From Naegleria gruberi (Eukaryota), in the NCBI GenBank assembly GCA_000004985.1, contig GG738856.1: a DNA stretch of 64,000 bases. One strand, 5' to 3'. The position numbers and the translations under genes were made by a program. The notes under the pieces were generated by a model. The model was not told the DNA's origin. It worked only from the letters and a program-made list of their open reading frames with translations, and ran no database searches. Shown here piece by piece: positions 1 through 64,000 of the stretch (within the stretch, counting starts at the first letter, position 1; every line of letters starts with the position of its first letter).

Positions 1-477
1 CCAAACCCAAACCCAAACCCAAACCCAAACCCAAACCCAAACCCAAACCCAAACCCAAACCCAAACCCAAACCCAAACCCAAACCCAAACCCAAACCCAA
101 ACCCAAACCCAAACCCAAACCCAAACCCAAACCCAAACCCAAACCCAAACCCAAACCCAAACCCAAACCCAAACCCAAACCCAAACCCAAACCCAAACCC
201 AAACCCAAACCCAAACCCAAACCCAAACCCAAACCCAAACCCAAACCCAAACCCAAACCCAAACCCAAACCCAAACCCAAACCCAAACCCAAACCCAAAC
301 CCAAACCCAAACCCAAACCCAAACCCAAACCCAAACCCAAACCCAAACCCAAACCCAAACCCAACCCAAACCCAAACCCAAACCCAAACCCAAACCCAAA
401 CCCAAACCCAAACCCAAACCCAAACCCAAACCCAAACCCAAACCCAAACCCAAACCCAAACCCAAACCCAAACCCAA
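1..477. repeat. Telomeric repeat array (CCCAAA)n, about 79 units, TTTGGG on the G-strand, with one degenerate unit near 361-366; this is the chromosome terminus
   Basis: A perfect 6-nt periodicity runs from base 1 and ends abruptly at about 477, where unique sequence begins. One unit near 361 lacks an A. Confidence 0.95.
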
Positions 478-925
478 TTGGTGAATATTTTAAAACAATT
501 GTATTTTGAAGATACACTAATTACTGTAGATGGCATGAAAGAGTTCATTCACCAAGCTGAATCACATAAGAAAGTGGTATGGCTTTATTCGATTGGATAT
601 TTTTTAAGTATGGAAGGGAATAATGAAGAAAGTTTGGAATATTATAAAATGGCAGCCGAGTTGGGAGATGTAGATTCATTCTATGAACTGGGCGTAGCGT
701 ATAGCATGCAAGATATTGAGCAGAGTAAATATTGGCATGAGAAAGCTGTTAAACAAGGACATCAAAATGCTACAGCTTCTCTTGCAGAGATTTATCTTAA
801 AAAGGGAGATTATAAGCAAGCTTTTGAGTTTTTTTCACAAGCAGCTGAAAAAGGATGTGCTTATTCAATGAAAAATATTGCGTTCATGTATGAAAATGGA
901 CAATATGTAGATCAAGATTATTCAA
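476..925 (+). pseudogene. Truncated, telomere-capped duplicate of an internal segment of the F-box-like/Sel1-repeat gene, about 99% identical to about 1656-2105
   Basis: 478-925 aligns base for base with 1658-2105 with about 4 substitutions. It has no start codon and no upstream part of the gene. The telomere array joins directly at a shared aattggtg. The track ORF 478..1068 reads through the N gap. Confidence 0.85.
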
Positions 926-975
926 NNNNNNNNNNNNNNNNNNNNNNNNNNNNNNNNNNNNNNNNNNNNNNNNNN
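926..975. other. Assembly gap of 50 N
   Basis: A run of n characters. Confidence 0.99.
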
Positions 976-1211
976 AGATCAGTCCCTGAAACACATCAAC
1001 AAACGAAATTAAAGGAACAGGAGCCAAGTAATAGCTTTTCTATAAACAACGGTAATAAATATTTTTAAAAAATAAGCTGTGGTTGCTGAGTTTTTTAAAC
1101 CATAATTTATTTTATTTTATTTTTTCAGTAACGCTCGGACATCAACATTGGTCCCCCCTGGAAGAATGTTGTTCAAATAACCAAGAAAAAGCGGAAACAA
1201 TATTGTAAAAA

Positions 1212-3134
1212 ATGTTCCAACAAGTTCTTGTTAAAGGTCATCAACTGTTCGGGAACATTAAAAAAAATACCTCTAATTACATGATGAGCCATTTCACACA
1301 ACTGCCAGAAGAAATTATTGTGGAAATTTATAAATATGTATCCCATTCGGATATCATCCACAAAATGTCAAAAGTAGCTTCTGAGTGGAGAAGTGCTGTT
1401 TTTAAAGTAAAATCATTGGAACTTTTAGTTTCCGATAGAAAATTCACAACCGAAACATTACATTCTATATTTTACAGTCCACTTTTAAGTAATGTAGTTC
1501 TACTCTCTTTGGAAAATTGTGGATTGACTGATTCTGATATTAAAATGCTATGTGAAAGTTGTAATGACGGAAATTTTAGAAATTTAAAAGATTTATTGAT
1601 TGGAAGCAATCCTATTTCAATCAATTCGGTTATTGCCATTCATAATAGTGAATTGGTGAATATTTTAAAACAATTGTATTTTGAAGATACACTAATTACT
1701 GTAGATGGCATGAAAGAGTTCATTCATCAAGCTGAATCACATAAGAAAGTGGTATGGCTTTATTCGATTGGATATTTTTTAAGTATGGAAGGGAATAATG
1801 AAGAAAGTTTGGAATATTATAAAATGGCAGCCGAGTTGGGAGATGTAGATTCATTCTATGAACTGGGCGTAGCGTATAGCATGCAAGATATTGAGCAGAG
1901 TAAATATTGGCATGAAAAAGCTGTTAAACAAGGACATCAAAATGCTACAGCTTCTCTTGCAGAGATTTATCTTAAAAAGGGAGATTATAAGCAAGCTTTT
2001 GAGTTTTTTTCACAAGCAGGTGAAAAAGGATGTGCTTATTCAATGAAAAATATTGCGTTCATGTATGAAAATGGACAATATGTAGAACAAGATTATTCAA
2101 AATCAAAGAAATGGCTTCTGAAATCAACTGCATTTGGAGATATAGCTTTACACGAGTTGGGAATGAGATATTTGAATGGTAGCTTTGGATTTGAAAAAAA
2201 TTTGCAGAAAGCCATTAGATACTTTCAATCCCAATACCATCCAAGTGAGTCAAGCTATCAACTGGCACTCATGTATTTGGAAGGTAATGAATATATTCAA
2301 AAAGATGCTTTGAAAGCAATTGAAATATTGGAAAAAGCTTATGATACGAATGCAGCATTGCTACTAGGATCAATATATGCTAAGGGAGTCGAAGGAGTAG
2401 TTCCAAAAGATATTAAAAAGGCAATTGAAGCCTATTACAGAGCCTATAATAATCCAGAAGGAGCCCTACAGATTGGAATATTATATTTGGAAAAGTTCAA
2501 AACAGAGGAATCATATTTCCATTATATGGCTAAAGGAAAATTTGAAGAAGCAGCCAATGCAGGATCGGTAGAAGCCATGTTTAGGTTAGCAGAGCTTTTG
2601 AAAACAACTTTCAAAGATTTAGATGAATCAGACCGAAATTACTCTATGGCAGCTAGTAACAATCATGTTATAGCTCAATATCAACTAGCTCTGTATCACA
2701 AAGAGGGTATTAGAAATTTTGAGAAGAATCCTGAAAAGGCTAAATATTATTTTGAACAAGCAGCTAATCAAGGACATTCTGGAGCACAATATGAGTTGGC
2801 TGTAATATTATCCCCAGAAAATTACGAACAATCTTTAAAACTATTGAATTTGTCAATTGAGCAAGGCAACAGTTTTGCAATGGACATGTTGGCAAAATGG
2901 TACTTAAAAGGCACTGGTGTGGGAAAAGATGAAAAGAGAGCTGTCGAATTATTAGAAAAGTCATGTGAAATTGGAGGTTGCTCCAATAGCTATTATGAAC
3001 TCTCCTTACTTTATGAAGCTGGATTAGGTTGTGAGGTCAATAAGGAAAGAGCTGCAGAATTGAAAGGAAAGGCAATTGAATTGGGAGAAGCGAGATCTCT
3101 AATTGATCAATTCTTCTTTTTCGAAGATGCTTAA
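1212..3134 (+). CDS. F-box-like, LRR and Sel1-like repeat (SLR) protein, 640 aa
   Basis: The N-terminus LPEEIIVEIYKYV...WRSAV is F-box-like. There are at least 10 Sel1-type repeats of the form A..Y..AA..G...A...LG..Y..G. The ORF is continuous. Confidence 0.8.
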   Translation: MFQQVLVKGHQLFGNIKKNTSNYMMSHFTQLPEEIIVEIYKYVSHSDIIHKMSKVASEWRSAVFKVKSLELLVSDRKFTTETLHSIFYSPLLSNVVLLSLENCGLTDSDIKMLCESCNDGNFRNLKDLLIGSNPISINSVIAIHNSELVNILKQLYFEDTLITVDGMKEFIHQAESHKKVVWLYSIGYFLSMEGNNEESLEYYKMAAELGDVDSFYELGVAYSMQDIEQSKYWHEKAVKQGHQNATASLAEIYLKKGDYKQAFEFFSQAGEKGCAYSMKNIAFMYENGQYVEQDYSKSKKWLLKSTAFGDIALHELGMRYLNGSFGFEKNLQKAIRYFQSQYHPSESSYQLALMYLEGNEYIQKDALKAIEILEKAYDTNAALLLGSIYAKGVEGVVPKDIKKAIEAYYRAYNNPEGALQIGILYLEKFKTEESYFHYMAKGKFEEAANAGSVEAMFRLAELLKTTFKDLDESDRNYSMAASNNHVIAQYQLALYHKEGIRNFEKNPEKAKYYFEQAANQGHSGAQYELAVILSPENYEQSLKLLNLSIEQGNSFAMDMLAKWYLKGTGVGKDEKRAVELLEKSCEIGGCSNSYYELSLLYEAGLGCEVNKERAAELKGKAIELGEARSLIDQFFFFEDA

Positions 3135-3627
3135 TGAATTACGATCATTTTTTATTCCTTTCATTAGAACGAACACATTAAACCAATAATGTTGTCCAAA
3201 TATTCCTTTCGTCATTCTTAAAGAAAGTTGCACTACTTCATTATTGTATTAATATTCGAAAGTGTATTATGCAAGCATGTCACGAAGAAATATTCCCAAA
3301 TAAAGTTTCGAGTTTGTTTGGACAAGGAAGCCAGAACCACGATCTGCACCAAAAACACCCAGATTACCCTTTGCAGATTTTAAATCATAACAACTACAAA
3401 TTCTAGGATATGTTGTTAATCGGAAGGGATTGAGGCAACCTGTTAAATCCTCAAAACATTTCTTGATTTGTTTTTAAATCGTTGATTCGTCAAAGGCAAT
3501 TTTGCCATCAGCATCATGATGATTGTTAGCAGAAACAGCAAAGATTGGATTTTTGACGAATTGAAATATGTCATTATCAATCGACATTAGATTTATGACA
3601 TTATGTGTTAATCCATACTTATTTTGA

Positions 3628-5427
3628 TTATTCCTTTTCAAAATATTGAGGATAGGTTTTACGCAACGCTTCAACAAGAGGGTACTTGTTTGCATCTTTC
3701 TGTTCCGTTGCTTCCTTAATTCCTCTCTCAAAATATTGGTTTGCTCTTTCTAAATCTCCTAAATGGCAATAAGCTGCTCCCATATTGAAATAGGCAACAC
3801 AAAAACTTGGATCAATTTCAAGAATTTTCTCACACTCTCTAATGCCGCTCTCATAATCTTTTTCTACAAAGAAACAATCAGCCAAGTTACTTAAATTCTC
3901 TAAATCTTTGGTTTCATTGTAGCTTTCCAAGTAGTATTGTCTTGCCATTTGATAATTTCCATTTTGAAAATAATATTCTGCAACAAATCTCAAAACTGCA
4001 GGATAATACTTTTTAGCTTCTTTTGCCAATTCCATTATGAGATGGTCATTTCCCTTCTTCATATGTGAATAAGTGAGAATAATGTAATAGATTCCAAGTA
4101 AATGCTCTTTTGGAAAAGTGTTTTGTGGCTTCTCTAGTAATTCCTTCAATTTTTCACATTCCTTAATGGCATCATCCAATCGATTGACATATGAATATAT
4201 AGTACACCAAGTGGCAGAATATTGCAAAATACGTTGGATTGGTGATTCTGTTGGTGGTGGATTGTTTTCAATCATCTCAATACCATTCTTTTCATATAAT
4301 TCCAATGTAGTAATATAAAATCGTGTACAATCTATAAACTCTGCATAATCTCCAACAATTAGGCATAAATATCTATACATTCCATGATTTTGAAACATTA
4401 AAATGGGATCTTTTTGATAATATTGCTTCATGCATTGCATTGCTTGTTTGTATTCCTTTCTTTTCAAATAGTATTCTTTCATCATTTCGTGTAGTTTTTG
4501 ATATTCTGATAAAATTTTCTCATCCGTTCTAGTTTCCTTCTTTTCGAGCTCTTTCACCAAATTGTACGTCTCGATAACTAGGTCGTGGTTCTTTAAATAT
4601 ATGAAAGAATCTAACATGAGAACTAGAGATTCGTATTTTGAGGAAGCTAATGAGAGAGCTCGTTCGAAATCTTGTCTTCCACATTCAATCATTTTATACT
4701 TTATAATCAATACACTTCCTCTTCTACATAACAATGAAGCCAAATCATCAGCTTCCTTACTTCCAATTTCAATTGGTCCAATTGACTCAATTGATTTAAT
4801 TCCCTTTGTGGCATAAGAAATAGCCTTTTCAAACTGTTCCAATTCATAACACATGGAATAAAGTGAACTATAATATGAAAATGGCACTTGAACTGCATTA
4901 TTCGAAACAATTTCAAATGCTCTTTCCAAATAATTATTAGCCAATTGAACATTGTAATTCTCCTTTTGTATATAAAACCAATACAATTGTTCCAAAAGTG
5001 AAACCATATCATCTCTATTTGGTTCAATCTCTAAAACCTTCTCTAGATCAGCACATGCAAGTTTCCATTCACTCAATCCTTCATAACATTTTGATCTTTC
5101 AATCAAGGCATCTGTGAAATTTGGATTAAATTCCAACAGTTCATTCAATTCTCCAATTCTTTTCTTGTTCCTCACCTTGTTATCATTATTTTCAGCATCA
5201 TTTTCATCACCTCCGAAATTATCTAAATTATTATTGTTGGAGGAACGAAGAGGTGAAAACAAGTTGTTGTGAAATTTGCGTTCGTTTGTAGGTGATGATG
5301 TGAATTCTTTTCTTAAAGTGGAAATTAATGATCGGTGATGAGGAACCTTGCAAGTTGATTTTTTGAATGTTGTGGAGAGAAATCCTTTGGGGAGACGACT
5401 GGAGAGTTTGATCATTTTTTTTAACAT
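3628..5427 (-). CDS. TPR-repeat protein, 599 aa, with a low-complexity basic N-terminus
   Basis: Multiple 34-residue TPR-like units, for example AYFNMGAAYCHLGDLERANQYFERGIKEA. The ORF is continuous. Confidence 0.65.
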   Translation of the reverse strand: MLKKMIKLSSRLPKGFLSTTFKKSTCKVPHHRSLISTLRKEFTSSPTNERKFHNNLFSPLRSSNNNNLDNFGGDENDAENNDNKVRNKKRIGELNELLEFNPNFTDALIERSKCYEGLSEWKLACADLEKVLEIEPNRDDMVSLLEQLYWFYIQKENYNVQLANNYLERAFEIVSNNAVQVPFSYYSSLYSMCYELEQFEKAISYATKGIKSIESIGPIEIGSKEADDLASLLCRRGSVLIIKYKMIECGRQDFERALSLASSKYESLVLMLDSFIYLKNHDLVIETYNLVKELEKKETRTDEKILSEYQKLHEMMKEYYLKRKEYKQAMQCMKQYYQKDPILMFQNHGMYRYLCLIVGDYAEFIDCTRFYITTLELYEKNGIEMIENNPPPTESPIQRILQYSATWCTIYSYVNRLDDAIKECEKLKELLEKPQNTFPKEHLLGIYYIILTYSHMKKGNDHLIMELAKEAKKYYPAVLRFVAEYYFQNGNYQMARQYYLESYNETKDLENLSNLADCFFVEKDYESGIRECEKILEIDPSFCVAYFNMGAAYCHLGDLERANQYFERGIKEATEQKDANKYPLVEALRKTYPQYFEKE

Positions 5428-5593
5428 GTTATTTTGAAATTTGATTGATCCAAGTCAATCAGGTCTGTCTGTCCAGAATTTTAAAGATTTGATAATTAAA
5501 AACAGATAAAAACATATATTGATTGAGAATGATTTGTTTATTTACAGAAATTCGTGATTGGTAGCCAAAAGAAAATTGTGAAACTTAAATTGA

Positions 5594-7477
5594 CTACAAG
5601 ATGAACAACTTGATCAACAATAGAGTCAATGAAAGAATCCACATATTTCCACCTCTGACAATTGAGAATGCTCCATTGACAACACCACTTGTTCCAGCAC
5701 CTCCCTTAGTTGTCTTTGGAACAATATCAAACAAACGATAAGTCTTTGAAACAACTGCATTAGCTACAGGATTAGCTGCCAAACTTCTAGTGTCTACATT
5801 TTCTTCCTTGAATAGACTTCTAACAGAGGTAGTATTTGTAGGTAAATAGGCAGATTCAATGGTAAGGAAACATCTTCTGTCGAGACCATCTCTGATTGCG
5901 AAGGGAAGATCGAATTGGAAAGCATAACTGGAAGTGGATGGAGGAGGAAGGGTAGCAGCATTTAAACCACCAGTGCTTTGAGGAACTCCATTGATATAGA
6001 TTTGAGTACTGAAATCAGAGTTGGAAGCGTTACGACAGTCGACATTGACAGGAATGGTTGTGAAATCAAGGAAACAACACATAATGACATTGTATGGGGA
6101 AATGGTCATGTAAGGAACACTAGGAGCACCTGGAACATCAACTCTGACATAGATAGTGTCAGTTGCCGCGAATTGAGTTTGAGCAACTGTCAAGGCAGCA
6201 TTTCCATAAGTTTGAGCTGTGGTATTATATTGTAAAACTTGAGTAATAGGAGGGTAAGGAACCACATATTGTAAAGAATATGAAATTGTACAACCAGTTC
6301 CATCAGGTGATAAGTAGGTCAGTACGTAATCACCATAAAAGTCAATTGGACCATTAATGACATTTGACTGCATTACAATTGTATATTGATAATAACCATT
6401 TGAAGTACCAGTGAATATAGCATCAGTAACATTAAAGAAATATGGTCCAGTAACTGTCCATGATGTGACAGGTGGTGCCAAAAGTGTCCAAACAATCATT
6501 CTAATTTCCAATTTACCCAAATCATTAACGAAAATTCTCTTTGGTTGAATAAAAGCAGTACAGTTATTACCTCCAGAACTAGATCCATCAGTAGTATTAA
6601 AACTGACACGTGTCACTTGAAGAACCAATGTCAAAATATAACGTTGTTGATAAATGACTTTGTAACAAGTTCCAGAAATTGGTGGAGCAACGTAAACATC
6701 ACCTCCTGTTGAAGTGGATGGCAATGGTGAATAAGTAGTAATCATATATTCAGCATACATCAATGCAACCAAATCAATGACACCTCCAGTTGAAATTTGT
6801 TGGACATTTGGATTTGACAAGTAACTTGACAATGGCAATGACAGGACATAATCACTATACCAGTAAGTGGAAGTTCCTGCATTATAGACAAATCCATCTC
6901 TGATTAAATCAGTTTGTTGACAAGCTGTCACTGCAGAAAGTCCAATGTTGAATTTGACTTCCGGAGTTGTGAAAACTCTTAAATACATTCTGATACGGAG
7001 TGTGACAATTAAGGTACTTGGATCGACACTGGCAAAGAAACCTGGACGTGGAGCACCAATGGTTCCTCTTCTGAAGGCTGTGAAAACAATATTTCCAATG
7101 GCGGTTGTACTAATATTGAATAATGGATCATAGACATTTAAGGTAAAAGTTGGGAGTTCTTGATTACCAAAATGGGAGAATAAAACAAGTCCGTTAGTGA
7201 CATCGGCAACTGTGAAAGTGTTGGTATCGAGATAGAAACCGAAGGTAGTGTTATAACGGAGGAAACGAGCATTGGTGACTGAAGTAACTGTGTAAATGAC
7301 ACGAGGTTCAACAATTCCATTGACAGTTGACTGTAAATTGGTTGTGGTAATGGTAACATTGTCGCCATTATAAACTTGCAATGAGTTGTTGATCACTGCT
7401 ATGGTTTGACATTGAACTGGCTTGTAAAAAACAAATAGAATAGCCAGAAGAAACAAATACGAAATGAAACGATTCAT
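5594..7477 (-). CDS. Secreted or surface glycoprotein, 627 aa, with an N-terminal signal peptide and a C-terminal hydrophobic tail that may be a GPI signal
   Basis: Signal peptide MNRFISYLFLLAILFVFYKPVQCQ. Many N-x-S/T sites. The C-terminus MWILSLTLLLIKLFIL is hydrophobic. No recognisable domain. Confidence 0.6.
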   Translation of the reverse strand: MNRFISYLFLLAILFVFYKPVQCQTIAVINNSLQVYNGDNVTITTTNLQSTVNGIVEPRVIYTVTSVTNARFLRYNTTFGFYLDTNTFTVADVTNGLVLFSHFGNQELPTFTLNVYDPLFNISTTAIGNIVFTAFRRGTIGAPRPGFFASVDPSTLIVTLRIRMYLRVFTTPEVKFNIGLSAVTACQQTDLIRDGFVYNAGTSTYWYSDYVLSLPLSSYLSNPNVQQISTGGVIDLVALMYAEYMITTYSPLPSTSTGGDVYVAPPISGTCYKVIYQQRYILTLVLQVTRVSFNTTDGSSSGGNNCTAFIQPKRIFVNDLGKLEIRMIVWTLLAPPVTSWTVTGPYFFNVTDAIFTGTSNGYYQYTIVMQSNVINGPIDFYGDYVLTYLSPDGTGCTISYSLQYVVPYPPITQVLQYNTTAQTYGNAALTVAQTQFAATDTIYVRVDVPGAPSVPYMTISPYNVIMCCFLDFTTIPVNVDCRNASNSDFSTQIYINGVPQSTGGLNAATLPPPSTSSYAFQFDLPFAIRDGLDRRCFLTIESAYLPTNTTSVRSLFKEENVDTRSLAANPVANAVVSKTYRLFDIVPKTTKGGAGTSGVVNGAFSIVRGGNMWILSLTLLLIKLFIL

Positions 7478-7723
7478 TTTTTTGATTTTGATATTGAAAC
7501 TGAACCAGAGAATGGATTAGGTTTTAAGTTGAAAAGAATATTTGTCATTTGTAAAGCTAAAACAATGAATTGTCCAAAAATATTTTGATGGCATTCCTAA
7601 AATGGAACGAGGAATGACGAAAAGGGTTTTTCATATTCGATAGCAAAAAGTACAATTTCTAATACGAAACTTTGAAATCTTGAAAGTTGCGTAATCTGAA
7701 ATGAAGTTTGTTTTTTGATTTAT

Positions 7724-8773
7724 TTAAAGACCTAGAATAGTATTAACTAGTTTCGAATGGAGCTGTTTAGAGATTTCCTTTAGATTATTCTCTGTTTCGT
7801 AAATAGTATTAGAAGCGTAAGGAGTTTTTTCTAGTTGTGGTGTTGGACCCTGATTGATAATTCCAGCAAGTCTTTGTTGAATATCAGACATGATCGATTG
7901 TCTTTGATCATTTACAACATTAGAAATTGGAGAAAATTGGTAAGTTTCGAATGGAGTTTCTTTTAAGATTTCTCCTCTTAGCAATAGCTTCTTGTCAATT
8001 CTGGCAAACCATTCACGAGTTTCTACTCCAATATCTGTGAAATATAACTTGTGTTCATGTTGATCAGATTCATGGAAAGATTGAATGCCTACAGGAATTA
8101 ATTCCTTCTTTCTTTCGAATACTAGAATTGAATCGTCTAAGGAATCAGCTTCTCCAGAATAGGTAACTTGCTTACAAATGGTTCTTCGCCACTGAGTTAC
8201 GTGATCTTTCAAACAATCAGAGCTTTTCAATTGTTCCCTATTCGAAAGTAAAATCAAATTTGCATCAAACTCTTCAGCTCTCTTCTTTTCCAAATCTTGC
8301 ATAACATTTTGTAATTCCCTGCGAATTATCTGTTGACTACTTTCATTTCCAACTTGCTCTTCACTTCCAGTTGATAACATGAGCAATGCCAAATTGCTTT
8401 CTAATGTGAAAAGATTGAAACGATCGTGTAATTCGACGTGTTGGACTTTTCTTGTTTTTCCCAATTCAACTTGAACTGAGAGTAGGGATGAATGAATCAT
8501 GGGTGGGACAATCACTGAGGATTCCTTTAAAAGTGGATTGAAACCAAAGTTTTGAGAGAGAATTACAAGACAGTTGGCACGAGCGAGAATCAAATTTGGT
8601 GAGAGCACTAAACCAGTGCAAAGTGAAAGAGAATCAGAAAGTGGATTGACTCGTAATTGAATGGTAGCTAGTTTGGGAGCAGTCAATTCAGTTTCTGCTG
8701 AATTAGCACACCAACAGGTGGAAATGAAAAGAAGGACAAGAAGGCAGGACAGTAAAAGTGTGGTTGCTTTCAT
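7724..8773 (-). CDS. Secreted protein, 349 aa, function unknown
   Basis: Signal peptide MKATTLLLSCLLVLLFISTCWC. The ORF is continuous. Confidence 0.55.
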   Translation of the reverse strand: MKATTLLLSCLLVLLFISTCWCANSAETELTAPKLATIQLRVNPLSDSLSLCTGLVLSPNLILARANCLVILSQNFGFNPLLKESSVIVPPMIHSSLLSVQVELGKTRKVQHVELHDRFNLFTLESNLALLMLSTGSEEQVGNESSQQIIRRELQNVMQDLEKKRAEEFDANLILLSNREQLKSSDCLKDHVTQWRRTICKQVTYSGEADSLDDSILVFERKKELIPVGIQSFHESDQHEHKLYFTDIGVETREWFARIDKKLLLRGEILKETPFETYQFSPISNVVNDQRQSIMSDIQQRLAGIINQGPTPQLEKTPYASNTIYETENNLKEISKQLHSKLVNTILGL

Positions 8774-9168
8774 TTTCTTTTTAAGATATTAAATAATATT
8801 ATTATTCAATCAGTTAATAAGTGGTTTTGTTAATATAAAGATGTAGGATTGTGCAGATGATTGGATATCTAAATTCTTGAAAAGGAAAAGTTCTCGTATT
8901 GTGATTGGATAACTTGGCTTCAACAATTGAATTGAAGGCTTACACCAACTCAATTGACTCAATTGCATATAAGTTTTTGTAAAAGATTGAAAATAAATAT
9001 CGATGAACGAAAATTTATTTACAATTCTTTTTAGATATTGAAATAATTCCCTAAAAAGATGTGTGATCCTAGTGAACGAAGCTGTTGATAGCATTGTTAT
9101 GGTGAAAATTGCAGTGGTCGTACTAACCATGTCTTTTAATATTCTCAAGAGACATGCTGCTTGACAGT

Positions 9169-11412
9169 CTATGGTGTATATTCAAAGAGAAGAGGAGAGG
9201 TAATCGGAATAAAGTTCTTCATCAAAACTATGAGAACATTACTTGGTTCTTCTTGTGGTGGAAGAGTAACCAATAGAGGACTGGAGTGAACAAACTTGGA
9301 TAATTCTTCATCAAGATTTGGAATATTTCCATTGGCACCAACAAGAGTTACTCTATTGCTGAGATCATTGAGGGCAACAAGAGTATCATTGTCATAGGAA
9401 ATAACTGGATTAACACAGAATGCTTTCAAATTTTGTCCATCCTTAACTTGAATGATGAGGAATTGGAGCATATCTGTTGGCCTCAGTTCAAAATTATGAT
9501 TGAAGGAAACAATGGCTGGTTGGGAGTATGGACCATATGATGGTGTGATATTGTATTGATAATTGTTGGCAATATTGAGAAGGTTGAGATCATACTTGGA
9601 GGAAGGAATAGGAAAGCTACTCATTGGTCTTCTATTTTGTTGGTTCAACAATTCCATCAATTGTTGATTCACTAATTGTTGTCGTTGTTGAATATGATTC
9701 AAGACAATTTGCTTTTTAAGTTGTGAATTTGCATCGTTAACATCACTAGCAAACAATTGATTCATATTTCCCATATTATTGCCGAGACCAATGTTACCAT
9801 TGCTAGGTATTCTCCTCATGGAATTCATCGAATGATGAAGACCATTAGCACCCGAGCCCATCATGGAACCTCCATCATTACCACCACCAATATTTGCAGA
9901 ACCATTACCAAACAAATTAAATTGTGATTGTTGAGCCAATTTTTCCATCGTTGTTGTTGTATTGTTATTGTTGTTATTATTATTGTTATTAACACTATTA
10001 CTATTAATATTTGACGAAGACGATGCACGAGTTAAATTTGGTTGAGAAGAGGTGGCCGAACTTGAATTATTGGCGTTACGGTTAGAGGAAGTAGTTGTGG
10101 TGGTTGCTGAGGAGAGCTGTTGGCTTTGATTTGATGTAGAGACGTTTTTTTGACTCAAAAAAGGGTGGCTTAGGAGTAATTCTTTCACTTCTGCTGACAT
10201 TACTGCAGCAACTGAATTATTTTGATGGTGAGGTGGTGAGGTGTTGTTATTGGTAGCAGAAGCGGAGGAAGTATGGAATGCGTTTTGTGTTCTGGAAGAT
10301 AATTTGTTTGATGGTTCAGATTGCAAAGTTTGAGGTATTTGATTGGATGAGGAGGAGAAGGGATTCTTTTCCGAATTGTCTTCATCATCCATCATGGTGG
10401 CTTCATTATCAAATGTTAAGGATGCAGCAGAAGGATTTGAGAATTTGGAATCAAGGGAAGAAAGTAATGAGGTAAGGTGTTGAGACAATTGAATGCTACT
10501 TGAGGAGGTTTTCGTAGATTTGGTAATGCCATGATAATGTCCATTTGTGTTATTTAAAAATCCGTTAGGAACATTTCCGTTTTGTGTGTGGTGATGGCCA
10601 AATCTAGAAGTCATTAAAGAGTTATTAAGCGAACCGTTTTGTGCTGGATTGGTGCCATTCGTAGGAATTTCCATATTATTATTATTGTTAGAACTACCCA
10701 TTAGGTTATTTAAGAGATTTAAATTGTTATTACTCTTTGATGAAGTCATGTTATTATTAACAATGTTATTATGACCATTATGACTATTATGGCTATTATT
10801 ACCAGTGGCACCAAGATTAGATGTAGTAGAAGGTGCATTTAGTGGAGGAGGAGATGATTTCTCACTCGATTCAAATGTTCTTTCACCAGCTTCAATGTTA
10901 TTTTCCTTCATGAGTAACCATTCCAATACCCAATACTTTTCATCACTGAGCATGTAGACAACACATTTAGGAATACGTTCCTTCTCATGTAATGAAGAAG
11001 CCTTCTTGTGATATACAAAACCAATTTGATCAACTGTTTGAGATCTTTCTCTGAACATGACAATATCACCAATATTATAGAATGGTTTCACTGTAATATC
11101 ATGATGAGAACCAGCAGATTCTGAATGTCCATTCGATGATGCATGTCCATTAGAGTTTGTATTTTGATGGTGGTTTGTAGATGATGTTGCATTATTAGCA
11201 GTGTTTGTAGTTGTTGCATCCATCAAGAGAGCTGAAAATGAATCAGAAGCACCAATATTATTAGACGAATCAAAATGATGAGTATTAGCATTATGAGGAT
11301 TCATTTCAGGGTCAGTACTAGTAAAGATCTTTCTCAACTTTTTCTTATAAACACCTCCAGCATCCTTATCATAAATCACTGACTTTTTTTTAAGGATATT
11401 GTTGGCAGACAT
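9169..11412 (-). CDS. Low-complexity N/S/T/Q-rich nuclear-type protein, 747 aa, function unknown
   Basis: Long continuous ORF. Globular N-terminal and C-terminal segments flank poly-N and poly-S tracts. Confidence 0.55.
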   Translation of the reverse strand: MSANNILKKKSVIYDKDAGGVYKKKLRKIFTSTDPEMNPHNANTHHFDSSNNIGASDSFSALLMDATTTNTANNATSSTNHHQNTNSNGHASSNGHSESAGSHHDITVKPFYNIGDIVMFRERSQTVDQIGFVYHKKASSLHEKERIPKCVVYMLSDEKYWVLEWLLMKENNIEAGERTFESSEKSSPPPLNAPSTTSNLGATGNNSHNSHNGHNNIVNNNMTSSKSNNNLNLLNNLMGSSNNNNNMEIPTNGTNPAQNGSLNNSLMTSRFGHHHTQNGNVPNGFLNNTNGHYHGITKSTKTSSSSIQLSQHLTSLLSSLDSKFSNPSAASLTFDNEATMMDDEDNSEKNPFSSSSNQIPQTLQSEPSNKLSSRTQNAFHTSSASATNNNTSPPHHQNNSVAAVMSAEVKELLLSHPFLSQKNVSTSNQSQQLSSATTTTTSSNRNANNSSSATSSQPNLTRASSSSNINSNSVNNNNNNNNNNTTTTMEKLAQQSQFNLFGNGSANIGGGNDGGSMMGSGANGLHHSMNSMRRIPSNGNIGLGNNMGNMNQLFASDVNDANSQLKKQIVLNHIQQRQQLVNQQLMELLNQQNRRPMSSFPIPSSKYDLNLLNIANNYQYNITPSYGPYSQPAIVSFNHNFELRPTDMLQFLIIQVKDGQNLKAFCVNPVISYDNDTLVALNDLSNRVTLVGANGNIPNLDEELSKFVHSSPLLVTLPPQEEPSNVLIVLMKNFIPITSPLLFEYTP

Positions 11413-12003
11413 GATGTTGTTGAATAATACTTTGAAATTGTAGAGTTTGTTTTTGATTCTAATCGGAATACATTCAATATTCGGCTACTATGAGAATTTA
11501 AGTGTAGACTTATGAAGGTCGTTCTTATTGGACCAATTCGTTGTTTTTTTTAAATTGATAAAACAACCAAGGCTTGGAAAAAATAGCCTTTATGCCATAG
11601 TAGTTCGGTCTGTTTGCACAATTTCGGGAATTGAGTTTCGGGGAATTTTTCTTCCAAAGTTTGGAGGGAATATTCAAACATTTATTTATCAATTCAAATT
11701 GAATAATTAATGCGAAGATAATGATATTATCATTGAATATTACATTGAGAATTGATATCAAGTGAATGATAATATCATTATCGTATGGAATCGTTTTTAT
11801 AAAGATGGGCACCTGTGTCACTAAGTATTATGTTGAGAAAGATTCTCAGAGAGAGAGAAACTATGGACCTTCCATAGTCAGTGTGAGGTGTTATGACCAA
11901 ATTTCCAAGGCAATTTTCCAAATGTTGAGATAAGAGAACCATGTTAAAGGACGACTCGTATTTTCCTCAATTCGTATTCGAATTTCCATTAGAAACTTTC
12001 AAA

Positions 12004-13650
12004 CTAAATACGGTTCTTTTTGAATATCTGCGTGAGTGGACTCAATTCAGAGAAGTCGCCAGTATTTTGACCGGATGATGGGATGTGATCTGAAAATAGA
12101 GAGGGAGACAAACTTGTATTTTCACTAGGGAAAGAATTGTTACCATTAATCATATTTGCACCGAAACTTGTTGCACTATTGGCATTGGTGCTGATATTAT
12201 TATGAATAGTGTTGGAAGATGATGTTCCATTCATTGTGGTATTGATAGATCTGAAAAGGAATCGTGGAGCTTCATCATCCTCATCCTCATCACAATTATT
12301 AGGCACATTAAGCATGTGAAAATCCCTTTTGAGGGAATTTTGAGAGAAAGATCCATTGTAAAAACTACTTCTCTGGTGAGAGGTACAAGATCCCTTGTGA
12401 TGTTGGCTGTGTTGATGGTGATGATGATTTGAGGATCTTGTAGTACTATTTGTAGAGTTGTATGAATGAGGATGATTAGGGTAGGATAATTGTTGAGTTG
12501 TTACACTTCCAGATAAAAGTGCATTTGCAAACGAATAATCTGTTGGAAGTGAAGAAAAATCAAATGGACCACTAATTGTTGTATTTGGTAAATTGGAGAG
12601 GGGATTAAATTGAAATGGGAAAGCAAATGGATTTGGAGGTACTTGTTGTTGCTGATTTGATATTGTCGTATTATTATTATTATTCATGAGAGGAGCAATT
12701 CCTTGTGATGTGTTAATATTATTATTCAATAATGAGTTTGATGAAGAAAGATTTGAGGATTCAATACTTTGTTGTGATTCATTACTCATAGTTGCAATTG
12801 TACAGTTATTATTATTGTTATTATTGGAAGTCAATGGTGAATCGGAATTCAACATGGTTACATTATTGATTGGAGAGGAAGGCATGGCATCATCATTCTT
12901 ATTCGTCTGTTGTGGTGAGTTACCATTCGAAGATATGGAATTATGTACAGAGAGTGAAGACATTGGAGAGGTAGTGGAGGCTCTATTAGGAGGTGAATTT
13001 TCTCCATTATTCATTATTGATGAAGACATTGGCTCGGAATTCATAGTTGTTGTTGCATGATTATTACTATTATTACTATTATTATTATTAGCATTATTTG
13101 TATTGTTATTGGTAGTGTTAGTAGTATTGGCAGCCAACTCTTCCTGAAGTACTTGATTCATCATGGTCAATACTAAATTGATGGGAATTTGTGCATTTTG
13201 TGTTTGTTGTTGGTTAGAGTATTGCAATAATAGTGAGGAGAGTCTTCTGAATGATTTCTTGACTCCTTGTTGATAGGATTTTCTGTAGGCTAGAAGAGAA
13301 CTCGTATAGAATTGAGCAATTAAATTGGCTGATTGAACAAATTGTCGGTTGAGTTGATTTTCATCTCCACTCGGATCTATAGTTCCAATATTTGCTGTCT
13401 GGGTAAATACAGAAGTAAACAATCCCTCCGTTGAGCTATTATTTTGTTGATTTGTTGTCGAATAATTTCTATTGTTGGTAGGTGTTGTTTGATTGGCTTG
13501 CCAATTACTACTTGTTGATCGATTCCCAGAAGAAGAATTGATAGAATTAAATGATGAGGTTCCGAATCTTTGATTTGTATTATTATTATTATTACTATTG
13601 ACTCCTCCTGTTCGATTATTGCTGTTGTTCATCTCTGAATTTGCAAACAT
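12004..13650 (-). CDS. Low-complexity N/S/Q-rich protein, 548 aa, function unknown
   Basis: Continuous ORF with codon bias like its neighbours and poly-N and poly-H runs. Confidence 0.5.
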   Translation of the reverse strand: MFANSEMNNSNNRTGGVNSNNNNNTNQRFGTSSFNSINSSSGNRSTSSNWQANQTTPTNNRNYSTTNQQNNSSTEGLFTSVFTQTANIGTIDPSGDENQLNRQFVQSANLIAQFYTSSLLAYRKSYQQGVKKSFRRLSSLLLQYSNQQQTQNAQIPINLVLTMMNQVLQEELAANTTNTTNNNTNNANNNNSNNSNNHATTTMNSEPMSSSIMNNGENSPPNRASTTSPMSSLSVHNSISSNGNSPQQTNKNDDAMPSSPINNVTMLNSDSPLTSNNNNNNNCTIATMSNESQQSIESSNLSSSNSLLNNNINTSQGIAPLMNNNNNTTISNQQQQVPPNPFAFPFQFNPLSNLPNTTISGPFDFSSLPTDYSFANALLSGSVTTQQLSYPNHPHSYNSTNSTTRSSNHHHHQHSQHHKGSCTSHQRSSFYNGSFSQNSLKRDFHMLNVPNNCDEDEDDEAPRFLFRSINTTMNGTSSSNTIHNNISTNANSATSFGANMINGNNSFPSENTSLSPSLFSDHIPSSGQNTGDFSELSPLTQIFKKNRI

Positions 13651-14291
13651 TTTTTCAAAATAATTATTTGATTTCTTGTTCTATAATTAAAACGTGTTGA
13701 TAGGATGCTTGGAGAGTAGATTTGCTGGATTATCAGATTTCACAACTAGAGTTCTTGTCGTGTTATTGATGTGAAGAAATATATATGATAAATTCTTCTT
13801 TTTTTGATCGGAATTGAAGTATTTGCAAACCTGAAATATAAAGCGAGAGCGAGTGAAGGCTTTTTTTTTGATGTTGAACACTAAATTATTTGTCTTCCTC
13901 AAAATGATGGAAAATTCGAATTATTTGAAACAAAATATTCAGTTCTACAAGACAAATTAAACATCAAGATTTAATTTTGTTCAAACAATTGTATCCAATA
14001 AAGCTATCTTTCGATTTTTTATTTTAAATAATTTAAAAGCTTGAGGAAGAGAAAACCTTTTGTGAATTAGATTCGAGAAAGATTCACAGTTCTTTATTCA
14101 AATATAAATAATTAATTAAATTTAACTCAATTTACTGTAATAAAACAAATTAACAATTTTTGTATGCTTTAGTCCAAAACAGTTCGTTTCAGTGTTTCGA
14201 CACCTGACAGAAAAGCTCAAAAATATTAACGTTAAAAAAAGTCAACAATCTTCTCTTTGAACCACTTCAAAAGAGGTTTCTTCCACCACAA

Positions 14292-17200
14292 GTGAACCAA
14301 TTCTTGGTTGTCTTCCAAACGCAAACAAGTCAACAACCACCAACAAGTGCACTCTACACTAACTCAAAGATTTCTTCATCAATTTTCATTATCCAATCTT
14401 TCATGATGTTATCATCATTATTCACCATCAATTTTAATAGGAAAACAATTCCTTCCAATCATCATCATCACCATGTAACTCTGCAGAGTGTGTTGAAAAG
14501 GTTTGGCTTTGCGTTGCTTGTTGTTGTACTTTTAATGATAATAACTCCCGCCTTTTCAACTTACACAACCGAAAAAACAAAACAAGAACATGATACGAAG
14601 GCTTTGCATAGGCTGGAAAAGTTTCATCAGCATCATCACGATGATTTAAATAACAATAATATTCTGCGAGTGGGAAGGAAAGGAAAGAATAGACTTTACC
14701 ATCATGATGAACGAAAGAAGAATCATCAAGGAAGAGGAGAAAAAGTTTTAAAACAACAACTTAGAAGTGTTTCCACTTCACAGGCTAGTGTTGTACCAAC
14801 ATTTTCATTACCTTCGGTGGTGAATTTATATGCCAATACGCCTCTGTATATTCCTATCATTTTGACTAACCAAGTAACATCAGGAACAACATTTGAATAT
14901 AGTTGGAAAGTTTACAACTCTACAAATGATATTACTTTAGCATCTGGAACTACACCAACAGTTTATATTGGAGAATATGATTTGGATCTTTTGAAAACAG
15001 TAACTTATTATCAGAATATTGTTGGATCAATATCATCACCTGTTTCTTCTTGGAATATTTATGTGGAGGTCACATCACGAGGAGATTATGGAATCATCAT
15101 TGCCCAATACAAAAAGACAATACCATTCAATTTGTACTTGTTGGGTGTACTTGCAACTATTGTGGGAGAGAATCAGGACCTGACCTTGATAACAGATCTG
15201 AAAACAAATCAAGTATTGAATGTTTCCATGTCGAAAATAACACCAAAAATTGAATATTATGATTCAGCAGTGAGTAAGATGGTAAAATCCAATGGACAAT
15301 GCTCGTGGACTTGTACCTACACTTTGATTTCTGGTTCAGTGAAGAATTGTTCCAACTTTGAAACATTTAGAACATTATCGAATAATAACAATTACTTACA
15401 AGTACTCATCCTTCTACTATGTCGAATCGGAAAAGTTTGAAATTCTTATACATAGCATACGTGTCAATGATTCAGTTCCAATCTTCCAAACAATTACATC
15501 CAACACTACCATGCAACAATATCATCCACCCAATCTTCCAATTACACTCACTCCAAATTTTGTCAATTACAACAATACTGTCAGAGTGGTGTTTTATTGG
15601 GAAGTTAATGGTTCACCATACCTCAAGCAAAACCTTACACTTGATTCCCTCTCTCCAAATAGCAAGTATGTGGCCAAGTGTGAAATTTACTTTCTGGGTA
15701 ATGTTCAGAGATACACATCAATGAGCTATACATTTTTCACAGCAAACAATATTACCAAGCCAAAATTCAATATTGTGACCAGTTCTGCTCTTGCATTTCA
15801 AACAAGAGTTCAAGTATCTGGCTATATTGGAGAATCAAGCAGAGGTCCACTTTGCATGACTGAAATCTTTGCAGAAACCACAAATTTTGGCAAAATCAGC
15901 TTGACCAATGGAAGACCTGTTTGCCTTCAATCGCTATTGCAAACCAGTACGGATGCAATTGCATTCCTTAGAATGCCACTCAGGAAAATCACTCTCTACG
16001 ATAATATCAAGCTCTCTTTTGTGGTAACAGATGGTATTGCACAGGAAACGTACTCTCTTACCACTTCTTCAAATCCTTCCACTATTTTGGATTACTTTTC
16101 ATCGTCCAATATTGTCAAATTAACAAGTAGTGTTTTAGACACGACATCAACTCTGTACGAAAACGATAGAACCTTGCTTCCTTCTCACATTGTTGTGGCT
16201 GCATCATTAATTATGAACTTTAAATCTTCTGCAGAAGAATCCAATTCAATGAATGTAGACTATTCAACACTGGCCTCTGGTTTAGGATCTTATCTATCGA
16301 GAATTTGTCCTTCTTCTTCAAACTATTCTCCATTGGAACAAAATTTGAATTGTATTGAAATAATTGGAAAATATGTATCAATTTCAGGTCTCACTACAAC
16401 ATTTGCTAGTACAACTCTCTCTCAGAGTATTAGTTCCAATATTGTTACATCTATATTTTATCAATTGAATCAACTCGTTTTCAATTCAATGAATGGACAA
16501 GGCACATTGCAAAATGGTGTGCTATTCCAAAAATTCTCCAGTGAAGGAGGTGAAACCTATGTCAGTCTCTTGATGGACATGCTACAAACAGCTTCCAGTT
16601 ATATTGCTCAAGATTATACTACAGTTCCAATCAATGGTACCTACGTTTCCATCAATAGTAATACTATAACTAGTACTATTTATGCAGTCTCCAAGATATT
16701 CCTCTCCAGTAGCTCCACTTCAACATTTAAATCATCAAGCTCACTCATTACCAAATTGGATTTATCTTCATTTCAATCAACAACATTATACTCACTCTCT
16801 TTGAATGGAGATGTTACTGTGCAGGTGCCACCTCTTTCATCTCTTCTTGGTAGTTTGACATCAAGCAGCTCAGTGGTCTTGTCACTTCAACTTTCACCTC
16901 AAAACAATGTCACAGATGCTGTCAATAGTACAATTATTTCTAGTAGAAAGGTTCAATTCCAGCTTTTGGATCCAAACACTGATAAGAAAATAGAGTTGAA
17001 AGATCTGAGTCAACCAATTACTCTTAAACTTCCAATCACCTATTCTTCCTTGTCAAATTCATCTCGTGACAGCTCCAAGTGTGTATTTTGGAGCGATTCT
17101 ACCAATGCATGGTCCAACACTGGTTGCGTTTTAAAACAAGCTACACAAAGTTATTTCTATTGTGAATGTAATCATACAACAACCTTTGCTGTGCTTTCTA

Positions 17201-19851
17201 CTACTCTCACAACTAGCTCAAATAATACTCAAATTCAAACAGCAGCATTCGATATGGTTCCACTTATTGTCATTTCCTCTGTAACTGGTGGTGTTATTCT
17301 AATCACTTTGGTTTTTTCTGGTGTTGTTCAAGCTTTTATTCATGTTTTGAAGAATGTTGACTCTGCTGAGTCAGGAGATTTATTCCTTCCAGCAGAATTC
17401 TTCCCAGTCAATGCCCAAATAGAAAAACCAAAAGAACCAGAAACAACAATAGAAGAGACAGAAAAGAAAGAAGAAAAAGAACCAAAGGTGAAGAAACGAT
17501 ACAAGGATCTTTCATTTGGTCTGAAAATTTTTGAATGTCTCAAAGAGTTTCACCCTGTTCTTGGTATTGTTTTTCCAAAGAAGTATTTCAAGAGTATTCA
17601 TATTAAGAGATTGGATCGTTTAATTATCCTAATGGATATTTTCATTACCACTAGTACTGTTAACGTTATTTTATTGTCAGTGAGCACTATTTCAAAAAAT
17701 TGGATATTCGTAATACCATCACTCATTTCGTTTGGCTGCTCTGTTATCAATCAAATACCAATTACATTATTATTTTGTAGGAAGCAAGCTATTTGGAAAG
17801 TTTGTGCCTATGGTTATAGCTGCGTGTTTGCGTTTGTTTGTTTGGTAATTTCTATTATTGCTAGTGCTGGAGTTTTTGTTTCCAATCAGTGGAATATGAA
17901 TATTTTGGACTGGCTGTATGCCACTATTCTAGGTGTTGCTTGGGACTTGATTGTTTTTAGAATTGTTTTGGCTTCCATTATTGCATTTTTGATTGAAGTT
18001 AAGGTTACTATTGACATGGGTATTGCAACATTCAGAAAAACTGATGAGGCAGAAAAAGAAGATCAACCATTACAAACAAAACGTATGGTAACTGTGCAAA
18101 ATAATGTAAGAATACCTATGCTATTTTCACAAAAGGAAAAGCCAAACATTCCTAAATTGAATCTCAAAGCAGTTGAAGGTGTTGCCACTCCAAAAGAAAA
18201 TCCTGTTAATGAGCTATCTTCAATGCATGCTTCGCCTACAGCAAGTGATACCACTTCCAGTAGTTCAGGTCTTGATTCCTATTTTTCACCACACAAAGCT
18301 AATCAACCAGCTGTGGAAGAAGCAAAAGAAACTTCTGCCAATGAGGAAGCCAAGACATCAAGTTCTGGTATGGAGCACTCGTCTGATAATTCAACTAGTA
18401 AGGAGGCAGAACAACAATGCATTACACCAGGATGTATTGTCGTTTTGGATTCTCCTGGCATTTCTCCAATATCTCCACTAATTCCAAAACAAGATCATGA
18501 TATGTCCTTTGTGGAGAAAGTCCAATTGAGAGATGAACTGAATATGAGCGAGGGTAAGGTTGATGAAGCCATCATCCCACCAGTGTTGGAGGATACCATG
18601 ATTATTGATGGAACTGAAAAGCAAGATAATGTGGAGGAAAGTACCAATGAACCTGTTCAAGATTCAGTTCCACAACAAGAAGAGGAAAAGCTAATAGAAC
18701 AAGCAGAGGATATCAATGAAGATTTGGAAATTGTGGAGCCAGCAATAGTTGAAACAGAACAAGTTCAACAACCTGTTGCTGAGGAAGTTTCTACAGAAGA
18801 GGTTCCAGAGGAAACAAGAGTATCTGATGAAGAAATTACCACCCCACATGAAGAGCCAGCAGTGGTCATTGTTGATGAAGTCACAAAGGAAGAAGTTGCA
18901 AATGTTGAACCAATTGTAACTGAATCTGTCCAAGAAACTACTCAATTGCCTGAAGTTGAACAAGTCACCGAAGCAACAATCGAACCAATAGAGCCAGTTA
19001 AGGAAGAATTACCAGAAATTGATACTACCAAGAAGAATCCTATCAAGATTTTGAAAGAAATTCTCAAAGAAAAGGATGTTCCTCCACCTGCTGCTGAAAG
19101 CCAAGAGCCAAAAGACAAATCAGAAAAGAATATTTTGGATTATATTGAACAAGTGACTGAACATGAAAAGAAGATTACATCTGAAAATTTGGAAAGTTTC
19201 ACATCAGAAATTCTTGAAAGATTATCTGGAAAATCAATTAGTGAAATTTTATTAATCTTGTCGGAGACTAAAGATCAACAATCAAGCAGCCAACAACAAT
19301 ACTCATCCCCACTTCGTACCAACTCACCAGTTGCAAGAAATGCTCTCCAAAAGAATACTCCAGGAAACAAATCAGCCAGAATGCTCAAGAGTGGTGGTAT
19401 TGAAATTGATAGATCAAGAAAACGTTCTCTCAGTTTCAACAAGTTGTATGGTATTGAAGAGGCTATGATCAAACCTCAAACAGATTTCTTTGATCAACTT
19501 CGTTTATATGTCAATCAAAATTATTCTGAAGAAGCCAAGGTTAAGGCATTGAATGAATTACTCTTCTTACAATGTATCTACCTCCACTATAAGATTATTT
19601 CAGTAACTCCTGAGGCAAGAAAGGAAATGGCAGAGCAAGTTGTTGCCACCTTTTTGAATGAAAAGGAACAATATCACATTAATATTGGTTTCTACAAGAG
19701 GGTACTTGCCTCATGTATTAGTGATGAAAATTTGAATGCCAACACATTTGAAAGAGCTTGTGAAATTATTGAAATTGCTTTAAAGCCTGTTATCAGCAAC
19801 TTTTTGAAGCATATTCAAGAAAAGCAAGCAAATGTAATGACAAGTGTTTAG
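14292..19851 (+). CDS. Large GPS/GAIN-motif multi-pass membrane receptor-like protein, which resembles adhesion-GPCR or polycystin. It is split into two overlapping ORFs by a frame break near 15343-15440.
   Basis: ORF 14292..15440 (signal or TM helix FGFALLVVVLLMIITPAFS, His-rich) and ORF 15358..19851 overlap in different frames. The extracellular S/T-rich N-glycosylated region ends in the GPS motif CVFWSDSTNAWSNTGCVLKQATQSYFYCECNHTTTFAVL. At least 5 TM helices follow, then an acidic E/P/V-rich tail. Confidence 0.7.
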
Positions 19852-19948
19852 GACTTTCAATAAACAAAACTAATGTTTAACAAGTTGAAATTTACCAAAT
19901 AGTTTTTCAAAGTTCATTAAAGCTTAATTATCAAATCCTAAATAAAAT

Positions 19949-22153
19949 TCAAACAAATTTATTGTAAAGATTGGATCTTTCAATTGTTTGTGCAGCCAAT
20001 TTCCAATCACTCAAGTCCAACGATAGGGCAACCTTACAATTGTTAACCATTTCACCTTTGTCCACAACGCCATCAACACTCTTTGTCAATACAATGGAAT
20101 ATAACAACTTTTGAATCTTTACACAACTCCAACCAAATAAATAGAACCACTTGTATGAGCACTTCCAATCAGAAATATAGTTATCCGAATCAGTTTCTTC
20201 CAATGGTGGTTCCCATTCTTGATAATATTGAATGAATTGTTTAAATCCTTCCGTTTGTAAAAAATTGGCTCCATCTCCACAAATTGTAATTGCAGTATCA
20301 ATGCCAAACGATGATTTGACAGCAGGTTGCCAATAATAATCTTCAGAAGTTAATTGATGAAGTGGTTTGCACGTTTCTGATAATTTGATTAATTCTCTCG
20401 GTTGTAAAAATTGAGAAATAACTCTCCAATCATAATACGAAAGTTTCACATTCTCATTAATCCTCAAAGATTTCTTAATTTCAACTGGAGGAGGTTCAAT
20501 AAACAGTTGCATTTCACTTCTTTCCTTTTCAAGTTTCATTTCAAATTCCTCTTTCGGATAACCAACAATAAATGCAAAATATTTCAACTTGTTCAAAACT
20601 TCCTTAACAGGAATCAAACTCGAAAAGATAAAATCCATAACATTAGATCTCCTTGAATTGTGAAGTTTTGCAATTTCTTCACACATTGGAATCCAAACAT
20701 TTGCTGAATTTGGCACATTTCCATAATAAATTTGTCTCATCAATTGATCTAAGTGTGTGAAAACTGGAATGACACTCATATTTCCATATTTCTTACAATC
20801 TTGACAGCAATATTCGTGAGCCATGTAGATTGTATCTCTAAATCTAGTAATTGTATCATTTTCGTACAAGTTTCTATTATATTCTGATAAATTCATGCAG
20901 AAAATGACATATTCGAAACCTTGTTCCATATATCGAGGATATTTCTTTCGTTCTGCTCTCTGACCAGCAACTAGACAGAAAGAAAGTTTGTGAGGTCCTA
21001 ATTGAAGTGTAAATTGTGAACATCCTGTCAATTTCTGTCTAGAAATGAAGAATAATCTCAAAATCAACTCTTCTTCCTCTTTCGTAAAACTATTCGAAGG
21101 TTTCTCCAATATTTCACACAAAGTTTCATGTGAAACTGATTTTAAAATTTCAATTCTATCAAAAATTGTTCCATGTTGTTGAGTTTGCAGCAGGTCATGA
21201 TATTTCCTGATTAATAATTTAACATCTTGCCTTTCAAAGAATAAAATTAAATTATTGTAAACTTGTTTTGTGATTAGTTTGAGAACAACTTTGCAATTCG
21301 AAGCCATTGGAATGTTATTCGAAAGTTTGTTCACTTGATCCACTGAAAATTCTCTATCCATTGGAATATCCTCAATTTCCTTTAAATCTTTCAAAATTTC
21401 CTGAATTATTTGTGGTTCAACATTGGCCAAAATTGGTGGAAGTTCATTAATGCACTGATTTGGAAATTTCAATTCGAATAACATTTGGTAGAATTGTTCT
21501 AACAAAATTATTGTATTGCTGAAAAAGAAATATAATGTAGAATAACTTTGATTTAAATCAAATGCTTGTTTTTCAATAACTTCAGGCTCCAAATTGTATC
21601 GAATAAGTTTCGACAAGGTCTTTCGTCCAGATTCTCCACTAGCAAGGAAAATAAATCTAATATGACTCTGATACACTTGCAATGCACTCGATTGCACTGA
21701 AAGTCTAGGTGAAGGAATCCCCGTAGAAAATCTTGGAGAAAGTGTTGGCGAAAGTTGACCAAGAAACCTTGGACTCATTGGCATTAATTGAACAGGAGAA
21801 AGGTTTCCAATACTACTATGTGAATTTCCACTACAACAATCACCAGATGCAACACTTCCTTCAACGCTGTTGAATGATTCGGCCGAGTGTAAAGTTGTTA
21901 AATTATTATTCGAAATTTCTCTTCTTCGGGGAGACCGCTGGTTTCGAATTTGATAAAAAGTTTCATGATCACTTCCACTGGCATTACTCTCTTGAATGGA
22001 TCTCAATTTAAGTAGTGCAACCTTCTTTTTAATGGAAGAAATCATGATTGACTTTTTTTTTGAAGATTTTCTCATACTTTCAATACGAAACTCTTCCAAA
22101 TTAGTTTCCATTCCATTCCTGAGGATTACACATATTGGCGGCATTTTCTTCAA
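19949..22153 (-). CDS. Heterotrimeric G-protein alpha-subunit homolog with degenerate nucleotide-binding motifs and a C-terminal extension bearing an F-box-like motif, 734 aa
   Basis: G-alpha signature blocks: FLASGESGRKT aligns with GAGESGKST; LTGCSQFTLQLGPHKLSFCLVAGQRAERKKY with TTGI...FDVGGQRSERKKW; VIFCMNLSEYNRNLYEND with IIFCVALSDYD; VIPVFTHLDQL with ILFLNKKDLF. The C-terminus contains LSYYDWRVISQFLQPRELIKLSETCKPL. Confidence 0.7.
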   Translation of the reverse strand: MKKMPPICVILRNGMETNLEEFRIESMRKSSKKKSIMISSIKKKVALLKLRSIQESNASGSDHETFYQIRNQRSPRRREISNNNLTTLHSAESFNSVEGSVASGDCCSGNSHSSIGNLSPVQLMPMSPRFLGQLSPTLSPRFSTGIPSPRLSVQSSALQVYQSHIRFIFLASGESGRKTLSKLIRYNLEPEVIEKQAFDLNQSYSTLYFFFSNTIILLEQFYQMLFELKFPNQCINELPPILANVEPQIIQEILKDLKEIEDIPMDREFSVDQVNKLSNNIPMASNCKVVLKLITKQVYNNLILFFERQDVKLLIRKYHDLLQTQQHGTIFDRIEILKSVSHETLCEILEKPSNSFTKEEEELILRLFFISRQKLTGCSQFTLQLGPHKLSFCLVAGQRAERKKYPRYMEQGFEYVIFCMNLSEYNRNLYENDTITRFRDTIYMAHEYCCQDCKKYGNMSVIPVFTHLDQLMRQIYYGNVPNSANVWIPMCEEIAKLHNSRRSNVMDFIFSSLIPVKEVLNKLKYFAFIVGYPKEEFEMKLEKERSEMQLFIEPPPVEIKKSLRINENVKLSYYDWRVISQFLQPRELIKLSETCKPLHQLTSEDYYWQPAVKSSFGIDTAITICGDGANFLQTEGFKQFIQYYQEWEPPLEETDSDNYISDWKCSYKWFYLFGWSCVKIQKLLYSIVLTKSVDGVVDKGEMVNNCKVALSLDLSDWKLAAQTIERSNLYNKFV

Positions 22154-22458
22154 GCCCCTTCAGTTTCTCTCCCAATACTGCATAATACTTACAAAAATGG
22201 AATTTAATGAAGGGTTGCTGAATTGCAAATTAATATTTCTCGTGTTGAAATGTGATAATTGTGAGAATATTTGAGAATAATAATTCCTCCACTTGCCATG
22301 TGAGATTTAAAAATTCTGAAATGGAAGAATTGAATAGTAGAGGCAGTTTTCGTGTATTGTTCAATAATAATCTCTCATATTTTATTATTGACCTAGAAAT
22401 TTAGAAGTGATGACATTCATACTAGGTAGTAGTAGTATGAATTGCATTAGTTTACATG

Positions 22459-23535
22459 TTATCCAATAATCTTGTCTTTCAAAGCGAGTCCTCCAATGAA
22501 GCCAACTCCATAGAATAAGAAGAGTGGATTGAATGCACCTAGGTTAGTAACAAATGGACCTGGACAAACACCAACAAGTCCCCAACCAATACCAAAGAGA
22601 GCTGCACCAGTAACAAGTTTCCAATCAACAACAGTAGATGTTGGGATATGTTGCTTACAACCCATACAAGTGAGTTCAGAACGAGAGGCACTTGGTACAA
22701 CGTACATGTTGAATACATACAGGTTTGGAAGAATAGCTCCCAAAGCAACACAAACAAGTGAAGGATCATAATTGTTTCCACCAAAATCAAAGAATCCAAG
22801 AACTTTCAATGGATTAGTCATTCCACTAAGTGCCAATCCAAGTCCAAATACAAATCCGTGCATAAATGGAAGATAATAGTCCAATTTTTGTTTGGTTGGT
22901 TCACTTAAATTCCAAATATTCATAATTATCAAAGCATAGGCAGAGAGAATCATAGCCAACAAGGACAATAAAGTCAAAGCATGTGAAGTTGTTGGATATT
23001 GAACGAATGGCAATAATGATGTATCCACTCCAACATTGACAATATTTCTAGAAACATAATCGGCACTTCCACCAAACAAAACCATCATCATGGTCACACC
23101 ACAGAAAACCATTGTGGCCACAAAACTTCTCTTGGACAAACGAGCCAAACCACAAATCATGTGTCCAGATGTGCAACCAGAACCAAGTTGTGTTCCAAAT
23201 CCAACAAACAATCCAGCCAATAAATAGAGTCCAACAGTTGATGGTGATGATAACAAGGAGAAGGCACTCGAAATTTTCATGAAATTATTAGGAGCTAAAT
23301 TCAAGGAGAAGGCAAACAATCCGGCCACTATCAGACCACAAAGATACAAAATCTTGTGAATCCATTCGGTATGATGATGAGTTGTAGCTTTGGCTGTTCC
23401 ATCAAAACATCCTCTCACAACACCACCAACAATACCCGACATGCCTGATATTCTTCCTTGAAGATAGGCATAGGCTCCAACAGATGCACCAATTAATAAG
23501 CCTCCAATAAGTGATTCAAATGGAGTAAATACCAT
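22459..23535 (-). CDS. YeeE/YedE-family putative thiosulfate or sulfur-compound transporter (TsuA-like), 358 aa, multi-pass membrane protein
   Basis: Two repeated sulfur-transport motifs: [27 protein letters not shown] and [20 protein letters not shown]. About 9 hydrophobic helices. The ORF is continuous. Confidence 0.75.
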
Positions 23536-24408
23536 TTTCTTATATTTAATATTTATACTATATTGATATATTATTTAAATAAATATTTAATGATGATGAT
23601 GACAATCAAAGGGTAAATAGAATTTGATATTAATATAACACTAGAAAAAACCCTTCTCTTAATATTGTTGTTGTTGTTGTATTTTTTTCTTGAAGAGTTT
23701 CAAGTCCCGAGAGAATTTTCCTTCATCAAAAAGAAAATCTTCATTCAAATAAGAGAAATTCACAATAACAACAAGTAATATAACAAACACGGCTAAGGAG
23801 TTGTTAATATATGAAGATGGGAATGAGAAATGATGCTTTCAATAGAGAGATTCATGAAATAATTGGCGCCGAATTGTTGAGGAAGAATCGTTTGAACAGA
23901 AAAGAAGAACCATTGATGAAAATAAGTAAGATATTGATTGGGGGATTCTTATTCAGTAAATTGGTGGTTATCAAAGAGTGGTTTTTGGTGGCTATATTGA
24001 GATGGAATGGATCGGAGGGTTAGTTGAGGATAATAATAATTGAAAAAATTGGATTGGTTGAGAATATAAGAATGAGTAGTGGCGAAATGGTTTGGAGGGA
24101 ATGTTAGATTTCCATCTTCTTGCTTGTTTTGAACAGATAATATATTGCATGAATTGAAATATTAAAAAGAATATTAAAACAGTATTGAATTGGCGGGAAA
24201 CCAATTCGGAATTTATTAAAACAAATTGAAAAAAATTACTCCAGAACGTCTTCATGAAAAATCCTCACACACGAAAATCAAACCGAACAATAACAGCAAC
24301 ATCAATAACCAACACACTAACGAGAGGATTTTTCTTATTTTTCATATATAGGAATTAACCATCATCACAGAAATTATTGTTAATTATTATTATTATTTTG
24401 ATCGGAGT

Positions 24409-27400
24409 ATGATGAGGAAACAAGAAAGTTTGATTAAAAAAACAGGGAATTTTGGTGATTTTTCTAATGCTGCCACAGCATCTATATCGGAAAATTCGGG
24501 ACAGAGGATGACACCTAGCCAATCGAAGGTTTATCCAAGTTTAATGGCAAGGAGTTCACCATTATCTTCATCTCCATACTGTTCTTCCAAATCATCAACA
24601 TCTGCATCCTGTAAATTATCCAATCAAATCACCAACACAAACAAGAATGTAAATAATCAAGATTCTGAAAATCAACAACAAAAAAGTATTGAAAGTGTAA
24701 AAAGTTCTTTTCACACTAGAACTCATTCAATACTTTCCCCTCAATGTAAAAACATTCAACCATCACAGTCAACTAGCTCATCAAAAACAAATGAAGGAAC
24801 AGTAACAAAACATGTAAAGTTTGTTATTCCAGAACGTAAAATTCCAAAACCAGAAACAAAAAAGGATATAACAACTACAGTTCCAAAGTTGGCAAGGGAA
24901 AAACAAAATCATCGTTACAATATTAATTTTTTTAATAGACCAACAATAACTCGAGATGGTCAAACAGTTCAACCTCCCCAAACCACTCAACCTTCTCCTT
25001 CATCTTTACAAAATAAGAGAAGTTTTGAAAATTTCAAATCTAGCTCTTCAAAATACGAGACATCAAAAAAACAAAAGAAAGACATCAATATGATAAACTT
25101 TCAAAAGAATTTATTTGAAATTCAGAAAGAGTTGTCAGAACAACCTTTCATCTCAAATGCCAACCCACTGACACCATCTCCAGAAAGCAATGGTCACTCA
25201 TCAGTATTTAACAACAACAATACTGTTCAGAAGGAGGAAAATCTCAAAATGCAAACCCCTCAATACTCTAACACCAATTTCATGATACTATCAGACTCTC
25301 TAGAAAGTATTACTATAGCAGAGGATTTATTAACTATCGACGATTCAATAGTGGAAGAAGCTATAAGCAAGGTCTTTAATTCAAAGCTTGGAAGATCTTT
25401 TTCATCAAGTACCAAAGAGAAGTACCTTCGTCATCTAATCAATCCCGAGGAAATTTCAAGGCTGGGAATTAAAGATTTATTTGGAGAATATTACCCCTCA
25501 GTGGGATATTTTACATTGAAAGATTCCAAGCCAATTTTCAAGCAAGTCAGCGATGGTTCTTTGACAAACATTACTGAAGGAACAGGGAAATCAATATATT
25601 ACTCCTACTCTAGATTAGCAAGATTGTTAATGAGTTTGGATTTAGGACGAGCCATGATGTTTGTCATCTTTTCTGAAGATGATTGGGATCATGAGGAAAA
25701 ACGAGTTTTAATTGAAAAAGCTTCTATAGATGGATTTAAGCATTCCTCTATCGAGTACAAATTCTTTGGTACAAGTAATTCTGGTATTAATGGGCATACA
25801 GCTCTGTTCATTGACACTCGATTGAATTTTGCTAAAATACATGACCTGCTGGGAGATTTTAGTGAGTGTGCCAAAGCTGGACCAAGGAAAGCTTTCAGTC
25901 GTATTGCTCTTGCATTAGGAAAAAGTTTTCAGAGTTTAGTCGAGTTGAAAAAGGAAGAATTATGGGTTCTGTACGATGAAGAGGATTATCCAGGTGTTGG
26001 TATGTTTTTTATTTCATGAAATTCAATAATTCTTACTTGAAAAGATGGTGCAGGCTTCATGCATGAGGATTACTTTCAAGATATTTTGAGAAATACAATT
26101 TGCACACCTTATTTTGAAACAAGGAAAAACACAACTGAAGCAGTATTTATGGATTGTAAAATTGAGGAAATTGTTGCAATGCAATTCAGAGCATTGGGAA
26201 TGAAGGGCGTCTTTCAGTCTATTCCCGATGAATATTGGAAGGAACTTCAAACGAGGCATGGCTTTCCAGATACTGTAAAATGCGTGGCAAGACCTTCAAT
26301 GATCAAATTTATGGGAAATTCGGAAGTTTATAGACATTTTGATGTTTTAAATGTTTCTAGAATTCAAGGAGGATCCATTAATAGAACATTCATGTCATGT
26401 ATGCTTAGAAGAACAACTAATAAGGAGGCCATGCAACAACTTTTCGTTAAAATGTTGGATGAGTACATCAAGAGTGAATCCAATATTCTAGATACAAAAT
26501 TCCTCTACAACTCTCTCCTTTCGAATGAAGTTTTCGATAATGGAGATTCCGTTTATAGGACAATCAAGAATTTACTCTTGGCAGGATTTGGAATGGAAAA
26601 TCCATTTGTTTACAAGTACATTAAGAAGAGAATCAAGGCAAGATTTCAATCCATGATTGATAACAAGCTGTGTCTCAAGATGAAATCAAAATTCTCAGTA
26701 ACTCTGATGGGAGTCATAGATGAGAGTGGTGAGCTAAATGCGGATGAGGTTTATATTCCCTGCCTCAAATTGCAAGAGCAATTAATGAGGGATTATTACA
26801 AATTGAAAGAGGTGATTGTCTATAGACATCCACTTGCTTACGAAGGAGATATTGCCAAGTTGAAATTGAGAAAAGATCCATGTAATGAATTTCTAGCATC
26901 TAGATCTAATGTCATTGTATTCCCAAAGGTTTTCAAAGAGAAATCTCCTCATCAATATCTAGCAGGAGGTGATTTAGGTATGTTTTTATTTTGAATTTTT
27001 CAAATTGACTCAATTCTTTAGATGGTGATGCTTATGAAGTTGTTTTTGATATGGAAATTTTGAAATTATTCGATAAGCATCCAAAACCAATTGATTACGA
27101 TGAAGGGAAGCAATCCAGTGGAGCAACCTCACAATCTATTCAACCTGTTACCAAGTTACAACCTTGTGATATTATCAGGGAACATGTAAAATGTTTTATT
27201 CAAAAACATACTCATACAGGTCTCCTTTTCTACTTTAATACTATTGCCAGAGACTCTGACGATATCAAATTAAAGGTTGATCTAGCCAAAGCATATTCCC
27301 ATTCTATAGATGCTATGAAGGGCTTTGAGCAGGATTTTAACAAACTCATTGAAAGAGCACGAGCTTTACCAGTTCCATACTGGTATCAACAATGGAAGTC

Positions 27401-27887
27401 GGTAAAGGTTTCAAAATGGGCACCAACTGATGCAAACATTACAATATTTGAAAATTTAATGTTAAATAAGGTTGTACATGCCTATCAGAAAATTGAATTT
27501 AAAAAGCCAGTAGAGATTGATCCTGAATTAATTGTTGAAACGCCAAAGGACACAGTCATGTGGAAGCTTGATTTTGATAACACGTATCAAAAATGGAACG
27601 AGTATTGGAAATCTAAAAAGAGAGTATTCGAGTCAACAACACAAGTAGAATTTACATTCAATGATAGATTCTTCAATGAACGGCTCAATTCAATTATGGC
27701 CAACACGATCTCTCACCAAAAGAACAAGTACCATAGCGATGAACCAGATTGGCACCAATTATTTTGTGGAAGTACTGTTGGAAAACAACTCGTAGCAAAA
27801 GCAAGTTATTGGATGCAACTTGCCTACGAGAAGGAAAAGGAACTTGCACAAAAGAAAAGAAGGGAGAGTTCAAGAAATCAATTCTAA
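24409..27887 (+). CDS. RNA-dependent RNA polymerase (eukaryotic RDR/QDE-1 family) with three exons and a low-complexity N-terminal region
   Basis: ORFs 24409..26019, 26059..26994 and 27051..27887 are colinear. They are separated by GTATGT...AG introns of about 45-50 nt near 26000-26044 and 26978-27021. Splicing the second intron reconstitutes the catalytic motif YLAGGDL|DGDAYEVVF (DLDGD). Confidence 0.85.
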
Positions 27888-28389
27888 AAAGTCCCTTTCT
27901 CTATACATGTGCCTTGCACTATTTGCAAATGCTTAAAAGTAATGAGTACAAATATCTTTTTCATCCGCACGTTAGAGTAAAGATTTGTTAGAGTGGTAAT
28001 ATTCGAGTTAAAATGGAAACTCTCAATTCGTCATTAGCCATACTTGCCTCACAAACTGATAAGTCCTTGATGAGCTTTTTCTAATTGACAAAGTTTCAAT
28101 TATATCTTTTAAATATGGAAAATTTTCAAATCGGGTCTCTTCATAGAATTTAATTAAGAACCCGTTCCAATATAGTATGACCTGTATTAGGAATTCTTAT
28201 CAAAATATTGTCATTGGATTTGTATTTATTACCTTTAAACAAACATGTTTACTTCAATCATTCTTGAAGAAATGAAACAACAAACCAATAAAACTAAACC
28301 TTGCAACAACTCCAAGCAGCACCAGCACGCACGAACCAGTTGCAACAGTTGTTGGAATCAAGAAGAAAAGGAAACAAAAACTTGATTTT

Positions 28390-28962
28390 GTGAATGTTTC
28401 CTTCTACTCATCTTCTGTTCCCAATTGTCCCACTGATAGAGTTTTCAAAATGGAATACAGACAACCAGGCACTGTTCATTCCTCATCCAACAATTATTCG
28501 AATCCTTTCGAAACAACACCTTCCGAGAAGAATTTTCCAATCTTTCATTGGAATATCGAAAAAGAGCAACAAACAACACAAATACATCAACAACCATTCT
28601 CCAATTCTCCCCATAGTTCGAGTTCTTACTCCTCTCTCAAAACCACCAATCAACTTCTCAAATTCAACAAGACATCACCTCCAACATCATCAACTCCACC
28701 AACACCAAAATTACCTTCTCCTAAAATTCTATCAAGTGCTGCAGAATTGAGAGCTGTCAGCATTCATGTGGAATCTGAAAAGCCAAAACTTCAATCATTT
28801 GATCAAACTCAACATTATCATAATGAAACAGCAATTTTTGAGTGCGCAAATAGTCGAGTGAGATTAGCAAAGGAAGATACACCACCAAGTATCAAGATTC
28901 CTAACAACAAGAAAATTCAGAGAACAAGAGTTTTTACCATTAGCGAGTTATTACAACAATAA
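28390..28962 (+). CDS. Hypothetical S/T/P-rich protein, 190 aa
   Basis: ORF only and low complexity. A same-strand overlapping alternative frame exists, so coding status is uncertain. Confidence 0.3.
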   Translation: MNVSFYSSSVPNCPTDRVFKMEYRQPGTVHSSSNNYSNPFETTPSEKNFPIFHWNIEKEQQTTQIHQQPFSNSPHSSSSYSSLKTTNQLLKFNKTSPPTSSTPPTPKLPSPKILSSAAELRAVSIHVESEKPKLQSFDQTQHYHNETAIFECANSRVRLAKEDTPPSIKIPNNKKIQRTRVFTISELLQQ

Positions 28963-29101
28963 ATTTCAATACATCTTTTATGATTTCTTCCTTTCCAACT
29001 CTTCACCAATTATTCGAAACTAAACGAAACTGATACTATCCAGTACCAAGTTACAAAAAGAAAACTCTTGTTTATAAAAATCAAATTTCATCTAGATTTA
29101 T

Positions 29102-29599
29102 TTACAATACAGAATTGAATATTGACAATTCATTAATTAACAAGTCAATCTTTTCCTTTCCCTTATCAACATCCTTTCCCAAATTATCAACTCGATGCAC
29201 AAGTTGTTTCAAATCCATCAAATTCAAATCAGCAACCACTTGTTTAATCATATTGAAATTTGCCTTTCCACTAATTACCTTATTCGAATGTATTTCTTCC
29301 TGACTCAACACATATTCGAATACTTCATCTAGAATCGAAGCCAAATATTCACATTTGAGAACTTCCTTCTCAACAACCTTTCTGTGATGCTCTTCTAATG
29401 TGGAATTGAAATGTTGGACGAAAGATTGTACCTCACTCCATAATTCTAATAGTTTCATCAAGATTCGGTCATTGATGGAATGTTGATGGTTGGCAGAGAA
29501 GGGTTGTGGGATAAACTTTTCACTGCTTACACCTTGTTCGTATTTGACGTGGTTGAGACCTGATTTGGTGGTGTTGATTGCTCTGTGAAGATCGACCAT
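29102..29599 (-). CDS. Hypothetical small coiled-coil protein, 165 aa
   Basis: Continuous ORF in a gene-sized gap. No domain recognised. Confidence 0.4.
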   Translation of the reverse strand: MVDLHRAINTTKSGLNHVKYEQGVSSEKFIPQPFSANHQHSINDRILMKLLELWSEVQSFVQHFNSTLEEHHRKVVEKEVLKCEYLASILDEVFEYVLSQEEIHSNKVISGKANFNMIKQVVADLNLMDLKQLVHRVDNLGKDVDKGKEKIDLLINELSIFNSVL

Positions 29600-30330
29600 T
29601 TTTGAATTTTTTTTAGTTTAGTTTAGTTTTGGAATAATTTCAAATTTTTATTGGAAAGTTGAAAAAAATTGGGAATGGAAAATTAACATTTATAGAAATG
29701 ATAAATTTTAAGAATTTTCTAACCAGTCAATTAACCAAAAATGTCTGGATAATATATTCAATTGTGAAATTTAACATTTTTAAAAGATTAGAATTAAGGA
29801 AATTAAAAATTTTCAAAAAAACAATTCGAATCCTTATTAATAATAAATTTTACAAAATTTAATTTCTCACTATTTCATTCAACCAGTAGCCGTTAAAAAA
29901 TATATAATTTCGAATAAAAATTTATTCACACAAATTATCCTAAACTTCAGAATTCAATGAAGGTAAATGATAGGACGAAGAAGAGTGCATTGAAGATCGT
30001 TTGATGTTAATTCTGTTGATAATCTTTAAATAACAAAGTTATTGGAAAGTAACTTTGTGAAAGTAAGAGCAATGAAATAATTGGAGTGTTATTAATCAGA
30101 GACCAACTTTCCTAATTTCTTCGGTTGACATTTGATCTCTTTTAGTATGACCCGAGTCAACTCTATCCGAAACTAGTGACTTGTAACTGAAACAGAAAAT
30201 AATCATTTTTAAAAAAAGTTTCATCACAACGAACGTTATATCTTGCTACTGTGGCTAGTGCGAGTTTCTTCTTTGAAATATAATAGTTTACTTTCGGATA
30301 AGAGGAAGAAGAAATATTATTCGAAACAAC

Positions 30331-31026
30331 ATGACTTCTCTATTTCGTCATTCTGATGGCAGTAATTCTGCCACGACATTATCAACTTTATACGAACCTT
30401 TAATTTCAACTTCAAACTCTTACTATGAACCACTTTCTAAATCACTTTCGTCTAAATCTTCATCATCATCATCAACAACAACAGAGAAATTATCAGAAAG
30501 GGATCACATAGCTTCCTATCAATGCGCCTCCAAACTAAACGAATGTTGCAAACGTCATGATTGGATAGGTTTCGGCTCCCTTCTTTCTCCTCACGAAATT
30601 GAAAAAGGAATCAATGAATTACAATCCAAATACGACAAGGAAATCACTCCACAAACATATATTAGCATATTCATTCCTCGATTAATGAAAAGCAATCGAG
30701 GAAAGTATAATAATTTGGTGGATTTTGAATTTAGAAGAGAATTTATCTTTTCCAACTTGGAAGTTGCCTTTGTTTTCAATTATATTTACAAAAATAATGT
30801 GGAAAATGGTTATTTGATGAATCAGAATGGGAGAAGGGAGGGTTGTCTTGAGAATTGTGGAAAGAGTGGACGAAATCAAGTGTTGGAAAGTGAAGATGTG
30901 AAAATGTTTGAGGAGGAGGAAGTTTTGTGGGTTAGGAGAGAAAGCCCAAATCATTGTTGGAAGGTGCAATTTAGTGGCACGCCCATTCAGCAGTCGATGG
31001 CTCCACAGTGTTGCATTATACTGTGA
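30331..31026 (+). CDS. Hypothetical protein with a C-terminal CaaX-type prenylation box (CCIIL), 231 aa
   Basis: ORF with an S-rich N-terminus that ends ...QCCIIL-stop. Confidence 0.4.
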   Translation: MTSLFRHSDGSNSATTLSTLYEPLISTSNSYYEPLSKSLSSKSSSSSSTTTEKLSERDHIASYQCASKLNECCKRHDWIGFGSLLSPHEIEKGINELQSKYDKEITPQTYISIFIPRLMKSNRGKYNNLVDFEFRREFIFSNLEVAFVFNYIYKNNVENGYLMNQNGRREGCLENCGKSGRNQVLESEDVKMFEEEEVLWVRRESPNHCWKVQFSGTPIQQSMAPQCCIIL

Positions 31027-31624
31027 GTTGGTTGCTTCTTATGTTGATTAGTTGAGTTTCCATTATGTGATTGTAATGGATTTTTAGAAACGATTCGTCC
31101 GCTTTCTCTTTTACTGTAAATATTTAGAGAGTCACTTCCCTACCTTCCCTTCCTACCTTTTCCTGTCGTCAATTTTGAAGATGATGATTATCATCCACTT
31201 TAGACAAAATTTTTCACAACTTTTGTAACGGTTTTTAATTTCCTTTTTGAGAGAAACCATGTAATTTTAAAGAGATTAATACAATATTAAACTATAATAT
31301 TATATTTACTAAGTGTTCTACCATATCAACTAATACATTCAGTCACATATGATTGCTCCTTCAAGACAAAAATCATTATTTGTTTTAGAACAACTCATTC
31401 TCGATAATTACTAGGAGAAAATAAGGTAGTATTTCAGCTGTAGGTAGCACGATAAGTGAATGTGAATATGTATCAAGATGAAAGATCGAAAAAGTGGAAT
31501 GGTGGAGAAAACAGCAAAACAGTAAACTAACCATTAAACAATGGTGAGCTTTACTTTGCACTACAAGATGTGAAAGTTTGCTTGGGAGAGTTTGAAAATT
31601 TTTGGATTTATCACAATTCGAATC

Positions 31625-32305
31625 TTAAATAATATTACATGATTTTCCATTGATTTCTTCTTTTGGAATTTTCACATTCGAATCCGTATTTAATGAATTA
31701 AATCTCGCCAATAACTTCAATAATTCATAAAACATTTCATTGACATTTTCACCTGTTTTGGAAGAAGTTTCGAAAAAGAGTTTCAGTTCATGTTTCGTCG
31801 ATAATTCCAGACCTTCTTCGTACGAAACTTGACGTGAAGGCGAATCTGATTTGGTTCCAACTAGAATTATTTCACATTCCACTTTTGGATTTAATTTCGA
31901 AATTTCAATCCACCTTTCCACATTCTCAAAACTTGATCTATTCGAAATGTCATAACAAATAATTATTCCTCTAACTTTTTTAAAATAAACATCTGGAATA
32001 TTAGAAGGTCCATAAAAGGAGCTCCTGAACTCGAATTCTACTAACACTGATTCAAATCTATTCGAAACTTACACTTTCGTCAGAATACCACAAACGAAAT
32101 CATGCTTGTAAAAAATTGTTTTACTGGTCATGGGCAATGGATTATCGTATTTCGTATCAGGTGTCATATATCGATTCGTGTTTAATCTTTCAAGTAGTCT
32201 TATCTTGCCACTTTTTTTATCTCCGACCAAAATTACTGTTTCGAATAATTTAATTAATTAATTTTCGAATAAATAGATGAAATTCAAACACTAACTTTGA
32301 TGCAT
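31625..32305 (-). CDS. Divergent Ras-superfamily small GTPase-like protein, multi-exon, with degenerate G1 and G3 motifs and a C-terminal CaaX box (CNII)
   Basis: The 3' exon 31625..32047 encodes EFRSSFYG...IIICYDISNRSSFENVERWI...ILVGTKSD...ETSSKTGENV...CNII, a Rab/Ras-like core. Upstream, the ATG at about 32305 and a 60-nt intron give MHQIILVGDKKSGKIRLL, a P-loop-like GDKKSGKI. The exon 2 to exon 3 junction near 32046-32092 is unresolved. Confidence 0.55.
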
Positions 32306-32555
32306 TTCACTACAAAAAGAATTGCTAACAAATAATTTCAATTTTTCATTCAATTTCCTGTTAAGTCCACAAATTAGTCCACTTTCGTCCACTTTATCAT
32401 CAAGAATAATCACAACATGTTCTTTCATTTTTTTTAAAATATTAAATAAATTAAAATCAAAATTAGATCTTTTCTGAATATTGTAATCTAGTTCCCAGTG
32501 AATAGATTCTTATATTGGAAAGAACATGGAAATTGCTTTCGAATAATTAAAAAAA

Positions 32556-33710
32556 ATGACAACTTTGCTTTCGGATTTTTATGAATGGATTTCAAAACTT
32601 TCAACACCTAAACAATTAGCTTCTTCTGTCTTGGCACTGTTTCTTCTCGGATCAGGTTTCAGGTTGTGGAAACATTTTACTCCGAAATCTAGACGAAAGT
32701 CACCTAATTCTGAAGAAAGAAATCAATTATCCACCCATGCAGAATTATTAGAATATTTATCAACAAATATGCCAATGGAATTTAATCATTGCATCAAGTT
32801 TCTATTCGAAACTGTCGATCGTAAGAAATATGCAACAGATTCGAAACTTTCCAATGAAGATTTTCAATTATTGAAACCATATGCAGATTCTGCCATGCCT
32901 CTTCGTTGTAATGCCACAATTTCAGCACCTCACATGCATGTCACTTGTTTAAATGCTTTGAAAGATTCGATTAGTTTGGAAAATTCGAAAGCAGACGAAA
33001 TTTCATGTTTGGATATTGGAAGTGGAAGTGGATTTATCAGTGCAGCTCTTTGTCATTTATTGGAATATCATGGAAAGAAGGGAAGGATTTTAGCAATTGA
33101 TCATATTTCAGATTTGGTTGAATTGGGAAGAGAAAATGTTGAACGAGACGAAAGTTCAAAGAAATTTTTGGACGAAACTTATCCAATTCGATTGATTTTT
33201 AAGGTTGGAAATGGATATGATCAAGATTCCATTAGAAATCTCTTTAATGAAAGTTTCCATTTGGAGGATCAACTTTCGAATAATGAAAATATTCCACTTT
33301 TCGATTTAATTCACATGGGAGCTGCTTGTCCAATTCTTCCACAACACTTGTACAAATTATTGAAACCGAATGGTAGATTAGTTTGTCCAGTAGGTCCCTC
33401 AGTTGGTATTCAAGAATTACTTTGCATTGAAAAGCAACTGAAACTCATTTCTCCAACAAGTCTCGAAACGAATCAATTATTCGAAAGTGGAAATCAATTT
33501 AGAGAAATCCAACTCGTCCAATCGATTGCCAAGGTCCATTTCGTCCCATTATTCATCAACACTGAAGAACAGGAGAGACATTTCAATAGATCGAATCCTC
33601 GTCTCATTCAAGTAAATGAGAATGAGAAAGTTGTCGTCCTACCTTACTTGCATTTAATTGATAATTCGATAACTTGTTTGGAAGACATTAAATGGGAGGG
33701 TGATGAATAA
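32556..33710 (+). CDS. Protein-L-isoaspartate (D-aspartate) O-methyltransferase domain protein, PCMT/PCMTD-like, 384 aa
   Basis: ISAPHMHVTCLNAL, SAM motif I CLDIGSGSGFISAALCHLL, ILAIDHISDLVE, GAACPILPQHLYKLLKPNGRLVCPVGP. Colinear with PCMT1. Confidence 0.85.
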   Translation: MTTLLSDFYEWISKLSTPKQLASSVLALFLLGSGFRLWKHFTPKSRRKSPNSEERNQLSTHAELLEYLSTNMPMEFNHCIKFLFETVDRKKYATDSKLSNEDFQLLKPYADSAMPLRCNATISAPHMHVTCLNALKDSISLENSKADEISCLDIGSGSGFISAALCHLLEYHGKKGRILAIDHISDLVELGRENVERDESSKKFLDETYPIRLIFKVGNGYDQDSIRNLFNESFHLEDQLSNNENIPLFDLIHMGAACPILPQHLYKLLKPNGRLVCPVGPSVGIQELLCIEKQLKLISPTSLETNQLFESGNQFREIQLVQSIAKVHFVPLFINTEEQERHFNRSNPRLIQVNENEKVVVLPYLHLIDNSITCLEDIKWEGDE

Positions 33711-33850
33711 TTAATTAATAACATTAAGTATTGAATTAAATATTTATAATATTTCTATATTTGGTCTTGTTAAATTTTTTGTAATAAATTGAATAAAGGA
33801 ACATTGAACAATAGACAAGTTTCCATTACAAATCATGAGTTTCAAAAAAA

Positions 33851-34867
33851 ATGGGTAAACATGAAAGCAAGGAATATTCACATTTTTCAAATGACGTTTT
33901 ATGGGAAATTTTATCATTTCTCGAGAAGGATTACAAATTTCAAATATTTTCGTTCGGTTTAGTTTCGAAACAGTGGTATGCTTTCATAAAAGAACGACTG
34001 AAATTTTCAGTGACATGTGGAAATGATAAGAAATTGAAAGGTGACTTTCTACAAAATATTACAAGTTGTAAAGTGATGAGAAAAAGTGAAAAAGTGAAAC
34101 TGAGGATTGAAAAGTTGAAGAATTTGACATATTTGGATATTAGTGAGAATTATATTTTTGATAAATTGGTCAATTGGGGAAAATCTTTTGGAAAATTGGA
34201 CAAATTGACCCATCTCAATATTTCAAAGAATCGAATTGAAAGAAAAGGAATCAAATATCTTACCCGAATGAAACAATTAAGAATTTTGGATATTAGTTGT
34301 AATAATATCGATTATTGTGGTCTTTTCCTTATTTGTAACATGAACCAATTGACCAATCTAAATATCAGTCGGAATTTTATCAAAGAGAAATCTATTTATC
34401 TTGTTGATTTGAATCAATTAACAACTCTCATTGTGAGACAGAATGATATTACACAAGTTTCATTTCTTTCAAACTTTACAAAATTGACTAATTTGGATGT
34501 CAGTCAAAATCTTATTGGAAATGAAGGAATTAAATTTGTGGGAGAAATGAAACATTTAACATGTCTTAGGGCTTGTTCGACTGGATTTGATGAAGAAGGA
34601 GCAAAATGCATTGGTCAATTGAGCCAGTTGACTTGTTTGGACGTTAGTCATAATAGTATTAAGAATCAGGGAGTTGAATTTATTAGTCAACTGAGCTACT
34701 TGACAGATCTTACCGTTATTCATTGTCATATAGATCTTGAAGGTGTCGAATTTATTACTAAAATGAATCAGTTGACCAGATTAGACATTAGTCTCAATCT
34801 TTTTGGAACACCTAAAAAGATAGCTACGGAACTATTGAGTGCAAATAAGGAATATTTCAATATATAA
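33851..34867 (+). CDS. Protein with an F-box-like N-terminus and leucine-rich repeats of the 24-residue ribonuclease-inhibitor-like type, 338 aa
   Basis: The N-terminus VLWEILSFLEK...LVSKQWYAFI is F-box-like. About 10 tandem 24-aa LRRs follow: L.QLT.LDIS.N.I...G.KFI..M. It is a paralog of 62109..63310. Confidence 0.75.
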   Translation: MGKHESKEYSHFSNDVLWEILSFLEKDYKFQIFSFGLVSKQWYAFIKERLKFSVTCGNDKKLKGDFLQNITSCKVMRKSEKVKLRIEKLKNLTYLDISENYIFDKLVNWGKSFGKLDKLTHLNISKNRIERKGIKYLTRMKQLRILDISCNNIDYCGLFLICNMNQLTNLNISRNFIKEKSIYLVDLNQLTTLIVRQNDITQVSFLSNFTKLTNLDVSQNLIGNEGIKFVGEMKHLTCLRACSTGFDEEGAKCIGQLSQLTCLDVSHNSIKNQGVEFISQLSYLTDLTVIHCHIDLEGVEFITKMNQLTRLDISLNLFGTPKKIATELLSANKEYFNI

Positions 34868-35002
34868 ATATCAAATAGATATTTTTCACATCCCAACAAA
34901 GTTATCCTAATTATTAGCACTTTACAACTTGTAATATTTTGTATAATTGCCACTATTTCCATATCTGAATAGTTTTATATTTGAGATTTAAGGACATTGA
35001 AT

Positions 35003-35122
35003 GGCTACGGCCATATCACGATGAATGCACCTCATCCCGTCCGATTTGAGAAGTTAAGCATCGTCGAGCCACATCAGTACTGAGGTTGGAGACAACTTGG
35101 GAACCTGTGGTGCTGTAGTCTT
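35003..35122 (+). rRNA. 5S ribosomal RNA gene
   Basis: GGCTACGGCCATATCACG...GTCCGATTTGAGAAGTTAAGCATCGTCGAGCC...GGGAACCTGTGGTGCTGTAGTC is colinear with the eukaryotic 5S consensus over about 120 nt. TTTTTT follows immediately, a Pol III terminator. Confidence 0.9.
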
Positions 35123-35128
35123 TTTTCA
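35123..35128 (+). terminator. Oligo-T Pol III terminator of the 5S gene
   Basis: A tttttt run directly after the 5S 3' end. Confidence 0.7.
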
Positions 35129-35526
35129 GTTTTGATTCTTGTCCATACTATGCAAGAGATTGGATATCGAGCTGTATTTCTTAGGTGAAGGATGAGTTAA
35201 CAATAACTATCTTTCGAATTGGTTCCAAATAAGATGATAAAGTTCACAACAAGTTCATACTATTGTAACAGTGATAGTTCCATGAATCGGTAATATTTTA
35301 TCGGAAAGCTTTACAATAGTTCATGAACCTTTATGAACTTTCAACGATCGTAGTGAAAATCACCACAAAAAAAAATGGCACAACATCAATACCACTACAT
35401 TCTCAACACACAAAACGAACATCATTCCTATTATATGAGGAATAATTCTCGTCCAGAGACTAAACTGCAAGAAATTAAGAAAATTTTCAAGGATAATTTT
35501 ACAAATGAGAGTTAATTGTTGAGTGT

Positions 35527-37566
35527 TTGAAGGGATTTGATGAGAAAATTTATGCCAACTTGTGTTATACAGAGGTGAAGGAGTTGAATTTCCTATCGAG
35601 AATTTCTAAATGGTTATTATTGGGATTCGGAAGAGAAGAACAATCAGAAGGAGTTTTAAATAGTGTAAAATATGATGCAAGAATTGTTGGGGAGTATTTT
35701 AGAATTTTGGATATGGCAATTATACGTGAGCTTCATTACAGTAATATGAACAGTTCTTATTTCTTATTCCCTTCAAAGAATGAACAAGTGTGGAAAGAAA
35801 TTATTAATTATTGTCTTAGTTTGATAGATTTGGCTGATTCTACAGATAGAGGTTTGATAATTTCGTATGCTCTTAAAAGATTTATTCAGAGAGACAATAG
35901 AATTAAAGGTATTGTTGCAGAAAAGAGAGAAAACTTGATTCAAATGATGATTAGATTGACCAGATTTCCAACCAATCAAACATTATTGACAAATAATCAT
36001 TCTCTGATGGTTTATTGGACTCTCAAGTTGCTCAACTTGAGTGGTGCAGAGAAATGGGACGGATTAATTGAACACAAAACAACTTGGGAGAAAATTCAGG
36101 GATTTTACTTGAAAGCATTAGTTGACACTCTTCCTGAAAACTTGCTTGATAGACATTACACTCAAACTCATATTGAACCAAATGAAATTGTAACAGAGGT
36201 GTTTAATCTGGTCAATTCTTGCTATTTGAAGAATGGTGACTCTGTTTCTTGTCTATTTGATGATCAATTGACTTGTACAGGAAATATTTTGAAAAAATGT
36301 ACAATAGTTTCTATGGCAAATACTATCATGAATAGATCAGAGATTGAAATCGATGGTTTGATGCTTAATTCCTTAGCTAGAGCTCTCAAGTTGAAAAATG
36401 ACAATAATGTGTGTAAGCTTTTCAGCTCGAAGATTTCTTCCTTCTTTGAGCAAAATCCAAAACAACCAATTTCCGAGCTCTATTACTCCATAATTAAGCT
36501 ATACAAAAGCAAATATTCTACCTTCAAAGATTATTGTGAAATATTCGACAGTAATGAACAAAGAGAATTTATTTCCAATACTATTATGGATCCTTTTCTC
36601 GACCATTATATGGAAATAAGGAAAGGAACAGACAAAACTTATTTGCAGAATATTGTAGACGGTTTTGAAGCATTTGGGAAAAGTAGCTCGGTTCTTGATG
36701 AGAGAATGGTGACCCTGCTTGTGGATTTTGGTGACAACTCACTCCTATATGCTTATTTACATGAAGGAGGATACTGTCAAATTTATAGTGTCTTTGAGAC
36801 GTTTGCATCTATTATTCAAAACAGAGGAGCTGAGCTGATGAACATTATGGATGGAGCAATGTGCAATCGTTTAGAAAAACAATTAGAATTAAGTATTTCA
36901 AGCTATAATAGTGACGATGGTTGGTTTGCTGTTTTATGTTCAGCACTGGAAAGTGGATTATTTTGGAACATTATTGAAAAATCGAGGCAATTAACTGAGC
37001 CAACCTTTACAATAACTGAGAAATTCAAACAAGGCTACACTTTAGAACTTGTGAAAAAGGTGAGACAAGAACGTGAAGGTAGTACTCAGGATCCTTCTTT
37101 CTACACTCTCTACTGTTTGTGGTTCCTCTTAATGGAGAATATTGAAAAATCTAACAAGGTTAGAAGAGGAAAGAAAACTGAAACATACAGAGCTCTCGTT
37201 AATCTATCTTTGATTCCAAGAGATTATGACTGTGGCAATCCTCGTGATTCTGTGTTTGCCTTTTTACTACTTGCAGAACTTGAGGAAAATGTGGAAGAAA
37301 ACATGAGTATTATTTTGCAAAACATGGATCACATCATTAATAGTATGTATGAACAATCACACAGAAGCACAAGCTTTTTAAGCTTTGCAATAAGTAGACT
37401 ATTGGAAAACATTGAAAGATTTCTCTATCACTACAGTGGAAGAAATGAATTGCATTCAATTCGATCTAATTTAAAACAGGCATTAATTTACTTGCCAACT
37501 TATGAACATCCAAAACTTTTAGAAAATATTCATAATCTTCTTGATGATAATGAAGTTGATCATTAA
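35527..37566 (+). CDS. Hypothetical protein, 679 aa, no recognisable domain
   Basis: Long continuous ORF of normal composition. Confidence 0.55.
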   Translation: MKGFDEKIYANLCYTEVKELNFLSRISKWLLLGFGREEQSEGVLNSVKYDARIVGEYFRILDMAIIRELHYSNMNSSYFLFPSKNEQVWKEIINYCLSLIDLADSTDRGLIISYALKRFIQRDNRIKGIVAEKRENLIQMMIRLTRFPTNQTLLTNNHSLMVYWTLKLLNLSGAEKWDGLIEHKTTWEKIQGFYLKALVDTLPENLLDRHYTQTHIEPNEIVTEVFNLVNSCYLKNGDSVSCLFDDQLTCTGNILKKCTIVSMANTIMNRSEIEIDGLMLNSLARALKLKNDNNVCKLFSSKISSFFEQNPKQPISELYYSIIKLYKSKYSTFKDYCEIFDSNEQREFISNTIMDPFLDHYMEIRKGTDKTYLQNIVDGFEAFGKSSSVLDERMVTLLVDFGDNSLLYAYLHEGGYCQIYSVFETFASIIQNRGAELMNIMDGAMCNRLEKQLELSISSYNSDDGWFAVLCSALESGLFWNIIEKSRQLTEPTFTITEKFKQGYTLELVKKVRQEREGSTQDPSFYTLYCLWFLLMENIEKSNKVRRGKKTETYRALVNLSLIPRDYDCGNPRDSVFAFLLLAELEENVEENMSIILQNMDHIINSMYEQSHRSTSFLSFAISRLLENIERFLYHYSGRNELHSIRSNLKQALIYLPTYEHPKLLENIHNLLDDNEVDH

Positions 37567-38497
37567 TCTGTAAATTGTCCATCAGAAATTATTAAAGTAA
37601 TATTGATCATTAATGAGTAAAATATTTACCACCTTATATTAATTCCAACTGTTTCTATTTTCGAACTGAAAACTTTGCAAATCTTTCAAAATCTAGATTT
37701 TGATGAAATTCTTCGAGAAGGAGAAAATTCAATTATGAAAATGGTGCACAACATGTTGTGGGTGAACAGAAACAATTAAGCCACTAATGAAAATAGTATC
37801 GGGATAAAAAAGAGAATTAATCTTCATTTAAGAGTGGATCAGTAGAGGTGAATGAAGTCATGCTAGGAGGAACAGAGCCAGGTGGTTCCCTTACAAGAGA
37901 CAAGTCTCCCATAGCTTCCCCACGAGTCAATCCATTCCAGGCGATCTTATAAAAACTTTCTTCCTTTCCACACGAGTTTGAATGGATGAAGATTTTACTC
38001 TCCAAAATTGTTCCCTCACAAAAATAGGGCATTGTTGTGGTTGTGAATATTTTTAAATAATTTTCTTCCTCATCTCATGGAATTTAATTTTCGGGTGTGA
38101 TGAGAATAAATCAAAGGTTTCAAGCAGATAGTAATATTCAATTTGTTGGTGAAAGGCAAAATTATCCTTGTAGAGTGTTATATTCAGAGACCGAAACTTA
38201 AATAATAATTATCATCAAAGTAGTTATGGAACACTTGTAAATCATCATCAAACAGAGAATACGAGTACAACATCCTTCTCAGTTCCTTGAGAAAATGTTG
38301 TGCATTTTTTATTGTGGTTTTAATTTTTCAATTTAAATTACATTTACGACAATTATTTAAATATTAATTATTGCCAAGGTTTTATCTGAGGTTTAGGGTA
38401 GTGGTTGTTTAGCATTATTATGTGAAGTTCACAGCAAACAAAATTCAAAAAAATTGAACCAACATCCACCACGTGCCACTGTTCTCTCCTGCCGAGT

Positions 38498-39436
38498 ATG
38501 AATATCTTGTCGCGCATCACATCCCCTCTCAGTATTGCAATTTCTTCTGGTATTCTTTTACTCATGTCATTCTTTAGCTTTTTCAAGAATAAATCTGCCG
38601 AAACCAAACAAGAAGGCAAACCTACACGTACTACTCAGCAAGGAACCGATTCTACCTATCATGTCAATGATTTACTGATACAGTTTCCAGAGCAGGAAAA
38701 AGATGAACTGTATCACTTGATGAATAGTGAAGAAAATTTAAAATTCCTCCAAGAAAATCCAATTTTGAAAAAGCAGGTTGATGGTGTGGAAGGTTGTTTT
38801 GTATTGGAAAATGTGATAACTCCTCTGGAATGCAAATTGTTTGTGGAAATTTCAGAAAAGATGGGTTATAAACCATCTCCATTGTCTGTTTTAGCAGGAA
38901 AGTTTGACACATCTGTCATTAATAACTCAACAAAGCAAATTAGAGATTCAGAAAGAATTTTGACAGATCTTCCTGAGAAGGTGATTGAAGTTTTGAATAA
39001 GAGAATTGAGCACTTGTTACCTGAGAAGGTAGATATTTATGGAGAGGAATGGACATTGAGAAAGAATACACCAATTAATGAACGTATCAGATTTAACAAG
39101 TACGGTGTCACCCAAAAGTTTGGACCTCATATGGATGCTGGCTATAGGAAGAATGATCATGAAATGACTCAGCTTACTATCATTTTCTATTTGAATGAGG
39201 ATTTCAAGGGTGGGGAGACTACATTCTTCCCAGGTGGAAGGAGACATCTCTTAGAAGAAGCTACTGTGCAAGAGGTCAGAATAGTTCCAAAGATAGGTCT
39301 TGTTAGTGTATTCTTCCAAAATGGTAAATTGAATCATAGGCATGAAGGATCTCCAGTTATTGAAGGTTTCAAGTACATTATTAGAAGTGATATTGCATAC
39401 ATCAAGTCCTCTTGGTTAGAATCTCAAAATCAATAA
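38498..39436 (+). CDS. 2-oxoglutarate/Fe(II)-dependent dioxygenase of the prolyl 4-hydroxylase (P4Hc) type with an N-terminal membrane anchor, 312 aa
   Basis: H-x-D...H facial triad context: FGPHMDAGY...LTIIFYLNEDFKGGETTFFPGG...NHRHEGSPV. N-terminal TM helix ISSGILLLMSFFSFF. Confidence 0.75.
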   Translation: MNILSRITSPLSIAISSGILLLMSFFSFFKNKSAETKQEGKPTRTTQQGTDSTYHVNDLLIQFPEQEKDELYHLMNSEENLKFLQENPILKKQVDGVEGCFVLENVITPLECKLFVEISEKMGYKPSPLSVLAGKFDTSVINNSTKQIRDSERILTDLPEKVIEVLNKRIEHLLPEKVDIYGEEWTLRKNTPINERIRFNKYGVTQKFGPHMDAGYRKNDHEMTQLTIIFYLNEDFKGGETTFFPGGRRHLLEEATVQEVRIVPKIGLVSVFFQNGKLNHRHEGSPVIEGFKYIIRSDIAYIKSSWLESQNQ

Positions 39437-39488
39437 TTAGAAACTTGCATTCCAATGAAAATACTTGAAATGACTTTGTTGTAAATAA

Positions 39489-41003
39489 TTAATTCAATAG
39501 AGATTGGAAACCTTGAGCTGTTCCATTATTTGGTGCAGGAACAATATTCAAAATTTGACAAATTGTAGAATAAATATCCAAATTTCTAACTACTCCATCA
39601 TATAAAAGTCCAGATTTGAAATGTTTTCCTTGAGCCATAAACAAGCTACTCATTTGAGCGGATTCATTATCAAAGCCATGATTTCCTTGCCCATATTTTG
39701 TACTGCTTGGTGTTCTCTTAATTGAGTATTCAACTTTGGCCAAAATCAAAATGTCAGCAATGCGATCTGATTGAGAGTAGTGAAATCTTGGTGGCATATT
39801 CTTCCTCGTGTAAACACCTTGTATAGCACTAGAGAAGGCAATAGAATTCATAATATTAGCAGCCAGTTGACCATAAATTTCATCGACTTGTGACTTGTCC
39901 TTAAAGTAAAAATCAAAAAATGGTCCATCATTCATATTCAAAACATCTGCTCCAATAATATCCTTTCCAAGTATATCAGAAACTGAAACAACTTGAGAGT
40001 CTGGAGTTTTGGCCATACCATGATCGCTCACAATGATCAAATCTACCTTATCCGTTGCATTTCTCTCATTCAAACCTTGAATGATGAGTCCTACTGCTTG
40101 ATCCACTTTTCTAATAGCTTCAGCTAATTCGGTTGTGTATTCTGGACCCAATGCATGTCCAACTGTATCAACAACCTCAAAATAGGTCAATATCAATCGA
40201 GGTCTCTTATCAGAATCAAACCACTCAAAAATTGTCTTGATTCTATCAGCATATGGAATTGATTCGTCATACTTCTTATAATAAGATGGATACATTCCTT
40301 GAATTGCCACATCTGAACCTGGCCAAAAGTAAGAAGCACTCACCAAACCTTGTTTTTCAGCTGTAACCCAAATTGGCTCTCCAAGCCACCACCTAGGATT
40401 GAATGCTTCTTGTGATCCCAATTTGAAAACAGCATCATAATTGGGATCATAAAATCTATTGGAAACAATTCCATGTGATTCAGCATATAAACCAGTGACC
40501 AAAGTATAATGATTAGGGAAGGTTTTGGAAGGAAAGATTGGTCTCATACTTTTTGCCTTGACTCCCTTCTGATAGATGGAACGTAAATTGATGCAATTAT
40601 CAGTACACATGGACAAGTATTCAGGTTTAAAACCATCCAATGAAACCATAATTACCGTCGAATTGATTTGATGATCAATTATTGGAACCTCCTTTCTATT
40701 CATTGCATTCACAATAATTAATCCAGCAATCACAGCGTTAGCCAATACTATAAACGAGATGATTATGAAAATACCAATCATGATAATACCCAAAGTACGA
40801 ACAGATTTCCGTGAAGGTGATAATACTTGTCTTGATTCATCATCCATGTATTCGGAATCATCAAAACTTGGACCATTTTCACCATCATATCGACTCGCCT
40901 CAATATTGGAGTGAATGAGATTTCGTTCCTGTTCATGTTCTCTACTTGGAGAGGAAGCTTGATAGAGAATTCGTTCATGCTCTCTGAGGTGATGATGATT
41001 CAT
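39489..41003 (-). CDS. Ectonucleotide pyrophosphatase/phosphodiesterase (ENPP, alkaline-phosphatase superfamily), type II membrane protein, 504 aa
   Basis: IMVSLDGFKPEYL, FPSKTFPNHYTLVTGLYAESHGIVSNRFYDP, VSDHGM. N-terminal TM helix IIMIGIFIIISFIVLANAVIAGLII. Confidence 0.85.
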   Translation of the reverse strand: MNHHHLREHERILYQASSPSREHEQERNLIHSNIEASRYDGENGPSFDDSEYMDDESRQVLSPSRKSVRTLGIIMIGIFIIISFIVLANAVIAGLIIVNAMNRKEVPIIDHQINSTVIMVSLDGFKPEYLSMCTDNCINLRSIYQKGVKAKSMRPIFPSKTFPNHYTLVTGLYAESHGIVSNRFYDPNYDAVFKLGSQEAFNPRWWLGEPIWVTAEKQGLVSASYFWPGSDVAIQGMYPSYYKKYDESIPYADRIKTIFEWFDSDKRPRLILTYFEVVDTVGHALGPEYTTELAEAIRKVDQAVGLIIQGLNERNATDKVDLIIVSDHGMAKTPDSQVVSVSDILGKDIIGADVLNMNDGPFFDFYFKDKSQVDEIYGQLAANIMNSIAFSSAIQGVYTRKNMPPRFHYSQSDRIADILILAKVEYSIKRTPSSTKYGQGNHGFDNESAQMSSLFMAQGKHFKSGLLYDGVVRNLDIYSTICQILNIVPAPNNGTAQGFQSLLN

Positions 41004-41205
41004 GTTGTTGCATTTTTTTTTAATTAAGAAATAAAAATTGAATATTTAAGTGTGAGTGGAGTGATCTTAATAAGGCAAATTTAATGAATGTGTGTGAATA
41101 TGGATTGAAATTTTGTGTAAAAAATCAATGCATTCATTTCATATTTCATTACATTATTGGATTGTAAACTGTGAATTTTTGAAAATGGATGAATTTTTTA
41201 TGTAA

Positions 41206-43101
41206 TTAGGGTGTGTTGGTGAGGAAGATTTTACCAACGAGGAGGTGCATGGTTTTCATCTTTTTAAAGTAATTTTCATTGAGGTGGGATGGAAGGGCTA
41301 GTTGGATTTGATTCGAGTCTATTTGAATGTCATTGATGGCCACAAAGTGGTTGACCTGATCTCTGAGCTGTTCTCGAAGAGAATGTACTGAGCAGATGGA
41401 TTTGGAAAGAGTTACAATCATGTGTTCCTTGACAGAGTCTATCGAATTGAATTGTTGAGTTCTTTCATCGAATTGGTAGAGTTTGACATCATCGAGTGAA
41501 CGAGTAACAATAATTGGATTCGGTCCAAAATATTCATTCACTGATTGGGTTCTGTTTCTTCTCCGTTTCGGTCTGGATTTATGAGTGACGAATTGGCTTG
41601 GTTCGACATTAATTACTTTACAGGTCTTCTTTCGGAGAGTGTTTTCTAATGGAGCTATCAATTTTTCATCCAAACACAAAAGATGTGTAATTTTGAATTG
41701 CTCCACCATGGCACTTAGTGTGATTAGCCCTGTATGGTCAACTCTTCCAGGTGTATTAATCATCCAAAATGTCTTCTTTCCACCAGTATTAATTTTAGTA
41801 TTAATGTTTTTGTAATTTTTGAAAATATTCTTGAAAATTCTCAAATGATCTGCAATAGTTGTACCAGTTGTATCTCCAAAGTTGTAAATATACTTGTTTG
41901 GTGAGTTGTGGACGAGTTCTTTCAGTTTGGAATTGATAGTATTGCACTTGGTGGATAATTTTCCTTGCAACTCGGAGAAGATAAAGTTATTGGAACTGTA
42001 TGTGAAAGCTACACTTCCTGGTAGTGTCATATTATTTTGTCCCATATCCATATCGGAATAGAAACACAATCTCTGATTTTCACTCAGAGCAAAATGCAAA
42101 AAGTAATTGGTTATTGTGGATTTTCCCCTGTCAACTCCTCCAACTACCATAATTCTTGGATTTTCATCCTCCTCAGTAATGGATTGATACAATTTGAATC
42201 TATCCATAAATAATTTACCATCTCCATATGGAATATTTGTACAATCGCCAGTCAACTCTTGCAACTTGTCAATGGTAAATTTGAAATTGTGAAATGCATC
42301 CATATTTGAGGCATTGAAATTAATAGAGTATGAAAAGTCTTCGAGAGCACTTCTATAATCCCCAGTCATGTAAAATGAAACTCCTCTATAAAAGTGAAAC
42401 TCTCCCAACAAGACTCTATCTCCCTCAGTCATGATTAATTTCGAATAATCACCAATTGCATTGCCATACATTTGTCTCTGATAGTAAATCTGAGCTCTCA
42501 AACTCAGTGCTCTATTATTATTTGGGTCAATATCCAACATCCAATTCAACGATTCAAGAGCTTCTTGGCTTTGATCCATCCTCAACAAACAATCAACCTT
42601 ACAATTCATCACATCCAACATGAGCTCTCTAGTAATCATTGGACTCACTTCCAACTCATCCTTACTCAAAAGGAAAAAATCATCAATAGCCCTCAAACAA
42701 TTCTCATTCTCCCTGTTCAAATTATATCTTTGAATAATTTCCAAAATATTTTCAATTCTTTCCATTAAATTATTTTCCATTTCCAAAATTGCAAAATTAT
42801 TATCAGTATGGTCTTGATTTTCCATCACATCACCACCACCAATACTACTACTAGCAGCCATTGAAATGGAGGAATTTAATATTTTACCATTCAGAGTTGA
42901 ATAATTAAAGTCCGATGATGAAGACAATCCAACAATATTATTCAAGTAATTATTATTATTGCAATTGTTGATGAGTAATAATTTCCTCATTGAATGCTTC
43001 AAAAAACTCCTTTTAAAACCATCACCACCACCAGCACCACCAATACGACTACGGATTAAAACATTCATCACGTTCATTCTCTTCTTCATATTTTTTTGCA
43101 T
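41206..43101 (-). CDS. Polynucleotide 5'-kinase of the Clp1/Grc3/NOL9 family, Grc3/NOL9-like, with an N-terminal TPR-like region, 631 aa
   Basis: P-loop RIMVVGGVDRGKSTITNYFLHFAL, DMDMGQNNMTLPGSVAF, and FWMINTPGRVDHTGL...ITHLLCLDEK, the INTPG motif typical of Grc3/NOL9. Confidence 0.65.
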   Translation of the reverse strand: MQKNMKKRMNVMNVLIRSRIGGAGGGDGFKRSFLKHSMRKLLLINNCNNNNYLNNIVGLSSSSDFNYSTLNGKILNSSISMAASSSIGGGDVMENQDHTDNNFAILEMENNLMERIENILEIIQRYNLNRENENCLRAIDDFFLLSKDELEVSPMITRELMLDVMNCKVDCLLRMDQSQEALESLNWMLDIDPNNNRALSLRAQIYYQRQMYGNAIGDYSKLIMTEGDRVLLGEFHFYRGVSFYMTGDYRSALEDFSYSINFNASNMDAFHNFKFTIDKLQELTGDCTNIPYGDGKLFMDRFKLYQSITEEDENPRIMVVGGVDRGKSTITNYFLHFALSENQRLCFYSDMDMGQNNMTLPGSVAFTYSSNNFIFSELQGKLSTKCNTINSKLKELVHNSPNKYIYNFGDTTGTTIADHLRIFKNIFKNYKNINTKINTGGKKTFWMINTPGRVDHTGLITLSAMVEQFKITHLLCLDEKLIAPLENTLRKKTCKVINVEPSQFVTHKSRPKRRRNRTQSVNEYFGPNPIIVTRSLDDVKLYQFDERTQQFNSIDSVKEHMIVTLSKSICSVHSLREQLRDQVNHFVAINDIQIDSNQIQLALPSHLNENYFKKMKTMHLLVGKIFLTNTP

Positions 43102-43284
43102 TCGATAAATTGATGAACATTTTGTCCGTCATCAAATTCCGATCATCAAATGAATATTTAAATTATTTAAATTCAATATGATTAATAATATTCTCATGGA
43201 TGAAGAAAATCTAACGTGGATTAGTTAAAAATCTCAGAAAGTTTTCTTCTTATCGGAGTAAAAGTTTGTCAAACTCCTTAAAAA

Positions 43285-44943
43285 ATGTCTCAACAACAAG
43301 AAGCATCTTCTGCAGCCTCATCTACTGCAACAATTGTTGAAGAGAAAATCACAAATAATAACAAGGCTTCTTCATCATCGGCATCTGAACAACAGCAAAG
43401 AGATGTTCCCAAGCTGAAATCACAAGTAAATAAGCAAAAACTTCAAAAGGCTATCAAGGAACATCTTCCTCCTAATCATACATTGTGGAGGGAGGTTTTT
43501 TCATTTCTGGAGAGTGATGATTTGTTCTTTGGTGTTGGATGTGTTTGCAAATGTTGGAAATCTTCATATTTGGATGGAATGACGAGGAATTTATTGATCA
43601 TGTTTAATAGGAATTTACAAACATATTGTGAAAATAATCAGATTAATGAATCGAGTAGGGAACAATTGGCTCGTAGGACTTTTATTGAAATGTGGAAGGA
43701 ATATATTAAATTATTGATTATTAATGATTTGTCACAGATAATAAGATTGGACACTAGAAAGCTTCTCCTTCTCAATTATAATACAAGTGCAAATGATCAT
43801 CATTCGGAAGAATCGAGGTTATTTGAAAAATTTGCAAATGAATTGTGTGACAAGGAAAGAATGCTTCCTATCACCACTAAGAAAGAGTACACAACCATGT
43901 CGATGGAATTGAGAAATATTCTCGTAGGAAAGGGAGCCAATAATAATAATGTAATTCCAACCATTGATAATTCCATTACCATCAAGCCAGTGACAAGCTC
44001 TACCTCTAGTTATAGTATTAGTATTGATGAAAATCCAAATGAAGAAAAGACAGGCCTTTTGAATTCTTACAAGAAGATCAGAATTTCCAACTTTGACATT
44101 CAAAATAAGACTATGATTGAATTGTTGGAAAATCAATGGAAGCAATACTTTTCCAGATTTGTATGGAATCATCAGAGACCTTCAATGCTTCAAAAGACTG
44201 ATCTCACCTCTGGAGAGGTTGTTCTTGACTCTGAGCAAGGTGAAAAATCTGTTGGCATCATTCAAACCATTCTCAATATGTTTGGTTGTAATTTTGAGAA
44301 TGACTTGTCTGCATCCAATGAAAGTTTCAGCTCTAGTTTGTCACTGGGAGATGGTAATGTCAATGTTTTGAATATTTCCCTCTTTATTAATGGAGAGTTT
44401 GGCAGTTTTATTGCTGATGGATATTCAGAGGTTGGATTTGATTTTATGGAGAGAACTTTCAAAATTGGAAAGCAAGTTTATCAATGTAAATTGAATTTGT
44501 GTGGTAAGTTCCAAAGTTTAAAACCCTTAATTTACAATTAATAATAATATTTTACAATTATTTGTGTGAAATATCTATGTGGAAATTAACAATAATTAGC
44601 TGGATCTAAACGATTCATCAGTGGAGGACTCATTCAAACCAAAAATTCAGACTATGTCATTTTGTGCACAACCAATGCAGATATGACTCAATATGAATAC
44701 TTTGAAGCCTACGATACCAATCCAATGACTGAATATCTCCTTGTTCACTTAAAGACTCCACTCTCAGAAGATCTCAAAACAGAAGAAGTTGAAAGAATGA
44801 GAAACTTTTCCAAAACAATTCTCAAATGTCCATTTATTTCCTTGGATAAGGAAACCTTTGGATCCAACATTCCACTCATGTATTGCATTATTTTGCATCA
44901 CTGTCTCAAAAATCAAACCTTCTCATCTTCTAGAAGAAAATAA
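43285..44943 (+). CDS. Hypothetical protein with an F-box-like N-terminal motif, two exons
   Basis: ORF 43285..44541 ends at a GTAAGT donor near 44505. An AG acceptor near 44599 opens an in-frame exon through 44943. N-terminus LWREVFSFLESDDLFFGVGCVCKCWKSSYL. Confidence 0.5.
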
Positions 44944-45037
44944 ATTGTTATCCTCACCACTTCAATGTAAATAATAATTAAATTAATCTTTGATTCAAAT
45001 AATATCCAATGATTAAAATTGTCATTGTTCAAACTGA

Positions 45038-45307
45038 TTAATGTTGTGATTGATCCTTATTTCCCTTCTTGAAAAGATAGGCAAGAGACAATCCAATAAC
45101 AACACCTCCACCCAATAGTGAATATCCAATACCAGTTGCTCTGGCCATTTGTGTTCGGGTGGCATGAAAAGTCTTTGGATTTTTAACTGTTTCCTTGATC
45201 ACATTTTGTATTTTGATTTCTTCGGGATTAATTTGTTTTCCTTCCTTCTCCAATTTTTGATATTGTTTAACAAACTCCTCACTCATATCTTCACTTTTCT
45301 TTTCCAT
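45038..45307 (-). CDS. Small membrane-anchored protein, 89 aa, single C-terminal TM helix
   Basis: ORF with GIGYSLLGGGVVIGLSLAYLF near the C-terminus. Function unknown. Confidence 0.4.
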   Translation of the reverse strand: MEKKSEDMSEEFVKQYQKLEKEGKQINPEEIKIQNVIKETVKNPKTFHATRTQMARATGIGYSLLGGGVVIGLSLAYLFKKGNKDQSQH

Positions 45308-46145
45308 CTTTTATCAATTCTTTCAATCACTCCTAATTATTCTTCTTATTTTGATACTTGAAAGATTTAGCCCGCCAAACAAGTTTCAATTTTTTTGTAA
45401 AATTAATTTTTTAAAAAAATTCTAAGAACCACAACCAAGCCTCAACACTCTCACTCACAAAGTTGGTCAGAGAATGATAAGCAGCAAAAGATCTTCATGC
45501 CCAGGTCTTAAGATCACTCCGACCCCTCTGCTTGCAGAGACGTAGTTACGATGGAGTTATTGAGTCATAACTGTGCCAAAGTTAAGCGCCACGATTGGTG
45601 GGGTTTCCTGCTGAGAGTGGTGGAGAAGCTAATCAAAGGGTATCATTCGTTGGAAACACTTGTATGGCTGAGAGATTCACCGAGTAGCAATACTCAATGT
45701 AGTCTCAATAATAAGCTGTATAGTGTGGGATGATACTACCTCACATTTTGTTTTGATATTTCTATATTCTCTTATTTTCTAATACAGAAATTTTATGAGT
45801 TTATGAGATTGCACTAATTGACAAGTTCATTGACAAGAAGAAGGACATGTACTCTCTCTATTCCTTAATATTATTTGAATATTAAACTCAATATCTTATT
45901 CTTTAGCTCCCAATGCAAAAGGCATTAGAGCATGAAACCTTCCAATTCAATTTTTTTCAATTAGAACGTTAGACAACTATTTTTAAATTCCTCATCACAG
46001 ACACGTTGAATTTTCTCTAACAAAAAAATCATCAATTATTCATTATTTCTCCTCAGCAGAAAGTTTTGGCAAAGAAGAATTTAATTGATCATCACTATAA
46101 TATATTAAATTTATTAAATAATAATAATAACAACAAAAATACAAA

Positions 46146-46742
46146 ATGCCATCAATGGATGATTTAGTTTTTAATCTTAAATTTACAAGCAAACAATTCC
46201 AAAGAGCTTCTAAAAAAGCTGAAAAGGAAGAAAAGAAGGAAAAGGACAAGGTTAAACAAGCTATGGAAAAGGGTAATCTTGAAGGTGCTCGTATTCACGC
46301 TCAAACAGCCATCAGAAAAAAGAATGAAACTATTAACTTTTTGAGACTTTCATCAAGAATTGATGCAGTTGCTAGTAGAATGGATACAGCCATCAAGATG
46401 AATAGGGTGACATCAACTATGGGTGGTATTGTTAAGGGAATGGATAAAGTTCTCGGAGCAATGGATGCTAGTAAAATTGGAGCAATTTTGGATAAATTTG
46501 AACAACAATTTGAAGATTTGGATGTTACTAGTCAATACATGGAAAGTTCAATGCAACAAACAACAAGTTTGTCAACACCTGAAGATGAAGTCAATCAACT
46601 CATGGCCGAAGTTGCTGATGAAAATGGTTTGAATGTTTCTGAAAAATTGGGAGCAGTCAAAACCAAGAAGGATGATATCCAAAGTGTTCAAGTTGATGAA
46701 TTATCGGAAAGATTATCCAAACTCAAATCCCAAAAATTGTAA
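46146..46742 (+). CDS. CHMP1: ESCRT-III subunit CHMP1 (Did2/Vps46), 198 aa
   Basis: Colinear with CHMP1B: LVFNLKFTSKQFQRASKKAEKEEK...ARIHAQTAIRKKNETINFLRLSSRIDAVASRMDTA...DKFEQQFEDLDV...ELSERLSKLK. Confidence 0.9.
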   Translation: MPSMDDLVFNLKFTSKQFQRASKKAEKEEKKEKDKVKQAMEKGNLEGARIHAQTAIRKKNETINFLRLSSRIDAVASRMDTAIKMNRVTSTMGGIVKGMDKVLGAMDASKIGAILDKFEQQFEDLDVTSQYMESSMQQTTSLSTPEDEVNQLMAEVADENGLNVSEKLGAVKTKKDDIQSVQVDELSERLSKLKSQKL

Positions 46743-46837
46743 ATTAACCCATCTATTGCCAACACCACATTTGATTTTGTAAAATATTGAATATTTAAAA
46801 AAAATATAAAAAAATGATCTTTTCAATTTTAAAAAAA

Positions 46838-47180
46838 ATGGTCAAGATCCATATTGAATATTGTACTGCGTGAGGTTTGTATTTTACGTAACAAAATTAA
46901 CCGACAAATATTAATTTCTTTATCAATACATTTAATAATAATAATAATATCAATAGGATATGCCTCCAAATTTAGAAATGCTAAATTGTTTATTGAAAAG
47001 AATATTGAAGGTGCCACTGTAGAAGGTAATACAAAGTCCAAGCCTAGAGCTGGAGCTTTTGAAATTACTGACGAGAGTGGTAACTGCTATTACTCCAAGT
47101 TGCAAACTGGTACTCATATTACCAATGAACAACTTGAAGAAGTAGTCAAGGCCATTAAAAAGTCAATGGAAGACAAGTAA
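46838..47180 (+). CDS. Selenoprotein W-like (Rdx family) selenoprotein with an in-frame UGA (Sec) in the CxxU motif; join(46838..46874, 46957..47180), about 86 aa
   Basis: Exon 1 atg gtc aag atc cat att gaa tat tgt act gcg TGA g encodes MVKIHIEYCTAU. An 82-nt GT...AG intron follows. Exon 2 encodes GYASKF...KPRAGAFEITDESGNCYYSKLQTGTHITNEQLEEVVKAIKKSM, which matches the SelW pattern CxxUGYxxKY...GxFEV...G.L..SKL. The track ORF 46854..47180 starts at an intronic TTG. Confidence 0.7.
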
Positions 47181-47677
47181 TCTTGTTTTCTTGATTGACT
47201 TTTTGGATCAAGACAATTGTACATTTCGCCGCTATTCTCTCAATGATCCTAACAATGTGTGTTGAGAATTTAGTGGAGTAGTGTAGATATGTTCTTGATC
47301 TGTAGGGCCAAACAGGTTAGATTGTGAGCAAGTAATGAAAATGTTGACCTGGTGAGTGACAACTCTGCAACCTTGAATTACTGGAGTCTGCATCCTTCTA
47401 ATAGATCAACTCTGGGGGGTTCTTTGTTTGAGAAATCAGGCAACATTCTTCTGCGTTTCCTCTCAATCAACCTGCAATAATATTATGTGAAATATATTCA
47501 ACACTAGTAAATTTTTCTTTCACATAAATTGTTGTGATTTATCTTTTTTTCAATGAAATTCAATAAGAAGAAACACTGTTTCATACATTTTCATATCCCT
47601 TCCAACATTTTACCTATTAACATATTAACATTTAATTCAATTTAATAAGAATTTAATATTTAATTTGATATAAAAAA

Positions 47678-48769
47678 ATGCAAAAACGTGAAACCCTCAC
47701 TTCCTTACCTCCAGAGCTTTTCTTCTCCATCCTATCCTACCTCGATAATTGGCAGGAAAAGATACAATTCTGCACCCAATTTACTCGTGCCAAGGAGAGA
47801 AATTGGAGAGAAACATTGAGGGGAATGATTTATGAGAAGAAAACTCATGAATTGGATTTTATTGTTAATGTTTTGCCTCAAAAATTGTTTGTACAGAGGA
47901 GTCGTTGGAATGTCAAAAAAGAACAACCAATGCCTTACTTTGCAAAATTGGTGGACTTGTTGAAATTTGTCAAGAGTAAAAGAAGACATGACATTATGTT
48001 CACAAAAAAGTATGGTAATAGGAAATATAGCTTATTGGGATCTGTTTTGATTTCTTTCAAAAAATACACCAAAAAGGATAACGTTGAGGAGGTCAATGAA
48101 ATTCTCCTTCCTTTTATTAATTACTATTTAGAGGAGGGATTTGAATATTATGGAAATTATTCATTCATAACAAACGAGTCTAATTTTGTAGCCCTACTAA
48201 CTATGGTTGAGTTAGGTTGTTTGGATACTGTTACTGATATTCTTACCAACAAGATTGGTGAATTCAAATTTAATGATAGAAATGCTCAATCATTACTTGT
48301 CAGATTTATGAAATCCCTAGTTCCTCTCGAGGTTTTGAAGAAATGCCTTATTGAAACAAGAATAATAACAGCCTCATTGTTGGTTTCACCTAAAGAACTC
48401 TATCGAAACAGATACATTTCTCATTGCATAGTTTTTATTAATGCAAAGATGGATTACACAAACTGGGAATATTTCAAAAATCTCATTGATCTCATTTCAG
48501 ATCTAATTCTAGAGGCATGCACTAAGGAAGAGTTGGAAAATAATAATCATAGAACTAACATGTTACAATTATTTGGAAAGAAAACGAAAACAGCAGATTC
48601 TAGTTTCGAGTATTCTTCAATTGATTTTCTTGCTGAAACAATAACAAAATCGGAAAAACCAACTTCAAATAAGATGAAGTTTTTATATCATGTGGAGAAT
48701 AGAGTTCGAGTTTCCATTGTACCTCGTTATAAGAATTTAGCTGAATATTATGCAAAGAGATGGATCTAA
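47678..48769 (+). CDS. Hypothetical protein with an F-box-like N-terminus, 363 aa
   Basis: LTSLPPELFFSILSYLDNWQEKIQF. The ORF is continuous. Confidence 0.55.
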   Translation: MQKRETLTSLPPELFFSILSYLDNWQEKIQFCTQFTRAKERNWRETLRGMIYEKKTHELDFIVNVLPQKLFVQRSRWNVKKEQPMPYFAKLVDLLKFVKSKRRHDIMFTKKYGNRKYSLLGSVLISFKKYTKKDNVEEVNEILLPFINYYLEEGFEYYGNYSFITNESNFVALLTMVELGCLDTVTDILTNKIGEFKFNDRNAQSLLVRFMKSLVPLEVLKKCLIETRIITASLLVSPKELYRNRYISHCIVFINAKMDYTNWEYFKNLIDLISDLILEACTKEELENNNHRTNMLQLFGKKTKTADSSFEYSSIDFLAETITKSEKPTSNKMKFLYHVENRVRVSIVPRYKNLAEYYAKRWI

Positions 48770-48791
48770 AAGCTTTAAAACCTATTTGATT

Positions 48792-50666
48792 TTACAATTG
48801 TTTATTGAGCGAGTTCAATAAAGTCGATTCAAGTTTTGAATAAATGGTCAAATCAATTAGTGCATTCGGATGTGAAAATTGTTGAGGTTGACAAACTTGT
48901 TGGAGGGGAGGCAAAATTGGTAAGGTAATTTCATGGAATGATTTCGAATAATTATTCGAATAAGAATAGAAGGCACGAGTTGCTGCACCTAATGTTGTAC
49001 TATCAGCAGCGTTAGGAATAATGTGAACAGTGGAATTAAAGACATTGGACAATTGTTGGAGAAGAGTAAGGGAATTGGAAGCACCACCTGTCAAGACAAT
49101 TCTAGGTGTTTGTTGTGGAGTGAGAAGGCCATTATCTTGGGCATGTTTACGGAGGGACATGAATTGAGAGAGAACGAGTGATTTCAAATCCATGGACTTG
49201 AGAGCATTGGATTGTTCTACTTGTTGCATTGAAAGTAGTTGCTTGAATTGTTCATCATTGAGTAGTTCGTAATTTTCACAATTGTCATATTTGACAAATC
49301 TATAAAATCCATTTTGAATATGTTGGGGAGTATGAGGAGTAATTTCTGGAAATTGGAAATAAAATCCAATCAAATGCTCCACAGTTTTGAAAATTCCTGA
49401 ATCACTTTGAATTTGAATTGGACTTGGATATGGAGAGCCGATGATATTCTCAAATTCCTTCCAATCTCCATTGCAATACATGGAGCAGAATAAATCTCTG
49501 ACCATTCCTCCGTTTTTAAAGCAGAGTAAGTAGAGGTATTTTTCCTCATTCGATGATAAATGATAGCTAGGATTGATGAAAATGTGTCCCTCCAAATTAT
49601 TGCTCACATGAAGTGAATTTTCATTAACGAGTCCAAATATTGTGTGACTGGTACCTAAGGAAATGCAAATATCATGATTACTTCTCAGAAGGAAGGATGA
49701 AGAATTTTGATTATCACCAGAGAAGGAGCAAACTTGACAATCCTTTGAGAATTGGAATTTTTCACACAGCTTTTGATGAACTTTTCCAACAATAGCATTG
49801 GAAGGAGTCAATTTCTTATCTAAAACCTTTTCAAAACCCTCAACACTTTGATTGGTTAATTTTGACATGGTTCGCAAAATATCTTTCGACCATTCCAAAC
49901 TGTGAATGTCCAATAAATTCATTCCTGATCCATCTGAAAAATCAATCGATTGATACTCTCCAACGAAATAACTTGCAAAGAATGAGGAAATTAAACAAAT
50001 TCTTTCACAATTGTCTTCCAATTTCTTTCCAACCTTTTGGGCGAATTTTACAATTTGACTAGCTGTGAATCTTTCATGAGCAGTGCTTCCACTAATTTTC
50101 ATTAATTCTTCTGCACCTCCTACTCCATTTTCCAGTTGTTGACAAATCTCAGTTGTTGAACTATCCATCCAAATAGGACAATTCTTCATTGCAAAATCAC
50201 TTTCCTTCAAATTCCACACACCAACACCACCCTCTTTTCTCCTCTTCCACAATTCCTCCACACCATTCTCAGAATTCAAATAATTTGCAGCAACATAGAC
50301 CGATCCATGCTGCTGAGCAGAGCCTCCAATACACCTAATTCTCCTCCTAATTTCCACAGGAATCTTCTCCAACAATCTTTCCAAAGCCTCAACGAACATT
50401 AAAATCGGAGAAGAAACCTCTCCAAGATCCTGCTTCTCTCCCTCATGAATCAAAACACCACCCTTTGTATGATAGTGAGGACACTCTGAATCATAATGAA
50501 CATGATCCGAGTGTAGAATTTGAAAAGGAGAATCGAGTGATGAGACCACACTAATCACACTCGCTTTCATTGATTGTGTTCCGACATCAATACCAAGAAA
50601 AAAGAATTGTTCTTGTTCATCATCTTCATCATGATTGTGAATAATGCCCTTTGGTGGTTGAGACAT
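48792..50666 (-). CDS. XYLB: Xylulokinase-like FGGY-family carbohydrate kinase, 624 aa
   Basis: FLGIDVGTQSMKASVI, CPIWMDSSTTEICQQLE..GGAEEL, IDFSDGSGMNLLDI, LCFKNGG, VLTGGASNSLTLLQQLSNVFNSTV. Colinear with animal XYLB. Confidence 0.85.
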   Translation of the reverse strand: MSQPPKGIIHNHDEDDEQEQFFFLGIDVGTQSMKASVISVVSSLDSPFQILHSDHVHYDSECPHYHTKGGVLIHEGEKQDLGEVSSPILMFVEALERLLEKIPVEIRRRIRCIGGSAQQHGSVYVAANYLNSENGVEELWKRRKEGGVGVWNLKESDFAMKNCPIWMDSSTTEICQQLENGVGGAEELMKISGSTAHERFTASQIVKFAQKVGKKLEDNCERICLISSFFASYFVGEYQSIDFSDGSGMNLLDIHSLEWSKDILRTMSKLTNQSVEGFEKVLDKKLTPSNAIVGKVHQKLCEKFQFSKDCQVCSFSGDNQNSSSFLLRSNHDICISLGTSHTIFGLVNENSLHVSNNLEGHIFINPSYHLSSNEEKYLYLLCFKNGGMVRDLFCSMYCNGDWKEFENIIGSPYPSPIQIQSDSGIFKTVEHLIGFYFQFPEITPHTPQHIQNGFYRFVKYDNCENYELLNDEQFKQLLSMQQVEQSNALKSMDLKSLVLSQFMSLRKHAQDNGLLTPQQTPRIVLTGGASNSLTLLQQLSNVFNSTVHIIPNAADSTTLGAATRAFYSYSNNYSKSFHEITLPILPPLQQVCQPQQFSHPNALIDLTIYSKLESTLLNSLNKQL

Positions 50667-51077
50667 TTTTTAAAGATAATATTTAAATAATTTACAATGA
50701 TGATGATGAAAAAGCTGTAAAGCATTGTTAAGGAAGATAAAGTAAGGAAGAATAAAACTGTAAATTGATCATGAATGGAGAAGAGTACCAAAAAAGTACT
50801 TTTCCTCATCAATAATTGACCAAACCAAGAATTGATAATTATAATCCGTAATTACAATAAAGCAATATTTAACTCATCATTCCATCTCCAATTACTTCTT
50901 CTCTATCACCAAATATCATCTTGTTCTTCTTATTAAAATTATTTTTCATCAATGAATTGTTTTAAAATTTTGATCATCTTTATTTTTGTAACAATTTCCG
51001 ATCGTACAAGTTTTTAGCTGTTACGAATCTAAGAGTTATAGATGATCATCATTATCTTCATTTACAATATGATACAA

Positions 51078-51539
51078 TTATTGTTCAGAATTCAAAGGAA
51101 CGTGGGTTTCCTTAGTTTCGACGTGCTTCAATTGAACGTTGGCGTTCAACAATTCATCTTGGAGAGTCTTCTTCTTTTCACCAGTTTCCTTCTTGGCTTC
51201 TTGATTGGCTTCGAATTCCTTTTCCTTTTGAATCAATTCATCGAGGACTGAACCTTGCAACTTTTCCTTGGTTTGCTTCTTAGCTTCAACAGTAGCTTCG
51301 AATTGTTTTTCCTTTTCTTTCAATTCATCGAGGACTGAACCTTGCAACAATTCTTTAGTTTGTTTCTTGGCTTCTTGATTGGCTTCGAATTCCTTTTCTT
51401 TTTCCTTCAATTCATCAAGGACAGTTCCTTGCAACTTTTCCTTGGTTTGCTTCTTGGCTTCAATGGTAGCTTCGAATTGTTTTTCCTTTTCCAAGACTTC
51501 TTTCAAGACGGCAGTTGGGACTTGTGGTTGTTCAGACAT
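51078..51539 (-). CDS. Short tandem-repeat protein of about 154 aa ending in a beta-thymosin/actobindin-like motif (LKHVETKE); candidate actin-monomer-binding protein
   Basis: The true start is probably the internal ATG at 51539 (MSEQPQV...). Three to four near-identical repeats of about 36 aa are repeated at nucleotide level. The C-terminal LKHVETKETHVP matches thymosin LKKTETQEKNPLP and actobindin LKHAETVDK. Confidence 0.45.
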   Translation of the reverse strand: MSEQPQVPTAVLKEVLEKEKQFEATIEAKKQTKEKLQGTVLDELKEKEKEFEANQEAKKQTKELLQGSVLDELKEKEKQFEATVEAKKQTKEKLQGSVLDELIQKEKEFEANQEAKKETGEKKKTLQDELLNANVQLKHVETKETHVPLNSEQ

Positions 51540-51864
51540 TTTTTTGTAAGAGTTGATTGGTTTATTGTTGTATGAAGCATCAAGTATATTAAGCTTGATC
51601 TCGTCAACAATGATCAAAGAAAAGGCCTCTTGAGACAGAGGTTGACAGACAAGCAAGAGGTGACGTGCAACTACAATTTGATTGACAAACAACATACCTA
51701 TCAATCATGAAGCAACAATGACATGATGATGTGAAGACTTGTAATGGATAAAACAGTACACCTCTACGATTTTTTTTCACAAACTGTAGAACTATGGAAG
51801 AATATGATGTGAGATAATTAAACATTTTGAAAAAAGATTTTGAAATGGTTAAAGGGTTAATAAT

Positions 51865-53757
51865 TTATTTTTTGAATTCTTCCTTCTTGGTGGTGAGGAC
51901 TGTTGCCAAAAACTTGATATTCTTGTCTGTCTTTTCTTCTTGAATAGCCTTTTCAAATTTGCTGATTTCATTGTAAACTTCTCGTCCATGTTTTGTCTTT
52001 AACAAGGCAGAAATAATGTAGGATGCCTTCTTTTCGAAAATGTATTGTTTGCAATGGCCCTTGACAAGTTTGAAAACACCATCACAGAAACCTCCTTCAC
52101 TCTTCAAAATAATGCTTGACATGGTGGTCTTGACAAATATATTGTGGAAATCAAAATCTTTGGATTGTATCAATTCTAACAGCTTGGCTGAGATTGGTTC
52201 GAAATCTTTGTTTTCTGTTGAGAGGGCGAATGCTTCCTTAACGACAAGGTGGCCATTAGTATCAGCAATAAGGGTTGATAAATTTTCACAAATTCCAGTA
52301 ACAATAGATGGACCGAATGAGAGCAATAATTCTTGTCTAATCTTATCTTGACCCTTCTTGCTCAAAACACCATCTTTCATCATTTCCTTTCTCAATTCCA
52401 ATTCATCAAAGAGTTTTGTAGCTTGACTGTTACCAAAAACTTTAGAACTACCTGTGAGCAAGTAACGAATTGGTTTACAAGCTTGTTGGTGATGTAAGAG
52501 GTCGGATAAAACTTTTCTGAAATGCTTCAAAATCTTTTGATTCAAGAGAACAGTATCGTCAATACACTTGAACAAGTATGAAACGACAACTGAACCGAAA
52601 CAATCTTGAGAGGCCAAAACAGCCAAGTTATTGTGTGGATCACTGTTGGTGAGATCATCTTCCTTTTGCTTTTCTTCAGCACCTTCACCATCAACATTTT
52701 CTTCTGCAGAACCAGCAACATCAACCTTAGATCTAGACAAACTTCTGACAATGAGCTTTCTTTCCTTTTCGTTGGCATATGCAATACAGAGGAGGGAAAT
52801 CTTACAACCGAGGAGAGTATGGAGGATGAGTGGAATAGCACCAGCTTCAATCAAATCGTAGAGTGTGAATTTAACATGTGAACTGTCACCACATTCAAAA
52901 ACGTCAATAATGAGCTTTTGAACAACGGCCAAATCGAAGAGTCTCTTTTGGAGAGCGTTTTGAACAATCTTGGTCAAATCTGAGACAATGGTCAAAACAG
53001 CACCTGTCTTGATATTGTTATCGAGAGAATCCTTAAGAGAGTCATTCATCTTGCTTTCTTCATTAGTCCACAAGAAATCTGAGCCATAGAATTCTTGAAC
53101 GAAGAATCTCTTTTCAGTATAGTTCCACAATTCAGTGTAGCAATAGTCGAGAACTTCTCCTGAAAATCTTTGTTGAATCATTGTCTTCATATTTCCAAAG
53201 AAAACTTCCTTATAAAATTCGAGTCTTTCCTTTTGATCCTTAATCTTAACTACGTGATATTTCATAACCTTCATTACTAATTTGTGTCCATAAATATTTG
53301 AGGATAAAACCTTAAGATCACCCTTGATTTCTTTAATAACAATATTTCTCAATTTTTCATTTCCGTACTTGAGAACAGCTTGTAACAAACGACTCATATC
53401 GGAACGAAGTGATAAACTACTAATAGATCCTTCAATATATTCTAAAGCTGTTTCGAGAATGTCAATCTTTTTACTTCTCTTCTTTTCTCCCAATTGCAAA
53501 AATTCGTCAAGAGCTCTCTTAGCCATTGTTGTACTATCTTCACGCTTCAACTTCTTTTTAAAATCAGAAATACCACCACCATCTTTTCTATTTTCCGATG
53601 ATGTTTCAGAGTGCAATCTCTTTGTTGGGGCATTCTTCTTAAAACCGCCTTCACTCTTATTAAATCCCTTCTTATTATTATTAGATGATGAGAAAGAAGG
53701 CTTCTTAAAATCCTTTTTACCGCCCGATGATGGCTTGCCTGTATTTTTGTTATTCAT
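51865..53757 (-). CDS. Pumilio-repeat protein of the nucleolar PUM3/Puf-A/Puf6 type, 630 aa, with a K/S-rich N-terminus
   Basis: Puf-like units such as DMSRLLQAVLKYGNEKLRNIV and NIYGHKLVMKVMKY. A basic N-terminal tail is typical of nucleolar Puf-A. Confidence 0.55.
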   Translation of the reverse strand: MNNKNTGKPSSGGKKDFKKPSFSSSNNNKKGFNKSEGGFKKNAPTKRLHSETSSENRKDGGGISDFKKKLKREDSTTMAKRALDEFLQLGEKKRSKKIDILETALEYIEGSISSLSLRSDMSRLLQAVLKYGNEKLRNIVIKEIKGDLKVLSSNIYGHKLVMKVMKYHVVKIKDQKERLEFYKEVFFGNMKTMIQQRFSGEVLDYCYTELWNYTEKRFFVQEFYGSDFLWTNEESKMNDSLKDSLDNNIKTGAVLTIVSDLTKIVQNALQKRLFDLAVVQKLIIDVFECGDSSHVKFTLYDLIEAGAIPLILHTLLGCKISLLCIAYANEKERKLIVRSLSRSKVDVAGSAEENVDGEGAEEKQKEDDLTNSDPHNNLAVLASQDCFGSVVVSYLFKCIDDTVLLNQKILKHFRKVLSDLLHHQQACKPIRYLLTGSSKVFGNSQATKLFDELELRKEMMKDGVLSKKGQDKIRQELLLSFGPSIVTGICENLSTLIADTNGHLVVKEAFALSTENKDFEPISAKLLELIQSKDFDFHNIFVKTTMSSIILKSEGGFCDGVFKLVKGHCKQYIFEKKASYIISALLKTKHGREVYNEISKFEKAIQEEKTDKNIKFLATVLTTKKEEFKK

Positions 53758-53986
53758 TTTTTTTTCATCAAATTGTTTGAGTTACCGCTTTTTTCATCAC
53801 CAAATAAAATTTTCATCATTAATTTTCTATTTTTTCAATGTTGATGAATAGTTTCAATACCGTAATTGATAATTTACTTATTTCTGAGAAGGGAATAAAT
53901 TTATTGTTTTCATCATATTGCTTGAGGCTAGAATTTTCTCTGTGTGATGATAATTAAATTGTAAATGCGAAATAAATTGAGAAAAA

Positions 53987-55096
53987 ATGAGTAAGCGAAA
54001 ATTAGTGTGTGATGACGATGAAGACGAAGAGATTGAAGAATTCAAGGCTTCGGTTGTGAATCAAATCATAGAAGTGAGTGATGAGGATAGTTTGGATAGT
54101 CCATTGAAGACTATTACCACTCCGATTAATCCTCCTAAAAAACCTAAAATTCAATCAACCTTGGTAGAAAACAAATCAACTCCAACAAGTAAGAATCATC
54201 AAGCAACAACAACAACTCCAAAGAAGGATCTTAAATTGTCAAAGAAGGGAGAATCTAGTAATAGTAAAACAGCATCAACACCAAAAACTCCAACTACTCT
54301 CAATGTAAATACAAACAAATCAAGCCTAGGAAGTACTAGTAACAATTCATCATCGAAAAAACAAACTCTCTCACCAGAAGAATCAAAGAGCAACAAGGCA
54401 ACTACTCTCGGAGATATACTGGGACCAGAAACTAAGAAGGAAAAGAAGAATGCAAAGAGTAGATTTTGGAATATTGCAAATTGCCAACCTGTAAATTATA
54501 AGGATATCGAAGATTGGGAGGATTTTGTGGATACTGCAGAGGAGAAATATCTCGGACCAAATAGAAATAATATTAATGTTTATATTAGAGAGGAGGAAGT
54601 GAATGTGATTTATCGGTGGATTGAATCTTTTAAATCTGCAAAATCTACATTGGCTGCTAGAGTTGCAAGAAATGTAAAGGAACGAAATGACAATAGTTTT
54701 GATGAAAGAGTTGAGGAAGAGAATTGGAAGAAATTGAATACTCTCACTGCTCGATTGAAAAATCTCTTAATGAATCACGAAAATTTAACAACAGAAGATT
54801 TGGGCAAAATGAAAGAATGTAGTCAAGTTCGAAAGAAACGTATCGAGGAAGAGAAGAGAGAAAATGAACAATCAGAGAGGGAACATCAGGCACTCAAGAA
54901 TCAATCAGATATTGCCCAGATTAAATACTTTGTTTTTAGAGATGGTCCAGTGCGTGGCCAAAAAGAATACTTTGAATGGAAATCCCTCATCAATATGAAG
55001 AATCTCTTCTCTGGAGCTGCAGCTGCTGCACAAAACAACCAACAACCCTCCTTTGAAGACTCTGATGATGAATTACTGAATGGTGATATATTCTAA
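53987..55096 (+). CDS. Hypothetical acidic/basic K/S/T-rich, nucleolar-type protein, 369 aa
   Basis: Continuous ORF. No domain recognised. Confidence 0.45.
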   Translation: MSKRKLVCDDDEDEEIEEFKASVVNQIIEVSDEDSLDSPLKTITTPINPPKKPKIQSTLVENKSTPTSKNHQATTTTPKKDLKLSKKGESSNSKTASTPKTPTTLNVNTNKSSLGSTSNNSSSKKQTLSPEESKSNKATTLGDILGPETKKEKKNAKSRFWNIANCQPVNYKDIEDWEDFVDTAEEKYLGPNRNNINVYIREEEVNVIYRWIESFKSAKSTLAARVARNVKERNDNSFDERVEEENWKKLNTLTARLKNLLMNHENLTTEDLGKMKECSQVRKKRIEEEKRENEQSEREHQALKNQSDIAQIKYFVFRDGPVRGQKEYFEWKSLINMKNLFSGAAAAAQNNQQPSFEDSDDELLNGDIF

Positions 55097-55234
55097 ACCA
55101 AGCAAAAACCAGACCATCAACCAGATCAATTTTACACCTACCAAGAGAAAACTATAGAACCTTATTAAATGTATATCATCGTCATGAAGATCAACAACAT
55201 TACGTGCCCTATTAATCATATCATATGAAATGTT

Positions 55235-56649
55235 TTGAATGTGCAAACTCAGATTTTACAAATTTCCATTACAAAAAAAATGCCACCACACGCAAAGAAG
55301 CCAAAAGAAACACCACTCACCGAATCGGAACATGAAGTTACATTAAAATATGGACAAGCAATAATTATTAAAAATTCCACCATTAAAAAGATACAAATTA
55401 CTGATGGAGTGTTGAATATTTTCGGAACGGAATTTAATGCTAATGGAGAAGAAGGTGGTGTTTTGGATTTTTCTGCAGGTGGTGAATTGATTGAAGTTGT
55501 TGGTATGAATATGAGTCTGGAAAAGAAGGATACTACATTAAAGATGAATATTTTGGGAGAAGCTGAACAAGCATTTACTACTGTGGAAAGTAATCCAAAA
55601 TTTATGGAAAGTGTATTTGAAACTTTTGATAAAATTAAGGGAGGAATGAATCATGTGAGAGTATTGATTGTTGGACAAACTGATAGTGGTAAATCAACTC
55701 TATCAAGAATTTTATTCAATCATGCCTTGTTTTCCAATGAGAGAGATCAAGAGGAAAGAATTTGTGCATTTGCTGATATTGATGTTGGACAAAATCAACT
55801 TTCAATTCCTGGAAGTATGAGTATGGTCTATGAATTGCCATCTCATGAGAGCTATTCGAAAGTTGACTCTGTGATGAAGTCTAATCCACTTGCCACTATT
55901 GTGAATAGTCATGCTTTCAACTTTGGAGATATTTCACCAAAATCCACAATTTATTACGATCATATCTGTAAGCAAATGACAACATACTATGATAATATTA
56001 TCAAAAAGAATGCTGATGTGAAGAAATCAATGTGGATCATTAATACATGTGGATGGGTTGAAGGTCAAGGATATGAACTTATCAAGAATGCCATCTCCTC
56101 ATGCAATATAACTCATGTCATTTCATTCGATCAAAATACTACACGTAACTTGGAAAGAGACACCAAGAATGTTGTAATTATTCCTCTCGAAAAGAGTAGT
56201 CATGTGAAAAAGAGAAGTACCAATTTCAGAAAAGACACCAGAGCTGCCAATTTCAATTCCTACTTTAGTAATAGATTGAATACTCTTACCTTACCATTGG
56301 ATAAGGTGAAATTATGTATGATTGATTACAAGACTCAAAATTCAGCAGTAAGTATAATGTCTGACTGATTTATTGATTTAATAATTGATTTAATATTAAT
56401 GTAAATATTATATTTTAGAGAGCTTTGACTGTGAGTGATAAGTCATTGAATAGAATTAATTCAATTTCTACAGCCGATAATCTTAAAGATGTGGCAAACA
56501 AGGAAGTTCGCATGTTTGTCGTATTGCAAGCATTCAACCCAGAAAAGAATACTATTACATTATTATTGCCTGGAAAGGAAAAGAAGGAATCATTTGAAAA
56601 TCTTGAAAATCCATTACAACTTCTTGGTGGTTCCATAATCTGGAAGTAA
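55235..56649 (+). CDS. CLP1: Clp1, mRNA cleavage/polyadenylation factor polynucleotide kinase; join(55235..56347, 56419..56649)
   Basis: VRVLIVGQTDSGKSTLSRILFNHAL, ADIDVGQNQLSIPGSMS, MWIINTCGWVEGQGYELIKNAISSCNITHVISFDQ. A GTAAGT donor at 56348 and an AG at 56418 link in frame to the Clp1 C-terminal domain in ORF 56425..56649. Confidence 0.85.
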
Positions 56650-56835
56650 TCAACAATAAACTACGTTCAGACTATTGTTTATAGTTGTTCAAAATTCAGG
56701 GCACTAAATATACTGATTAGTCTAAAGGTTCGTTTTTCAAATGGCATCGTGATATTTATATTATATTTGAACCAAATTGACCAAGATAAAGATATTATTC
56801 TTGGTGTGTAGTCGAGAAAGAAAAGCATTGTTTAT

Positions 56836-56954
56836 TGGCCACGTAGCTTAATTGGAAAAGCAGAACAAATGGTTTCAGTACTGAAACTTAACTGCAGTAA
56901 AAAATTCGCATTTCATTCGTAGAAAAAGATGTGGGTTCGAGCCCCACCGTGGTC
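56836..56954 (+). tRNA. tRNA-like gene, probably an intron-containing tRNA; isotype undetermined
   Basis: Acceptor stem GGCCACG/CGTGGTC with one G-U pair. D-arm GCTT-AATTGGAA-AAGC. T-arm GTGGG-TTCGAGC-CCCAC. Discriminator G, then ATTTTTT. The 68 nt between the D and T arms are too long for a mature tRNA and I could not fold a canonical anticodon stem. Confidence 0.5.
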
Positions 56955-57161
56955 GATTTTTTCATTCCACTTTTTCTATATTTCAAATTTCTTTTTCTTC
57001 CAATTTACGTTGTTCTAAATTGAGTTATCGAGAACGAGTTGTGATGTTCTTTTTTACTTTCTCCCTCCATACTTTGTACCATAAATGGTAGCTTGTAGCA
57101 GCAATTATGTGAATTAAAATTGTAATACTCTTGAAAAATAAATAAATTTTTTTGAGGAATA

Positions 57162-59303
57162 TTACATGGAAACTAATTGTTTTCTCAATAGCATTACAAG
57201 GGTTAATGATAAAATAACCATGAATGCACATATACCAAAAAACCAGTACAACGAATCAATGTCCTGACCTGGGACTTTGACATTCATCCCCCAAATGCCT
57301 GACAAGACTGACAATGGACCGAAAATGGAGGCAAAAACTGTTAAACGATTCATAAAGGCATCAGTTTTTTGTGCATTTTGGGCAATTTCAATTTGAACTC
57401 TTGTTAAATAATTAGTATGGGATTGATGAAGTGAATCTCTGGCAATATCCAATCTATCACAACAATAGGTCAAGTGATCCAACACATCTCTCAAATATAA
57501 TTGAATTTCCTTATCAATAAATGGAAGAGGAACTCTGCTCGATACCAAATAGGTTATCATCTTTTGCTTGGGTAAAAGTAATTTTCTCAACACAATAGTT
57601 CTTCTCTTATTGAGAGCAATTCTCCACAATAAATCTTCCTTCTCAGTAGTATTTAGTGAAACAGTAAATTCGTCCAAAGTATCACATTCTCTCGTTAAAC
57701 TGTCAACCTTTGGAATATAGACGTCAATGATGGCATCTAAGTAGGCATAGAAAACCCATGAAGGGCTTGGAATGGTTGTACTTTTTCTTTTACGAACAAC
57801 ATCAGCACTGTCATTCCTTCTTGGTGTTGATTCAGCACGGATCTTTTCAATAATATCTCTCTTTTCTCTAATGGATTTACCATGTTTGAGCTTTTTACGA
57901 TGTTTGGCATCAATTTCAAATTCCTTTTCAATTCTGTTCATGAGTAGATCCATTCCTTCAATTGGCTTATCGTGAACCGTAATGATACAATTTTCAAATA
58001 TCAGTACATTCAAGTGACATGGTAAATAATCATTACTTGCTACCTTATCAGCAATTTGACCTGTAAAAATCATAAACATGTAATTATCGAAAACTTCCCA
58101 CTTTTCACCACTATCATTGTTAATCATATCTTCTGAGGTCAAGGAGTGAATTCCAAAATATTTCTGCAGTGTATGTATATCATCAGCACTGCTTTGTTGA
58201 CAATCAATCCAAAATGATTCTGCATCTTGATTTTCGCCAGTGATGTGATCTAACATGTGTTGGGCTGTGTCAAATCTGTGGCACTCGTATCCCAAACCAA
58301 CAACTATGAATCTCTTTTCTGCCTTTTCAAAACTTGGCATTCCTTTCAATATATCCCTAATATTTCTTCCAATGACATTATCCTTTTCATTTACAGCATT
58401 GGCAAACACATCAGTAGCAGAAGTAGGAGAGCTAGGAGTGGTCAAATCTATACTTGGTCCATTGTTTCCTTCAAAGATATCTGCTTCATCTTTACCGTCT
58501 GTTGACGGAGAGCCAATTGTAGATGGTGTTTCTGAAATACTACTCCTCACATCATCAACAGTTGTTGCATTATGTTGATCCATAATAATTGGTGTTGGTG
58601 CACTCATAAGAAATCCAAAAGCATGCGAAGACATTGGAGAAATCAATGAATGTGGAGTACTGCCACTACTATTCTTCATTTTCAGCTTTCTGTTTTCATC
58701 CAATGAATTAGGATCCACAGATAAATGATTTGGCTTTTTAGAATGTATCTTCTTAGTGTTACTCTGAGTCTTTTTGGATCTTGATTTCCTATCTGGAATT
58801 TTAATCGGTTCTGTTCTCATTACTGATTCATTATTTGTTTCTCCTCCATTATTTGTATTAGTAGATCGATTCTTTCCCTCTTCATCAGTATCAGAATTTG
58901 AAACTCCACTACTTTCATTATCACCAAATGTTACTTTCTTTCCGAATATTTCGGGTGATGAAGATCTTCTCCTTCTTTGTTCATCTCCAAGTGATGTAAT
59001 ATTAACATTATCATTCGATAGCATTGTACCTAGTGTTTCTGATGTATTTGTTGTTGTAGTTGTAGTGGTTGGTTGTGATTCTTGTTCTTCATCGGCAAGG
59101 CTTTCGGATGATGAGGCTACTTCGATTTGAATTTCTACAACCTCCTGGTCGTTAGGATCATTGTTAATAGAAGGACTATCGATGAATACATCATCATCAT
59201 TGGTAGTATTCTCTGGTGGTTGAAGTCTTCCGTTTATATTGTTAGAATTTTGTGATGAGGGTGAAGAGTTTGAGAGAATTTCCTCTTTGTAAAATCGCGA
59301 CAT
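57162..59303 (-). CDS. CorA-family Mg2+ transporter (Alr1/Mnr2-like), 713 aa, with a long S/T/N-rich N-terminal region
   Basis: The C-terminus has two TM helices around the signature GIWGMN (GMN motif): FASIFGPLSVLSGIWGMNVKVPG...FFGICAFMVILSLTLVMLL. Confidence 0.85.
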   Translation of the reverse strand: MSRFYKEEILSNSSPSSQNSNNINGRLQPPENTTNDDDVFIDSPSINNDPNDQEVVEIQIEVASSSESLADEEQESQPTTTTTTTNTSETLGTMLSNDNVNITSLGDEQRRRRSSSPEIFGKKVTFGDNESSGVSNSDTDEEGKNRSTNTNNGGETNNESVMRTEPIKIPDRKSRSKKTQSNTKKIHSKKPNHLSVDPNSLDENRKLKMKNSSGSTPHSLISPMSSHAFGFLMSAPTPIIMDQHNATTVDDVRSSISETPSTIGSPSTDGKDEADIFEGNNGPSIDLTTPSSPTSATDVFANAVNEKDNVIGRNIRDILKGMPSFEKAEKRFIVVGLGYECHRFDTAQHMLDHITGENQDAESFWIDCQQSSADDIHTLQKYFGIHSLTSEDMINNDSGEKWEVFDNYMFMIFTGQIADKVASNDYLPCHLNVLIFENCIITVHDKPIEGMDLLMNRIEKEFEIDAKHRKKLKHGKSIREKRDIIEKIRAESTPRRNDSADVVRKRKSTTIPSPSWVFYAYLDAIIDVYIPKVDSLTRECDTLDEFTVSLNTTEKEDLLWRIALNKRRTIVLRKLLLPKQKMITYLVSSRVPLPFIDKEIQLYLRDVLDHLTYCCDRLDIARDSLHQSHTNYLTRVQIEIAQNAQKTDAFMNRLTVFASIFGPLSVLSGIWGMNVKVPGQDIDSLYWFFGICAFMVILSLTLVMLLRKQLVSM

Positions 59304-59544
59304 TTTTTGATATATAATAATACTAATAATTGTTATTTAAAAAAACAGATTAAACAATTAGTGCAAAAGACCTAATTGAATATTTGCTATTCTTTTTAAG
59401 GTATAAAATATTAAATAATTAATTTGTAATTTTTTTAGAATTTATATTTTAATAATTAAAATCACAAGTTGCTCAGCAACATTCCCTGTGGTTCTTGTGA
59501 CGATGAAAAAGTATTGTTATTGTGTGTAAAAAGCTTGTGAAAAA

Positions 59545-60675
59545 TTAATTCTTATAATTGACATCCATAAAGTAGTCTGCCTTACGTCTCCATCTTGACA
59601 ATGGTTCCAAAGCAGCTTCTTCTAAAATAACAGGTGTCATTCCTAAATCTTCAAATCTCATTACATTTTGTGGCTTTTCCTTTGGAAGAACATGGTCAAA
59701 GCTCATTCTGATTGGCAAGTCAGAAGTCCAACCAGGAGTATGTGTGTATTCGTTAATATAACCAACAAGTTGTCCGACAATTTCAGGTATCATAACCTTA
59801 CCACCTGGCTTTTCATCTATAATTCTAGCAACAGTATCGACAAGTTGAGACCAAGTGAAAACTTCAGGACCAGCCAATTCAACAGTCTTTCCTACAGTTC
59901 TACTATTTAATACAGTTCTGGCAACAGCACGACCAACATCACCAACAAAAACAGGTTGGACTTTAGCTTGACCCTTTTGTGTGAGTGGAATGAGTGGGAA
60001 AATTCTAATTTGTTTAGCAATTAAATTCAAGAAACCATCTTCTGTTCCGTAAGCGTTAGCTGAACGAACAATGGTAGTATTATCAAAATTGCTCAAAGCA
60101 GCTTCTTCAGCCAATCCTTTTTGTTTCCAATATTCGGATTCAGAGTTTTTATCAGCGTTCAACAATGACAATTGAATAAATCTATCAACATTTGTTTCTT
60201 TACAGGCTCTAGAAATAATTTCTGCTGATTCAACATTGGAATTGTAGACTGTAACATTGTCGAAAATTCTCTTATGATCACGACCAATACAGTTAATAAC
60301 AACATTAGAACGAGCACAAATATCGAGTATAGAATCGTATCTCTTCAAGTCAAATCTCATAGCAACAACTTGACCGACGTCTCCCATACTTCTCTGGTTC
60401 ACAATATCGAATTCATTTCTTCTCCAAGGTGTAATAACTTGATAACCAGCATCAGCAAGTGCAGCAACAACATATCTACCAACAAATCCTGTACATCCGA
60501 AAACTGTAGCGACAGGGAAGGTAGTATGGGTGTTAACACCAGCAGCACTTCTGAAAGCGTCAATATCTTGTCTACCAAATCTCTTTGTGATAGTATTTGT
60601 CTTGATATCACTCACTTGATGAAATGATGATGAGACTTTTTTGATAGAATTGGCGAGTCTGCAAGTTTTGTTCAT
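59545..60675 (-). CDS. NDUFA9: NADH dehydrogenase (ubiquinone) 1 alpha subcomplex subunit 9, the complex I 39-kDa subunit, mitochondrial, 376 aa
   Basis: ATVFGCTGFVGRYVVAALADAGYQVITPWRR, MGDVGQVV, NVVINCIGRD, FIQLSLLNAD. Colinear with NDUFA9. Confidence 0.85.
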   Translation of the reverse strand: MNKTCRLANSIKKVSSSFHQVSDIKTNTITKRFGRQDIDAFRSAAGVNTHTTFPVATVFGCTGFVGRYVVAALADAGYQVITPWRRNEFDIVNQRSMGDVGQVVAMRFDLKRYDSILDICARSNVVINCIGRDHKRIFDNVTVYNSNVESAEIISRACKETNVDRFIQLSLLNADKNSESEYWKQKGLAEEAALSNFDNTTIVRSANAYGTEDGFLNLIAKQIRIFPLIPLTQKGQAKVQPVFVGDVGRAVARTVLNSRTVGKTVELAGPEVFTWSQLVDTVARIIDEKPGGKVMIPEIVGQLVGYINEYTHTPGWTSDLPIRMSFDHVLPKEKPQNVMRFEDLGMTPVILEEAALEPLSRWRRKADYFMDVNYKN

Positions 60676-61272
60676 TTTTTAAAAGACTTTAAAAAAATTA
60701 CAAGAAATTATTTTTTAAAAAGATTTAAAAACTACCATGAGAAGCTTATTGTCATCGTGATGAATACATTGATAATTAAATAGTTGATCTTTAATAATCT
60801 TTAATAGTAAAGATAATTCTACTCATCCTTCCGTTCACTCTCCTTTATTTTTCAACATGAATATTATTTGATTGGCTGAAATGCATTTCATCTCTTTTCA
60901 TCCACCTTCACCAATCTCCTTCCGAAATATTTTAAATCAAATCCTCTCTTCCTACACACTAGTAACACAATAACTAATCATCCAATCCAATAATGACAAT
61001 GATTCACTCTCCCAAACATGGTCCTAACATACTATTTTTATAGCCTCAATATTTCCATCCTTAGACTTCCTCAATATGTACAATAGAAAAGAACGCAAAC
61101 ATCTCTCTACCTGCTTAATTCAATAGCTTGGCGAATACTGGAAAGTACTCCACGCACATGATGATGAACATCAATGATGGCAATTTTGACTGTTCCTGAA
61201 CGTTAAAAGTACAAATTTAAAAATCTACAGTTATGCATTAGAGAGAACAAACAACTCTCCAGAGAAAAAAAA

Positions 61273-61995
61273 ATGTACATAGCAACTGGAAGCGGAAGAG
61301 ACTCGTTTATATTCCTTGGTCCTCAGGAAAGGCATGGAAAGTATGGAAAACTCATCAAGAATGTTCATTCAGAACAAAAACAGACAAGAATTAATGAATT
61401 TTGGGATAAGGCAGATAAGAGAGAGGATAAATATACTCTACCATCAGGTAATAGAGAGAAGGAAAATTCGGCAACTACAAGGTTTAAGGTTCAGGGAGCT
61501 CCTTCTGAATTGGACGATAAAAAGTGGTTCTCCACTACCACTAGTGCAAATGGTGGTGTAAAGAATGCTTCCTATAATTCGAGTTCTTTGGCAAGAAAAA
61601 CAGCCCAAGATATAACCCTCTCCGAACCAAGAATTCCAAAATATAGTGGTCATGTACCAGGATTACACAATGTGGTTGGTGCTAGTCCTCACAGCTCAAA
61701 ATTCCAAGAGAGAAGTTATCAATCGATGGACTTTGGAAAGAGCTCTTCTTTGGATGGGTTCAATAATACAGTTTCGTTACCATCTCTTTCCAGATCATCA
61801 ACAGCTAGCTCATCAAACAGGCAACAACCTGAGACTTCATTCAGAGTTTCATCTTCGAGTAGAACTTTTACCAGATTTGTTTCTCCAGTTAGATCGTCCA
61901 TTCAGACACACCATTCTGGTAGCTTTGCTGGTCACGTTCCTTCTTCAGTGTCTGGTTTTTCAAACTATGAATTGTCTACCTCTATGAAATATTAA
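61273..61995 (+). CDS. Hypothetical S-rich protein with repeated S/A-GHVP motifs, 240 aa; possibly a ciliary microtubule-inner-protein-like protein
   Basis: MYIATGSGRDSF..., IPKYSGHVPG, SFAGHVPS. Assignment is by motif resemblance only. Confidence 0.35.
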   Translation: MYIATGSGRDSFIFLGPQERHGKYGKLIKNVHSEQKQTRINEFWDKADKREDKYTLPSGNREKENSATTRFKVQGAPSELDDKKWFSTTTSANGGVKNASYNSSSLARKTAQDITLSEPRIPKYSGHVPGLHNVVGASPHSSKFQERSYQSMDFGKSSSLDGFNNTVSLPSLSRSSTASSSNRQQPETSFRVSSSSRTFTRFVSPVRSSIQTHHSGSFAGHVPSSVSGFSNYELSTSMKY

Positions 61996-62108
61996 TTTAT
62001 TTGACCGTTTGAATGCTATTATCATTAATCTGAATCAATAGAAATATTCATCAAGTCAACCTCAACAAATTAATCACATCAATAAACACGCTTTTTTTCA
62101 GCTCTTCA

Positions 62109-63310
62109 TTAATTGTTATCGTGTGTAATTTGAGTATTCATTTCGTCAATGGTATTTGCGTCCTTTTTTGCTTGGCCTTTTTTACTTGAAGAAACAGAGA
62201 GAATCATTAATTTCATATTACTAACAGCTCTAACTCCTTCATCAGATAAATTGTTCTCACCAATATCAAGATTGGTCAATTTGCTCATCTCACTAACGCA
62301 TTTAGCTCCAATGTCAGAAATATCACAGTTGAAAAGTTCAAGTGTAGTCAATTGTTTCATATCACTAATAAATTTAGCTCCTTCATCACCAAATTGATTC
62401 CAAGCAATGTTAAGGTCAGTTAACTGTTTCATTTCGCTGATTTTTTGAGCTCCAATAGGGTCAATGTTACAACTATTTATATCAAGAATACGTAATTGAT
62501 TCATTCCACTGATATATTCAGATCCTTTGTGACGAATATTATTGTTGCTAATATCGAGATCAGTTAATTGTTTCATTTCAAGAATATGTTTGACACCTTC
62601 ATCACCAATATTATTTTCACCAATATTAAGACGTGTCAATTGTTTCAATTCAGATAAATGTTTTGTTCCAACATCACCAATATTGTTGAAATGAATAGAG
62701 AGTTCAGTTAATTGTTTCAATCCACTAATAAATTTAGCACCTTCTTCTTGAATATTGTTATTGTTAATTTCAAGATTGGTCAATTGTTTCATTTCACTGA
62801 TATATTTAGTCCCTTCTTTACCTAGATTGTTCAATCCAACACTGAGAGTGGTTATTCTTTTCATTTTGCTTATATGATTGGCTCCATTTGCTACAATATC
62901 ATTGCCATGAATATCGAGAATAGTTAAATTATCTAGTTCACTAATATACTTGGCTCCTTCCTCACCAATCCAATTTCTCGAAATATTTAAACTTGTTAAA
63001 TTATGTTTCATTTCTAGAATATCCTGAACTTGTTGTAAATTAATACAACTTTCAACACTGAGAATTCTCAATCCTTTCATCAATCTAAATATTTTACAAT
63101 CAAAATTTTCATCCGGATGAAAAAATTTCTATTCACTTGCAGAGTTTCAATATTTTCCAAAAATTCACCTTTCAATTTCTGGTCATTCTCACAAATAAAT
63201 AAAAGTTTAGATAGTTCCCGCACAACAGCAAACCACTGTTTCGAAACTAATGCACAACTCACCACTGAAAATTTAAACTCATTACAAAAAGATAAAATCT
63301 CCGAAAGCAC
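62109..63310 (-). CDS. Protein with an F-box-like N-terminus and 24-residue LRRs, a paralog of 33851..34867; frame break or micro-intron at about 63080
   Basis: ORF 63080..63310 (LSEILSFCNEF...LVSKQWFAVV) and ORF 62109..63083 (about 12 LRRs, L.QLT.L.I..NNI.DEGAK.IS.MK) are adjacent in different frames. A ttag acceptor sits at the junction. Confidence 0.65.
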
Positions 63311-63519
63311 ATCATTGGAAAATACATCATCCGAAAGTTTCTTTTTTACTAATTCCTCTTTTTCATTATTGATAATTGAAGAATTAATTTTTCCTCCGAA
63401 AGAATTTCAAAATCTTGACGACTTCGTTTGCTCATTTTTTTTTTGTAAAATTCTCAAATGAAATCCTTGTAAGATATCTAGTCTGTTGAATAGATATTTG
63501 TGTTTTACATTGATGTGGG

Positions 63520-64000
63520 TTATTTTTCACTTGCAACATGAACACCAGTCCAATTTTCAGGAGGATTCTGTATGTAATAGTTGCATCTCTCAATCATTGT
63601 TTGAGTGGCCTTATCACCAGCAAACAATTTAGCACATGTATTGAATTCCATGCAAGCTTGTTCAAAGCTTCCAGCAAAATATTGATCCAGAGCTGATTCA
63701 TATTTCTGAATAAAAGCTGCCTTTTCTCCTTTGGCATAAAATGTTGAAGAAAATTCCAAATTTTTAGATTGAAGCTCATAAACAGTGCATCCTACACTCT
63801 TTCCTTTTACACTGACCTTGTCCAACTTTCTCAATGTAAATGTTTCAAATATTTCAGGTTGACCAGCAGTTGACTCACTAATCATCACCTCAGTTCCATA
63901 GACCTTATTTTGTCCTTCCAAACGAGAAGCTAAATTTACAGCATCTCCCATGCATGTATAGTTCAATCTCCAGATACTGCCAATATTTCCAACAACGCAA
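63520..64000 (-). CDS. Class III adenylate/guanylate cyclase catalytic domain, C-terminal part; the gene continues beyond the window end
   Basis: CMGDAVNLASRLEGQNKVYGTEVMISEST matches the CYC-domain signature. The frame is open to position 64000. Confidence 0.75.
   Translation of the reverse strand, partial: CVVGNIGSIWRLNYTCMGDAVNLASRLEGQNKVYGTEVMISESTAGQPEIFETFTLRKLDKVSVKGKSVGCTVYELQSKNLEFSSTFYAKGEKAAFIQKYESALDQYFAGSFEQACMEFNTCAKLFAGDKATQTMIERCNYYIQNPPENWTGVHVASEK

What the first reader, a model, noticed from the sequence alone, without database searches (positions are those of the whole stretch)
1..975. Telomere array joined directly to an internal fragment of the neighbouring gene
The (CCCAAA)n array ends at 477 and continues, through a shared aattggtg, into a 448-bp copy of the middle of the Sel1-repeat gene (478-925, matching 1658-2105 with about 4 mismatches). 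There is no 5' part of the gene and no subtelomeric repeat in between. This fits de novo telomere addition at a break inside a duplicated gene copy (chromosome healing), or an assembly join. The 50-N gap at 926-975 leaves the internal side unresolved. The TTTGGG repeat combined with a standard genetic code is itself taxonomically informative.
Basis: seen in the sequence. Interest (0 to 1): 0.55.

Follow-up and report, generated by a model that had tools for sequence, protein, structure and literature searches.

The report
Telomere fused to truncated Naegleria gene
At the end of a Naegleria gruberi draft scaffold, telomere repeats run straight into the middle of a gene, which looks like a broken chromosome capped with a new telomere, but the apparent second gene copy is probably another version of the same end placed alongside by the assembler.

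Summary
(CCCAAA)n fills 1-477. Bases 478-925 repeat the interior of the neighbouring F-box/Sel1 gene with 4 substitutions in 450 bp. The true partner is 1653-2100, not 1658-2105. A 50-N gap follows at 926-975.

The window is Naegleria gruberi NEG-M: the gene product is 100% identical to XP_002679648.1, from the 2010 Sanger draft. TTTGGG was already published as this species' candidate telomere in 2013.

The junction has the usual marks of telomerase "healing" of a broken end. The repeat orientation is correct, there is no subtelomeric repeat, and the repeats abut coding sequence with a 2-nt overlap. That overlap is not significant (chance about 0.28).

My best reading (about 0.5): one chromosome copy is truncated inside the gene and capped. 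The read-length contig carrying that junction is an alternative version of 1653-2100. A scaffolder placed it in series behind a placeholder gap, so the "duplicated gene copy" is probably not in cis.

Rivals are a real second copy (about 0.2) and a chimeric clone or read (about 0.15). No independent Naegleria reads were reachable, so none is settled. Existing nanopore data would decide.

This is a known kind of event in a lineage where it has not been described. Interest is low to moderate.

The parts
1..477 (-). Telomere repeat array, (TTTGGG)n on the minus strand and (CCCAAA)n on the plus strand. The G-rich strand runs 5'->3' towards the left end, as expected for a left chromosome terminus. 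There is one TTGGG variant unit at 360-364.
   Evidence: TTTGGG as the candidate N. gruberi telomere in PMC3622300
476..477 (.). Junction overlap. The two bases AA (TT on the G strand) belong both to the last telomere unit and to the gene sequence. G strand: ...CACCAATT|GGGTTTGGG. Intact gene: ...CACCAATT|CACTATT.
   Evidence: an in-register overlap of 2 nt or more occurs at 28% of random window positions, so it is compatible with telomerase priming but not diagnostic
478..925 (+). Promoterless internal fragment of the F-box/Sel1 gene. It corresponds to residues 97-245 of XP_002679648.1 and is in frame. It lacks the F-box and leucine-rich N-terminal part. It differs from 1653-2100 at 552, 741, 845 and 912.
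   Evidence: (Sel1 Pfam hit, E 4.8e-14)
926..975 (.). Scaffold gap of exactly 50 N and the only gap in the window. It is probably a placeholder rather than a measured distance (inference).
976..1068 (+). Left end of the main contig. A reading frame is open to the contig edge for 30 codons, with a stop at 1066-1068 and a weakly positive codon-usage score. It may be the 3' end of a further upstream gene, which would mean the untruncated chromosome version continues leftwards.
   Evidence: weak evidence
1212..3134 (+). Intact F-box / leucine-rich / Sel1-repeat gene. The ORF is 1212-3134. The annotated product XP_002679648.1 (EFC46904.1, 589 aa) corresponds to 1365-3134 with no intron. The F-box motif lies at residues 29-68 of the ORF and starts upstream of the annotated start codon.
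1651..2100 (+). Parent segment of the fragment. The telomere addition point corresponds to the 1652|1653 boundary, between codons (phase 0), after residue 96 of the annotated protein.

Best explanation
This is the left end of a Naegleria gruberi NEG-M chromosome as represented in the 2010 Sanger draft.

One copy of this chromosome end suffered a double-strand break, or terminal erosion, inside the F-box/Sel1 gene. That copy is a homologue in a heterozygous diploid or aneuploid clone, or a high-frequency subclone. Telomerase primed on the 3' end ...CACCAATT-3', with the TT annealed to the template, and added GGGTTTGGG... This capped the chromosome at the position equivalent to 1652|1653 and deleted everything distal to it.

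The other copy is intact and gives the main contig, which starts at 976.

Shotgun reads that start in the new telomere and run about 450 bp into the gene could not be merged with the main contig, because their telomeric half conflicts with 976-1652. They therefore formed a read-length contig (1-925). Their mate pairs lie further along the same gene region. The scaffolder therefore placed this contig to the left of the main contig, with a minimum placeholder gap of 50 N where the true 'gap' is negative (about -1.1 kb).

On this reading the telomere-to-gene junction is real, but the apparent tandem partial duplication is not. The four differences are allelic SNPs, possibly with read-tail errors among them.

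Shown: the sequence anatomy, the organism, and that the repeat is this species' previously reported candidate telomere repeat. Inferred: telomerase action, the allelic or subclonal status, and the scaffolder's behaviour.
For: 1. The organism is N. gruberi NEG-M: the gene product is 100% identical to XP_002679648.1 on a 602,266-bp scaffold. The assembly is Sanger-based, 40.9 Mb in 1,977 pieces (Table 1 of PMC9928731).
2. TTTGGG is the candidate telomere of this species (PMC3622300). The array is 477 bp, nearly perfect, unique in the window and in the orientation a left terminus requires.
3. The repeats abut the interior of a coding region directly, with nothing in between. The intact parent sequence lies 1175 bp away. 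These are the hallmarks used to call healing events in P. falciparum, where the first added bases are also GGGTT (PMC5550746).
4. No second close copy of the gene exists in a 5.8-billion-protein database. The next hit is 24% identical, and the cluster has one member on one contig.
5. Divergence is 4/450 = 0.9%, substitutions only, half of them synonymous. Naegleria is described as mainly a heterozygous diploid with frequent aneuploidy and loss of heterozygosity (PMC9928731).
6. The telomere contig is 925 bp, about one Sanger read. The gap is a round 50 N.
7. The main contig starts only 677 bp beyond the junction site. With about one contig end per 21 kb genome-wide (1,977 pieces in 40.9 Mb), that proximity has roughly a 3% chance. 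The contig break and the telomere junction are therefore probably connected, as expected at a true chromosome end or an assembly fork.
Against: - No read-level or independent assembly data could be reached, so the allelic status is an inference.
- The 2-nt junction overlap is not better than chance (P about 0.28).
- The sequence next to the addition site is not TG-rich.
- If the intact homologue continues beyond 976, the model does not by itself explain why the main contig stops there. It needs reduced coverage near an end or a scaffolding conflict.
- The meaning of a 50-N gap in this assembly was not verified.
- The mismatch spacing (552, 741, 845, 912) tightens towards the contig end. That would also fit read-tail errors in a single read, so the 'SNPs' may not be SNPs.
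- The window starts inside the array, so its terminal position in the record is assumed.
Confidence: 0.5

Rival explanations
1. There is a real second copy. A recent segmental duplication placed a partial copy of the Sel1 gene distal to the intact gene on the same chromosome, or at another chromosome end. The break and telomere addition happened inside that copy. The remainder of the copy lies in the gap or was collapsed onto the intact gene by the assembler.
For: - The assembly as written shows two copies 1175 bp apart, with 4 fixed differences.
- If the duplicated unit began at 976, the main contig would be expected to break exactly at the repeat boundary. That would explain why it starts only 677 bp from the junction site (reasoning and figures).
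- Chromosome ends are duplication-prone in many eukaryotes (general knowledge).
Against: - It needs two rare events, a duplication and then a break inside the new copy, where one suffices.
- No second copy or fragment of this protein is annotated or clustered anywhere.
- If the gap really were about 50 bp, reads starting in the telomere would have bridged it and no gap would remain.
- Nothing else in the first 64 kb is duplicated.
Confidence: 0.2
2. It is a laboratory or assembly artefact. A chimeric plasmid insert, or a chimeric or mis-trimmed read, joined telomeric DNA from elsewhere to a fragment of the Sel1 gene. No such molecule exists in the cell.
For: - The contig is read-sized (925 bp), so it could rest on very few reads.
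- The mismatches crowd towards its 3' end, as read-tail errors would.
- The junction overlap is no better than chance.
- Chimeric inserts occur at the per-cent level in shotgun libraries (general knowledge).
Against: - A random chimera would put the repeats in the correct outward orientation only half the time.
- Its gene partner would lie within about 0.7 kb of a contig end, at the end of a 602-kb scaffold, only about 3% of the time.
- All differences are clean substitutions with no indels, and two are synonymous.
- An 8-bp shared string cannot have driven an assembler overlap, so the junction must exist inside at least one physical read.
Confidence: 0.15
3. The array is not terminal. It would be an interstitial telomere-like block, and the record continues to the left of the window.
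For: The window begins inside the array, so the left side is unseen. Internal telomere-repeat blocks are common in many genome assemblies (PMC3622300).
Against: - There are 477 bp of almost perfect repeats in the orientation of a left terminus.
- They are followed by a truncated gene rather than intergenic DNA.
- No other telomere-like sequence occurs in 64 kb.
- An interstitial block would still need an explanation for the gene fragment.
Confidence: 0.05

Closest known systems
Telomere healing (chromosome breakage plus de novo telomere addition) in Plasmodium falciparum. Examples: truncated var genes at five ends of the 3D7 reference, lsap2 truncation in culture, pfhrp2 deletions (PMC5550746; PMC11458181).
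   Same: - Telomere repeats are fused directly into a coding region, leaving a 5'-truncated pseudogene at the new end.
- Subtelomeric repeat elements are absent.
- A few bases at the junction can anneal to the telomerase template, and GGGTT are the first added bases.
- It arises spontaneously in long-cultured clonal lines.
   Different: - Blood-stage Plasmodium is haploid, so the healed end is the only version. Here an intact version of the same locus coexists, which is what confuses the assembly.
- The Plasmodium events were confirmed with long reads and induced breaks. Here nothing has been confirmed experimentally.
- The repeat is TTTGGG, not TT(T/C)AGGG.
De novo telomere addition at double-strand breaks in yeast and in human terminal deletions (general knowledge of the field; summarised in PMC5550746)
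   Same: The proposed mechanism is the same: resection, annealing of a short 3' stretch to the telomerase RNA template, then repeat synthesis, with loss of the distal segment.
   Different: Yeast strongly prefers TG-rich seed tracts. The sequence next to this junction (…AAAATATTCACCAATT) is not TG-rich. No telomerase or template RNA of Naegleria was examined here.
De novo telomere addition onto transgene arrays in the amoeba Acanthamoeba castellanii (PMC11995660)
   Same: [quoted passage not shown]
   Different: It belongs to a different supergroup (Amoebozoa versus Heterolobosea). The substrate there is introduced plasmid DNA, not a native chromosome.
Programmed chromosome fragmentation with telomere addition (ciliate macronuclei; Ascaris and other nematodes)
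   Same: Telomeres are added directly to unique sequence, sometimes at heterogeneous positions, so that different molecules end at different points.
   Different: Those systems are developmental, genome-wide and tied to germline/soma separation. Naegleria has no known nuclear dualism. There is one case here and no breakage motif was sought. Nothing in the data calls for a programmed process.
Alternative-haplotype contigs ('haplotigs') placed in series in draft assemblies of heterozygous genomes
   Same: A short contig nearly identical to the adjacent sequence, differing by sub-1% substitutions, separated from it by a nominal gap and creating a false tandem duplication.
   Different: The structural difference between the two versions here is a telomere, not an ordinary indel. 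The artefact therefore preserves a biologically meaningful junction.

Membership tests
Healed chromosome end (de novo telomere addition) | An array of the species' own telomere repeat, with the G-rich strand running 5'->3' towards the terminus | tested here: met
   (TTTGGG)n lies on the minus strand at 1-477. TTTGGG is reported as the N. gruberi candidate telomere (PMC3622300). The organism was identified.
Healed chromosome end (de novo telomere addition) | Repeats abut unique, non-subtelomeric sequence directly, typically inside or next to a gene, and the intact parental sequence is known | tested here: met
   The junction is at 477|478. The fragment equals 1653-2100 of the intact gene. No other repeat involves the end.
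Healed chromosome end (de novo telomere addition) | Short complementarity between the broken 3' end and the telomerase template at the addition point | tested here: inconclusive
   There is a 2-nt (TT) in-register overlap. An overlap of 2 nt or more is found at 28% of random positions in the window. The Naegleria telomerase RNA template is unknown.
Healed chromosome end (de novo telomere addition) | The junction exists on a physical chromosome end in the cell (multiple independent reads, Bal31 sensitivity, junction PCR) | not testable with these tools
   No N. gruberi reads or second assembly could be reached.
Healed chromosome end (de novo telomere addition) | The segment distal to the break is lost from that same molecule | not testable with these tools
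   This needs read depth or long reads across 976-1652.
Alternative-haplotype contig mis-scaffolded in series | A short contig nearly identical to a neighbouring stretch, with divergence in the range of allelic variation | tested here: met
   The contig is 925 bp. It has 4 substitutions in 450 bp (0.9%) and no indels. Naegleria is described as a heterozygous diploid (PMC9928731). The genome-wide heterozygosity figure for NEG-M could not be checked, because the Cell 2010 paper is not held.
Alternative-haplotype contig mis-scaffolded in series | The gap is a placeholder, and mate pairs imply overlap rather than distance | not testable with these tools
   The window has one gap of exactly 50 N. 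The assembler's gap convention and the mate-pair data were not available.
Alternative-haplotype contig mis-scaffolded in series | No true second copy exists elsewhere in the genome | tested here: inconclusive
   There is no close paralogue among the proteins (next hit 24% identity; cluster of one). However, a collapsed or unannotated fragment would be invisible to a protein search.
Programmed chromosome fragmentation (ciliate or nematode type) | Recurrent, developmentally regulated breakage at many sites, with a germline/soma distinction | not tested
   Only one end is visible. From general knowledge Naegleria has a single type of nucleus. I do not file the finding here.

The most novel reading that the evidence does not exclude
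Naegleria chromosome ends may carry no buffering subtelomeric repeats, with ordinary genes running right up to the telomere. Ends would then be repeatedly broken and re-capped by telomerase, so that homologues or subclones of one strain end at different points inside genes. This would make telomere healing a routine source of the chromosome-size variation seen between Naegleria strains. It would also be the first documented chromosome healing in Heterolobosea.
Probability: 0.1. Interest if true: 0.55.

Novelty: new member of a known kind. Interest (0 to 1): 0.25.

Why it matters
If the junction is real, it is a natural example of de novo telomere addition in Heterolobosea. I found no description of telomere biology in this lineage beyond the in-silico repeat motif. 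It would define a telomerase addition site and give a minimum telomere tract of about 0.5 kb. It would also show that a laboratory strain carries structurally different homologous chromosome ends.

Practically, it flags an error in a widely used reference. The first 975 bases of this scaffold probably do not lie where they are drawn, and the 'duplicate' Sel1 fragment should not be counted as a gene copy.

If it is an artefact, it matters only as an assembly correction.

Tried and rejected
**Other organisms**
- I first considered ciliates, because Paramecium mixes TTGGGG and TTTGGG.
- I also considered a compact genome such as a microsporidian or a giant virus, because long intron-free ORFs are densely packed.
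- All were rejected once Pfam showed G-alpha, GPS-motif receptor and cadherin-like genes and the Sel1 protein matched N. gruberi at 100%.

**Independent sequence**
- The look-up of encoding contigs has no record for the window ORF or for P0001.

**Literature**
- Searches for Naegleria telomeres, subtelomeres or healing returned only the 2013 in-silico TTTGGG report.
- One search was badly framed and one found nothing.
- The 2010 genome paper and the 2011 review are not held.
- The supplement of the telomere survey is not held.

**Sequence tests**
- The junction microhomology test is not significant.
- The coding score of the open frame at 976-1065 is only weakly positive.
- I checked whether the end of contig 1 (...GTAGATCAAGATTATTCAA) overlaps the start of contig 2 (AGATCAGTCCC...). 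They share only AGATCA, and contig 1 keeps following the gene afterwards. I treat this as coincidence.
- tRNA and Rfam scans found nothing near the end.

Full report
**What is in the sequence**

Bases 1-477 are a single hexamer array, 79.7 copies at 99% match. It consists of 77 perfect CCCAAA units, one CCCAA unit at 360-364 and a last CCCAA at 473-477. All 77 matches to (TTTGGG)3 with up to three mismatches lie in 1-478 on the minus strand, against 0.08 expected. There is no telomere-like sequence elsewhere in the 64 kb. The G-rich strand therefore runs 5'->3' towards the left edge, which is the orientation of a left chromosome terminus.

From 476 to 925 the sequence equals 1651-2100 at an offset of 1175, with four substitutions and no indel:
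- 552 C/T and 741 G/A are synonymous.
- 845 C/G changes Ala to Gly.
- 912 T/A changes Asp to Glu.

At that offset 323 of 448 bases mismatch. The only N run in the window is 926-975, exactly 50 N. The only long repeat that touches the end is this pair (family D2).

**The junction**

On the G strand the healed version reads ...AATATTCACCAATT|GGGTTTGGG. The intact gene reads ...AATATTCACCAATT|CACTATTATG. Only two bases (TT; AA at 476-477 on the plus strand) can be assigned to either side. I measured how often a random position in this window gives an in-register overlap of two or more bases with TTTGGG. The answer is 28%. The overlap is therefore compatible with telomerase priming but proves nothing. 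The flanking sequence is not TG-rich. The break falls between codons, after residue 96 of the annotated protein.

**Whose genome**

The ORF 1212-3134 has an F-box (residues 29-68) and Sel1 repeats (Pfam Sel1, E 3.8e-52). Its product is 100% identical to 'SEL1 repeat domain-containing protein [Naegleria gruberi]'. That protein is EFC46904.1 / XP_002679648.1, strain NEG-M, on a 602,266-bp record. The annotated 589-aa model corresponds exactly to 1365-3134, without an intron. The next best database hit is only 24% identical, and the cluster has a single member on a single contig. No close paralogue is therefore on record.

The NEG-M genome is a Sanger assembly of 40.9 Mb in 1,977 pieces (Table 1 of PMC9928731). 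TTTGGG was reported as the candidate telomere of N. gruberi from that same assembly in 2013 (PMC3622300). The taxonomic part of the finding is therefore correct but already known.

**Surroundings**

There is no subtelomeric repeat domain. Ordinary genes start within about 1 kb of the array:
- TPR, cadherin-like, GPS-motif receptor and G-alpha genes;
- sulphur transporter-like, RNA-dependent RNA polymerase, PCMT methyltransferase, phosphodiesterase, CLP1, FGGY kinase, CorA and LRR genes;
- a 5S rRNA gene and an intron-containing tRNA.

The main contig begins at 976, inside a frame that is open to the contig edge for 30 codons. That frame stops at 1066-1068 and has a weakly positive codon-usage score. 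It may be the tail of one more gene, in which case the untruncated version of the chromosome continues to the left. The evidence for this is weak.

**How I read it**

The junction has the features used elsewhere to call telomere healing. [quoted passage not shown] What needs explaining is why an intact copy of the same 450 bp lies 1.2 kb away.

Several observations bear on that:
- The telomere-bearing contig is 925 bp, about one Sanger read.
- The divergence of 0.9% is in the range of allelic differences. Naegleria is described as a mainly heterozygous diploid with aneuploidy and loss of heterozygosity (PMC9928731). My recollection is that the NEG-M genome paper reports heterozygosity of roughly half a per cent. 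I could not check this, because the paper is not held.
- No second copy is known.
- The gap is a round 50 N.

The most economical account is a single event. One chromosome copy broke inside the gene and was capped by telomerase. Reads that start in the new telomere share 450 bp with reads from the intact copy, but they conflict with them to the left of 1653. An overlap-layout assembler therefore leaves them as their own contig. Their mates lie 3-8 kb further into the same region, so a scaffolder puts the small contig to the left of the main one. The implied gap is negative (about -1.1 kb) and is written as a minimum placeholder. In this reading the junction is biological and the tandem duplication is not.

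**Weighing the rivals**

*A real second copy.* This could be in cis or at another chromosome end. It would explain neatly why the main contig starts at 976, if that were the boundary of the duplicated unit. It needs two rare events, however. If the gap were truly about 50 bp, telomere-anchored reads would have closed it.

*A chimeric clone or read.* This is possible because the contig may rest on very few reads and the mismatches crowd towards its 3' end (552, 741, 845, 912). But a random chimera would have the correct repeat orientation only half the time. Its gene partner would lie within 0.7 kb of a contig end only about 3% of the time, given one contig end per about 21 kb (1,977 pieces in 40.9 Mb). 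The differences are also clean substitutions. An 8-bp shared string cannot have produced an assembler join, so at least one physical read must contain the junction.

*An interstitial array.* I cannot exclude this, because the window begins inside the repeats. Nothing else suggests it.

My probabilities are:

| Explanation | Probability |
|---|---|
| Healed homologue plus scaffolding artefact | about 0.5 |
| Real second copy | about 0.2 |
| Chimera or artefact | about 0.15 |
| Interstitial array | about 0.05 |
| Unassigned | remainder |

**What could not be done**

No Naegleria reads or second assembly were reachable. The encoding-contig look-up has no record of this protein. The single metagenome scan found only a distant relative. 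A nanopore re-assembly of N. gruberi exists (methods of PMC12695648). Its reads would settle the matter in an afternoon, and the predictions are spelled out under the next steps.

**Comparison and novelty**

Mechanistically this works like telomere healing in Plasmodium, yeast and human terminal deletions. It also resembles the capping of foreign DNA ends in Acanthamoeba (PMC11995660).

Membership in the class 'healed chromosome end':
- Met: repeat identity, orientation and direct fusion to a gene interior.
- Inconclusive: template complementarity.
- Untestable here: physical terminality and loss of the distal segment.

I found no paper describing chromosome healing, subtelomere structure or telomerase in Naegleria. 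If real, it is a new member of a well-known kind, not a new kind. A specialist would not be surprised by either outcome. The practical value is a correction to a reference assembly and a ready-made assay for telomere addition in a little-studied lineage. Interest is 0.25.

Noticed in passing
window 360-364: The otherwise perfect telomere array contains a single five-base unit (CCCAA; TTGGG on the G strand), 113 bp from the junction. The junction unit itself has the same form. This could be telomerase slippage or a one-base read error.
   Followed up: partly
window 1212-1364: The annotated protein XP_002679648.1 starts at 1365. The ORF is open upstream to 1212 (Met codons at 1212 and 1281). The Pfam F-box match (residues 29-68 of the ORF, E 4e-4, at the gathering threshold) begins before the annotated start. 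The gene model is probably N-terminally short and misses the start of its F-box.
   Followed up: partly
window 976-1068: A reading frame is open to the left edge of the main contig (30 codons, stop at 1066-1068, weakly coding by codon usage). It may be the 3' end of a gene whose remainder lies outside this scaffold.
   Followed up: partly
window 909-925 and 976-982: The last bases of the telomere contig contain AGATCA. This hexamer is created by the 912 T/A difference; the gene has AGAACA. The main contig starts with AGATCAG. The shared hexamer contains GATC. I judged it a coincidence, because contig 1 keeps following the gene after it.
   Followed up: partly
window 35003-35121 (+): A full-length 5S rRNA gene (Rfam 105 bits) sits alone among protein-coding genes about 35 kb from the telomere.
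   Followed up: no
window 56837-56955 (+): Rfam finds a tRNA spanning 119 bases, which implies an intron of roughly 45 nt. ARAGORN reported no tRNA anywhere in the window.
   Followed up: no
window 24409-27887 (+): Three consecutive same-strand ORFs lie at 24409-26019, 26059-26994 and 27051-27887. The middle one matches the central part of the eukaryotic RNA-dependent RNA polymerase domain (profile positions 189-436 of 582). They are probably one RdRP gene interrupted by short introns or frameshifts.
   Followed up: no
window 51183-51491 and 62197-62963: There are two in-frame coding tandem repeats on the minus strand. One has an 87-bp period (3.6 copies) inside ORF 51078-51704. The other has a 72-bp period (10 copies, 24 aa) and is the leucine-rich-repeat array of ORF 62109-63083.
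   Followed up: no
window 1-64000: There is no subtelomeric repeat domain at this end. Unique, apparently ordinary genes (TPR, G-alpha, GPS-motif receptor, CLP1, CorA and others) begin within about 1 kb of the telomere array. GC content stays near 31-40% throughout.
   Followed up: partly

What the first reader, a model, noticed from the sequence alone, without database searches (positions are those of the whole stretch)
14292..19851. Large GPS/GAIN-motif receptor-like membrane protein with a frame break that may mark a pseudogene, an error or an unconventional intron
The GPS autoproteolysis motif CxC.HLTxFAV (here CECNHTTTFAVL) sits immediately before TM1. This is the adhesion-GPCR and polycystin arrangement, and is unusual outside animals and their relatives. 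The upstream 382-aa ORF (signal or TM plus His-rich region) and the 1497-aa ORF overlap in different frames at 15343-15440. I could not find a GT-AG intron that restores the frame, although GTGAGT at 15270 is a good donor.
Basis: partly seen in the sequence, partly recalled or inferred. Interest (0 to 1): 0.5.

Follow-up and report, generated by a model that had tools for sequence, protein, structure and literature searches.

The report
Broken GAIN-domain membrane receptor gene, Naegleria
The two overlapping reading frames are one Naegleria gruberi gene for a large surface protein with an animal-type GAIN/GPS self-cleavage domain ahead of five membrane helices, and it is broken by a short frame-shifting deletion, not by an intron.

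Summary
The window is Naegleria gruberi NEG-M nuclear DNA. ORF1 (14292-15440, frame 0) and ORF2 (15343-19851, frame 1) overlap as described, and CECNHTTTFAVL is a true GPS motif (Pfam PF01825, E 5e-12), about 25 residues before TM1. A low-confidence AlphaFold model of the 370 residues before TM1 matches only adhesion-GPCR GAIN domains in the PDB.

The two ORFs are one gene. The N. fowleri and N. lovaniensis orthologues are single uninterrupted exons that cover both. Between conserved anchors N. gruberi is 68 and 74 nt shorter than they are (both 3n+2). Both orthologues carry AATT at each edge of the missing block, and N. gruberi keeps one AATT (15390-15393). This is the scar of a microhomology deletion. 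It removes a conserved Cys plus about 22 residues and shifts the frame. No GT-AG intron fits the homology.

The locus is unannotated: the flanking genes have consecutive accessions, EFC47035 and EFC47036. Whether the lesion is a true null allele or pseudogene, or a cloning or assembly artefact, needs reads.

The family has a GAIN domain, five TM helices, an acidic tail and a C-terminal helical domain. It turned up only in Heterolobosea. It is neither an adhesion GPCR nor a polycystin-1. Interest is modest.

The parts
14403..15389 (+). 5' part of the gene, frame 0. Holds the first ATG (14403), the signal/anchor hydrophobic segment (14502-14558), the His-rich stretch and the first ectodomain modules, including CSWTC (15300-15314) and KNCSNF (15342-15359).
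   Evidence: tblastn hits of N. lovaniensis, metagenome and Willaertia homologues cover 14772/14796-15389 in this frame and all end at 15389. Nucleotide-level conservation with N. fowleri and N. lovaniensis runs through AAT AAT AAC.
15390..15393 (+). AATT, the inferred deletion scar and the point where the frame switches from 0 to 1.
   Evidence: Both orthologues have AATT at each edge of the block missing here (AAT|TGT on the left, GG|A ATT on the right). N. gruberi reads AAC AATT ACT TAC. The anchor-to-anchor distance is 73 nt here, against 141 and 147 nt. The best HMM-scoring join is at 15390.
15391..19851 (+). 3' part of the gene, frame 1, from ITYKYSSFYYVESE to the stop codon.
   Evidence: Single tblastn hits to P0007 and P0008 span 15358/15364 to 19260/19833. 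The exhaustive phmmer search gave 41% identity over 914 aa to N. lovaniensis.
15340..15342 (+). TGA that closes frame 1 upstream. It blocks the 70-nt GTGAGT(15270)...AG(15339) intron.
15438..15440 (+). TGA that ends the out-of-frame tail of ORF1. The tail YLQVLILLLCRIGKV has no homology.
16102..17199 (+). GAIN domain. Helical subdomain A is about 16102-16605 and beta-sandwich subdomain B about 16618-17199.
   Evidence: The AlphaFold2 secondary-structure pattern is helices followed by about 13 strands (mean pLDDT 54.6). The ten best Foldseek hits in the PDB are all adhesion-GPCR GAIN domains, E 1e-6 to 2e-4 over about 350 columns, and the next hit has E 0.2.
17077..17196 (+). GPS motif KCVFWSDSTNAWSNTGCVLKQATQSYFYCECNHTTTFAVL. 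It keeps the four Cys, the two Trp and the triad H(-2) T(-1) T(+1) at 17173-17181, followed by a tethered-agonist-like TTFAVL.
   Evidence: Pfam PF01825 E 5.2e-12. Residue-by-residue alignments to ADGRF1 and ADGRL3.
17257..18000 (+). Membrane region with five predicted TM helices: about 17257-17349, 17620-17682, 17698-17775, 17800-17880 and 17902-18000. A conserved 95-aa basic cytosolic loop (RYKDLSFG..CLKEFHP..KRLDRL, 17497-17622) follows TM1.
   Evidence: Hydropathy, AlphaFold helices and the positive-inside rule, with K+R of 19/3/6 in the inside loops and 0/1/0 in the outside loops. Conserved in four homologues. No PDB sequence relative at E<=10.
18001..19443 (+). Acidic, Ser/Thr/Pro-rich cytoplasmic tail, probably disordered.
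   Evidence: Composition over 481 aa: 98 D+E, 50 K+R, 120 S+T+P.
19444..19824 (+). Conserved C-terminal helical domain of unknown type (NELLFLQ.IYLHYK ... FERACEI.EI.LKP).

Best explanation
The interval 14403-19851 is a single, normally intronless gene of Naegleria gruberi.

The intact protein would have this layout:
- an N-terminal signal or anchor segment;
- about 480 residues of beta-rich ectodomain with repeated [FY]xW / CxWxC modules;
- a complete GAIN domain whose GPS motif ends about 25 residues before TM1;
- five TM helices, N-terminus outside and C-terminus inside;
- a long acidic cytoplasmic tail;
- a conserved C-terminal helical domain.

In this assembly the gene is inactivated by one deletion of 3n+2 nt, about 68-74 nt judged against the orthologues. 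The deletion lies between two AATT microhomologies and leaves a single AATT at 15390-15393. It removes the fourth conserved cysteine of an ectodomain module plus about 22 residues. It also shifts the frame from 0 to 1, so translation from the real start ends at 15438.

I infer that the lesion is genuine in the sequenced DNA: a very recent pseudogene, or one null allele of a non-haploid laboratory strain. The reason is that a microhomology-flanked 70-nt loss is not a base-calling error.

For intact family members (N. fowleri, N. lovaniensis, Willaertia) the inferred mechanism is an adhesion-type surface receptor. The GAIN domain holds, and may autocleave, a TxF[AS][VT]L strand that is tethered to a lineage-specific 5TM domain. 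Cleavage competence is uncertain, because the -1 residue is Thr rather than the usual Leu.
For: - Organism: five neighbouring ORFs are exact matches to N. gruberi GenBank proteins.
- One gene: homologues from N. lovaniensis (2079 aa), an environmental heterolobosean (1802 aa) and Willaertia (1965 aa) align to ORF1 in frame 0 (E 9e-31 for P0007) and to ORF2 in frame 1. The N. fowleri orthologue (2122 aa) is also intact.
- No intron in the orthologues: the N. fowleri and N. lovaniensis genes are uninterrupted ORFs of 6369 and 6240 nt.
- Deletion: the distance between conserved anchors is 73 nt here, 141 nt in N. fowleri and 147 nt in N. lovaniensis. The differences, 68 and 74 nt, are both 2 mod 3. 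AATT sits at both edges of the missing block in both orthologues, and once at the N. gruberi junction.
- The invariant Cys of SNSNC / SSNNC / SESNC is absent.
- Homologue-HMM scores: plain frameshift joins at 15357-15396 give 152-155 bits, with the best at 15390. The best intron of plausible size gives 135.7 bits.
- Only one lesion: ORF2 is open for 1497 codons and collinear with the homologues to within a few residues of the C-terminus.
- Unannotated: EFC47035 (12004-13650) and EFC47036 (19952-22144, minus strand) are consecutive accessions. No N. gruberi protein appeared among 1.84 billion representatives.
- Domains: GPS, GAIN fold, GPS residue alignment, 5TM topology.
- L837A at the -1 position impaired cleavage in latrophilin-1 (PMC3321182).
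Against: - No reads, traces or transcripts were available, so a cloning or assembly artefact cannot be excluded.
- A perfectly intact 4.5-kb downstream ORF is what an artefact would also give.
- An in-frame lineage-specific shortening plus an independent 1-nt error would produce the same sequence.
- The HMM score plateau (15357-15396) does not by itself pin the junction. The exact breakpoint rests on nucleotide alignment to species that are only about 41% identical at the protein level.
- The GAIN and 5TM calls rest on a low-confidence model (mean pLDDT 54.6) built from four sequences.
- Autoproteolysis and any signalling role are inferred, not shown.
Confidence: 0.6

Rival explanations
1. Sequencing, cloning or assembly artefact. 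The real N. gruberi gene is intact, and the reference lacks about 70 nt, or has an in-frame natural shortening plus a 1-nt error.
For: ORF2 stays open for 1497 codons and ORF1 is open from its start to the junction, so there is exactly one lesion. AT-rich eukaryotic inserts can suffer microhomology deletions in E. coli clones (general knowledge, not tested here).
Against: No homopolymer lies at the junction. The only run of 4 or more bases is A4 at 15431, where a join scores 16 bits worse. The difference from the orthologues is about 70 nt rather than 1 nt. A consensus from multi-fold Sanger coverage should not fix a deletion confined to one clone (my own knowledge of the assembly, not verified here).
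Confidence: 0.27
2. A conventional or unconventional spliceosomal intron restores the frame, for example GTGAGT at 15270 to an AG at 15402, or GTAAGA at 15274 to the AG at 15370.
For: GT-AG pairs of plausible length that restore one long ORF do exist: 133, 97, 121 and 64 nt. GTGAGT and GTAAGA are good donor sequences.
Against: Each candidate removes residues conserved in all homologues, namely CxWxC and/or KNCSNF..SN.N. They score 135.7 bits or less, against 154.9 for a plain join. Frame 0 homology runs to 15389 and frame 1 homology from 15391, which leaves 1 nt between them. The orthologues have no intron anywhere in the gene. The 70-nt GTGAGT...AG(15339) intron would place TGA first in exon 2.
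Confidence: 0.03
3. The frame break is functional. Either a programmed +1 ribosomal frameshift operates near 15390 or at the GTT-TGA-A stop, or there are two separately expressed products: a secreted or anchored N-terminal protein, and a GAIN-5TM protein from an internal start.
For: Both ORFs are intact. A +1 slip at GTT TGA A (15435-15441) would land in the ORF2 frame.
Against: A slip at the stop would replace the conserved ITYKYSSFYYVESE block with unrelated sequence, and scores 138.7 bits against 154.9. No known +1 stimulatory context lies at 15390. The first Met of ORF2 (15511) has no signal peptide ahead of an 860-residue ectodomain. Three relatives encode one polypeptide. The conserved Cys is lost in every such scenario.
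Confidence: 0.04

Closest known systems
Naegleria lovaniensis C9374_000688 (XP_044552516, UniProt A0AA88KNX9, 'GAIN-B domain-containing protein') and its N. fowleri orthologue (2122 aa)
   Same: Full-length collinear orthologues: 41% identity over 914 aa of ORF2, plus the ORF1 region. They share the module order, the GPS sequence CxCNHT[TS], the conserved TM1-TM2 loop, the five TM helices and the C-terminal domain.
   Different: They are intact single exons. The N. gruberi copy lacks 68-74 nt, which includes a conserved Cys, and is frame-shifted.
Adhesion GPCRs (class B2; e.g. latrophilin/ADGRL, BAI/ADGRB, ADGRF1)
   Same: A GAIN domain with its GPS motif directly before TM1. The four Cys, the two Trp, His(-2), Thr(+1) and a TxFAVL tethered-agonist-like strand are conserved.
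   Different: Five predicted TM helices rather than seven. No 7tm_2 Pfam match and no sequence relative of the TM region in the PDB. The -1 residue is Thr instead of Leu. GAIN-7TM linkage is reported to be restricted to Holozoa (PMC12716839).
Polycystin-1 family (PKD1, PKD1L1-3, PKDREJ, sea-urchin REJ)
   Same: A large glycosylated ectodomain, then GAIN/GPS, then a multi-pass TM region that is not a 7TM GPCR. A sizeable cytosolic loop follows TM1.
   Different: No PLAT/LH2 domain in the TM1-TM2 loop, no REJ match and no PKD-channel domain. Five TM helices, not eleven.
Non-holozoan GAIN-domain proteins of Dictyostelium discoideum and Tetrahymena thermophila (Arac et al. 2012)
   Same: GAIN domains with conserved GPS motifs in unicellular eukaryotes far from animals (PMC3321182).
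   Different: Those proteins were not compared directly here. The heterolobosean family has its own TM and C-terminal domains. Full-length relatives turned up only in Naegleria, Willaertia and one metagenome contig.

Membership tests
GPS/GAIN-domain proteins | Significant match to the GPS motif model, with the canonical Cys and Trp pattern | tested here: met
   Pfam PF01825 E 5.2e-12, 46.5 bits against a cutoff of 22.5. CVFW...WS..GC...C.CNH aligns to ADGRF1 and ADGRL3. The GPS model also hits all three homologues tested.
GPS/GAIN-domain proteins | A complete GAIN fold of about 320 residues: helical subdomain A plus 13-strand subdomain B that ends in the GPS | tested here: met
   The AlphaFold model shows helices and then about 13 strands. 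The ten best Foldseek hits in the PDB are all GAIN domains, E 1e-6 to 2e-4 over about 350 columns. Caveat: mean pLDDT is 54.6 and TM-scores are low.
GPS/GAIN-domain proteins | Autoproteolysis triad H-L|T/S (general base, aliphatic -1, nucleophile +1) and actual cleavage | tested here: inconclusive
   His(-2) and Thr(+1) are present. Position -1 is Thr in every family member, N. fowleri included. L837A impaired cleavage in CL1 (PMC3321182). Cleavage itself cannot be tested with these tools.
Adhesion GPCR (class B2) | Seven-TM secretin/adhesion-type domain (Pfam 7tm_2) after the GAIN domain | tested here: not met
   No 7tm_2 hit at E<=1. Five hydrophobic helices. A profile of the TM region finds no PDB chain at E<=10.
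Polycystin-1 / PKD1-like | PLAT/LH2 domain in the first cytoplasmic loop, REJ module upstream of the GPS, and an 11-TM region with a PKD-channel domain | tested here: not met
   No PLAT, REJ or PKD_channel Pfam hits at E<=1 in this protein or in three homologues. Five TM helices only. No PDB sequence match to the PKD1 or PKD1L3 chains.
RGS-domain receptor (7TM-RGS-like), considered for the C-terminal domain | Significant sequence or fold match to the RGS box | tested here: not met
Spliceosomal intron at the frame break | GT-AG (or similar) boundaries whose removal gives a product collinear with the homologues | tested here: not met
   All frame-restoring GT-AG pairs delete conserved residues and score at least 19 bits below a plain join. 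The orthologues are intronless.

The most novel reading that the evidence does not exclude
Heterolobosea carry a lineage-specific receptor family in which a complete GAIN domain, with a conserved tethered-agonist-like TxF[AS][VT]L strand, is fused to a 5TM domain. That 5TM domain is unrelated in sequence to adhesion-GPCR 7TM and to polycystin TM regions, and it is followed by a conserved cytoplasmic helical domain. If the family works by GAIN-controlled exposure of the tethered strand, then coupling of a GAIN module to a membrane transducer arose, or was present, far outside Holozoa and independently of the 7TM fold. The N. gruberi NEG-M copy would be a natural null allele of that receptor.
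Probability: 0.35. Interest if true: 0.5.

Novelty: new variant of a known kind. Interest (0 to 1): 0.3.

Why it matters
For genome annotation, a 6.3-kb stretch of the N. gruberi reference that looks gene-free holds a large receptor gene. It was probably dropped because of a single frame-shifting deletion. The lesion can be stated to the base, so it is easy to test by PCR in NEG-M, its parent NEG and wild isolates.

For biology, current accounts place the GAIN-7TM fusion in stem holozoans, and GAIN domains alone are known in a few protists. A conserved GAIN-5TM architecture in Naegleria, including the pathogen N. fowleri, and in Willaertia adds a third kind of GAIN-coupled membrane protein. 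It offers a distant outgroup for asking what the GAIN domain and its tethered strand did before adhesion GPCRs existed.

None of this is a surprise of the first order. The domain call is already in UniProt for the N. lovaniensis orthologue, and the frame break itself is an ordinary mutation or artefact.

Tried and rejected
- The search for homologous proteins with a frameshift-corrected 1098-aa query and with the GPS-TM region returned nothing. The word index was probably swamped by Ser/Thr-rich low complexity. Only the exhaustive representative search and a search seeded with the N. lovaniensis protein worked.
- Exact-product look-ups for ORF1 and ORF2 from several ATGs found nothing on record.
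- Two metagenome scans gave nothing: a degenerate DNA pattern for YSSFYYVESEKFE and a profile-based locus search. No second N. gruberi-like copy of the junction could be examined.
- The segment missing at the junction is not encoded elsewhere in the window. The window holds no paralogue.
- RGS-like reading of the C-terminal domain: rejected or unsupported.
- Functional link to the adjacent G-alpha-like gene (EFC47036): not supported. In N. fowleri and N. lovaniensis no G-alpha family is on record for the genes called downstream of the orthologue; an RdRP-domain gene lies there.
- Homopolymer error at A4 (15431-15434): rejected by homology scoring.
- +1 slip at the ORF1 stop: rejected by homology scoring.
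- The afdb50 fold library was unavailable.
- A literature search for 'GAIN domain' together with Naegleria found no paper.


Full report
**Origin of the window.** Five neighbouring ORFs are exact matches to GenBank proteins of Naegleria gruberi NEG-M, on a 602-kb scaffold: EFC47033, EFC47034, EFC47035, EFC47044 and EFC47046. GC content is 31-36% throughout. The gene density and the Asn/Gln/Ser-rich proteins fit this heterolobosean amoeba.

**Check of the observation.** The ORF table and a three-frame translation confirm the layout.
- ORF1 is 14292-15440 in frame 0, with its first ATG at 14403.
- ORF2 is open from 15343, just after a TGA at 15340-15342, and runs to 19851 in frame 1.
- ORF1 contains the hydrophobic segment FGFALLVVVLLMIITPAFS and His runs.
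- GTGAGT is at 15270.
- CECNHTTTFAVL is at 17161-17196.
- Pfam GPS (PF01825) matches 17077-17196 with E 5.2e-12 and 46.5 bits, against a gathering score of 22.5. It is the only Pfam family above its gathering score in either ORF.
- The first TM helix begins about 25 residues after the motif.

One detail needs amending. Frame-restoring GT-AG pairs do exist, at 15270-15402, 15274-15370, 15282-15402 and 15339-15402. The 70-nt GTGAGT...AG(15339) intron fails because exon 2 would open with TGA.

**The two ORFs are one gene.** An exhaustive phmmer search of 1.84 billion cluster representatives with the first 920 residues of ORF2 gave only three full-length relatives. By cluster look-up they are:
- P0007, N. 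lovaniensis C9374_000688 (2079 aa, 41% identity, named 'GAIN-B domain-containing protein' by UniProt);
- P0008, an unnamed protein from a JGI metagenome contig (1802 aa);
- P0009, a Willaertia magna protein (1965 aa).

A search seeded with P0007 added the N. fowleri orthologue P0161 (2122 aa). In all of them the ORF2 match starts at residue 312 or later (312-336 in P0007 and P0008, 721 in P0009). tblastn of these proteins against the window places their upstream parts on ORF1 in frame 0, for example P0007 residues 84-320 on 14775-15389 with E 9e-31. The rest falls on ORF2 in frame 1. The N. fowleri and N. lovaniensis genes are uninterrupted ORFs of 6369 and 6240 nt that translate directly to the database proteins. 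The gene is therefore ancestrally intronless.

**Nature of the frame break.** All three frame-0 tblastn hits stop at 15389. The frame-1 hits begin at 15358 to 15451. A protein alignment shows that about 25 residues present in every homologue are absent from N. gruberi at that point. They include the invariant Cys of SNSNC / SSNNC / SESNC.

At the nucleotide level, the distance between the K of KNC and the YY of YY.ESE is 141 nt in N. fowleri, 147 nt in N. lovaniensis and 73 nt here. The differences, 68 and 74 nt, are both 2 mod 3. Both orthologues read ...AAT|TGT (Asn-Cys) at the left edge of the missing block and GG|A ATT ACx TAT (Gly-Ile-Thr-Tyr) at its right edge, so AATT occurs at both edges. 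N. gruberi reads AAC AATT ACT TAC, with AATT at 15390-15393. That is what a deletion between two 4-nt microhomologies would leave. One event explains both the missing segment and the frame shift from 0 to 1.

As a quantitative check, I built an HMM from the three homologues first found (P0007, P0008, P0009) and scored every possible reconstruction.
- Plain one-nucleotide-skip joins anywhere in 15357-15396 score 152-155 bits, with the best at 15390.
- The best GT-AG intron of plausible size, 15339-15402 (64 nt), scores 135.7 bits.
- The 15274-15370 intron (97 nt) scores 125.0 bits.
- The GTGAGT-15270 models score below 123.6 bits.
- A join at the only homopolymer (A4 at 15431) scores 138.7 bits, the same as a +1 slip at the ORF1 stop.

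The missing peptide is not encoded elsewhere in the window. The intron, homopolymer-error and stop-codon-slip readings are therefore rejected.

**Genuine lesion or artefact?** This cannot be settled without reads.
- In favour of a genuine lesion: its size, its microhomology signature and the absence of a homopolymer.
- In favour of an artefact, or of a very recent event: it is the only defect, and ORF2 is open for 1497 codons and collinear with its homologues almost to the C-terminus.

I put about 0.6 on a real deletion, either a recent pseudogene or one null allele of a non-haploid laboratory strain. I put about 0.27 on a cloning or assembly artefact.

The locus is missing from the annotation. 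EFC47035 (12004-13650) and EFC47036 (19952-22144, minus strand) are consecutive GenBank and EukProt entries. No N. gruberi protein matched ORF2 in the exhaustive search.

**What the intact protein is.** An AlphaFold2 model of 16090-18102 (four-sequence alignment, mean pLDDT 54.6) shows a run of helices, then about 13 strands, then TM helices. Despite the low confidence, the ten best Foldseek matches in the PDB are all GAIN domains of adhesion GPCRs: BAI2, BAI3, GPR110, latrophilin-1 and -3, CELSR1, GPR126 and CD97. Their E-values are 1e-6 to 2e-4 over about 350 columns, and the next hit has E 0.2.

Sequence alignment to ADGRF1 and ADGRL3 shows the four Cys, the two Trp, His(-2) and Thr(+1) in place, followed by TTFAVL where adhesion GPCRs have the TxFAVLM tethered agonist. 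Position -1 is Thr instead of Leu. This holds in all family members: CNHTTL, CNHTTT and CNHTSI in P0007, P0008 and P0009, and CNHTTL in N. fowleri. In latrophilin-1 the Leu side chain sits in a hydrophobic pocket, and L837A impaired cleavage (PMC3321182). Autoproteolysis is therefore plausible but unproven.

Three lines of evidence agree on five TM helices with the N-terminus outside and the C-terminus inside:
- hydropathy;
- the AlphaFold helices;
- the positive-inside rule, with K+R of 19/3/6 in the predicted cytoplasmic loops and 0/1/0 in the external ones.

The TM region and the 95-residue TM1-TM2 loop (RYKDL..CLKEFHP..KRLDRL) are well conserved within the family. They have no Pfam match and no PDB sequence relative even at E<=10. 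There is no 7tm_2, PLAT, REJ or PKD-channel signal. The protein therefore resembles adhesion GPCRs and polycystin-1 only through its GAIN module, and it fails the defining TM-domain tests for both.

**Comparison with what is known.** GAIN domains outside animals are already documented for Dictyostelium and Tetrahymena (PMC3321182). A recent survey places the GAIN-7TM fusion in stem holozoans and treats GAIN itself as older (PMC12716839). No paper in the searchable library links GAIN domains with Naegleria. The N. lovaniensis orthologue already carries an automatic GAIN-B label. Beyond the three heterolobosean relatives, the other 278 hits of the exhaustive search match only the GAIN-B/GPS/TM1 stretch. 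Two of the three I looked up come from animals, Darwinula and a Branchiostoma cluster that holds an ADGRG2-like member; the third is an unnamed metagenome protein.

The finding is best filed as a lineage-specific architectural variant of a known domain family, GAIN plus 5TM. In N. gruberi it is present as a broken, unannotated copy.

**Verdict.** The frame break is an ordinary mutation or artefact, and its position and likely mechanism are now defined. The domain architecture is mildly novel. Interest 0.3.

Noticed in passing
window 19949-22153 (- strand): The convergent neighbour, 98 nt from the stop of the GAIN gene, is EFC47036/D2V7P2. It is a divergent G-alpha subunit (Pfam PF00503, E 2e-30) with an altered P-loop (LASGESGRKT) and a weak, sub-threshold F-box-like match near its C-terminus. 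No G-alpha family is on record for the neighbours called in N. fowleri or N. lovaniensis, so no functional link is inferred.
   Followed up: partly
window 15358-15389: These 32 nt resemble the homologues in both frames. Frame 0 reads FETFRTLSNNN against FESFNTFSNSN. Frame 1 reads LKHLEHYRIIT against IINVDHFLVG-IT. Nucleotide alignment favours frame 0. The frame-1 resemblance looks like coincidence, but it explains the broad HMM score plateau.
   Followed up: partly
window 13651-19948: No CDS is annotated across this 6.3-kb stretch of an otherwise gene-dense scaffold. The flanking genes have consecutive GenBank and EukProt numbers.
   Followed up: yes
window 5594-7477 (- strand): A 627-aa ORF with a signal peptide, a Cadherin_3-like match (PF16184, E 2e-8) and a hydrophobic C-terminal tail. 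The exact ORF product is not in the protein collection, so the annotated model, if there is one, differs.
   Followed up: no
L001 (ENA metagenome assembly ERZ929261, PRJEB11402, contig k127_388450): A 2-kb metagenome contig encodes a protein identical to N. gruberi EFC47044 (window 51865-53757). N. gruberi-like DNA is therefore present in that sample, or contaminates it.
   Followed up: no
L003 14313-19335 (- strand), N. lovaniensis: The gene model downstream of the orthologue is a 1573-aa product that combines RdRP, Sulf_transp and DUF6691 families. In N. gruberi the Sulf_transp/DUF6691 protein is a separate 358-aa ORF (22459-23535). In N. fowleri the RdRP gene is a separate model. The N. lovaniensis model is probably an erroneous fusion.
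   Followed up: no
P0009 residues 147-415 (Willaertia magna): The Willaertia family member carries an N-terminal RCC1-repeat beta-propeller (PF00415, E 2e-10) ahead of the shared ectodomain. The Naegleria proteins lack it.
   Followed up: no

What the first reader, a model, noticed from the sequence alone, without database searches (positions are those of the whole stretch)
19949..22153. G-alpha homolog with degenerate P-loop, DxxG and NKxD motifs, fused to a C-terminal F-box-like segment
Blocks colinear with heterotrimeric G-alpha are clear: GESG-RKT, TGCSQF...LVAGQRAERKKY, VIFCMNLSEY, FTHLD. The catalytic signatures are altered: GKS/T becomes GRKT, DVGGQ becomes LVAGQ, NKKD becomes THLD. This suggests a non-hydrolysing or non-binding pseudo-GTPase, reminiscent of plant extra-large G proteins. 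The extra 170 C-terminal residues contain an F-box-like motif, hinting at a link to SCF ubiquitin ligases.
Basis: partly seen in the sequence, partly recalled or inferred. Interest (0 to 1): 0.6.

Follow-up and report, generated by a model that had tools for sequence, protein, structure and literature searches.

The report
Degenerate G-alpha protein with F-box-like tail
This Naegleria gruberi gene encodes a real relative of G-protein alpha subunits that has lost the residues needed to hold magnesium and GTP and carries a weak F-box-like motif; it is a moderately interesting variant of known "decoy" G-alpha proteins.

Summary
The ORF (real ATG at 22144; 731 aa) is identical to Naegleria gruberi XP_002679780.1 / NAEGRDRAFT_47338, an uncharacterised "predicted protein". 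It matches Pfam G-alpha at 106 bits (E 2e-30), but only over profile positions 18-270 of 333. The model of residues 160-480 superposes on solved G-alpha structures.

Lys46, Ser47, Thr181, Asp200, Asn269 and Lys270 (Gαi1 numbering) are replaced. Arg178, Gly203, Gln204, Asp272 and the switch II core GQRxERKK are kept. α4, β6/G5 and the receptor-coupling α5 helix are not detectable.

The same substitutions occur in the only close relative found, a metagenomic protein at 32% identity. They are therefore old and selected, not sequencing errors. The protein is most likely a nucleotide-independent, receptor-uncoupled pseudo-GTPase.

The F-box-like motif (residues 578-606) is statistically real (Pfam E about 1e-3; 1 of 2000 shuffles) and scores like genuine F-boxes in the same window. 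However, it is below Pfam's cut-off, lacks the Leu-Pro start, has no homologue support and could not be modelled. A link to SCF ubiquitin ligases is a plausible inference only. The resemblance to plant extra-large G proteins is functional analogy, not membership.

The parts
19949..22144 (-). Complete single-exon coding sequence. It runs from the ATG at 22144 to the stop codon at 19949-19951 and encodes 731 aa (XP_002679780.1 / NAEGRDRAFT_47338).
21680..22144 (-). N-terminal region, residues 1-155. It has a basic predicted helix at about residues 16-55, followed by a Ser/Pro-rich, probably disordered linker with six SP dipeptides. There is no Gly2 myristoylation site and no αN helix next to β1.
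   Evidence: AF2 pLDDT is below 50 for residues 54-151.
20720..21673 (-). G-alpha-like domain, residues 158-475. It comprises β1, a degenerate P-loop, an enlarged all-helical domain, switch I, β2-β3, switch II, α3, β5 and αG.
   Evidence: Pfam PF00503: 106.4 bits, profile positions 18-270 of 333. AF2 pLDDT is 70-93. Foldseek top 50 hits are all G-alpha, TM 0.55-0.65.
21617..21643 (-). G1/P-loop ASGESGRKT, residues 168-176. Lys46 is replaced by Arg and Ser47 by Lys (Gαi1 numbering).
   Evidence: Column counts: K in 26 of 27 and S/T in 26 of 27 other G-alphas.
21047..21589 (-). All-helical domain, about residues 186-366. It is some 60 residues longer than in Gαi1 and contains the subfamily block FFxRQDVKLLxRxYH.
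21023..21040 (-). Switch I RQKLTG, residues 369-374. The arginine finger (Arg178) is kept. The Mg-ligand Thr181 is replaced by Leu.
   Evidence: T in 46 of 49 others. P0002 also has Leu.
20939..20974 (-). G3/switch II LVAGQRAERKKY, residues 391-402. Asp200 is replaced by Leu and Gly202 by Ala. Gly203, Gln204 and the RxERKK core are kept.
20747..20758 (-). G4 THLD, residues 463-466. Asn269 is replaced by Thr and Lys270 by His. Asp272 is kept.
20444..20719 (-). Residues 476-567, which occupy the place of α4, β6/G5 and α5. No G-alpha homology is detectable and the model is of low confidence. KYFAFIVG at residue 521 is a possible β6 remnant, judged by eye only.
   Evidence: Pfam stops at profile position 270 of 333. 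My own HMM stops at 283 of 355. AF2 pLDDT is below 50 with no β6 strand.
20327..20443 (-). F-box-like motif, residues 568-606 (LSYYDWRVISQFLQPRELIKLSETCKPLHQLTSEDYYWQ). The profile match covers residues 578-606, corresponding to helices 2-3.
   Evidence: PF12937: 17.2-18.9 bits, E 0.0044-0.0013. PF00646: E 0.08. An independent small HMM gave its only hit in the protein here, reached by 1 of 2000 shuffles.
19952..20326 (-). C-terminal tail, residues 607-731. It is predicted to be mostly helical and has no detectable relatives.

Best explanation
NAEGRDRAFT_47338 is a highly diverged member of the large Naegleria G-alpha expansion that has become a pseudo-GTPase.

**Shown**
- It keeps the Ras-like β1-β5 core, the inserted helical domain and the switch II sequence GQRxERKK.
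- The residues that hold Mg2+ and the phosphates are replaced: Lys46 to Arg, Ser47 to Lys, Thr181 to Leu, Asp200 to Leu.
- Two of the three conserved NKxD (G4) residues, which contact the guanine base, are replaced: Asn269 to Thr, Lys270 to His.
- The G5/α5 part that couples canonical G-alphas to receptors is not detectable.
- There is no N-terminal lipidation signal.
- The same replacement pattern is fixed in its one known relative, so it is a selected state rather than decay.

**Inferred**
- The protein does not run a Mg-GTP on/off cycle and is not receptor-driven.
- It acts as a nucleotide-independent binding module, using the retained switch II surface for a G-protein-pathway partner such as Gβγ or an RGS domain.
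- Its C-terminal F-box-like motif probably docks it to Skp1-Cul1. The G-alpha-like domain would then present its partner for ubiquitination, or the protein itself would be turned over. This last step is the least secure inference.
For: **G-alpha membership and fold**
- Pfam 106.4 bits, E 2.2e-30.
- PDB sequence hits are all G-alpha.
- The AF2 model of residues 160-480 has pLDDT 70-93.
- Foldseek top 50 PDB hits are all G-alpha, E from 4e-10, TM 0.55-0.65.

**Motif losses**
- Per-column comparison with up to 50 other G-alphas (27-50 with a residue in a given column) shows that only this protein and P0002 combine K46R, S47K/R, T181L, D200L, N269T and K270H/F.

**Selection rather than error**
- P0002 comes from an independent ENA metagenome contig. 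It is 32% identical, E 3.9e-27, and has the same pattern (GENGRRT, RTKLVG, LAGGQR, TFFD).
- The target has an intact 731-codon ORF in a 34% GC genome.

**Loss of the receptor-coupling end**
- Pfam stops at profile position 270 of 333.
- A canonical G-alpha HMM built here stops at 275-283 of 355 in both proteins.

**F-box-like motif**
- PF12937 E 0.0013-0.0044 and PF00646 E 0.08 on the same stretch.
- An independent HMM of 10 classic F-boxes hits only residues 578-606. It scores 12.0 bits, equal to a genuine F-box+LRR protein of the same window, and is reached by 1 of 2000 shuffles.
- Genuine F-boxes in this window score only 20.5 and 22.2 bits in Pfam.

**Precedent**
- Arabidopsis XLG2 lacks P-loop and DVGG residues and binds GTPγS 100-1000 times more weakly. 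It still binds RGS1 and Gβγ independently of nucleotide (bioRxiv 10.1101/795088).
- Deviant catalytic motifs in some Naegleria G-alphas have been noted before (PMC8584482, citing Anantharaman et al. 2011).
Against: - No biochemical data exist. Loss of nucleotide binding is inferred from residues only.
- Naegleria G-alphas tolerate odd P-loops. N. fowleri Gα1 has an unusual P-loop and still hydrolyses GTP slowly (PMC9283941).
- The catalytic Arg and Gln and the guanine-specificity Asp are retained.
- The F-box-like match is below Pfam's curated cut-off (17-19 bits against 24.3) and covers only helices 2-3. The Leu-Pro/Glu-Leu start that contacts Skp1 reads Leu-Ser-Tyr-Tyr.
- The C-terminal tails of the target and P0002 show no significant similarity, so the fusion has no evolutionary support.
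- The single-sequence AF2 model of the tail is unusable, at pLDDT 33.6.
- No orthologue was seen in other Naegleria proteomes.
- The AF2 model of the G-alpha part was driven by an alignment of G-alphas, so the fold match is partly circular.
Confidence: 0.55

Rival explanations
1. It is a decoy G-alpha without any ubiquitin link. The degenerate G-alpha-like domain binds or sequesters Gβγ or RGS proteins independently of nucleotide, as plant XLG2 does. The C-terminal 255 residues are then a lineage-specific helical extension, and the F-box resemblance has no role in Skp1 binding.
For: - All the G-alpha and motif evidence applies equally here.
- The F-box match is sub-threshold and lacks helix 1 and the Leu-Pro start.
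- The relative P0002 ends without any comparable tail.
- XLG2 is a precedent (10.1101/795088).
Against: - The F-box-like hit is the best Pfam hit for the tail and the only hit in the protein with an independent HMM.
- It scores like genuine local F-boxes, with an empirical p of about 5e-4.
Confidence: 0.27
2. It is still a working nucleotide-binding switch with an unconventional pocket. An Arg-Lys P-loop could supply positive charge in place of Mg2+, so binding or hydrolysis would be Mg-independent or use another cofactor.
For: - Arg178, Gly203, Gln204 and Asp272 are retained.
- The replacements are specific and conserved in both relatives (R-[K/R] in the P-loop, Leu at both Mg-ligand positions) rather than random.
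- N. fowleri Gα1 works with an unusual P-loop (PMC9283941).
Against: - The Walker A lysine, the Ser/Thr Mg ligand, Thr181, Asp200, Asn269 and Lys270 are all changed together.
- G5 is undetectable.
- The comparable XLG2 is essentially nucleotide-free (10.1101/795088).
Confidence: 0.12
3. It is a decaying, functionless paralogue from the G-alpha expansion, or an annotation or assembly artefact that fuses two genes.
For: - It is the only copy in N. gruberi.
- No orthologue was found in other Naegleria proteomes.
- No expression data are available here.
Against: - The ORF is 731 codons long and uninterrupted in an AT-rich genome.
- The specific substitution pattern and subfamily blocks (FFxRQDVKLL, IFCxNLSEYN, DQxxRQIYYG) are conserved at 32% identity in an independent sequence.
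- There is no stop codon or frame change between the G-alpha-like part and the tail.
Confidence: 0.06

Closest known systems
Canonical heterotrimeric G-protein alpha subunits (Pfam PF00503; e.g. human Gαi1, N. fowleri Gα7 PDB 6ne6)
   Same: - Ras-like core with an inserted all-helical domain.
- The arginine finger, the catalytic Gln and the switch II core GQRxERKK are retained.
- The IFCxxLSEY block after switch II is present.
   Different: - The P-loop Lys and Ser, Thr181, Asp200, Asn269 and Lys270 are replaced.
- α4, β6/G5 and α5 are not detectable.
- There is no N-terminal lipidation site and no adjacent αN helix.
- It has a 155-residue Ser/Pro-rich N-terminus and a tail of about 255 residues.
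Plant extra-large G proteins (XLG1-3; XLG2 'decoy' G-alpha)
   Same: - A G-alpha-derived domain with degenerate nucleotide-binding motifs inside a larger protein.
- Expected nucleotide-independent partner binding.
   Different: - Independent origin, in a heterolobosean rather than a plant.
- Different substitutions. XLG2 has K46A, G42E and a replaced DVGG.
- XLGs carry an N-terminal NLS and Cys-rich extension and keep the G-alpha C-terminus. This protein has a C-terminal extension and lacks a recognisable α5.
F-box proteins (Pfam clan of PF00646 / PF12937), substrate receptors of SCF ubiquitin ligases
   Same: - A stretch of about 40 residues with the hydrophobic pattern of F-box helices 2-3, the Cys-Lys pair and the closing Trp.
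- Its score is comparable to two genuine F-box proteins in the same window.
   Different: - It is below the curated threshold.
- It has no Leu-Pro start.
- It is located near the C-terminus instead of the N-terminus.
- The partner domain would be a G-alpha-like domain rather than WD40, LRR, Kelch or Sel1 repeats.
- Skp1 binding is untested.
Metagenomic relative P0002 (ENA ERZ27315067, contig k141_470715, 470 aa)
   Same: - The same degenerate motif set and the same subfamily-specific blocks.
- The same loss of detectable α4-β6-α5.
   Different: - It has an N-terminal hydrophobic (membrane-anchor-like) helix instead of the Ser/Pro-rich region.
- It has a short tail without a significant F-box-like match.
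- Its gene ends 86 bases from the contig end, so the 3' end is uncertain.

Membership tests
G-protein alpha subunit (PF00503) | Profile match above the curated family threshold | tested here: met
   106.4 bits against 48.8, E 2.2e-30.
G-protein alpha subunit (PF00503) | Ras-like domain with an all-helical domain inserted between G1 and switch I | tested here: met
   The AF2 model of residues 160-480 has pLDDT 70-93. Foldseek top 50 hits are all G-alpha, TM 0.55-0.65. Caveat: the model was built from an alignment of G-alphas.
G-protein alpha subunit (PF00503) | G1 P-loop GxxxxGK[S/T] | tested here: not met
   The sequence is ASGESGRKT: Lys is replaced by Arg and Ser by Lys.
G-protein alpha subunit (PF00503) | Switch I arginine finger and Mg-ligand threonine (RxxT) | tested here: not met
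   Arg is kept, but Thr181 is replaced by Leu (RQKLTG). T occurs in 46 of 49 other G-alphas.
G-protein alpha subunit (PF00503) | G3 DxxGQ | tested here: not met
   The sequence is LVAGQ: Asp200 is replaced by Leu, while Gly203 and Gln204 are kept.
G-protein alpha subunit (PF00503) | G4 NKxD | tested here: not met
   The sequence is THLD; only the Asp is kept.
G-protein alpha subunit (PF00503) | G5 (TCAT) and the C-terminal α5 helix that couples to receptors | tested here: not met
   Pfam alignment ends at profile position 270 of 333. A canonical HMM ends at 283 of 355. AF2 gives no β6 strand and low confidence. A remnant diverged beyond detection cannot be excluded.
G-protein alpha subunit (PF00503) | N-terminal myristoylation/palmitoylation signal and αN helix adjoining β1 | tested here: not met
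   The protein starts MPPICV, with no Gly2. Residues 54-151 are predicted disordered.
G-protein alpha subunit (PF00503) | Binds and hydrolyses GTP; binds Gβγ | not testable with these tools
   This needs biochemistry.
F-box (PF00646 / PF12937) | Profile match above the curated threshold | tested here: not met
   PF12937: 17.2-18.9 bits against 24.3. PF00646: 13.3 bits against 20.5.
F-box (PF00646 / PF12937) | Statistically significant, uniquely placed similarity to the F-box profile | tested here: met
   E 0.0013-0.0044. An independent HMM gives its single hit at residues 578-606, reached by 1 of 2000 shuffles, with a score equal to a genuine F-box of the same window.
F-box (PF00646 / PF12937) | Helix 1 with the Leu-Pro-x-Glu start that contacts Skp1 | tested here: not met
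   The sequence is L-S-Y-Y-D-W. Both profile alignments begin only at model position 14.
F-box (PF00646 / PF12937) | Three-helix F-box fold | tested here: inconclusive
   Short helices are predicted at residues 573-579, 582-591 and 600-603, but pLDDT is below 62. The single-sequence model has pLDDT 33.6.
F-box (PF00646 / PF12937) | Binds Skp1 | not testable with these tools
   This needs an interaction assay or a complex prediction.
Plant extra-large G proteins (XLG) | N-terminal extension with NLS and a Cys-rich region, and a G-alpha-like domain at the C-terminus | tested here: not met
   The N-terminus is Ser/Pro-rich with no Cys-rich region. The G-alpha-like domain is central and is followed by about 255 residues.
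Plant extra-large G proteins (XLG) | Common descent with plant XLGs | tested here: inconclusive
   The only close relative is an unnamed metagenomic protein. All other hits are equally distant G-alphas. No phylogeny was made.

The most novel reading that the evidence does not exclude
A G-alpha-derived pseudo-GTPase serves as the substrate-recognition module of an SCF ubiquitin ligase. This would directly wire heterotrimeric G-protein components (Gβγ, RGS or 7TM-RGS proteins) to ubiquitin-dependent turnover. I found no description of this domain combination in the literature available here.
Probability: 0.2. Interest if true: 0.7.

Novelty: new variant of a known kind. Interest (0 to 1): 0.4.

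Why it matters
Naegleria has one of the largest G-alpha repertoires known: 44 in N. gruberi according to PMC8584482. The roles of its aberrant members are unknown.

This would be a second, independently evolved "decoy" G-alpha besides plant XLGs. It has a conserved alternative pocket: Arg-Lys/Arg in the P-loop and Leu at both Mg-ligand positions. That would show that nucleotide-independent G-alpha scaffolds are a recurrent solution.

If the F-box-like tail really binds Skp1, it would be a direct physical link between G-protein signalling and SCF ubiquitination. If not, this is just one more diverged paralogue of limited general interest.

Tried and rejected
1. **Word-indexed homologue searches.** These returned only the query itself or P0002, and inconsistently so.
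2. **JGI metagenome scan with the P0001+P0002 alignment.** It returned 80 loci, all canonical G-alphas matched over residues ~358-472. A local tblastn of the helical domain, N-terminus and tail against them found nothing beyond L001.
3. **Single-sequence AF2 of the tail.** pLDDT was 33.6, so it was unusable and no fold search was run on it.
4. **AFDB Foldseek.** The library was unavailable.
5. **PDB sequence search with the tail.** There were no hits. Controls showed this is uninformative: genuine F-boxes from the same window hit nothing or only Cdc4 at E 0.13.
6. **Shared F-box start in P0002.** The 'YYDxW' resemblance in the MAFFT alignment suggested that P0002 shares the start of the F-box-like motif. 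I rejected this as evidence because BLASTP of the two tails finds nothing.
7. **RGS domain in the neighbouring gene.** By eye, the C-terminus of the neighbouring GPS-motif gene looked like an RGS domain. I rejected this for lack of support: no Pfam hit, no PDB hit, and BLASTP against RGS4 gave E 0.65.
8. **Anantharaman et al. 2011 (PMC3396428).** This is the most relevant prior survey, but it is not held. I could not check whether this protein or architecture is described there.
9. **Paralogues in the window.** None were found.
Full report
**What is there**

The window is Naegleria gruberi DNA. The minus-strand ORF at 19949-22153 begins mechanically at a TTG. The first ATG is at 22144. The resulting 731-aa product is identical over its whole length to XP_002679780.1 / EFC47036.1 / NAEGRDRAFT_47338 / UniProt D2V7P2, called 'predicted protein' or 'uncharacterized protein'. 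It is a single uninterrupted exon in a 34% GC region. No paralogue lies in the window. Small ORFs on the opposite strand (60-92 aa) show nothing gene-like.

**The G-alpha homology is real but incomplete**

- Pfam G-alpha (PF00503) matches at 106.4 bits, E 2.2e-30, against a curated cut-off of 48.8. The match covers ORF residues 161-478 and profile positions 18-270 of 333.
- phmmer against PDB sequences hits only G-alpha chains. The strongest stretch is switch I to α3.
- An AF2 model built with 51 G-alpha sequences from the exhaustive search has pLDDT 70-93 for residues ~160-480. It shows β1, a long helical insert, β2-β3, switch II, α3, β5 and αG.
- Foldseek against the PDB returns only G-alpha structures among the top 50, with E from 4e-10 and target-normalised TM 0.55-0.65. 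This is partly circular, because the alignment consisted of G-alphas.
- Beyond residue ~480 the model is unreliable and shows no β6 strand.
- A canonical G-alpha HMM that I built from 25 full-length hits plus Gαi1 aligns the target only to model positions 31-283 of 355. It aligns its relative only to 36-275.
- α4, β6 with the G5 motif, and the receptor-coupling α5 helix are therefore not detectable in either protein.

**The catalytic signatures**

The table uses Gαi1 numbering. The third column gives the commonest residue among the other 50 G-alphas in the alignment, of which 27-50 have a residue in a given column.

| Position | This protein | Commonest residue in other G-alphas |
|---|---|---|
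| Lys46 | Arg | K in 26 of 27 |
| Ser47 | Lys | S/T in 26 of 27 |
| Thr181 | Leu | T in 46 of 49 |
| Asp200 | Leu | D in 48 of 50 |
| Gly202 | Ala | G in 49 of 50 |
| Asn269 | Thr | N in 38 of 49 |
| Lys270 | His | K in 43 of 48 |

- Retained residues are Arg178, Gly203, Gln204, Asp272 and the switch II core RxERKK.
- From established knowledge of G-alpha structures, Lys46, Ser47, Thr181 and Asp200 hold the β/γ-phosphates and Mg2+. Asn269 and Lys270 contact the base.
- Losing all of them together argues against a canonical Mg-GTP cycle.
Thr181 to Leu is an additional loss.

**Not a sequencing error, and not random decay**

An exhaustive phmmer search of 1.84 billion representatives found one close relative, P0002.

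- P0002 is 470 aa, E 3.9e-27, 32% identity over query residues 163-489. It comes from a 3979-base ENA metagenome contig.
- All other hits were ordinary G-alphas at E of 9e-8 or weaker.
- P0002 carries the same set of changes: GTGENGRRT, RTKLVG, LAGGQRSERKKW and TFFD.
- It also carries the same subfamily-specific blocks: FFxRQDVKLLxRxYH, IFCxNLSEYN and DQ[LM][MI]RQIYYG.
- Both Mg-ligand positions are Leu in both proteins, and the P-loop pair is Arg-[Lys/Arg] in both. This is a conserved alternative configuration.
- No other sequence in the comparison combines these changes.
- No orthologue from another Naegleria proteome appeared. N. fowleri is reported to have 13 G-alphas (PMC9283941), against 44 in N. 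gruberi (PMC8584482).

**The ends of the protein**

- The N-terminal 155 residues are Ser-rich (19% Ser) with six SP dipeptides, and are predicted disordered after a basic helix.
- There is no Gly2 for myristoylation and no αN helix adjoining β1.
- P0002 instead has a hydrophobic helix near its N-terminus.

**The F-box-like motif**

- Pfam F-box-like (PF12937) matches ORF residues 581-609 at 17.2 bits (E 0.0044) for the whole protein. For the tail alone it gives 18.9 bits (E 0.0013). PF00646 matches the same stretch at E 0.08.
- All of these are below the curated cut-offs.
- For calibration, the same 64-kb window encodes two genuine F-box proteins. One is F-box + Sel1 repeats at 1212-3134 and the other is F-box + LRR at 33851-34867. 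Their F-boxes reach only 20.5 and 22.2 bits.
- That 70-residue segment scores 12.0 bits. The two local controls score 12.0 and 16.3 bits. One of 2000 shuffles reaches the target's score.
- The similarity is therefore real at roughly p = 1e-3.
- It covers only helices 2-3 (…FLQPRELIKLSETCKPLHQLTSEDYYW). The helix-1 start reads L-S-Y-Y-D-W instead of L-P-x-E-[IL].
- There is no support from relatives, because the tails of the target and P0002 are not significantly similar.
- There is no usable structure either: pLDDT is below 62 in the full model and 33.6 in the single-sequence model.
- The negative PDB sequence search is uninformative, as the controls show.

**Surroundings**

- The gene converges, with 97 bases between stop codons, on a 1497-aa ORF (15358-19851, + strand). 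That ORF has a clear GPS motif (Pfam E 5e-12) followed by five or six hydrophobic segments.
- N. fowleri has 28 seven-transmembrane RGS proteins, some with GPS motifs (PMC9283941). I therefore tested whether the neighbour's C-terminus is an RGS domain.
- Pfam, PDB and BLASTP against RGS4 all gave nothing.
- Any functional link between the two genes is unsupported.
- Upstream lies a YeeE/YedE-like sulphur-transport membrane protein.

**How it most likely works**

Shown:
- It is a G-alpha-derived domain with a conserved, non-canonical pocket.
- It has no detectable receptor-coupling end.
- It has no lipid anchor signal.
- Switch II is retained.

Inferred:
- It acts independently of nucleotide, as a binding module for a G-protein-pathway partner. 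The precedent is Arabidopsis XLG2, which binds GTPγS 100-1000 times more weakly than a canonical G-alpha yet still binds RGS1 and Gβγ (10.1101/795088).
- More weakly inferred, the F-box-like motif recruits Skp1-Cul1. The G-alpha-like domain would then present a partner for ubiquitination.

Rivals and my confidences (best explanation 0.55):
- A decoy without any SCF link: about 0.27.
- An unconventional but active nucleotide switch: about 0.12.
- A decaying or artefactual gene: about 0.06.

**Comparison and novelty**

- The protein passes the Pfam family threshold for G-alpha but fails the G1, G2 (Thr), G3, G4, G5/α5 and lipidation features. It is a G-alpha homologue, not a functional G-alpha subunit in the usual sense.
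- It works like plant XLGs but is not one, because its architecture and origin differ.
- It is F-box-like but not a demonstrated F-box protein.
- Degenerate G-alphas in Naegleria have been mentioned before (PMC8584482, citing Anantharaman et al. 2011, which I could not read).
- The Pfam G-alpha assignment for this protein already exists in databases.
- I found no paper describing a G-alpha plus F-box architecture.
- I rate it a new variant of a known kind, with interest 0.4.

Noticed in passing
window 15358-19851 (+), possibly with an upstream exon in ORF 14292-15440: This is a large gene convergent with the target, with 97 bases between stop codons. It has a clear GPS (GPCR proteolysis site) motif (Pfam E 5e-12), then five or six hydrophobic segments and a long acidic tail. 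It resembles the GPS-bearing 7TM-RGS proteins described in N. fowleri, but no RGS domain could be detected (Pfam, PDB, BLASTP against RGS4).
   Followed up: partly
window 1212-3134 (+) and 33851-34867 (+): Two genuine F-box proteins lie in the same window: F-box + Sel1 repeats and F-box + LRR. Their F-boxes only just reach Pfam's cut-off (20.5 and 22.2 bits). Naegleria F-boxes are therefore weakly scored in general, and F-box genes look frequent in this genome.
   Followed up: partly
window 24409-27887 (+): ORF 26059-26994 matches the RNA-dependent RNA polymerase family (Pfam RdRP, E 3.6e-33) over only part of the profile. The adjacent same-strand ORFs 24409-26019 and 27051-27887 have no Pfam hit. 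They may be further exons of one RdRP gene split by introns.
   Followed up: no
window 41206-43101 (-) and 55235-56368 (+): Two genes carry the CLP1-type P-loop polynucleotide kinase domain (E 4e-27 and 1e-41). The first is fused to TPR repeats.
   Followed up: no
L001 2481-3893 (P0002) and L001 1046-2334: The only close relative sits on a 3979-base metagenome contig (about 37-41% GC over the first 3 kb) next to two RCC1-repeat genes. It has an N-terminal hydrophobic helix, suggesting a membrane-anchored version of this degenerate G-alpha. Its gene ends 86 bases from the contig end, so its true C-terminus is uncertain.
   Followed up: partly
window 22459-23535 (-): The upstream neighbour is a YeeE/YedE-like membrane protein (DUF6691 E 2.7e-25, Sulf_transp E 2.5e-07). 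This family is mostly known from bacteria.
   Followed up: no

What the first reader, a model, noticed from the sequence alone, without database searches (positions are those of the whole stretch)
22459..23535. Bacterial-type YeeE/YedE (TsuA-like) sulfur transporter gene embedded among eukaryotic genes: a candidate horizontal acquisition
The 358-aa multi-pass protein carries the duplicated G-x-x-x-G...R.SG and GSGCTSGH motifs of the YeeE/YedE thiosulfate-uptake family, which is overwhelmingly prokaryotic. The gene has host-like AT content and no introns. It is flanked by a G-alpha homolog and an RdRP gene, so it is not contamination. It is subtelomeric, about 22 kb from the telomere, a region where laterally acquired or lineage-specific genes often accumulate.
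Basis: partly seen in the sequence, partly recalled or inferred. Interest (0 to 1): 0.6.

Follow-up and report, generated by a model that had tools for sequence, protein, structure and literature searches.

The report
Eukaryotic fused YeeE-family sulfur transporter gene
This Naegleria gruberi gene encodes a membrane channel of the YeeE/YedE sulfur-transporter family, but it belongs to a fused form found across many eukaryotes, not to a recent bacterial import, so it is a fairly ordinary and poorly studied gene.

Summary

The horizontal-transfer interpretation is not supported.
- Every named close homologue is eukaryotic: N. fowleri, fungi, ciliates, diatoms, Cercozoa, an amoebozoan and an acoel. 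All share one architecture: two halves joined by a linker with an extra transmembrane helix.
- All 79 closest bacterial loci carry the halves as two adjacent genes, the PmpAB/YedE1E2 type. 46 of 80 loci also hold a persulfide-dioxygenase-like gene.
- In NJ bootstraps and leave-relatives-out profile tests, Naegleria nests among eukaryotes (+45 bits for the eukaryote profile).
- GC3 matches the host.
- A metagenomic relative keeps local gene order.

It is not a TsuA orthologue. It scores 20.6 bits against a 400-bit cutoff, lacks TsuA's first cysteine, and has no TsuB nearby.

The likely function is passage of thiosulfate or sulfane sulfur past conserved C121, C128 and C324. This is inferred, not shown.

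The half order appears swapped relative to TsuA, which suggests an independent fusion.

The parts
22459..23535 (-). Complete CDS with stop codon: a 358-aa single-chain YeeE/YedE-superfamily membrane protein of the PmpAB/YedE1E2 type, fused.
23056..23535 (-). N-half, aa 1-160: four TM helices plus two re-entrant loops. This is the PF04143-type half and carries GRISGMSG and [20 protein letters not shown].
   Evidence: Pfam aa 5-146 maps to model positions 176-306 of 310. hhalign to the TsuA C-terminal half gives prob 94.6%, E 6.6e-8. Helices come from the AF2 model.
23443..23535 (-). First 31 codons (aa 1-31, the first TM helix). They are missing from the public 327-aa gene model.
   Evidence: BLASTP to P0001 starts at aa 32. 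G11, G27 and G31 are invariant or nearly invariant in homologues, which align from residue 1.
23173..23175 (-). Codon of Cys121 in GSGC. It corresponds to the essential loop cysteines of TsuA and YedE1E2.
   Evidence: Conserved in 174 of 174 eukaryotic and bacterial sequences. Aligns to the GGC motifs of StYeeE. Essentiality is from the literature (PMC10812762, PMC11582611).
23152..23154 (-). Codon of Cys128 in GHMICG. This is an additional conserved cysteine specific to this half-type.
   Evidence: Conserved in 85 of 85 bacterial and 78 of 89 eukaryotic sequences.
22909..22989 (-). Central linker TM helix, aa 183-209, inside the aa 161-213 linker. It is absent from the bacterial split pairs.
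   Evidence: AF2 helix H183-209. Kyte-Doolittle 19-residue mean of 2.41. A linker with a hydrophobic segment is present in all named eukaryotic homologues. Bacterial halves are separate ORFs.
22462..22896 (-). C-half, aa 214-358: four TM helices plus two re-entrant loops. This is the DUF6691-type half and carries [13 protein letters not shown].
   Evidence: Pfam PF20398, 89.8 bits. AF2 helices.
22564..22566 (-). Codon of Cys324 in GVCPGP, the conserved loop cysteine of the second half.
   Evidence: Conserved in 174 of 174 sequences.
15358..19851 (+). Neighbouring gene for a large protein with a GPS motif. Together with ORF 14292-15440 it forms a conserved local gene order with the transporter gene.
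   Evidence: Pfam GPS, 46.5 bits. tblastn to L082 gives 32% identity over 1585 aa, E 1e-175, in the same relative order and orientation.
19949..22153 (-). Downstream neighbour, a G-alpha homologue. The ORF as listed starts at TTG and the true start was not determined.
   Evidence: Pfam PF00503, 106.4 bits.
24409..27887 (+). Upstream, divergently oriented neighbour. Three consecutive ORFs are probably exons of one RNA-dependent RNA polymerase gene.
   Evidence: PF05183 scores 115.6 bits on 26059-26994.
1..476 (.). Telomeric repeat (CCCAAA)n that marks the chromosome end.
   Evidence: Read directly from the sequence.

Best explanation
**What it is.** The gene encodes a vertically inherited eukaryotic member of the YeeE/YedE sulfur-transporter superfamily. 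It is a single-chain version of the bacterial two-gene PmpA/PmpB (YedE1/YedE2) half-transporter.

**Architecture.**
- A PF04143-type half (aa 1-160) and a DUF6691-type half (aa 214-358) each contribute four TM helices and two re-entrant loops.
- They are joined by a roughly 55-aa linker whose extra TM helix (aa 183-209) lets the two halves sit in opposite orientations.
- The result is the 9-TM hourglass fold known from TsuA.

**Likely mechanism (inferred by homology).** A small sulfur species, either thiosulfate or sulfane/zero-valent sulfur, passes through the central constriction. Passage would use transient interactions with the loop cysteines C121 and C324, and possibly C128. A soluble thiol or sulfurtransferase on the other side would take it up.

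**What it is not.** It is not a TsuA orthologue and not a recent bacterial acquisition.

**Shown:** family membership, predicted fold, cysteine conservation, the eukaryotic fused clade, and split bacterial relatives linked to persulfide-dioxygenase and BigR-like genes.

**Inferred:** substrate, direction of transport, membrane location and antiparallel topology.
For: - **Family HMMs:** both halves pass the curated cutoffs.
- **Predicted structure:** AF2 gives pLDDT 94.8 and pTM 0.93, with 9 long and 4 short helices.
- **Bacterial relatives are split:** all 79 best bacterial loci carry two adjacent ORFs in the same order as the two halves. 62 of 79 pairs directly abut.
- **Bacterial gene context:** a persulfide-dioxygenase/Blh-like gene lies in 46 of 80 loci and a BigR-like repressor in 32 of 80.
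- **Eukaryotic homologues:** all named ones are fused and have a hydrophobic linker segment. Unnamed fused hits on long contigs sit next to eukaryotic genes such as ribosomal S6e, condensin Cnd3, actin, PDCD2 and RWD/Impact.
- **Phylogeny:** N. gruberi, N. fowleri and P0002 group at 99.5% bootstrap. The sister group is bacteria-free in 200 of 200 replicates. At least 50 of 89 eukaryotic sequences join before any bacterium in 92% of replicates.
- **Profile test with relatives left out:** +44.6 bits for the eukaryote profile. Bacterial controls give -24 to -81 bits.
- **Age at this locus:** host-like GC3 and conserved local gene order with L082.
- **Cysteines:** C121 and C324 are invariant in 174 of 174 sequences. 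C128 is conserved in 163 of 174.
- **Topology:** the K+R bias is opposite in the two halves of the bacterial pairs.
- **Literature:** PmpA and PmpB match the C- and N-terminal halves of YeeE and lack its central helix (PMC11582611). Cupriavidus YedE1E2 imports zero-valent sulfur and both of its cysteines are essential (PMC10812762). TsuA transports thiosulfate (PMC11073785).
Against: - No functional data exist for any eukaryotic member in the papers searched.
- The window holds no partner gene. tblastn found no TusA/TsuB-like or persulfide-dioxygenase-like sequence. The rest of the genome could not be searched.
- Deep nodes of the NJ tree are poorly supported. The clade of 86 bacteria-free sequences has 14% bootstrap, from 272 columns. 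A single origin of the eukaryotic clade therefore rests mainly on the shared architecture and the profile tests.
- The eukaryotic distribution is patchy, so eukaryote-to-eukaryote transfer cannot be excluded.
- Expression of the N. gruberi gene was not tested.
- There is no synteny with the N. fowleri contig.
- The K+R topology argument uses small counts and includes conserved, possibly functional arginines.
Confidence: 0.78

Rival explanations
1. Recent or lineage-specific horizontal transfer of a bacterial YeeE/TsuA gene into a Naegleria subtelomere.
For: - The superfamily is mostly prokaryotic.
- The gene has no introns and lies 22 kb from a telomere.
- Bacterial pairs reach 35% identity, E 2e-45.
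Against: - N. fowleri has a 53%-identical orthologue.
- The closest hits at 44-58% identity are eukaryotic where context could be checked.
- The fused architecture with a linker TM is shared with fungi, ciliates, diatoms, Cercozoa, Amoebozoa and an acoel. It is absent from all 79 bacterial loci.
- Bootstrap and profile tests place the gene among eukaryotes.
- GC3 equals the host value.
- Local gene order is conserved with L082.
Confidence: 0.03
2. One old bacterium-to-eukaryote transfer, with fusion, followed by eukaryote-to-eukaryote spread. [quoted passage not shown]
For: - The distribution is patchy. Named hits include only one animal, an acoel, and no plants.
- Relationships inside the eukaryotic group are poorly resolved and do not obviously follow the species tree.
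Against: - At least four supergroups are represented.
- The P-S/T cap before the linker helix is shared by Discoba, Amoebozoa and fungi. Both scenarios can explain that.
Confidence: 0.3
3. It is a functional TsuA orthologue: a thiosulfate importer for sulfur assimilation that works with a TsuB/YeeD-like partner.
For: - It has the same fold.
- The GGC loop motifs align.
- TsuA is the only structurally and biochemically defined relative (PMC11073785).
Against: - NCBIfam TsuA models give 20.6 bits against a 400-bit cutoff.
- BLASTP to E. coli TsuA is not significant.
- The first of TsuA's three essential cysteines has no counterpart.
- There is no TsuB-like ORF in the window.
- The nearest bacterial relatives are PmpAB-type pairs linked to persulfide dioxygenase, not to cysteine synthesis genes.
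Confidence: 0.12
4. It exports sulfite or thiosulfate produced by sulfide detoxification. This is the role first proposed for the BigR-operon pair in plant-associated bacteria. Alternatively, it handles selenium as YedE/FdhT does.
For: - Bacterial pairs co-occur with Blh-like dioxygenase and the BigR repressor.
- A bacterial N-half weakly hits the YedE/FdhT model at 22.8 bits.
Against: - The only direct assay of a PmpAB-type pair found import of zero-valent sulfur and no export (PMC10812762).
- The N. gruberi protein does not hit the selenium YedE model.
- Many fungi carry the gene, which argues against a selenium-specific role. That last point rests on general knowledge, not on a test here.
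Confidence: 0.2

Closest known systems
PmpA/PmpB (Serratia sp. ATCC 39006), also called YedE1/YedE2 (Cupriavidus pinatubonensis, Sinorhizobium meliloti): two-gene half-transporters of the YeeE/YedE family
   Same: - These are the closest sequence relatives outside eukaryotes, at 28-36% identity with E down to 2e-45.
- The half types and their order match: the PF04143-type half comes first, then the DUF6691-type half.
- The invariant loop cysteines are the same.
- TsuA's first cysteine is likewise absent.
   Different: - The bacterial halves are two polypeptides of about 140 aa with no central helix. Here they are one 358-aa chain with a linker TM helix.
- Bacterial pairs usually sit beside persulfide-dioxygenase or BigR genes. 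No such neighbour exists in the window.
TsuA/YeeE thiosulfate transporter (E. coli b2013; Spirochaeta thermophila, PDB 6LEO, 6LEP, 8J4C, 8K1R)
   Same: - The cysteine-bearing G-rich loops align.
   Different: - There is almost no pairwise sequence similarity, and it fails the TsuA equivalog models.
- It has two of TsuA's three cysteines, plus a different extra one, C128.
- Its N-half corresponds to TsuA's C-half, so the half order is probably swapped.
- No adjacent TsuB was found.
SoxT1A/SoxT1B (Hyphomicrobium denitrificans), YeeE-like sulfur importers for oxidation and signalling
   Same: They belong to the same superfamily and are full-length 9-TM proteins that move sulfane sulfur past conserved cysteines (PMC11582611).
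   Different: - SoxT proteins have the three TsuA-type cysteines and sit in sox/shdr clusters (PMC11582611).
- No direct comparison was made here.
Annotated eukaryotic 'YeeE/YedE family' or 'UPF0394 membrane' proteins (Tetrahymena, Paramecium, Yarrowia, Umbelopsis, Coprinopsis and others)
   Same: - They share the fused architecture and both Pfam domains, at 30-37% identity.
- They share the eukaryote-specific profile signal.
   Different: - They are only database annotations. No functional study turned up in the searches.
- One fungal member was detected in a Paracoccidioides vesicle proteome (PMC12565617).

Membership tests
YeeE/YedE superfamily (Pfam PF04143 Sulf_transp and PF20398 DUF6691; COG2391) | The family HMMs score above their curated thresholds. 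| tested here: met
   PF04143 gives 31.0 bits against a cutoff of 27, covering only the C-terminal half of the model. PF20398 gives 89.8 bits against 27.
YeeE/YedE superfamily (Pfam PF04143 Sulf_transp and PF20398 DUF6691; COG2391) | An hourglass fold of 9 TM helices with four re-entrant loops. | tested here: met
   [not shown]
YeeE/YedE superfamily (Pfam PF04143 Sulf_transp and PF20398 DUF6691; COG2391) | Conserved cysteines at the tips of the G-rich loops. | tested here: met
   C121 and C324 are invariant in 174 of 174 sequences. C121 aligns to the GGC motifs of StYeeE.
TsuA/YeeE thiosulfate transporter (orthologue) | The NCBIfam equivalog models NF052577 and NF041049 score above their cutoffs. 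| tested here: not met
   NF052577 gives 20.6 bits against 400. NF041049 gives no hit.
TsuA/YeeE thiosulfate transporter (orthologue) | Three conserved essential cysteines, C22, C91 and C293 in S. thermophila. | tested here: not met
   There is no cysteine in either first loop (aa 27-34, aa 235-247). Only the two G-rich-loop cysteines are present.
TsuA/YeeE thiosulfate transporter (orthologue) | An adjacent TsuB/YeeD (TusA-like) partner gene. | tested here: not met
   tblastn of E. coli TsuB against the 64-kb window finds nothing at E <= 10. The rest of the genome was not searchable.
TsuA/YeeE thiosulfate transporter (orthologue) | Thiosulfate uptake activity. | not testable with these tools
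   This needs a transport or complementation assay.
PmpAB/YedE1E2-type half-transporters | One PF04143-type half and one DUF6691-type half, each with four TM helices and a loop cysteine, in that gene order. | tested here: met
   Domain order is and helices. All 79 bacterial loci have the same order.
PmpAB/YedE1E2-type half-transporters | The two halves are separate polypeptides of about 130-145 aa. | tested here: not met
   The halves form one continuous 358-aa ORF with a 55-aa linker that includes a TM helix.
PmpAB/YedE1E2-type half-transporters | Genomic association with persulfide dioxygenase or an ArsR/BigR-type regulator. | tested here: not met
   46 of 80 and 32 of 80 bacterial loci have them. 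None is present in the window. Operon-style linkage is not expected in a eukaryote.
PmpAB/YedE1E2-type half-transporters | Import of zero-valent sulfur that depends on the two cysteines. | not testable with these tools
   This is known only for Cupriavidus and Sinorhizobium YedE1E2 (PMC10812762).
Eukaryotic fused YeeE/YedE clade | A single chain with a hydrophobic linker helix between the halves. | tested here: met
   The linker is 57 aa with a Kyte-Doolittle 19-residue mean of 2.41. All named eukaryotes have linkers of 38-94 aa with a hydrophobic segment.
Eukaryotic fused YeeE/YedE clade | Groups with eukaryotic rather than bacterial sequences. | tested here: met
   Bootstrap analysis. Leave-relatives-out profile test gives +44.6 bits. 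Deep NJ support is low.

The most novel reading that the evidence does not exclude
The eukaryotic proteins would be an independent, order-swapped re-invention of the 9-TM YeeE architecture. On this reading, a PmpA-type half (homologous to the C-terminal half of TsuA) was fused in front of a PmpB/DUF6691-type half through a newly acquired linker helix. TsuA and SoxT carry the halves in the opposite order. That would make this a second, convergent case of an antiparallel half-transporter pair becoming a single chain. The clade would also carry an extra conserved cysteine, C128, that the papers read here do not describe.
Probability: 0.5. Interest if true: 0.45.

Novelty: new member of a known kind. 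Interest (0 to 1): 0.28.

Why it matters
- **It removes a false lead.** This is not a subtelomeric bacterial acquisition. It is a member of an old, widespread and unstudied eukaryotic branch of the YeeE/YedE sulfur-transporter superfamily.
- **It corrects an annotation.** The public N. gruberi gene model lacks its first transmembrane helix.
- **It points to experiments.** Genetically tractable eukaryotes such as Tetrahymena, Yarrowia and Coprinopsis carry a single-chain PmpAB-type transporter. Its substrate, whether thiosulfate, polysulfide or sulfite, and its membrane location could be tested there. This bears on how eukaryotes move reactive sulfur species.
- **It may inform membrane-protein evolution.** If the swapped half order holds, the family becomes a clean example of repeated fusion of antiparallel half-transporters.

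Tried and rejected
- **Fold library:** Foldseek against afdb50, which would have listed named structural relatives, was not available.
- **Internal duplication:** profile comparison of the two halves gave no significant match. The duplication is visible only in the predicted structure and in short motifs.
- **Assigning the DUF6691 half:** hhalign to TsuA halves was inconclusive, 16.7% against 6.9%.
- **PmpA or PmpB identity:** cysteine position and protein mass could not assign the bacterial halves. The original Serratia paper was not held.
- **Partner genes in the window:** tblastn found no TusA/TsuB-like or persulfide-dioxygenase-like sequence.
- **Synteny with N. fowleri:** none was found on contig L083.
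- **Literature:** searches on eukaryotic YeeE function and Naegleria sulfide metabolism found nothing specific. One search failed on term syntax.
- **Short bacterial 'fusions':** seven short 'fused' database proteins of 266-300 aa, with linkers of 32 aa or less and no linker helix, were considered as possible bacterial donors.
  - They group with bacterial pairs. The four put through the profile test prefer the bacterial profile.
  - One lies on a bacterial contig whose glyS gene is itself split. They may be read-through or assembly artefacts.
- **Not run:** the exhaustive representative-protein search. It returns no names or context and would not change the verdict.

Full report
**1. Observation**

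The ORF at 22459-23535 on the minus strand is real. It runs 358 codons from ATG to stop without interruption.

The window begins with about 476 bases of (CCCAAA)n telomeric repeat. The gene is therefore about 22 kb from a chromosome end.

The organism is Naegleria gruberi. A public 'predicted protein' of that species is 100% identical over residues 32-358. That 327-aa public model starts at an internal methionine and omits the first transmembrane helix. Homologues align from residue 1, and G11, G27 and G31 are invariant or nearly so. The 358-aa reading is therefore the correct one.

- A G-alpha homologue lies downstream (PF00503, 106 bits).
- An RNA-dependent RNA polymerase lies upstream on the other strand (PF05183, 115.6 bits).

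Third-position GC is 0.281, against 0.291 +/- 0.032 for 28 long ORFs of the window.

**2. Family and fold**

Pfam places residues 5-146 in PF04143 (Sulf_transp) at 31 bits, against a cutoff of 27. The match covers only model positions 176-306 of 310. Residues 223-352 fall in PF20398 (DUF6691) at 89.8 bits.

NCBIfam's TsuA equivalog scores 20.6 bits against a cutoff of 400. BLASTP against E. coli TsuA gives 22.7 bits, E 0.011.

AlphaFold2 with a 96-sequence alignment gives pLDDT 94.8 and pTM 0.93. The model has nine long helices and four short loop helices.

The protein therefore has the TsuA fold and belongs to the superfamily. It is not a TsuA orthologue.

**3. The closest bacterial relatives are split gene pairs**

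A scan of one genome per bacterial and archaeal species returned 80 best loci, nearly all Proteobacteria.
- In all 79 loci that hold both halves, the halves are separate adjacent ORFs of about 140 aa each. They occur in the same order as in the Naegleria protein. In 62 of 79 pairs they directly abut.
- None has the central helix.
- 46 of 80 loci carry a persulfide-dioxygenase/Blh-like gene and 32 of 80 carry a BigR-like repressor.

This is the PmpA/PmpB, or YedE1/YedE2, type. The literature says the following about it:
- Li et al. [quoted passage not shown] Each has four helices and one conserved cysteine, equivalent to C91 and C293. The central helix is missing.
- PMC10812762 showed that Cupriavidus YedE1E2 imports zero-valent sulfur. 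Both of its cysteines are essential, and 83.5% of genomes with the pair also hold a persulfide dioxygenase.

**4. The eukaryotic relatives**

All named proteins among the 120 best hits are eukaryotic:
- N. fowleri (53% identity).
- Fungi from three phyla.
- Paramecium and Tetrahymena.
- The diatoms Cylindrotheca and Attheya.
- A cercozoan.
- The amoebozoan Ceratiomyxa.
- The acoel Convolutriloba.

Five unnamed fused hits (P0002, P0010, P0038, P0065, P0071) lie next to plainly eukaryotic genes. These neighbours include ribosomal protein S6e, condensin Cnd3, PDCD2, RWD/Impact and actin.

Every named eukaryotic homologue has a linker of 38-94 residues with a hydrophobic segment. In Naegleria, the two unnamed EukProt proteins, Ceratiomyxa and several fungi, that segment is preceded by a shared P-S/T cap.

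Seven short 'fused' database proteins behave differently. They are 266-300 aa with linkers of 32 aa or less and no linker helix.
- They group with the bacterial pairs.
- The four put through the profile test prefer the bacterial profile.
- The one checked lies on a bacterial contig whose glyS gene is itself split. It may be an assembly or gene-calling artefact.

**5. Phylogenetic placement**

The tree is neighbour-joining on 272 trimmed columns of the concatenated halves. It includes 96 single-chain proteins and 78 bacterial pairs.
- N. gruberi, N. fowleri and P0002 group at 99.5% bootstrap.
- All named eukaryotes fall in one clade of 86 sequences with no bacteria. Deep support for that clade is low, at 14%.

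Two more robust tests were made.
- **Rooted bootstraps.** With the tree rooted on a bacterium, the sister group of the Naegleria clade contained no bacterial sequence in 200 of 200 replicates. In 92% of replicates at least 50 of 89 eukaryotic sequences joined Naegleria before any bacterial one.
- **Profile test.** Close relatives of the test sequence were left out. The N. gruberi halves then scored 44.6 bits higher on the eukaryote profile than on the bacterial profile. Fourteen other eukaryotes gave +24 to +51 bits. Bacterial controls gave -24 to -81 bits.

**6. Locus history**

A metagenomic relative, P0002, is 57% identical and sits on contig L082. It keeps the same local order and orientation as the window:
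- A homologue of ORF 14292-15440.
- A large GPS-motif protein, 32% identical over 1585 aa, E 1e-175.
- One intervening gene: G-alpha in the window, ribosomal S6e in L082.
- The transporter gene.

The gene was therefore at this locus before those two lineages split. The N. fowleri contig shows no such synteny.

**7. Mechanism**

C121 (GSGC) and C324 (GVCPGP) are invariant in 174 of 174 sequences. C128 is conserved in 85 of 85 bacterial and 78 of 89 eukaryotic sequences. Neither first loop holds a cysteine, so TsuA's first essential cysteine has no counterpart here.

In the bacterial pairs the K+R bias is opposite in the two halves. The N-half is richer on the re-entrant-loop side and the C-half on the other side. 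This fits an antiparallel heterodimer. It also explains why a single chain needs an odd number of linker helices.

My committed reading is a passive pathway for a small sulfur species, either thiosulfate or sulfane sulfur, past the loop cysteines. A thiol or sulfurtransferase on the far side would take it up. The basis is homology to TsuA and YedE1E2. Substrate, direction and membrane are all inferred.

The N-terminus starts directly with the conserved first helix, as in bacteria. I see no cleavable targeting peptide, though I ran no predictor.

**8. Order of the halves**

Several comparisons match the Naegleria and bacterial N-half to the C-terminal half of full-length TsuA:
- Pfam, NCBIfam and the PDB profile search.
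- hhalign against a 112-sequence TsuA alignment gives 94.6% probability, E 6.6e-8 over 125 columns for the TsuA C-half. It gives 33.5% for the TsuA N-half.

The DUF6691 half could not be assigned, at 16.7% against 6.9%.

Li et al. assign PmpA to the C-half and PmpB to the N-half. Taken together, this suggests the eukaryotic chain carries the halves in the opposite order to TsuA. That would make it an independent fusion. I rate this at about 0.5.

**9. Verdict**

Family assignment at superfamily level is right. 'TsuA-like' is true only for the fold.

YeeE-like proteins in eukaryotes are already noted in the literature (abstract of PMC11073785) and in database annotations. This is therefore a new member of a known kind, of modest interest.

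What this work adds:
- The corrected gene model.
- The link to PmpAB-type pairs.
- The linker helix as a shared eukaryotic character.
- The possible swapped half order.

Noticed in passing
window 23443-23535 (-): The public N. gruberi gene model (327 aa) starts at Met32. It omits the conserved first transmembrane helix that the 358-aa ORF encodes.
   Followed up: yes
window 23152-23154 (-), Cys128: The PF04143-type half carries a second, highly conserved cysteine (GH-x-x-C-G, seven residues after C121). It is present in 85 of 85 bacterial and 78 of 89 eukaryotic sequences. The papers read describe only one conserved cysteine per half.
   Followed up: partly
window 14292-19851 (+) and L082 4347-9338: A large GPS-motif protein and the ORF before it keep their order and orientation next to the transporter gene in a metagenomic relative. 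The gene between them differs: G-alpha in the window, ribosomal S6e in L082.
   Followed up: partly
window 1-476: The telomeric repeat (CCCAAA)n has one irregular unit near position 361. Coding-looking sequence begins almost immediately after it, at about 481.
   Followed up: no
window 1212-3134 (+): The first large ORF next to the telomere has a borderline F-box match (20.5 bits) and strong Sel1 repeats (173 bits). Sel1-like sequence also appears at 481-900.
   Followed up: no
window 19949-22153 (-): The G-alpha homologue is unusually long at 734 aa. The G-alpha domain covers only residues 161-478. A weak F-box-like match lies at residues 581-609, below the Pfam cutoff.
   Followed up: no
window 24409-27887 (+): Three consecutive same-strand ORFs are separated by 39 and 56 nt. 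Only the middle one hits the RdRP family. They are probably one gene with short introns or a long divergent N-terminal region.
   Followed up: no
L001-L080 (for example L001 5421-5426): In 62 of 79 bacterial loci the second half-gene begins directly after the stop codon of the first, so the two are in the same frame. Loss of a single stop codon would fuse them without a linker helix.
   Followed up: partly
L085 5001-5831 (P0099), and P0028, P0034, P0066, P0086, P0102, P0113: Short 'fused' proteins of 266-300 aa with no linker helix group with the bacterial pairs. The P0099 contig is bacterial and its glyS gene is called as two pieces. These fusions may be sequencing or gene-calling artefacts.
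   Followed up: partly
P0093 (ENA contig of 128 kb): A 536-aa homologue combines several methyltransferase Pfam domains with the two transporter halves.
   Followed up: no
window 31625-32047 (-): A Ras-family small GTPase ORF matches only the C-terminal two thirds of the domain. An upstream exon is probably missing from the ORF call.
   Followed up: no
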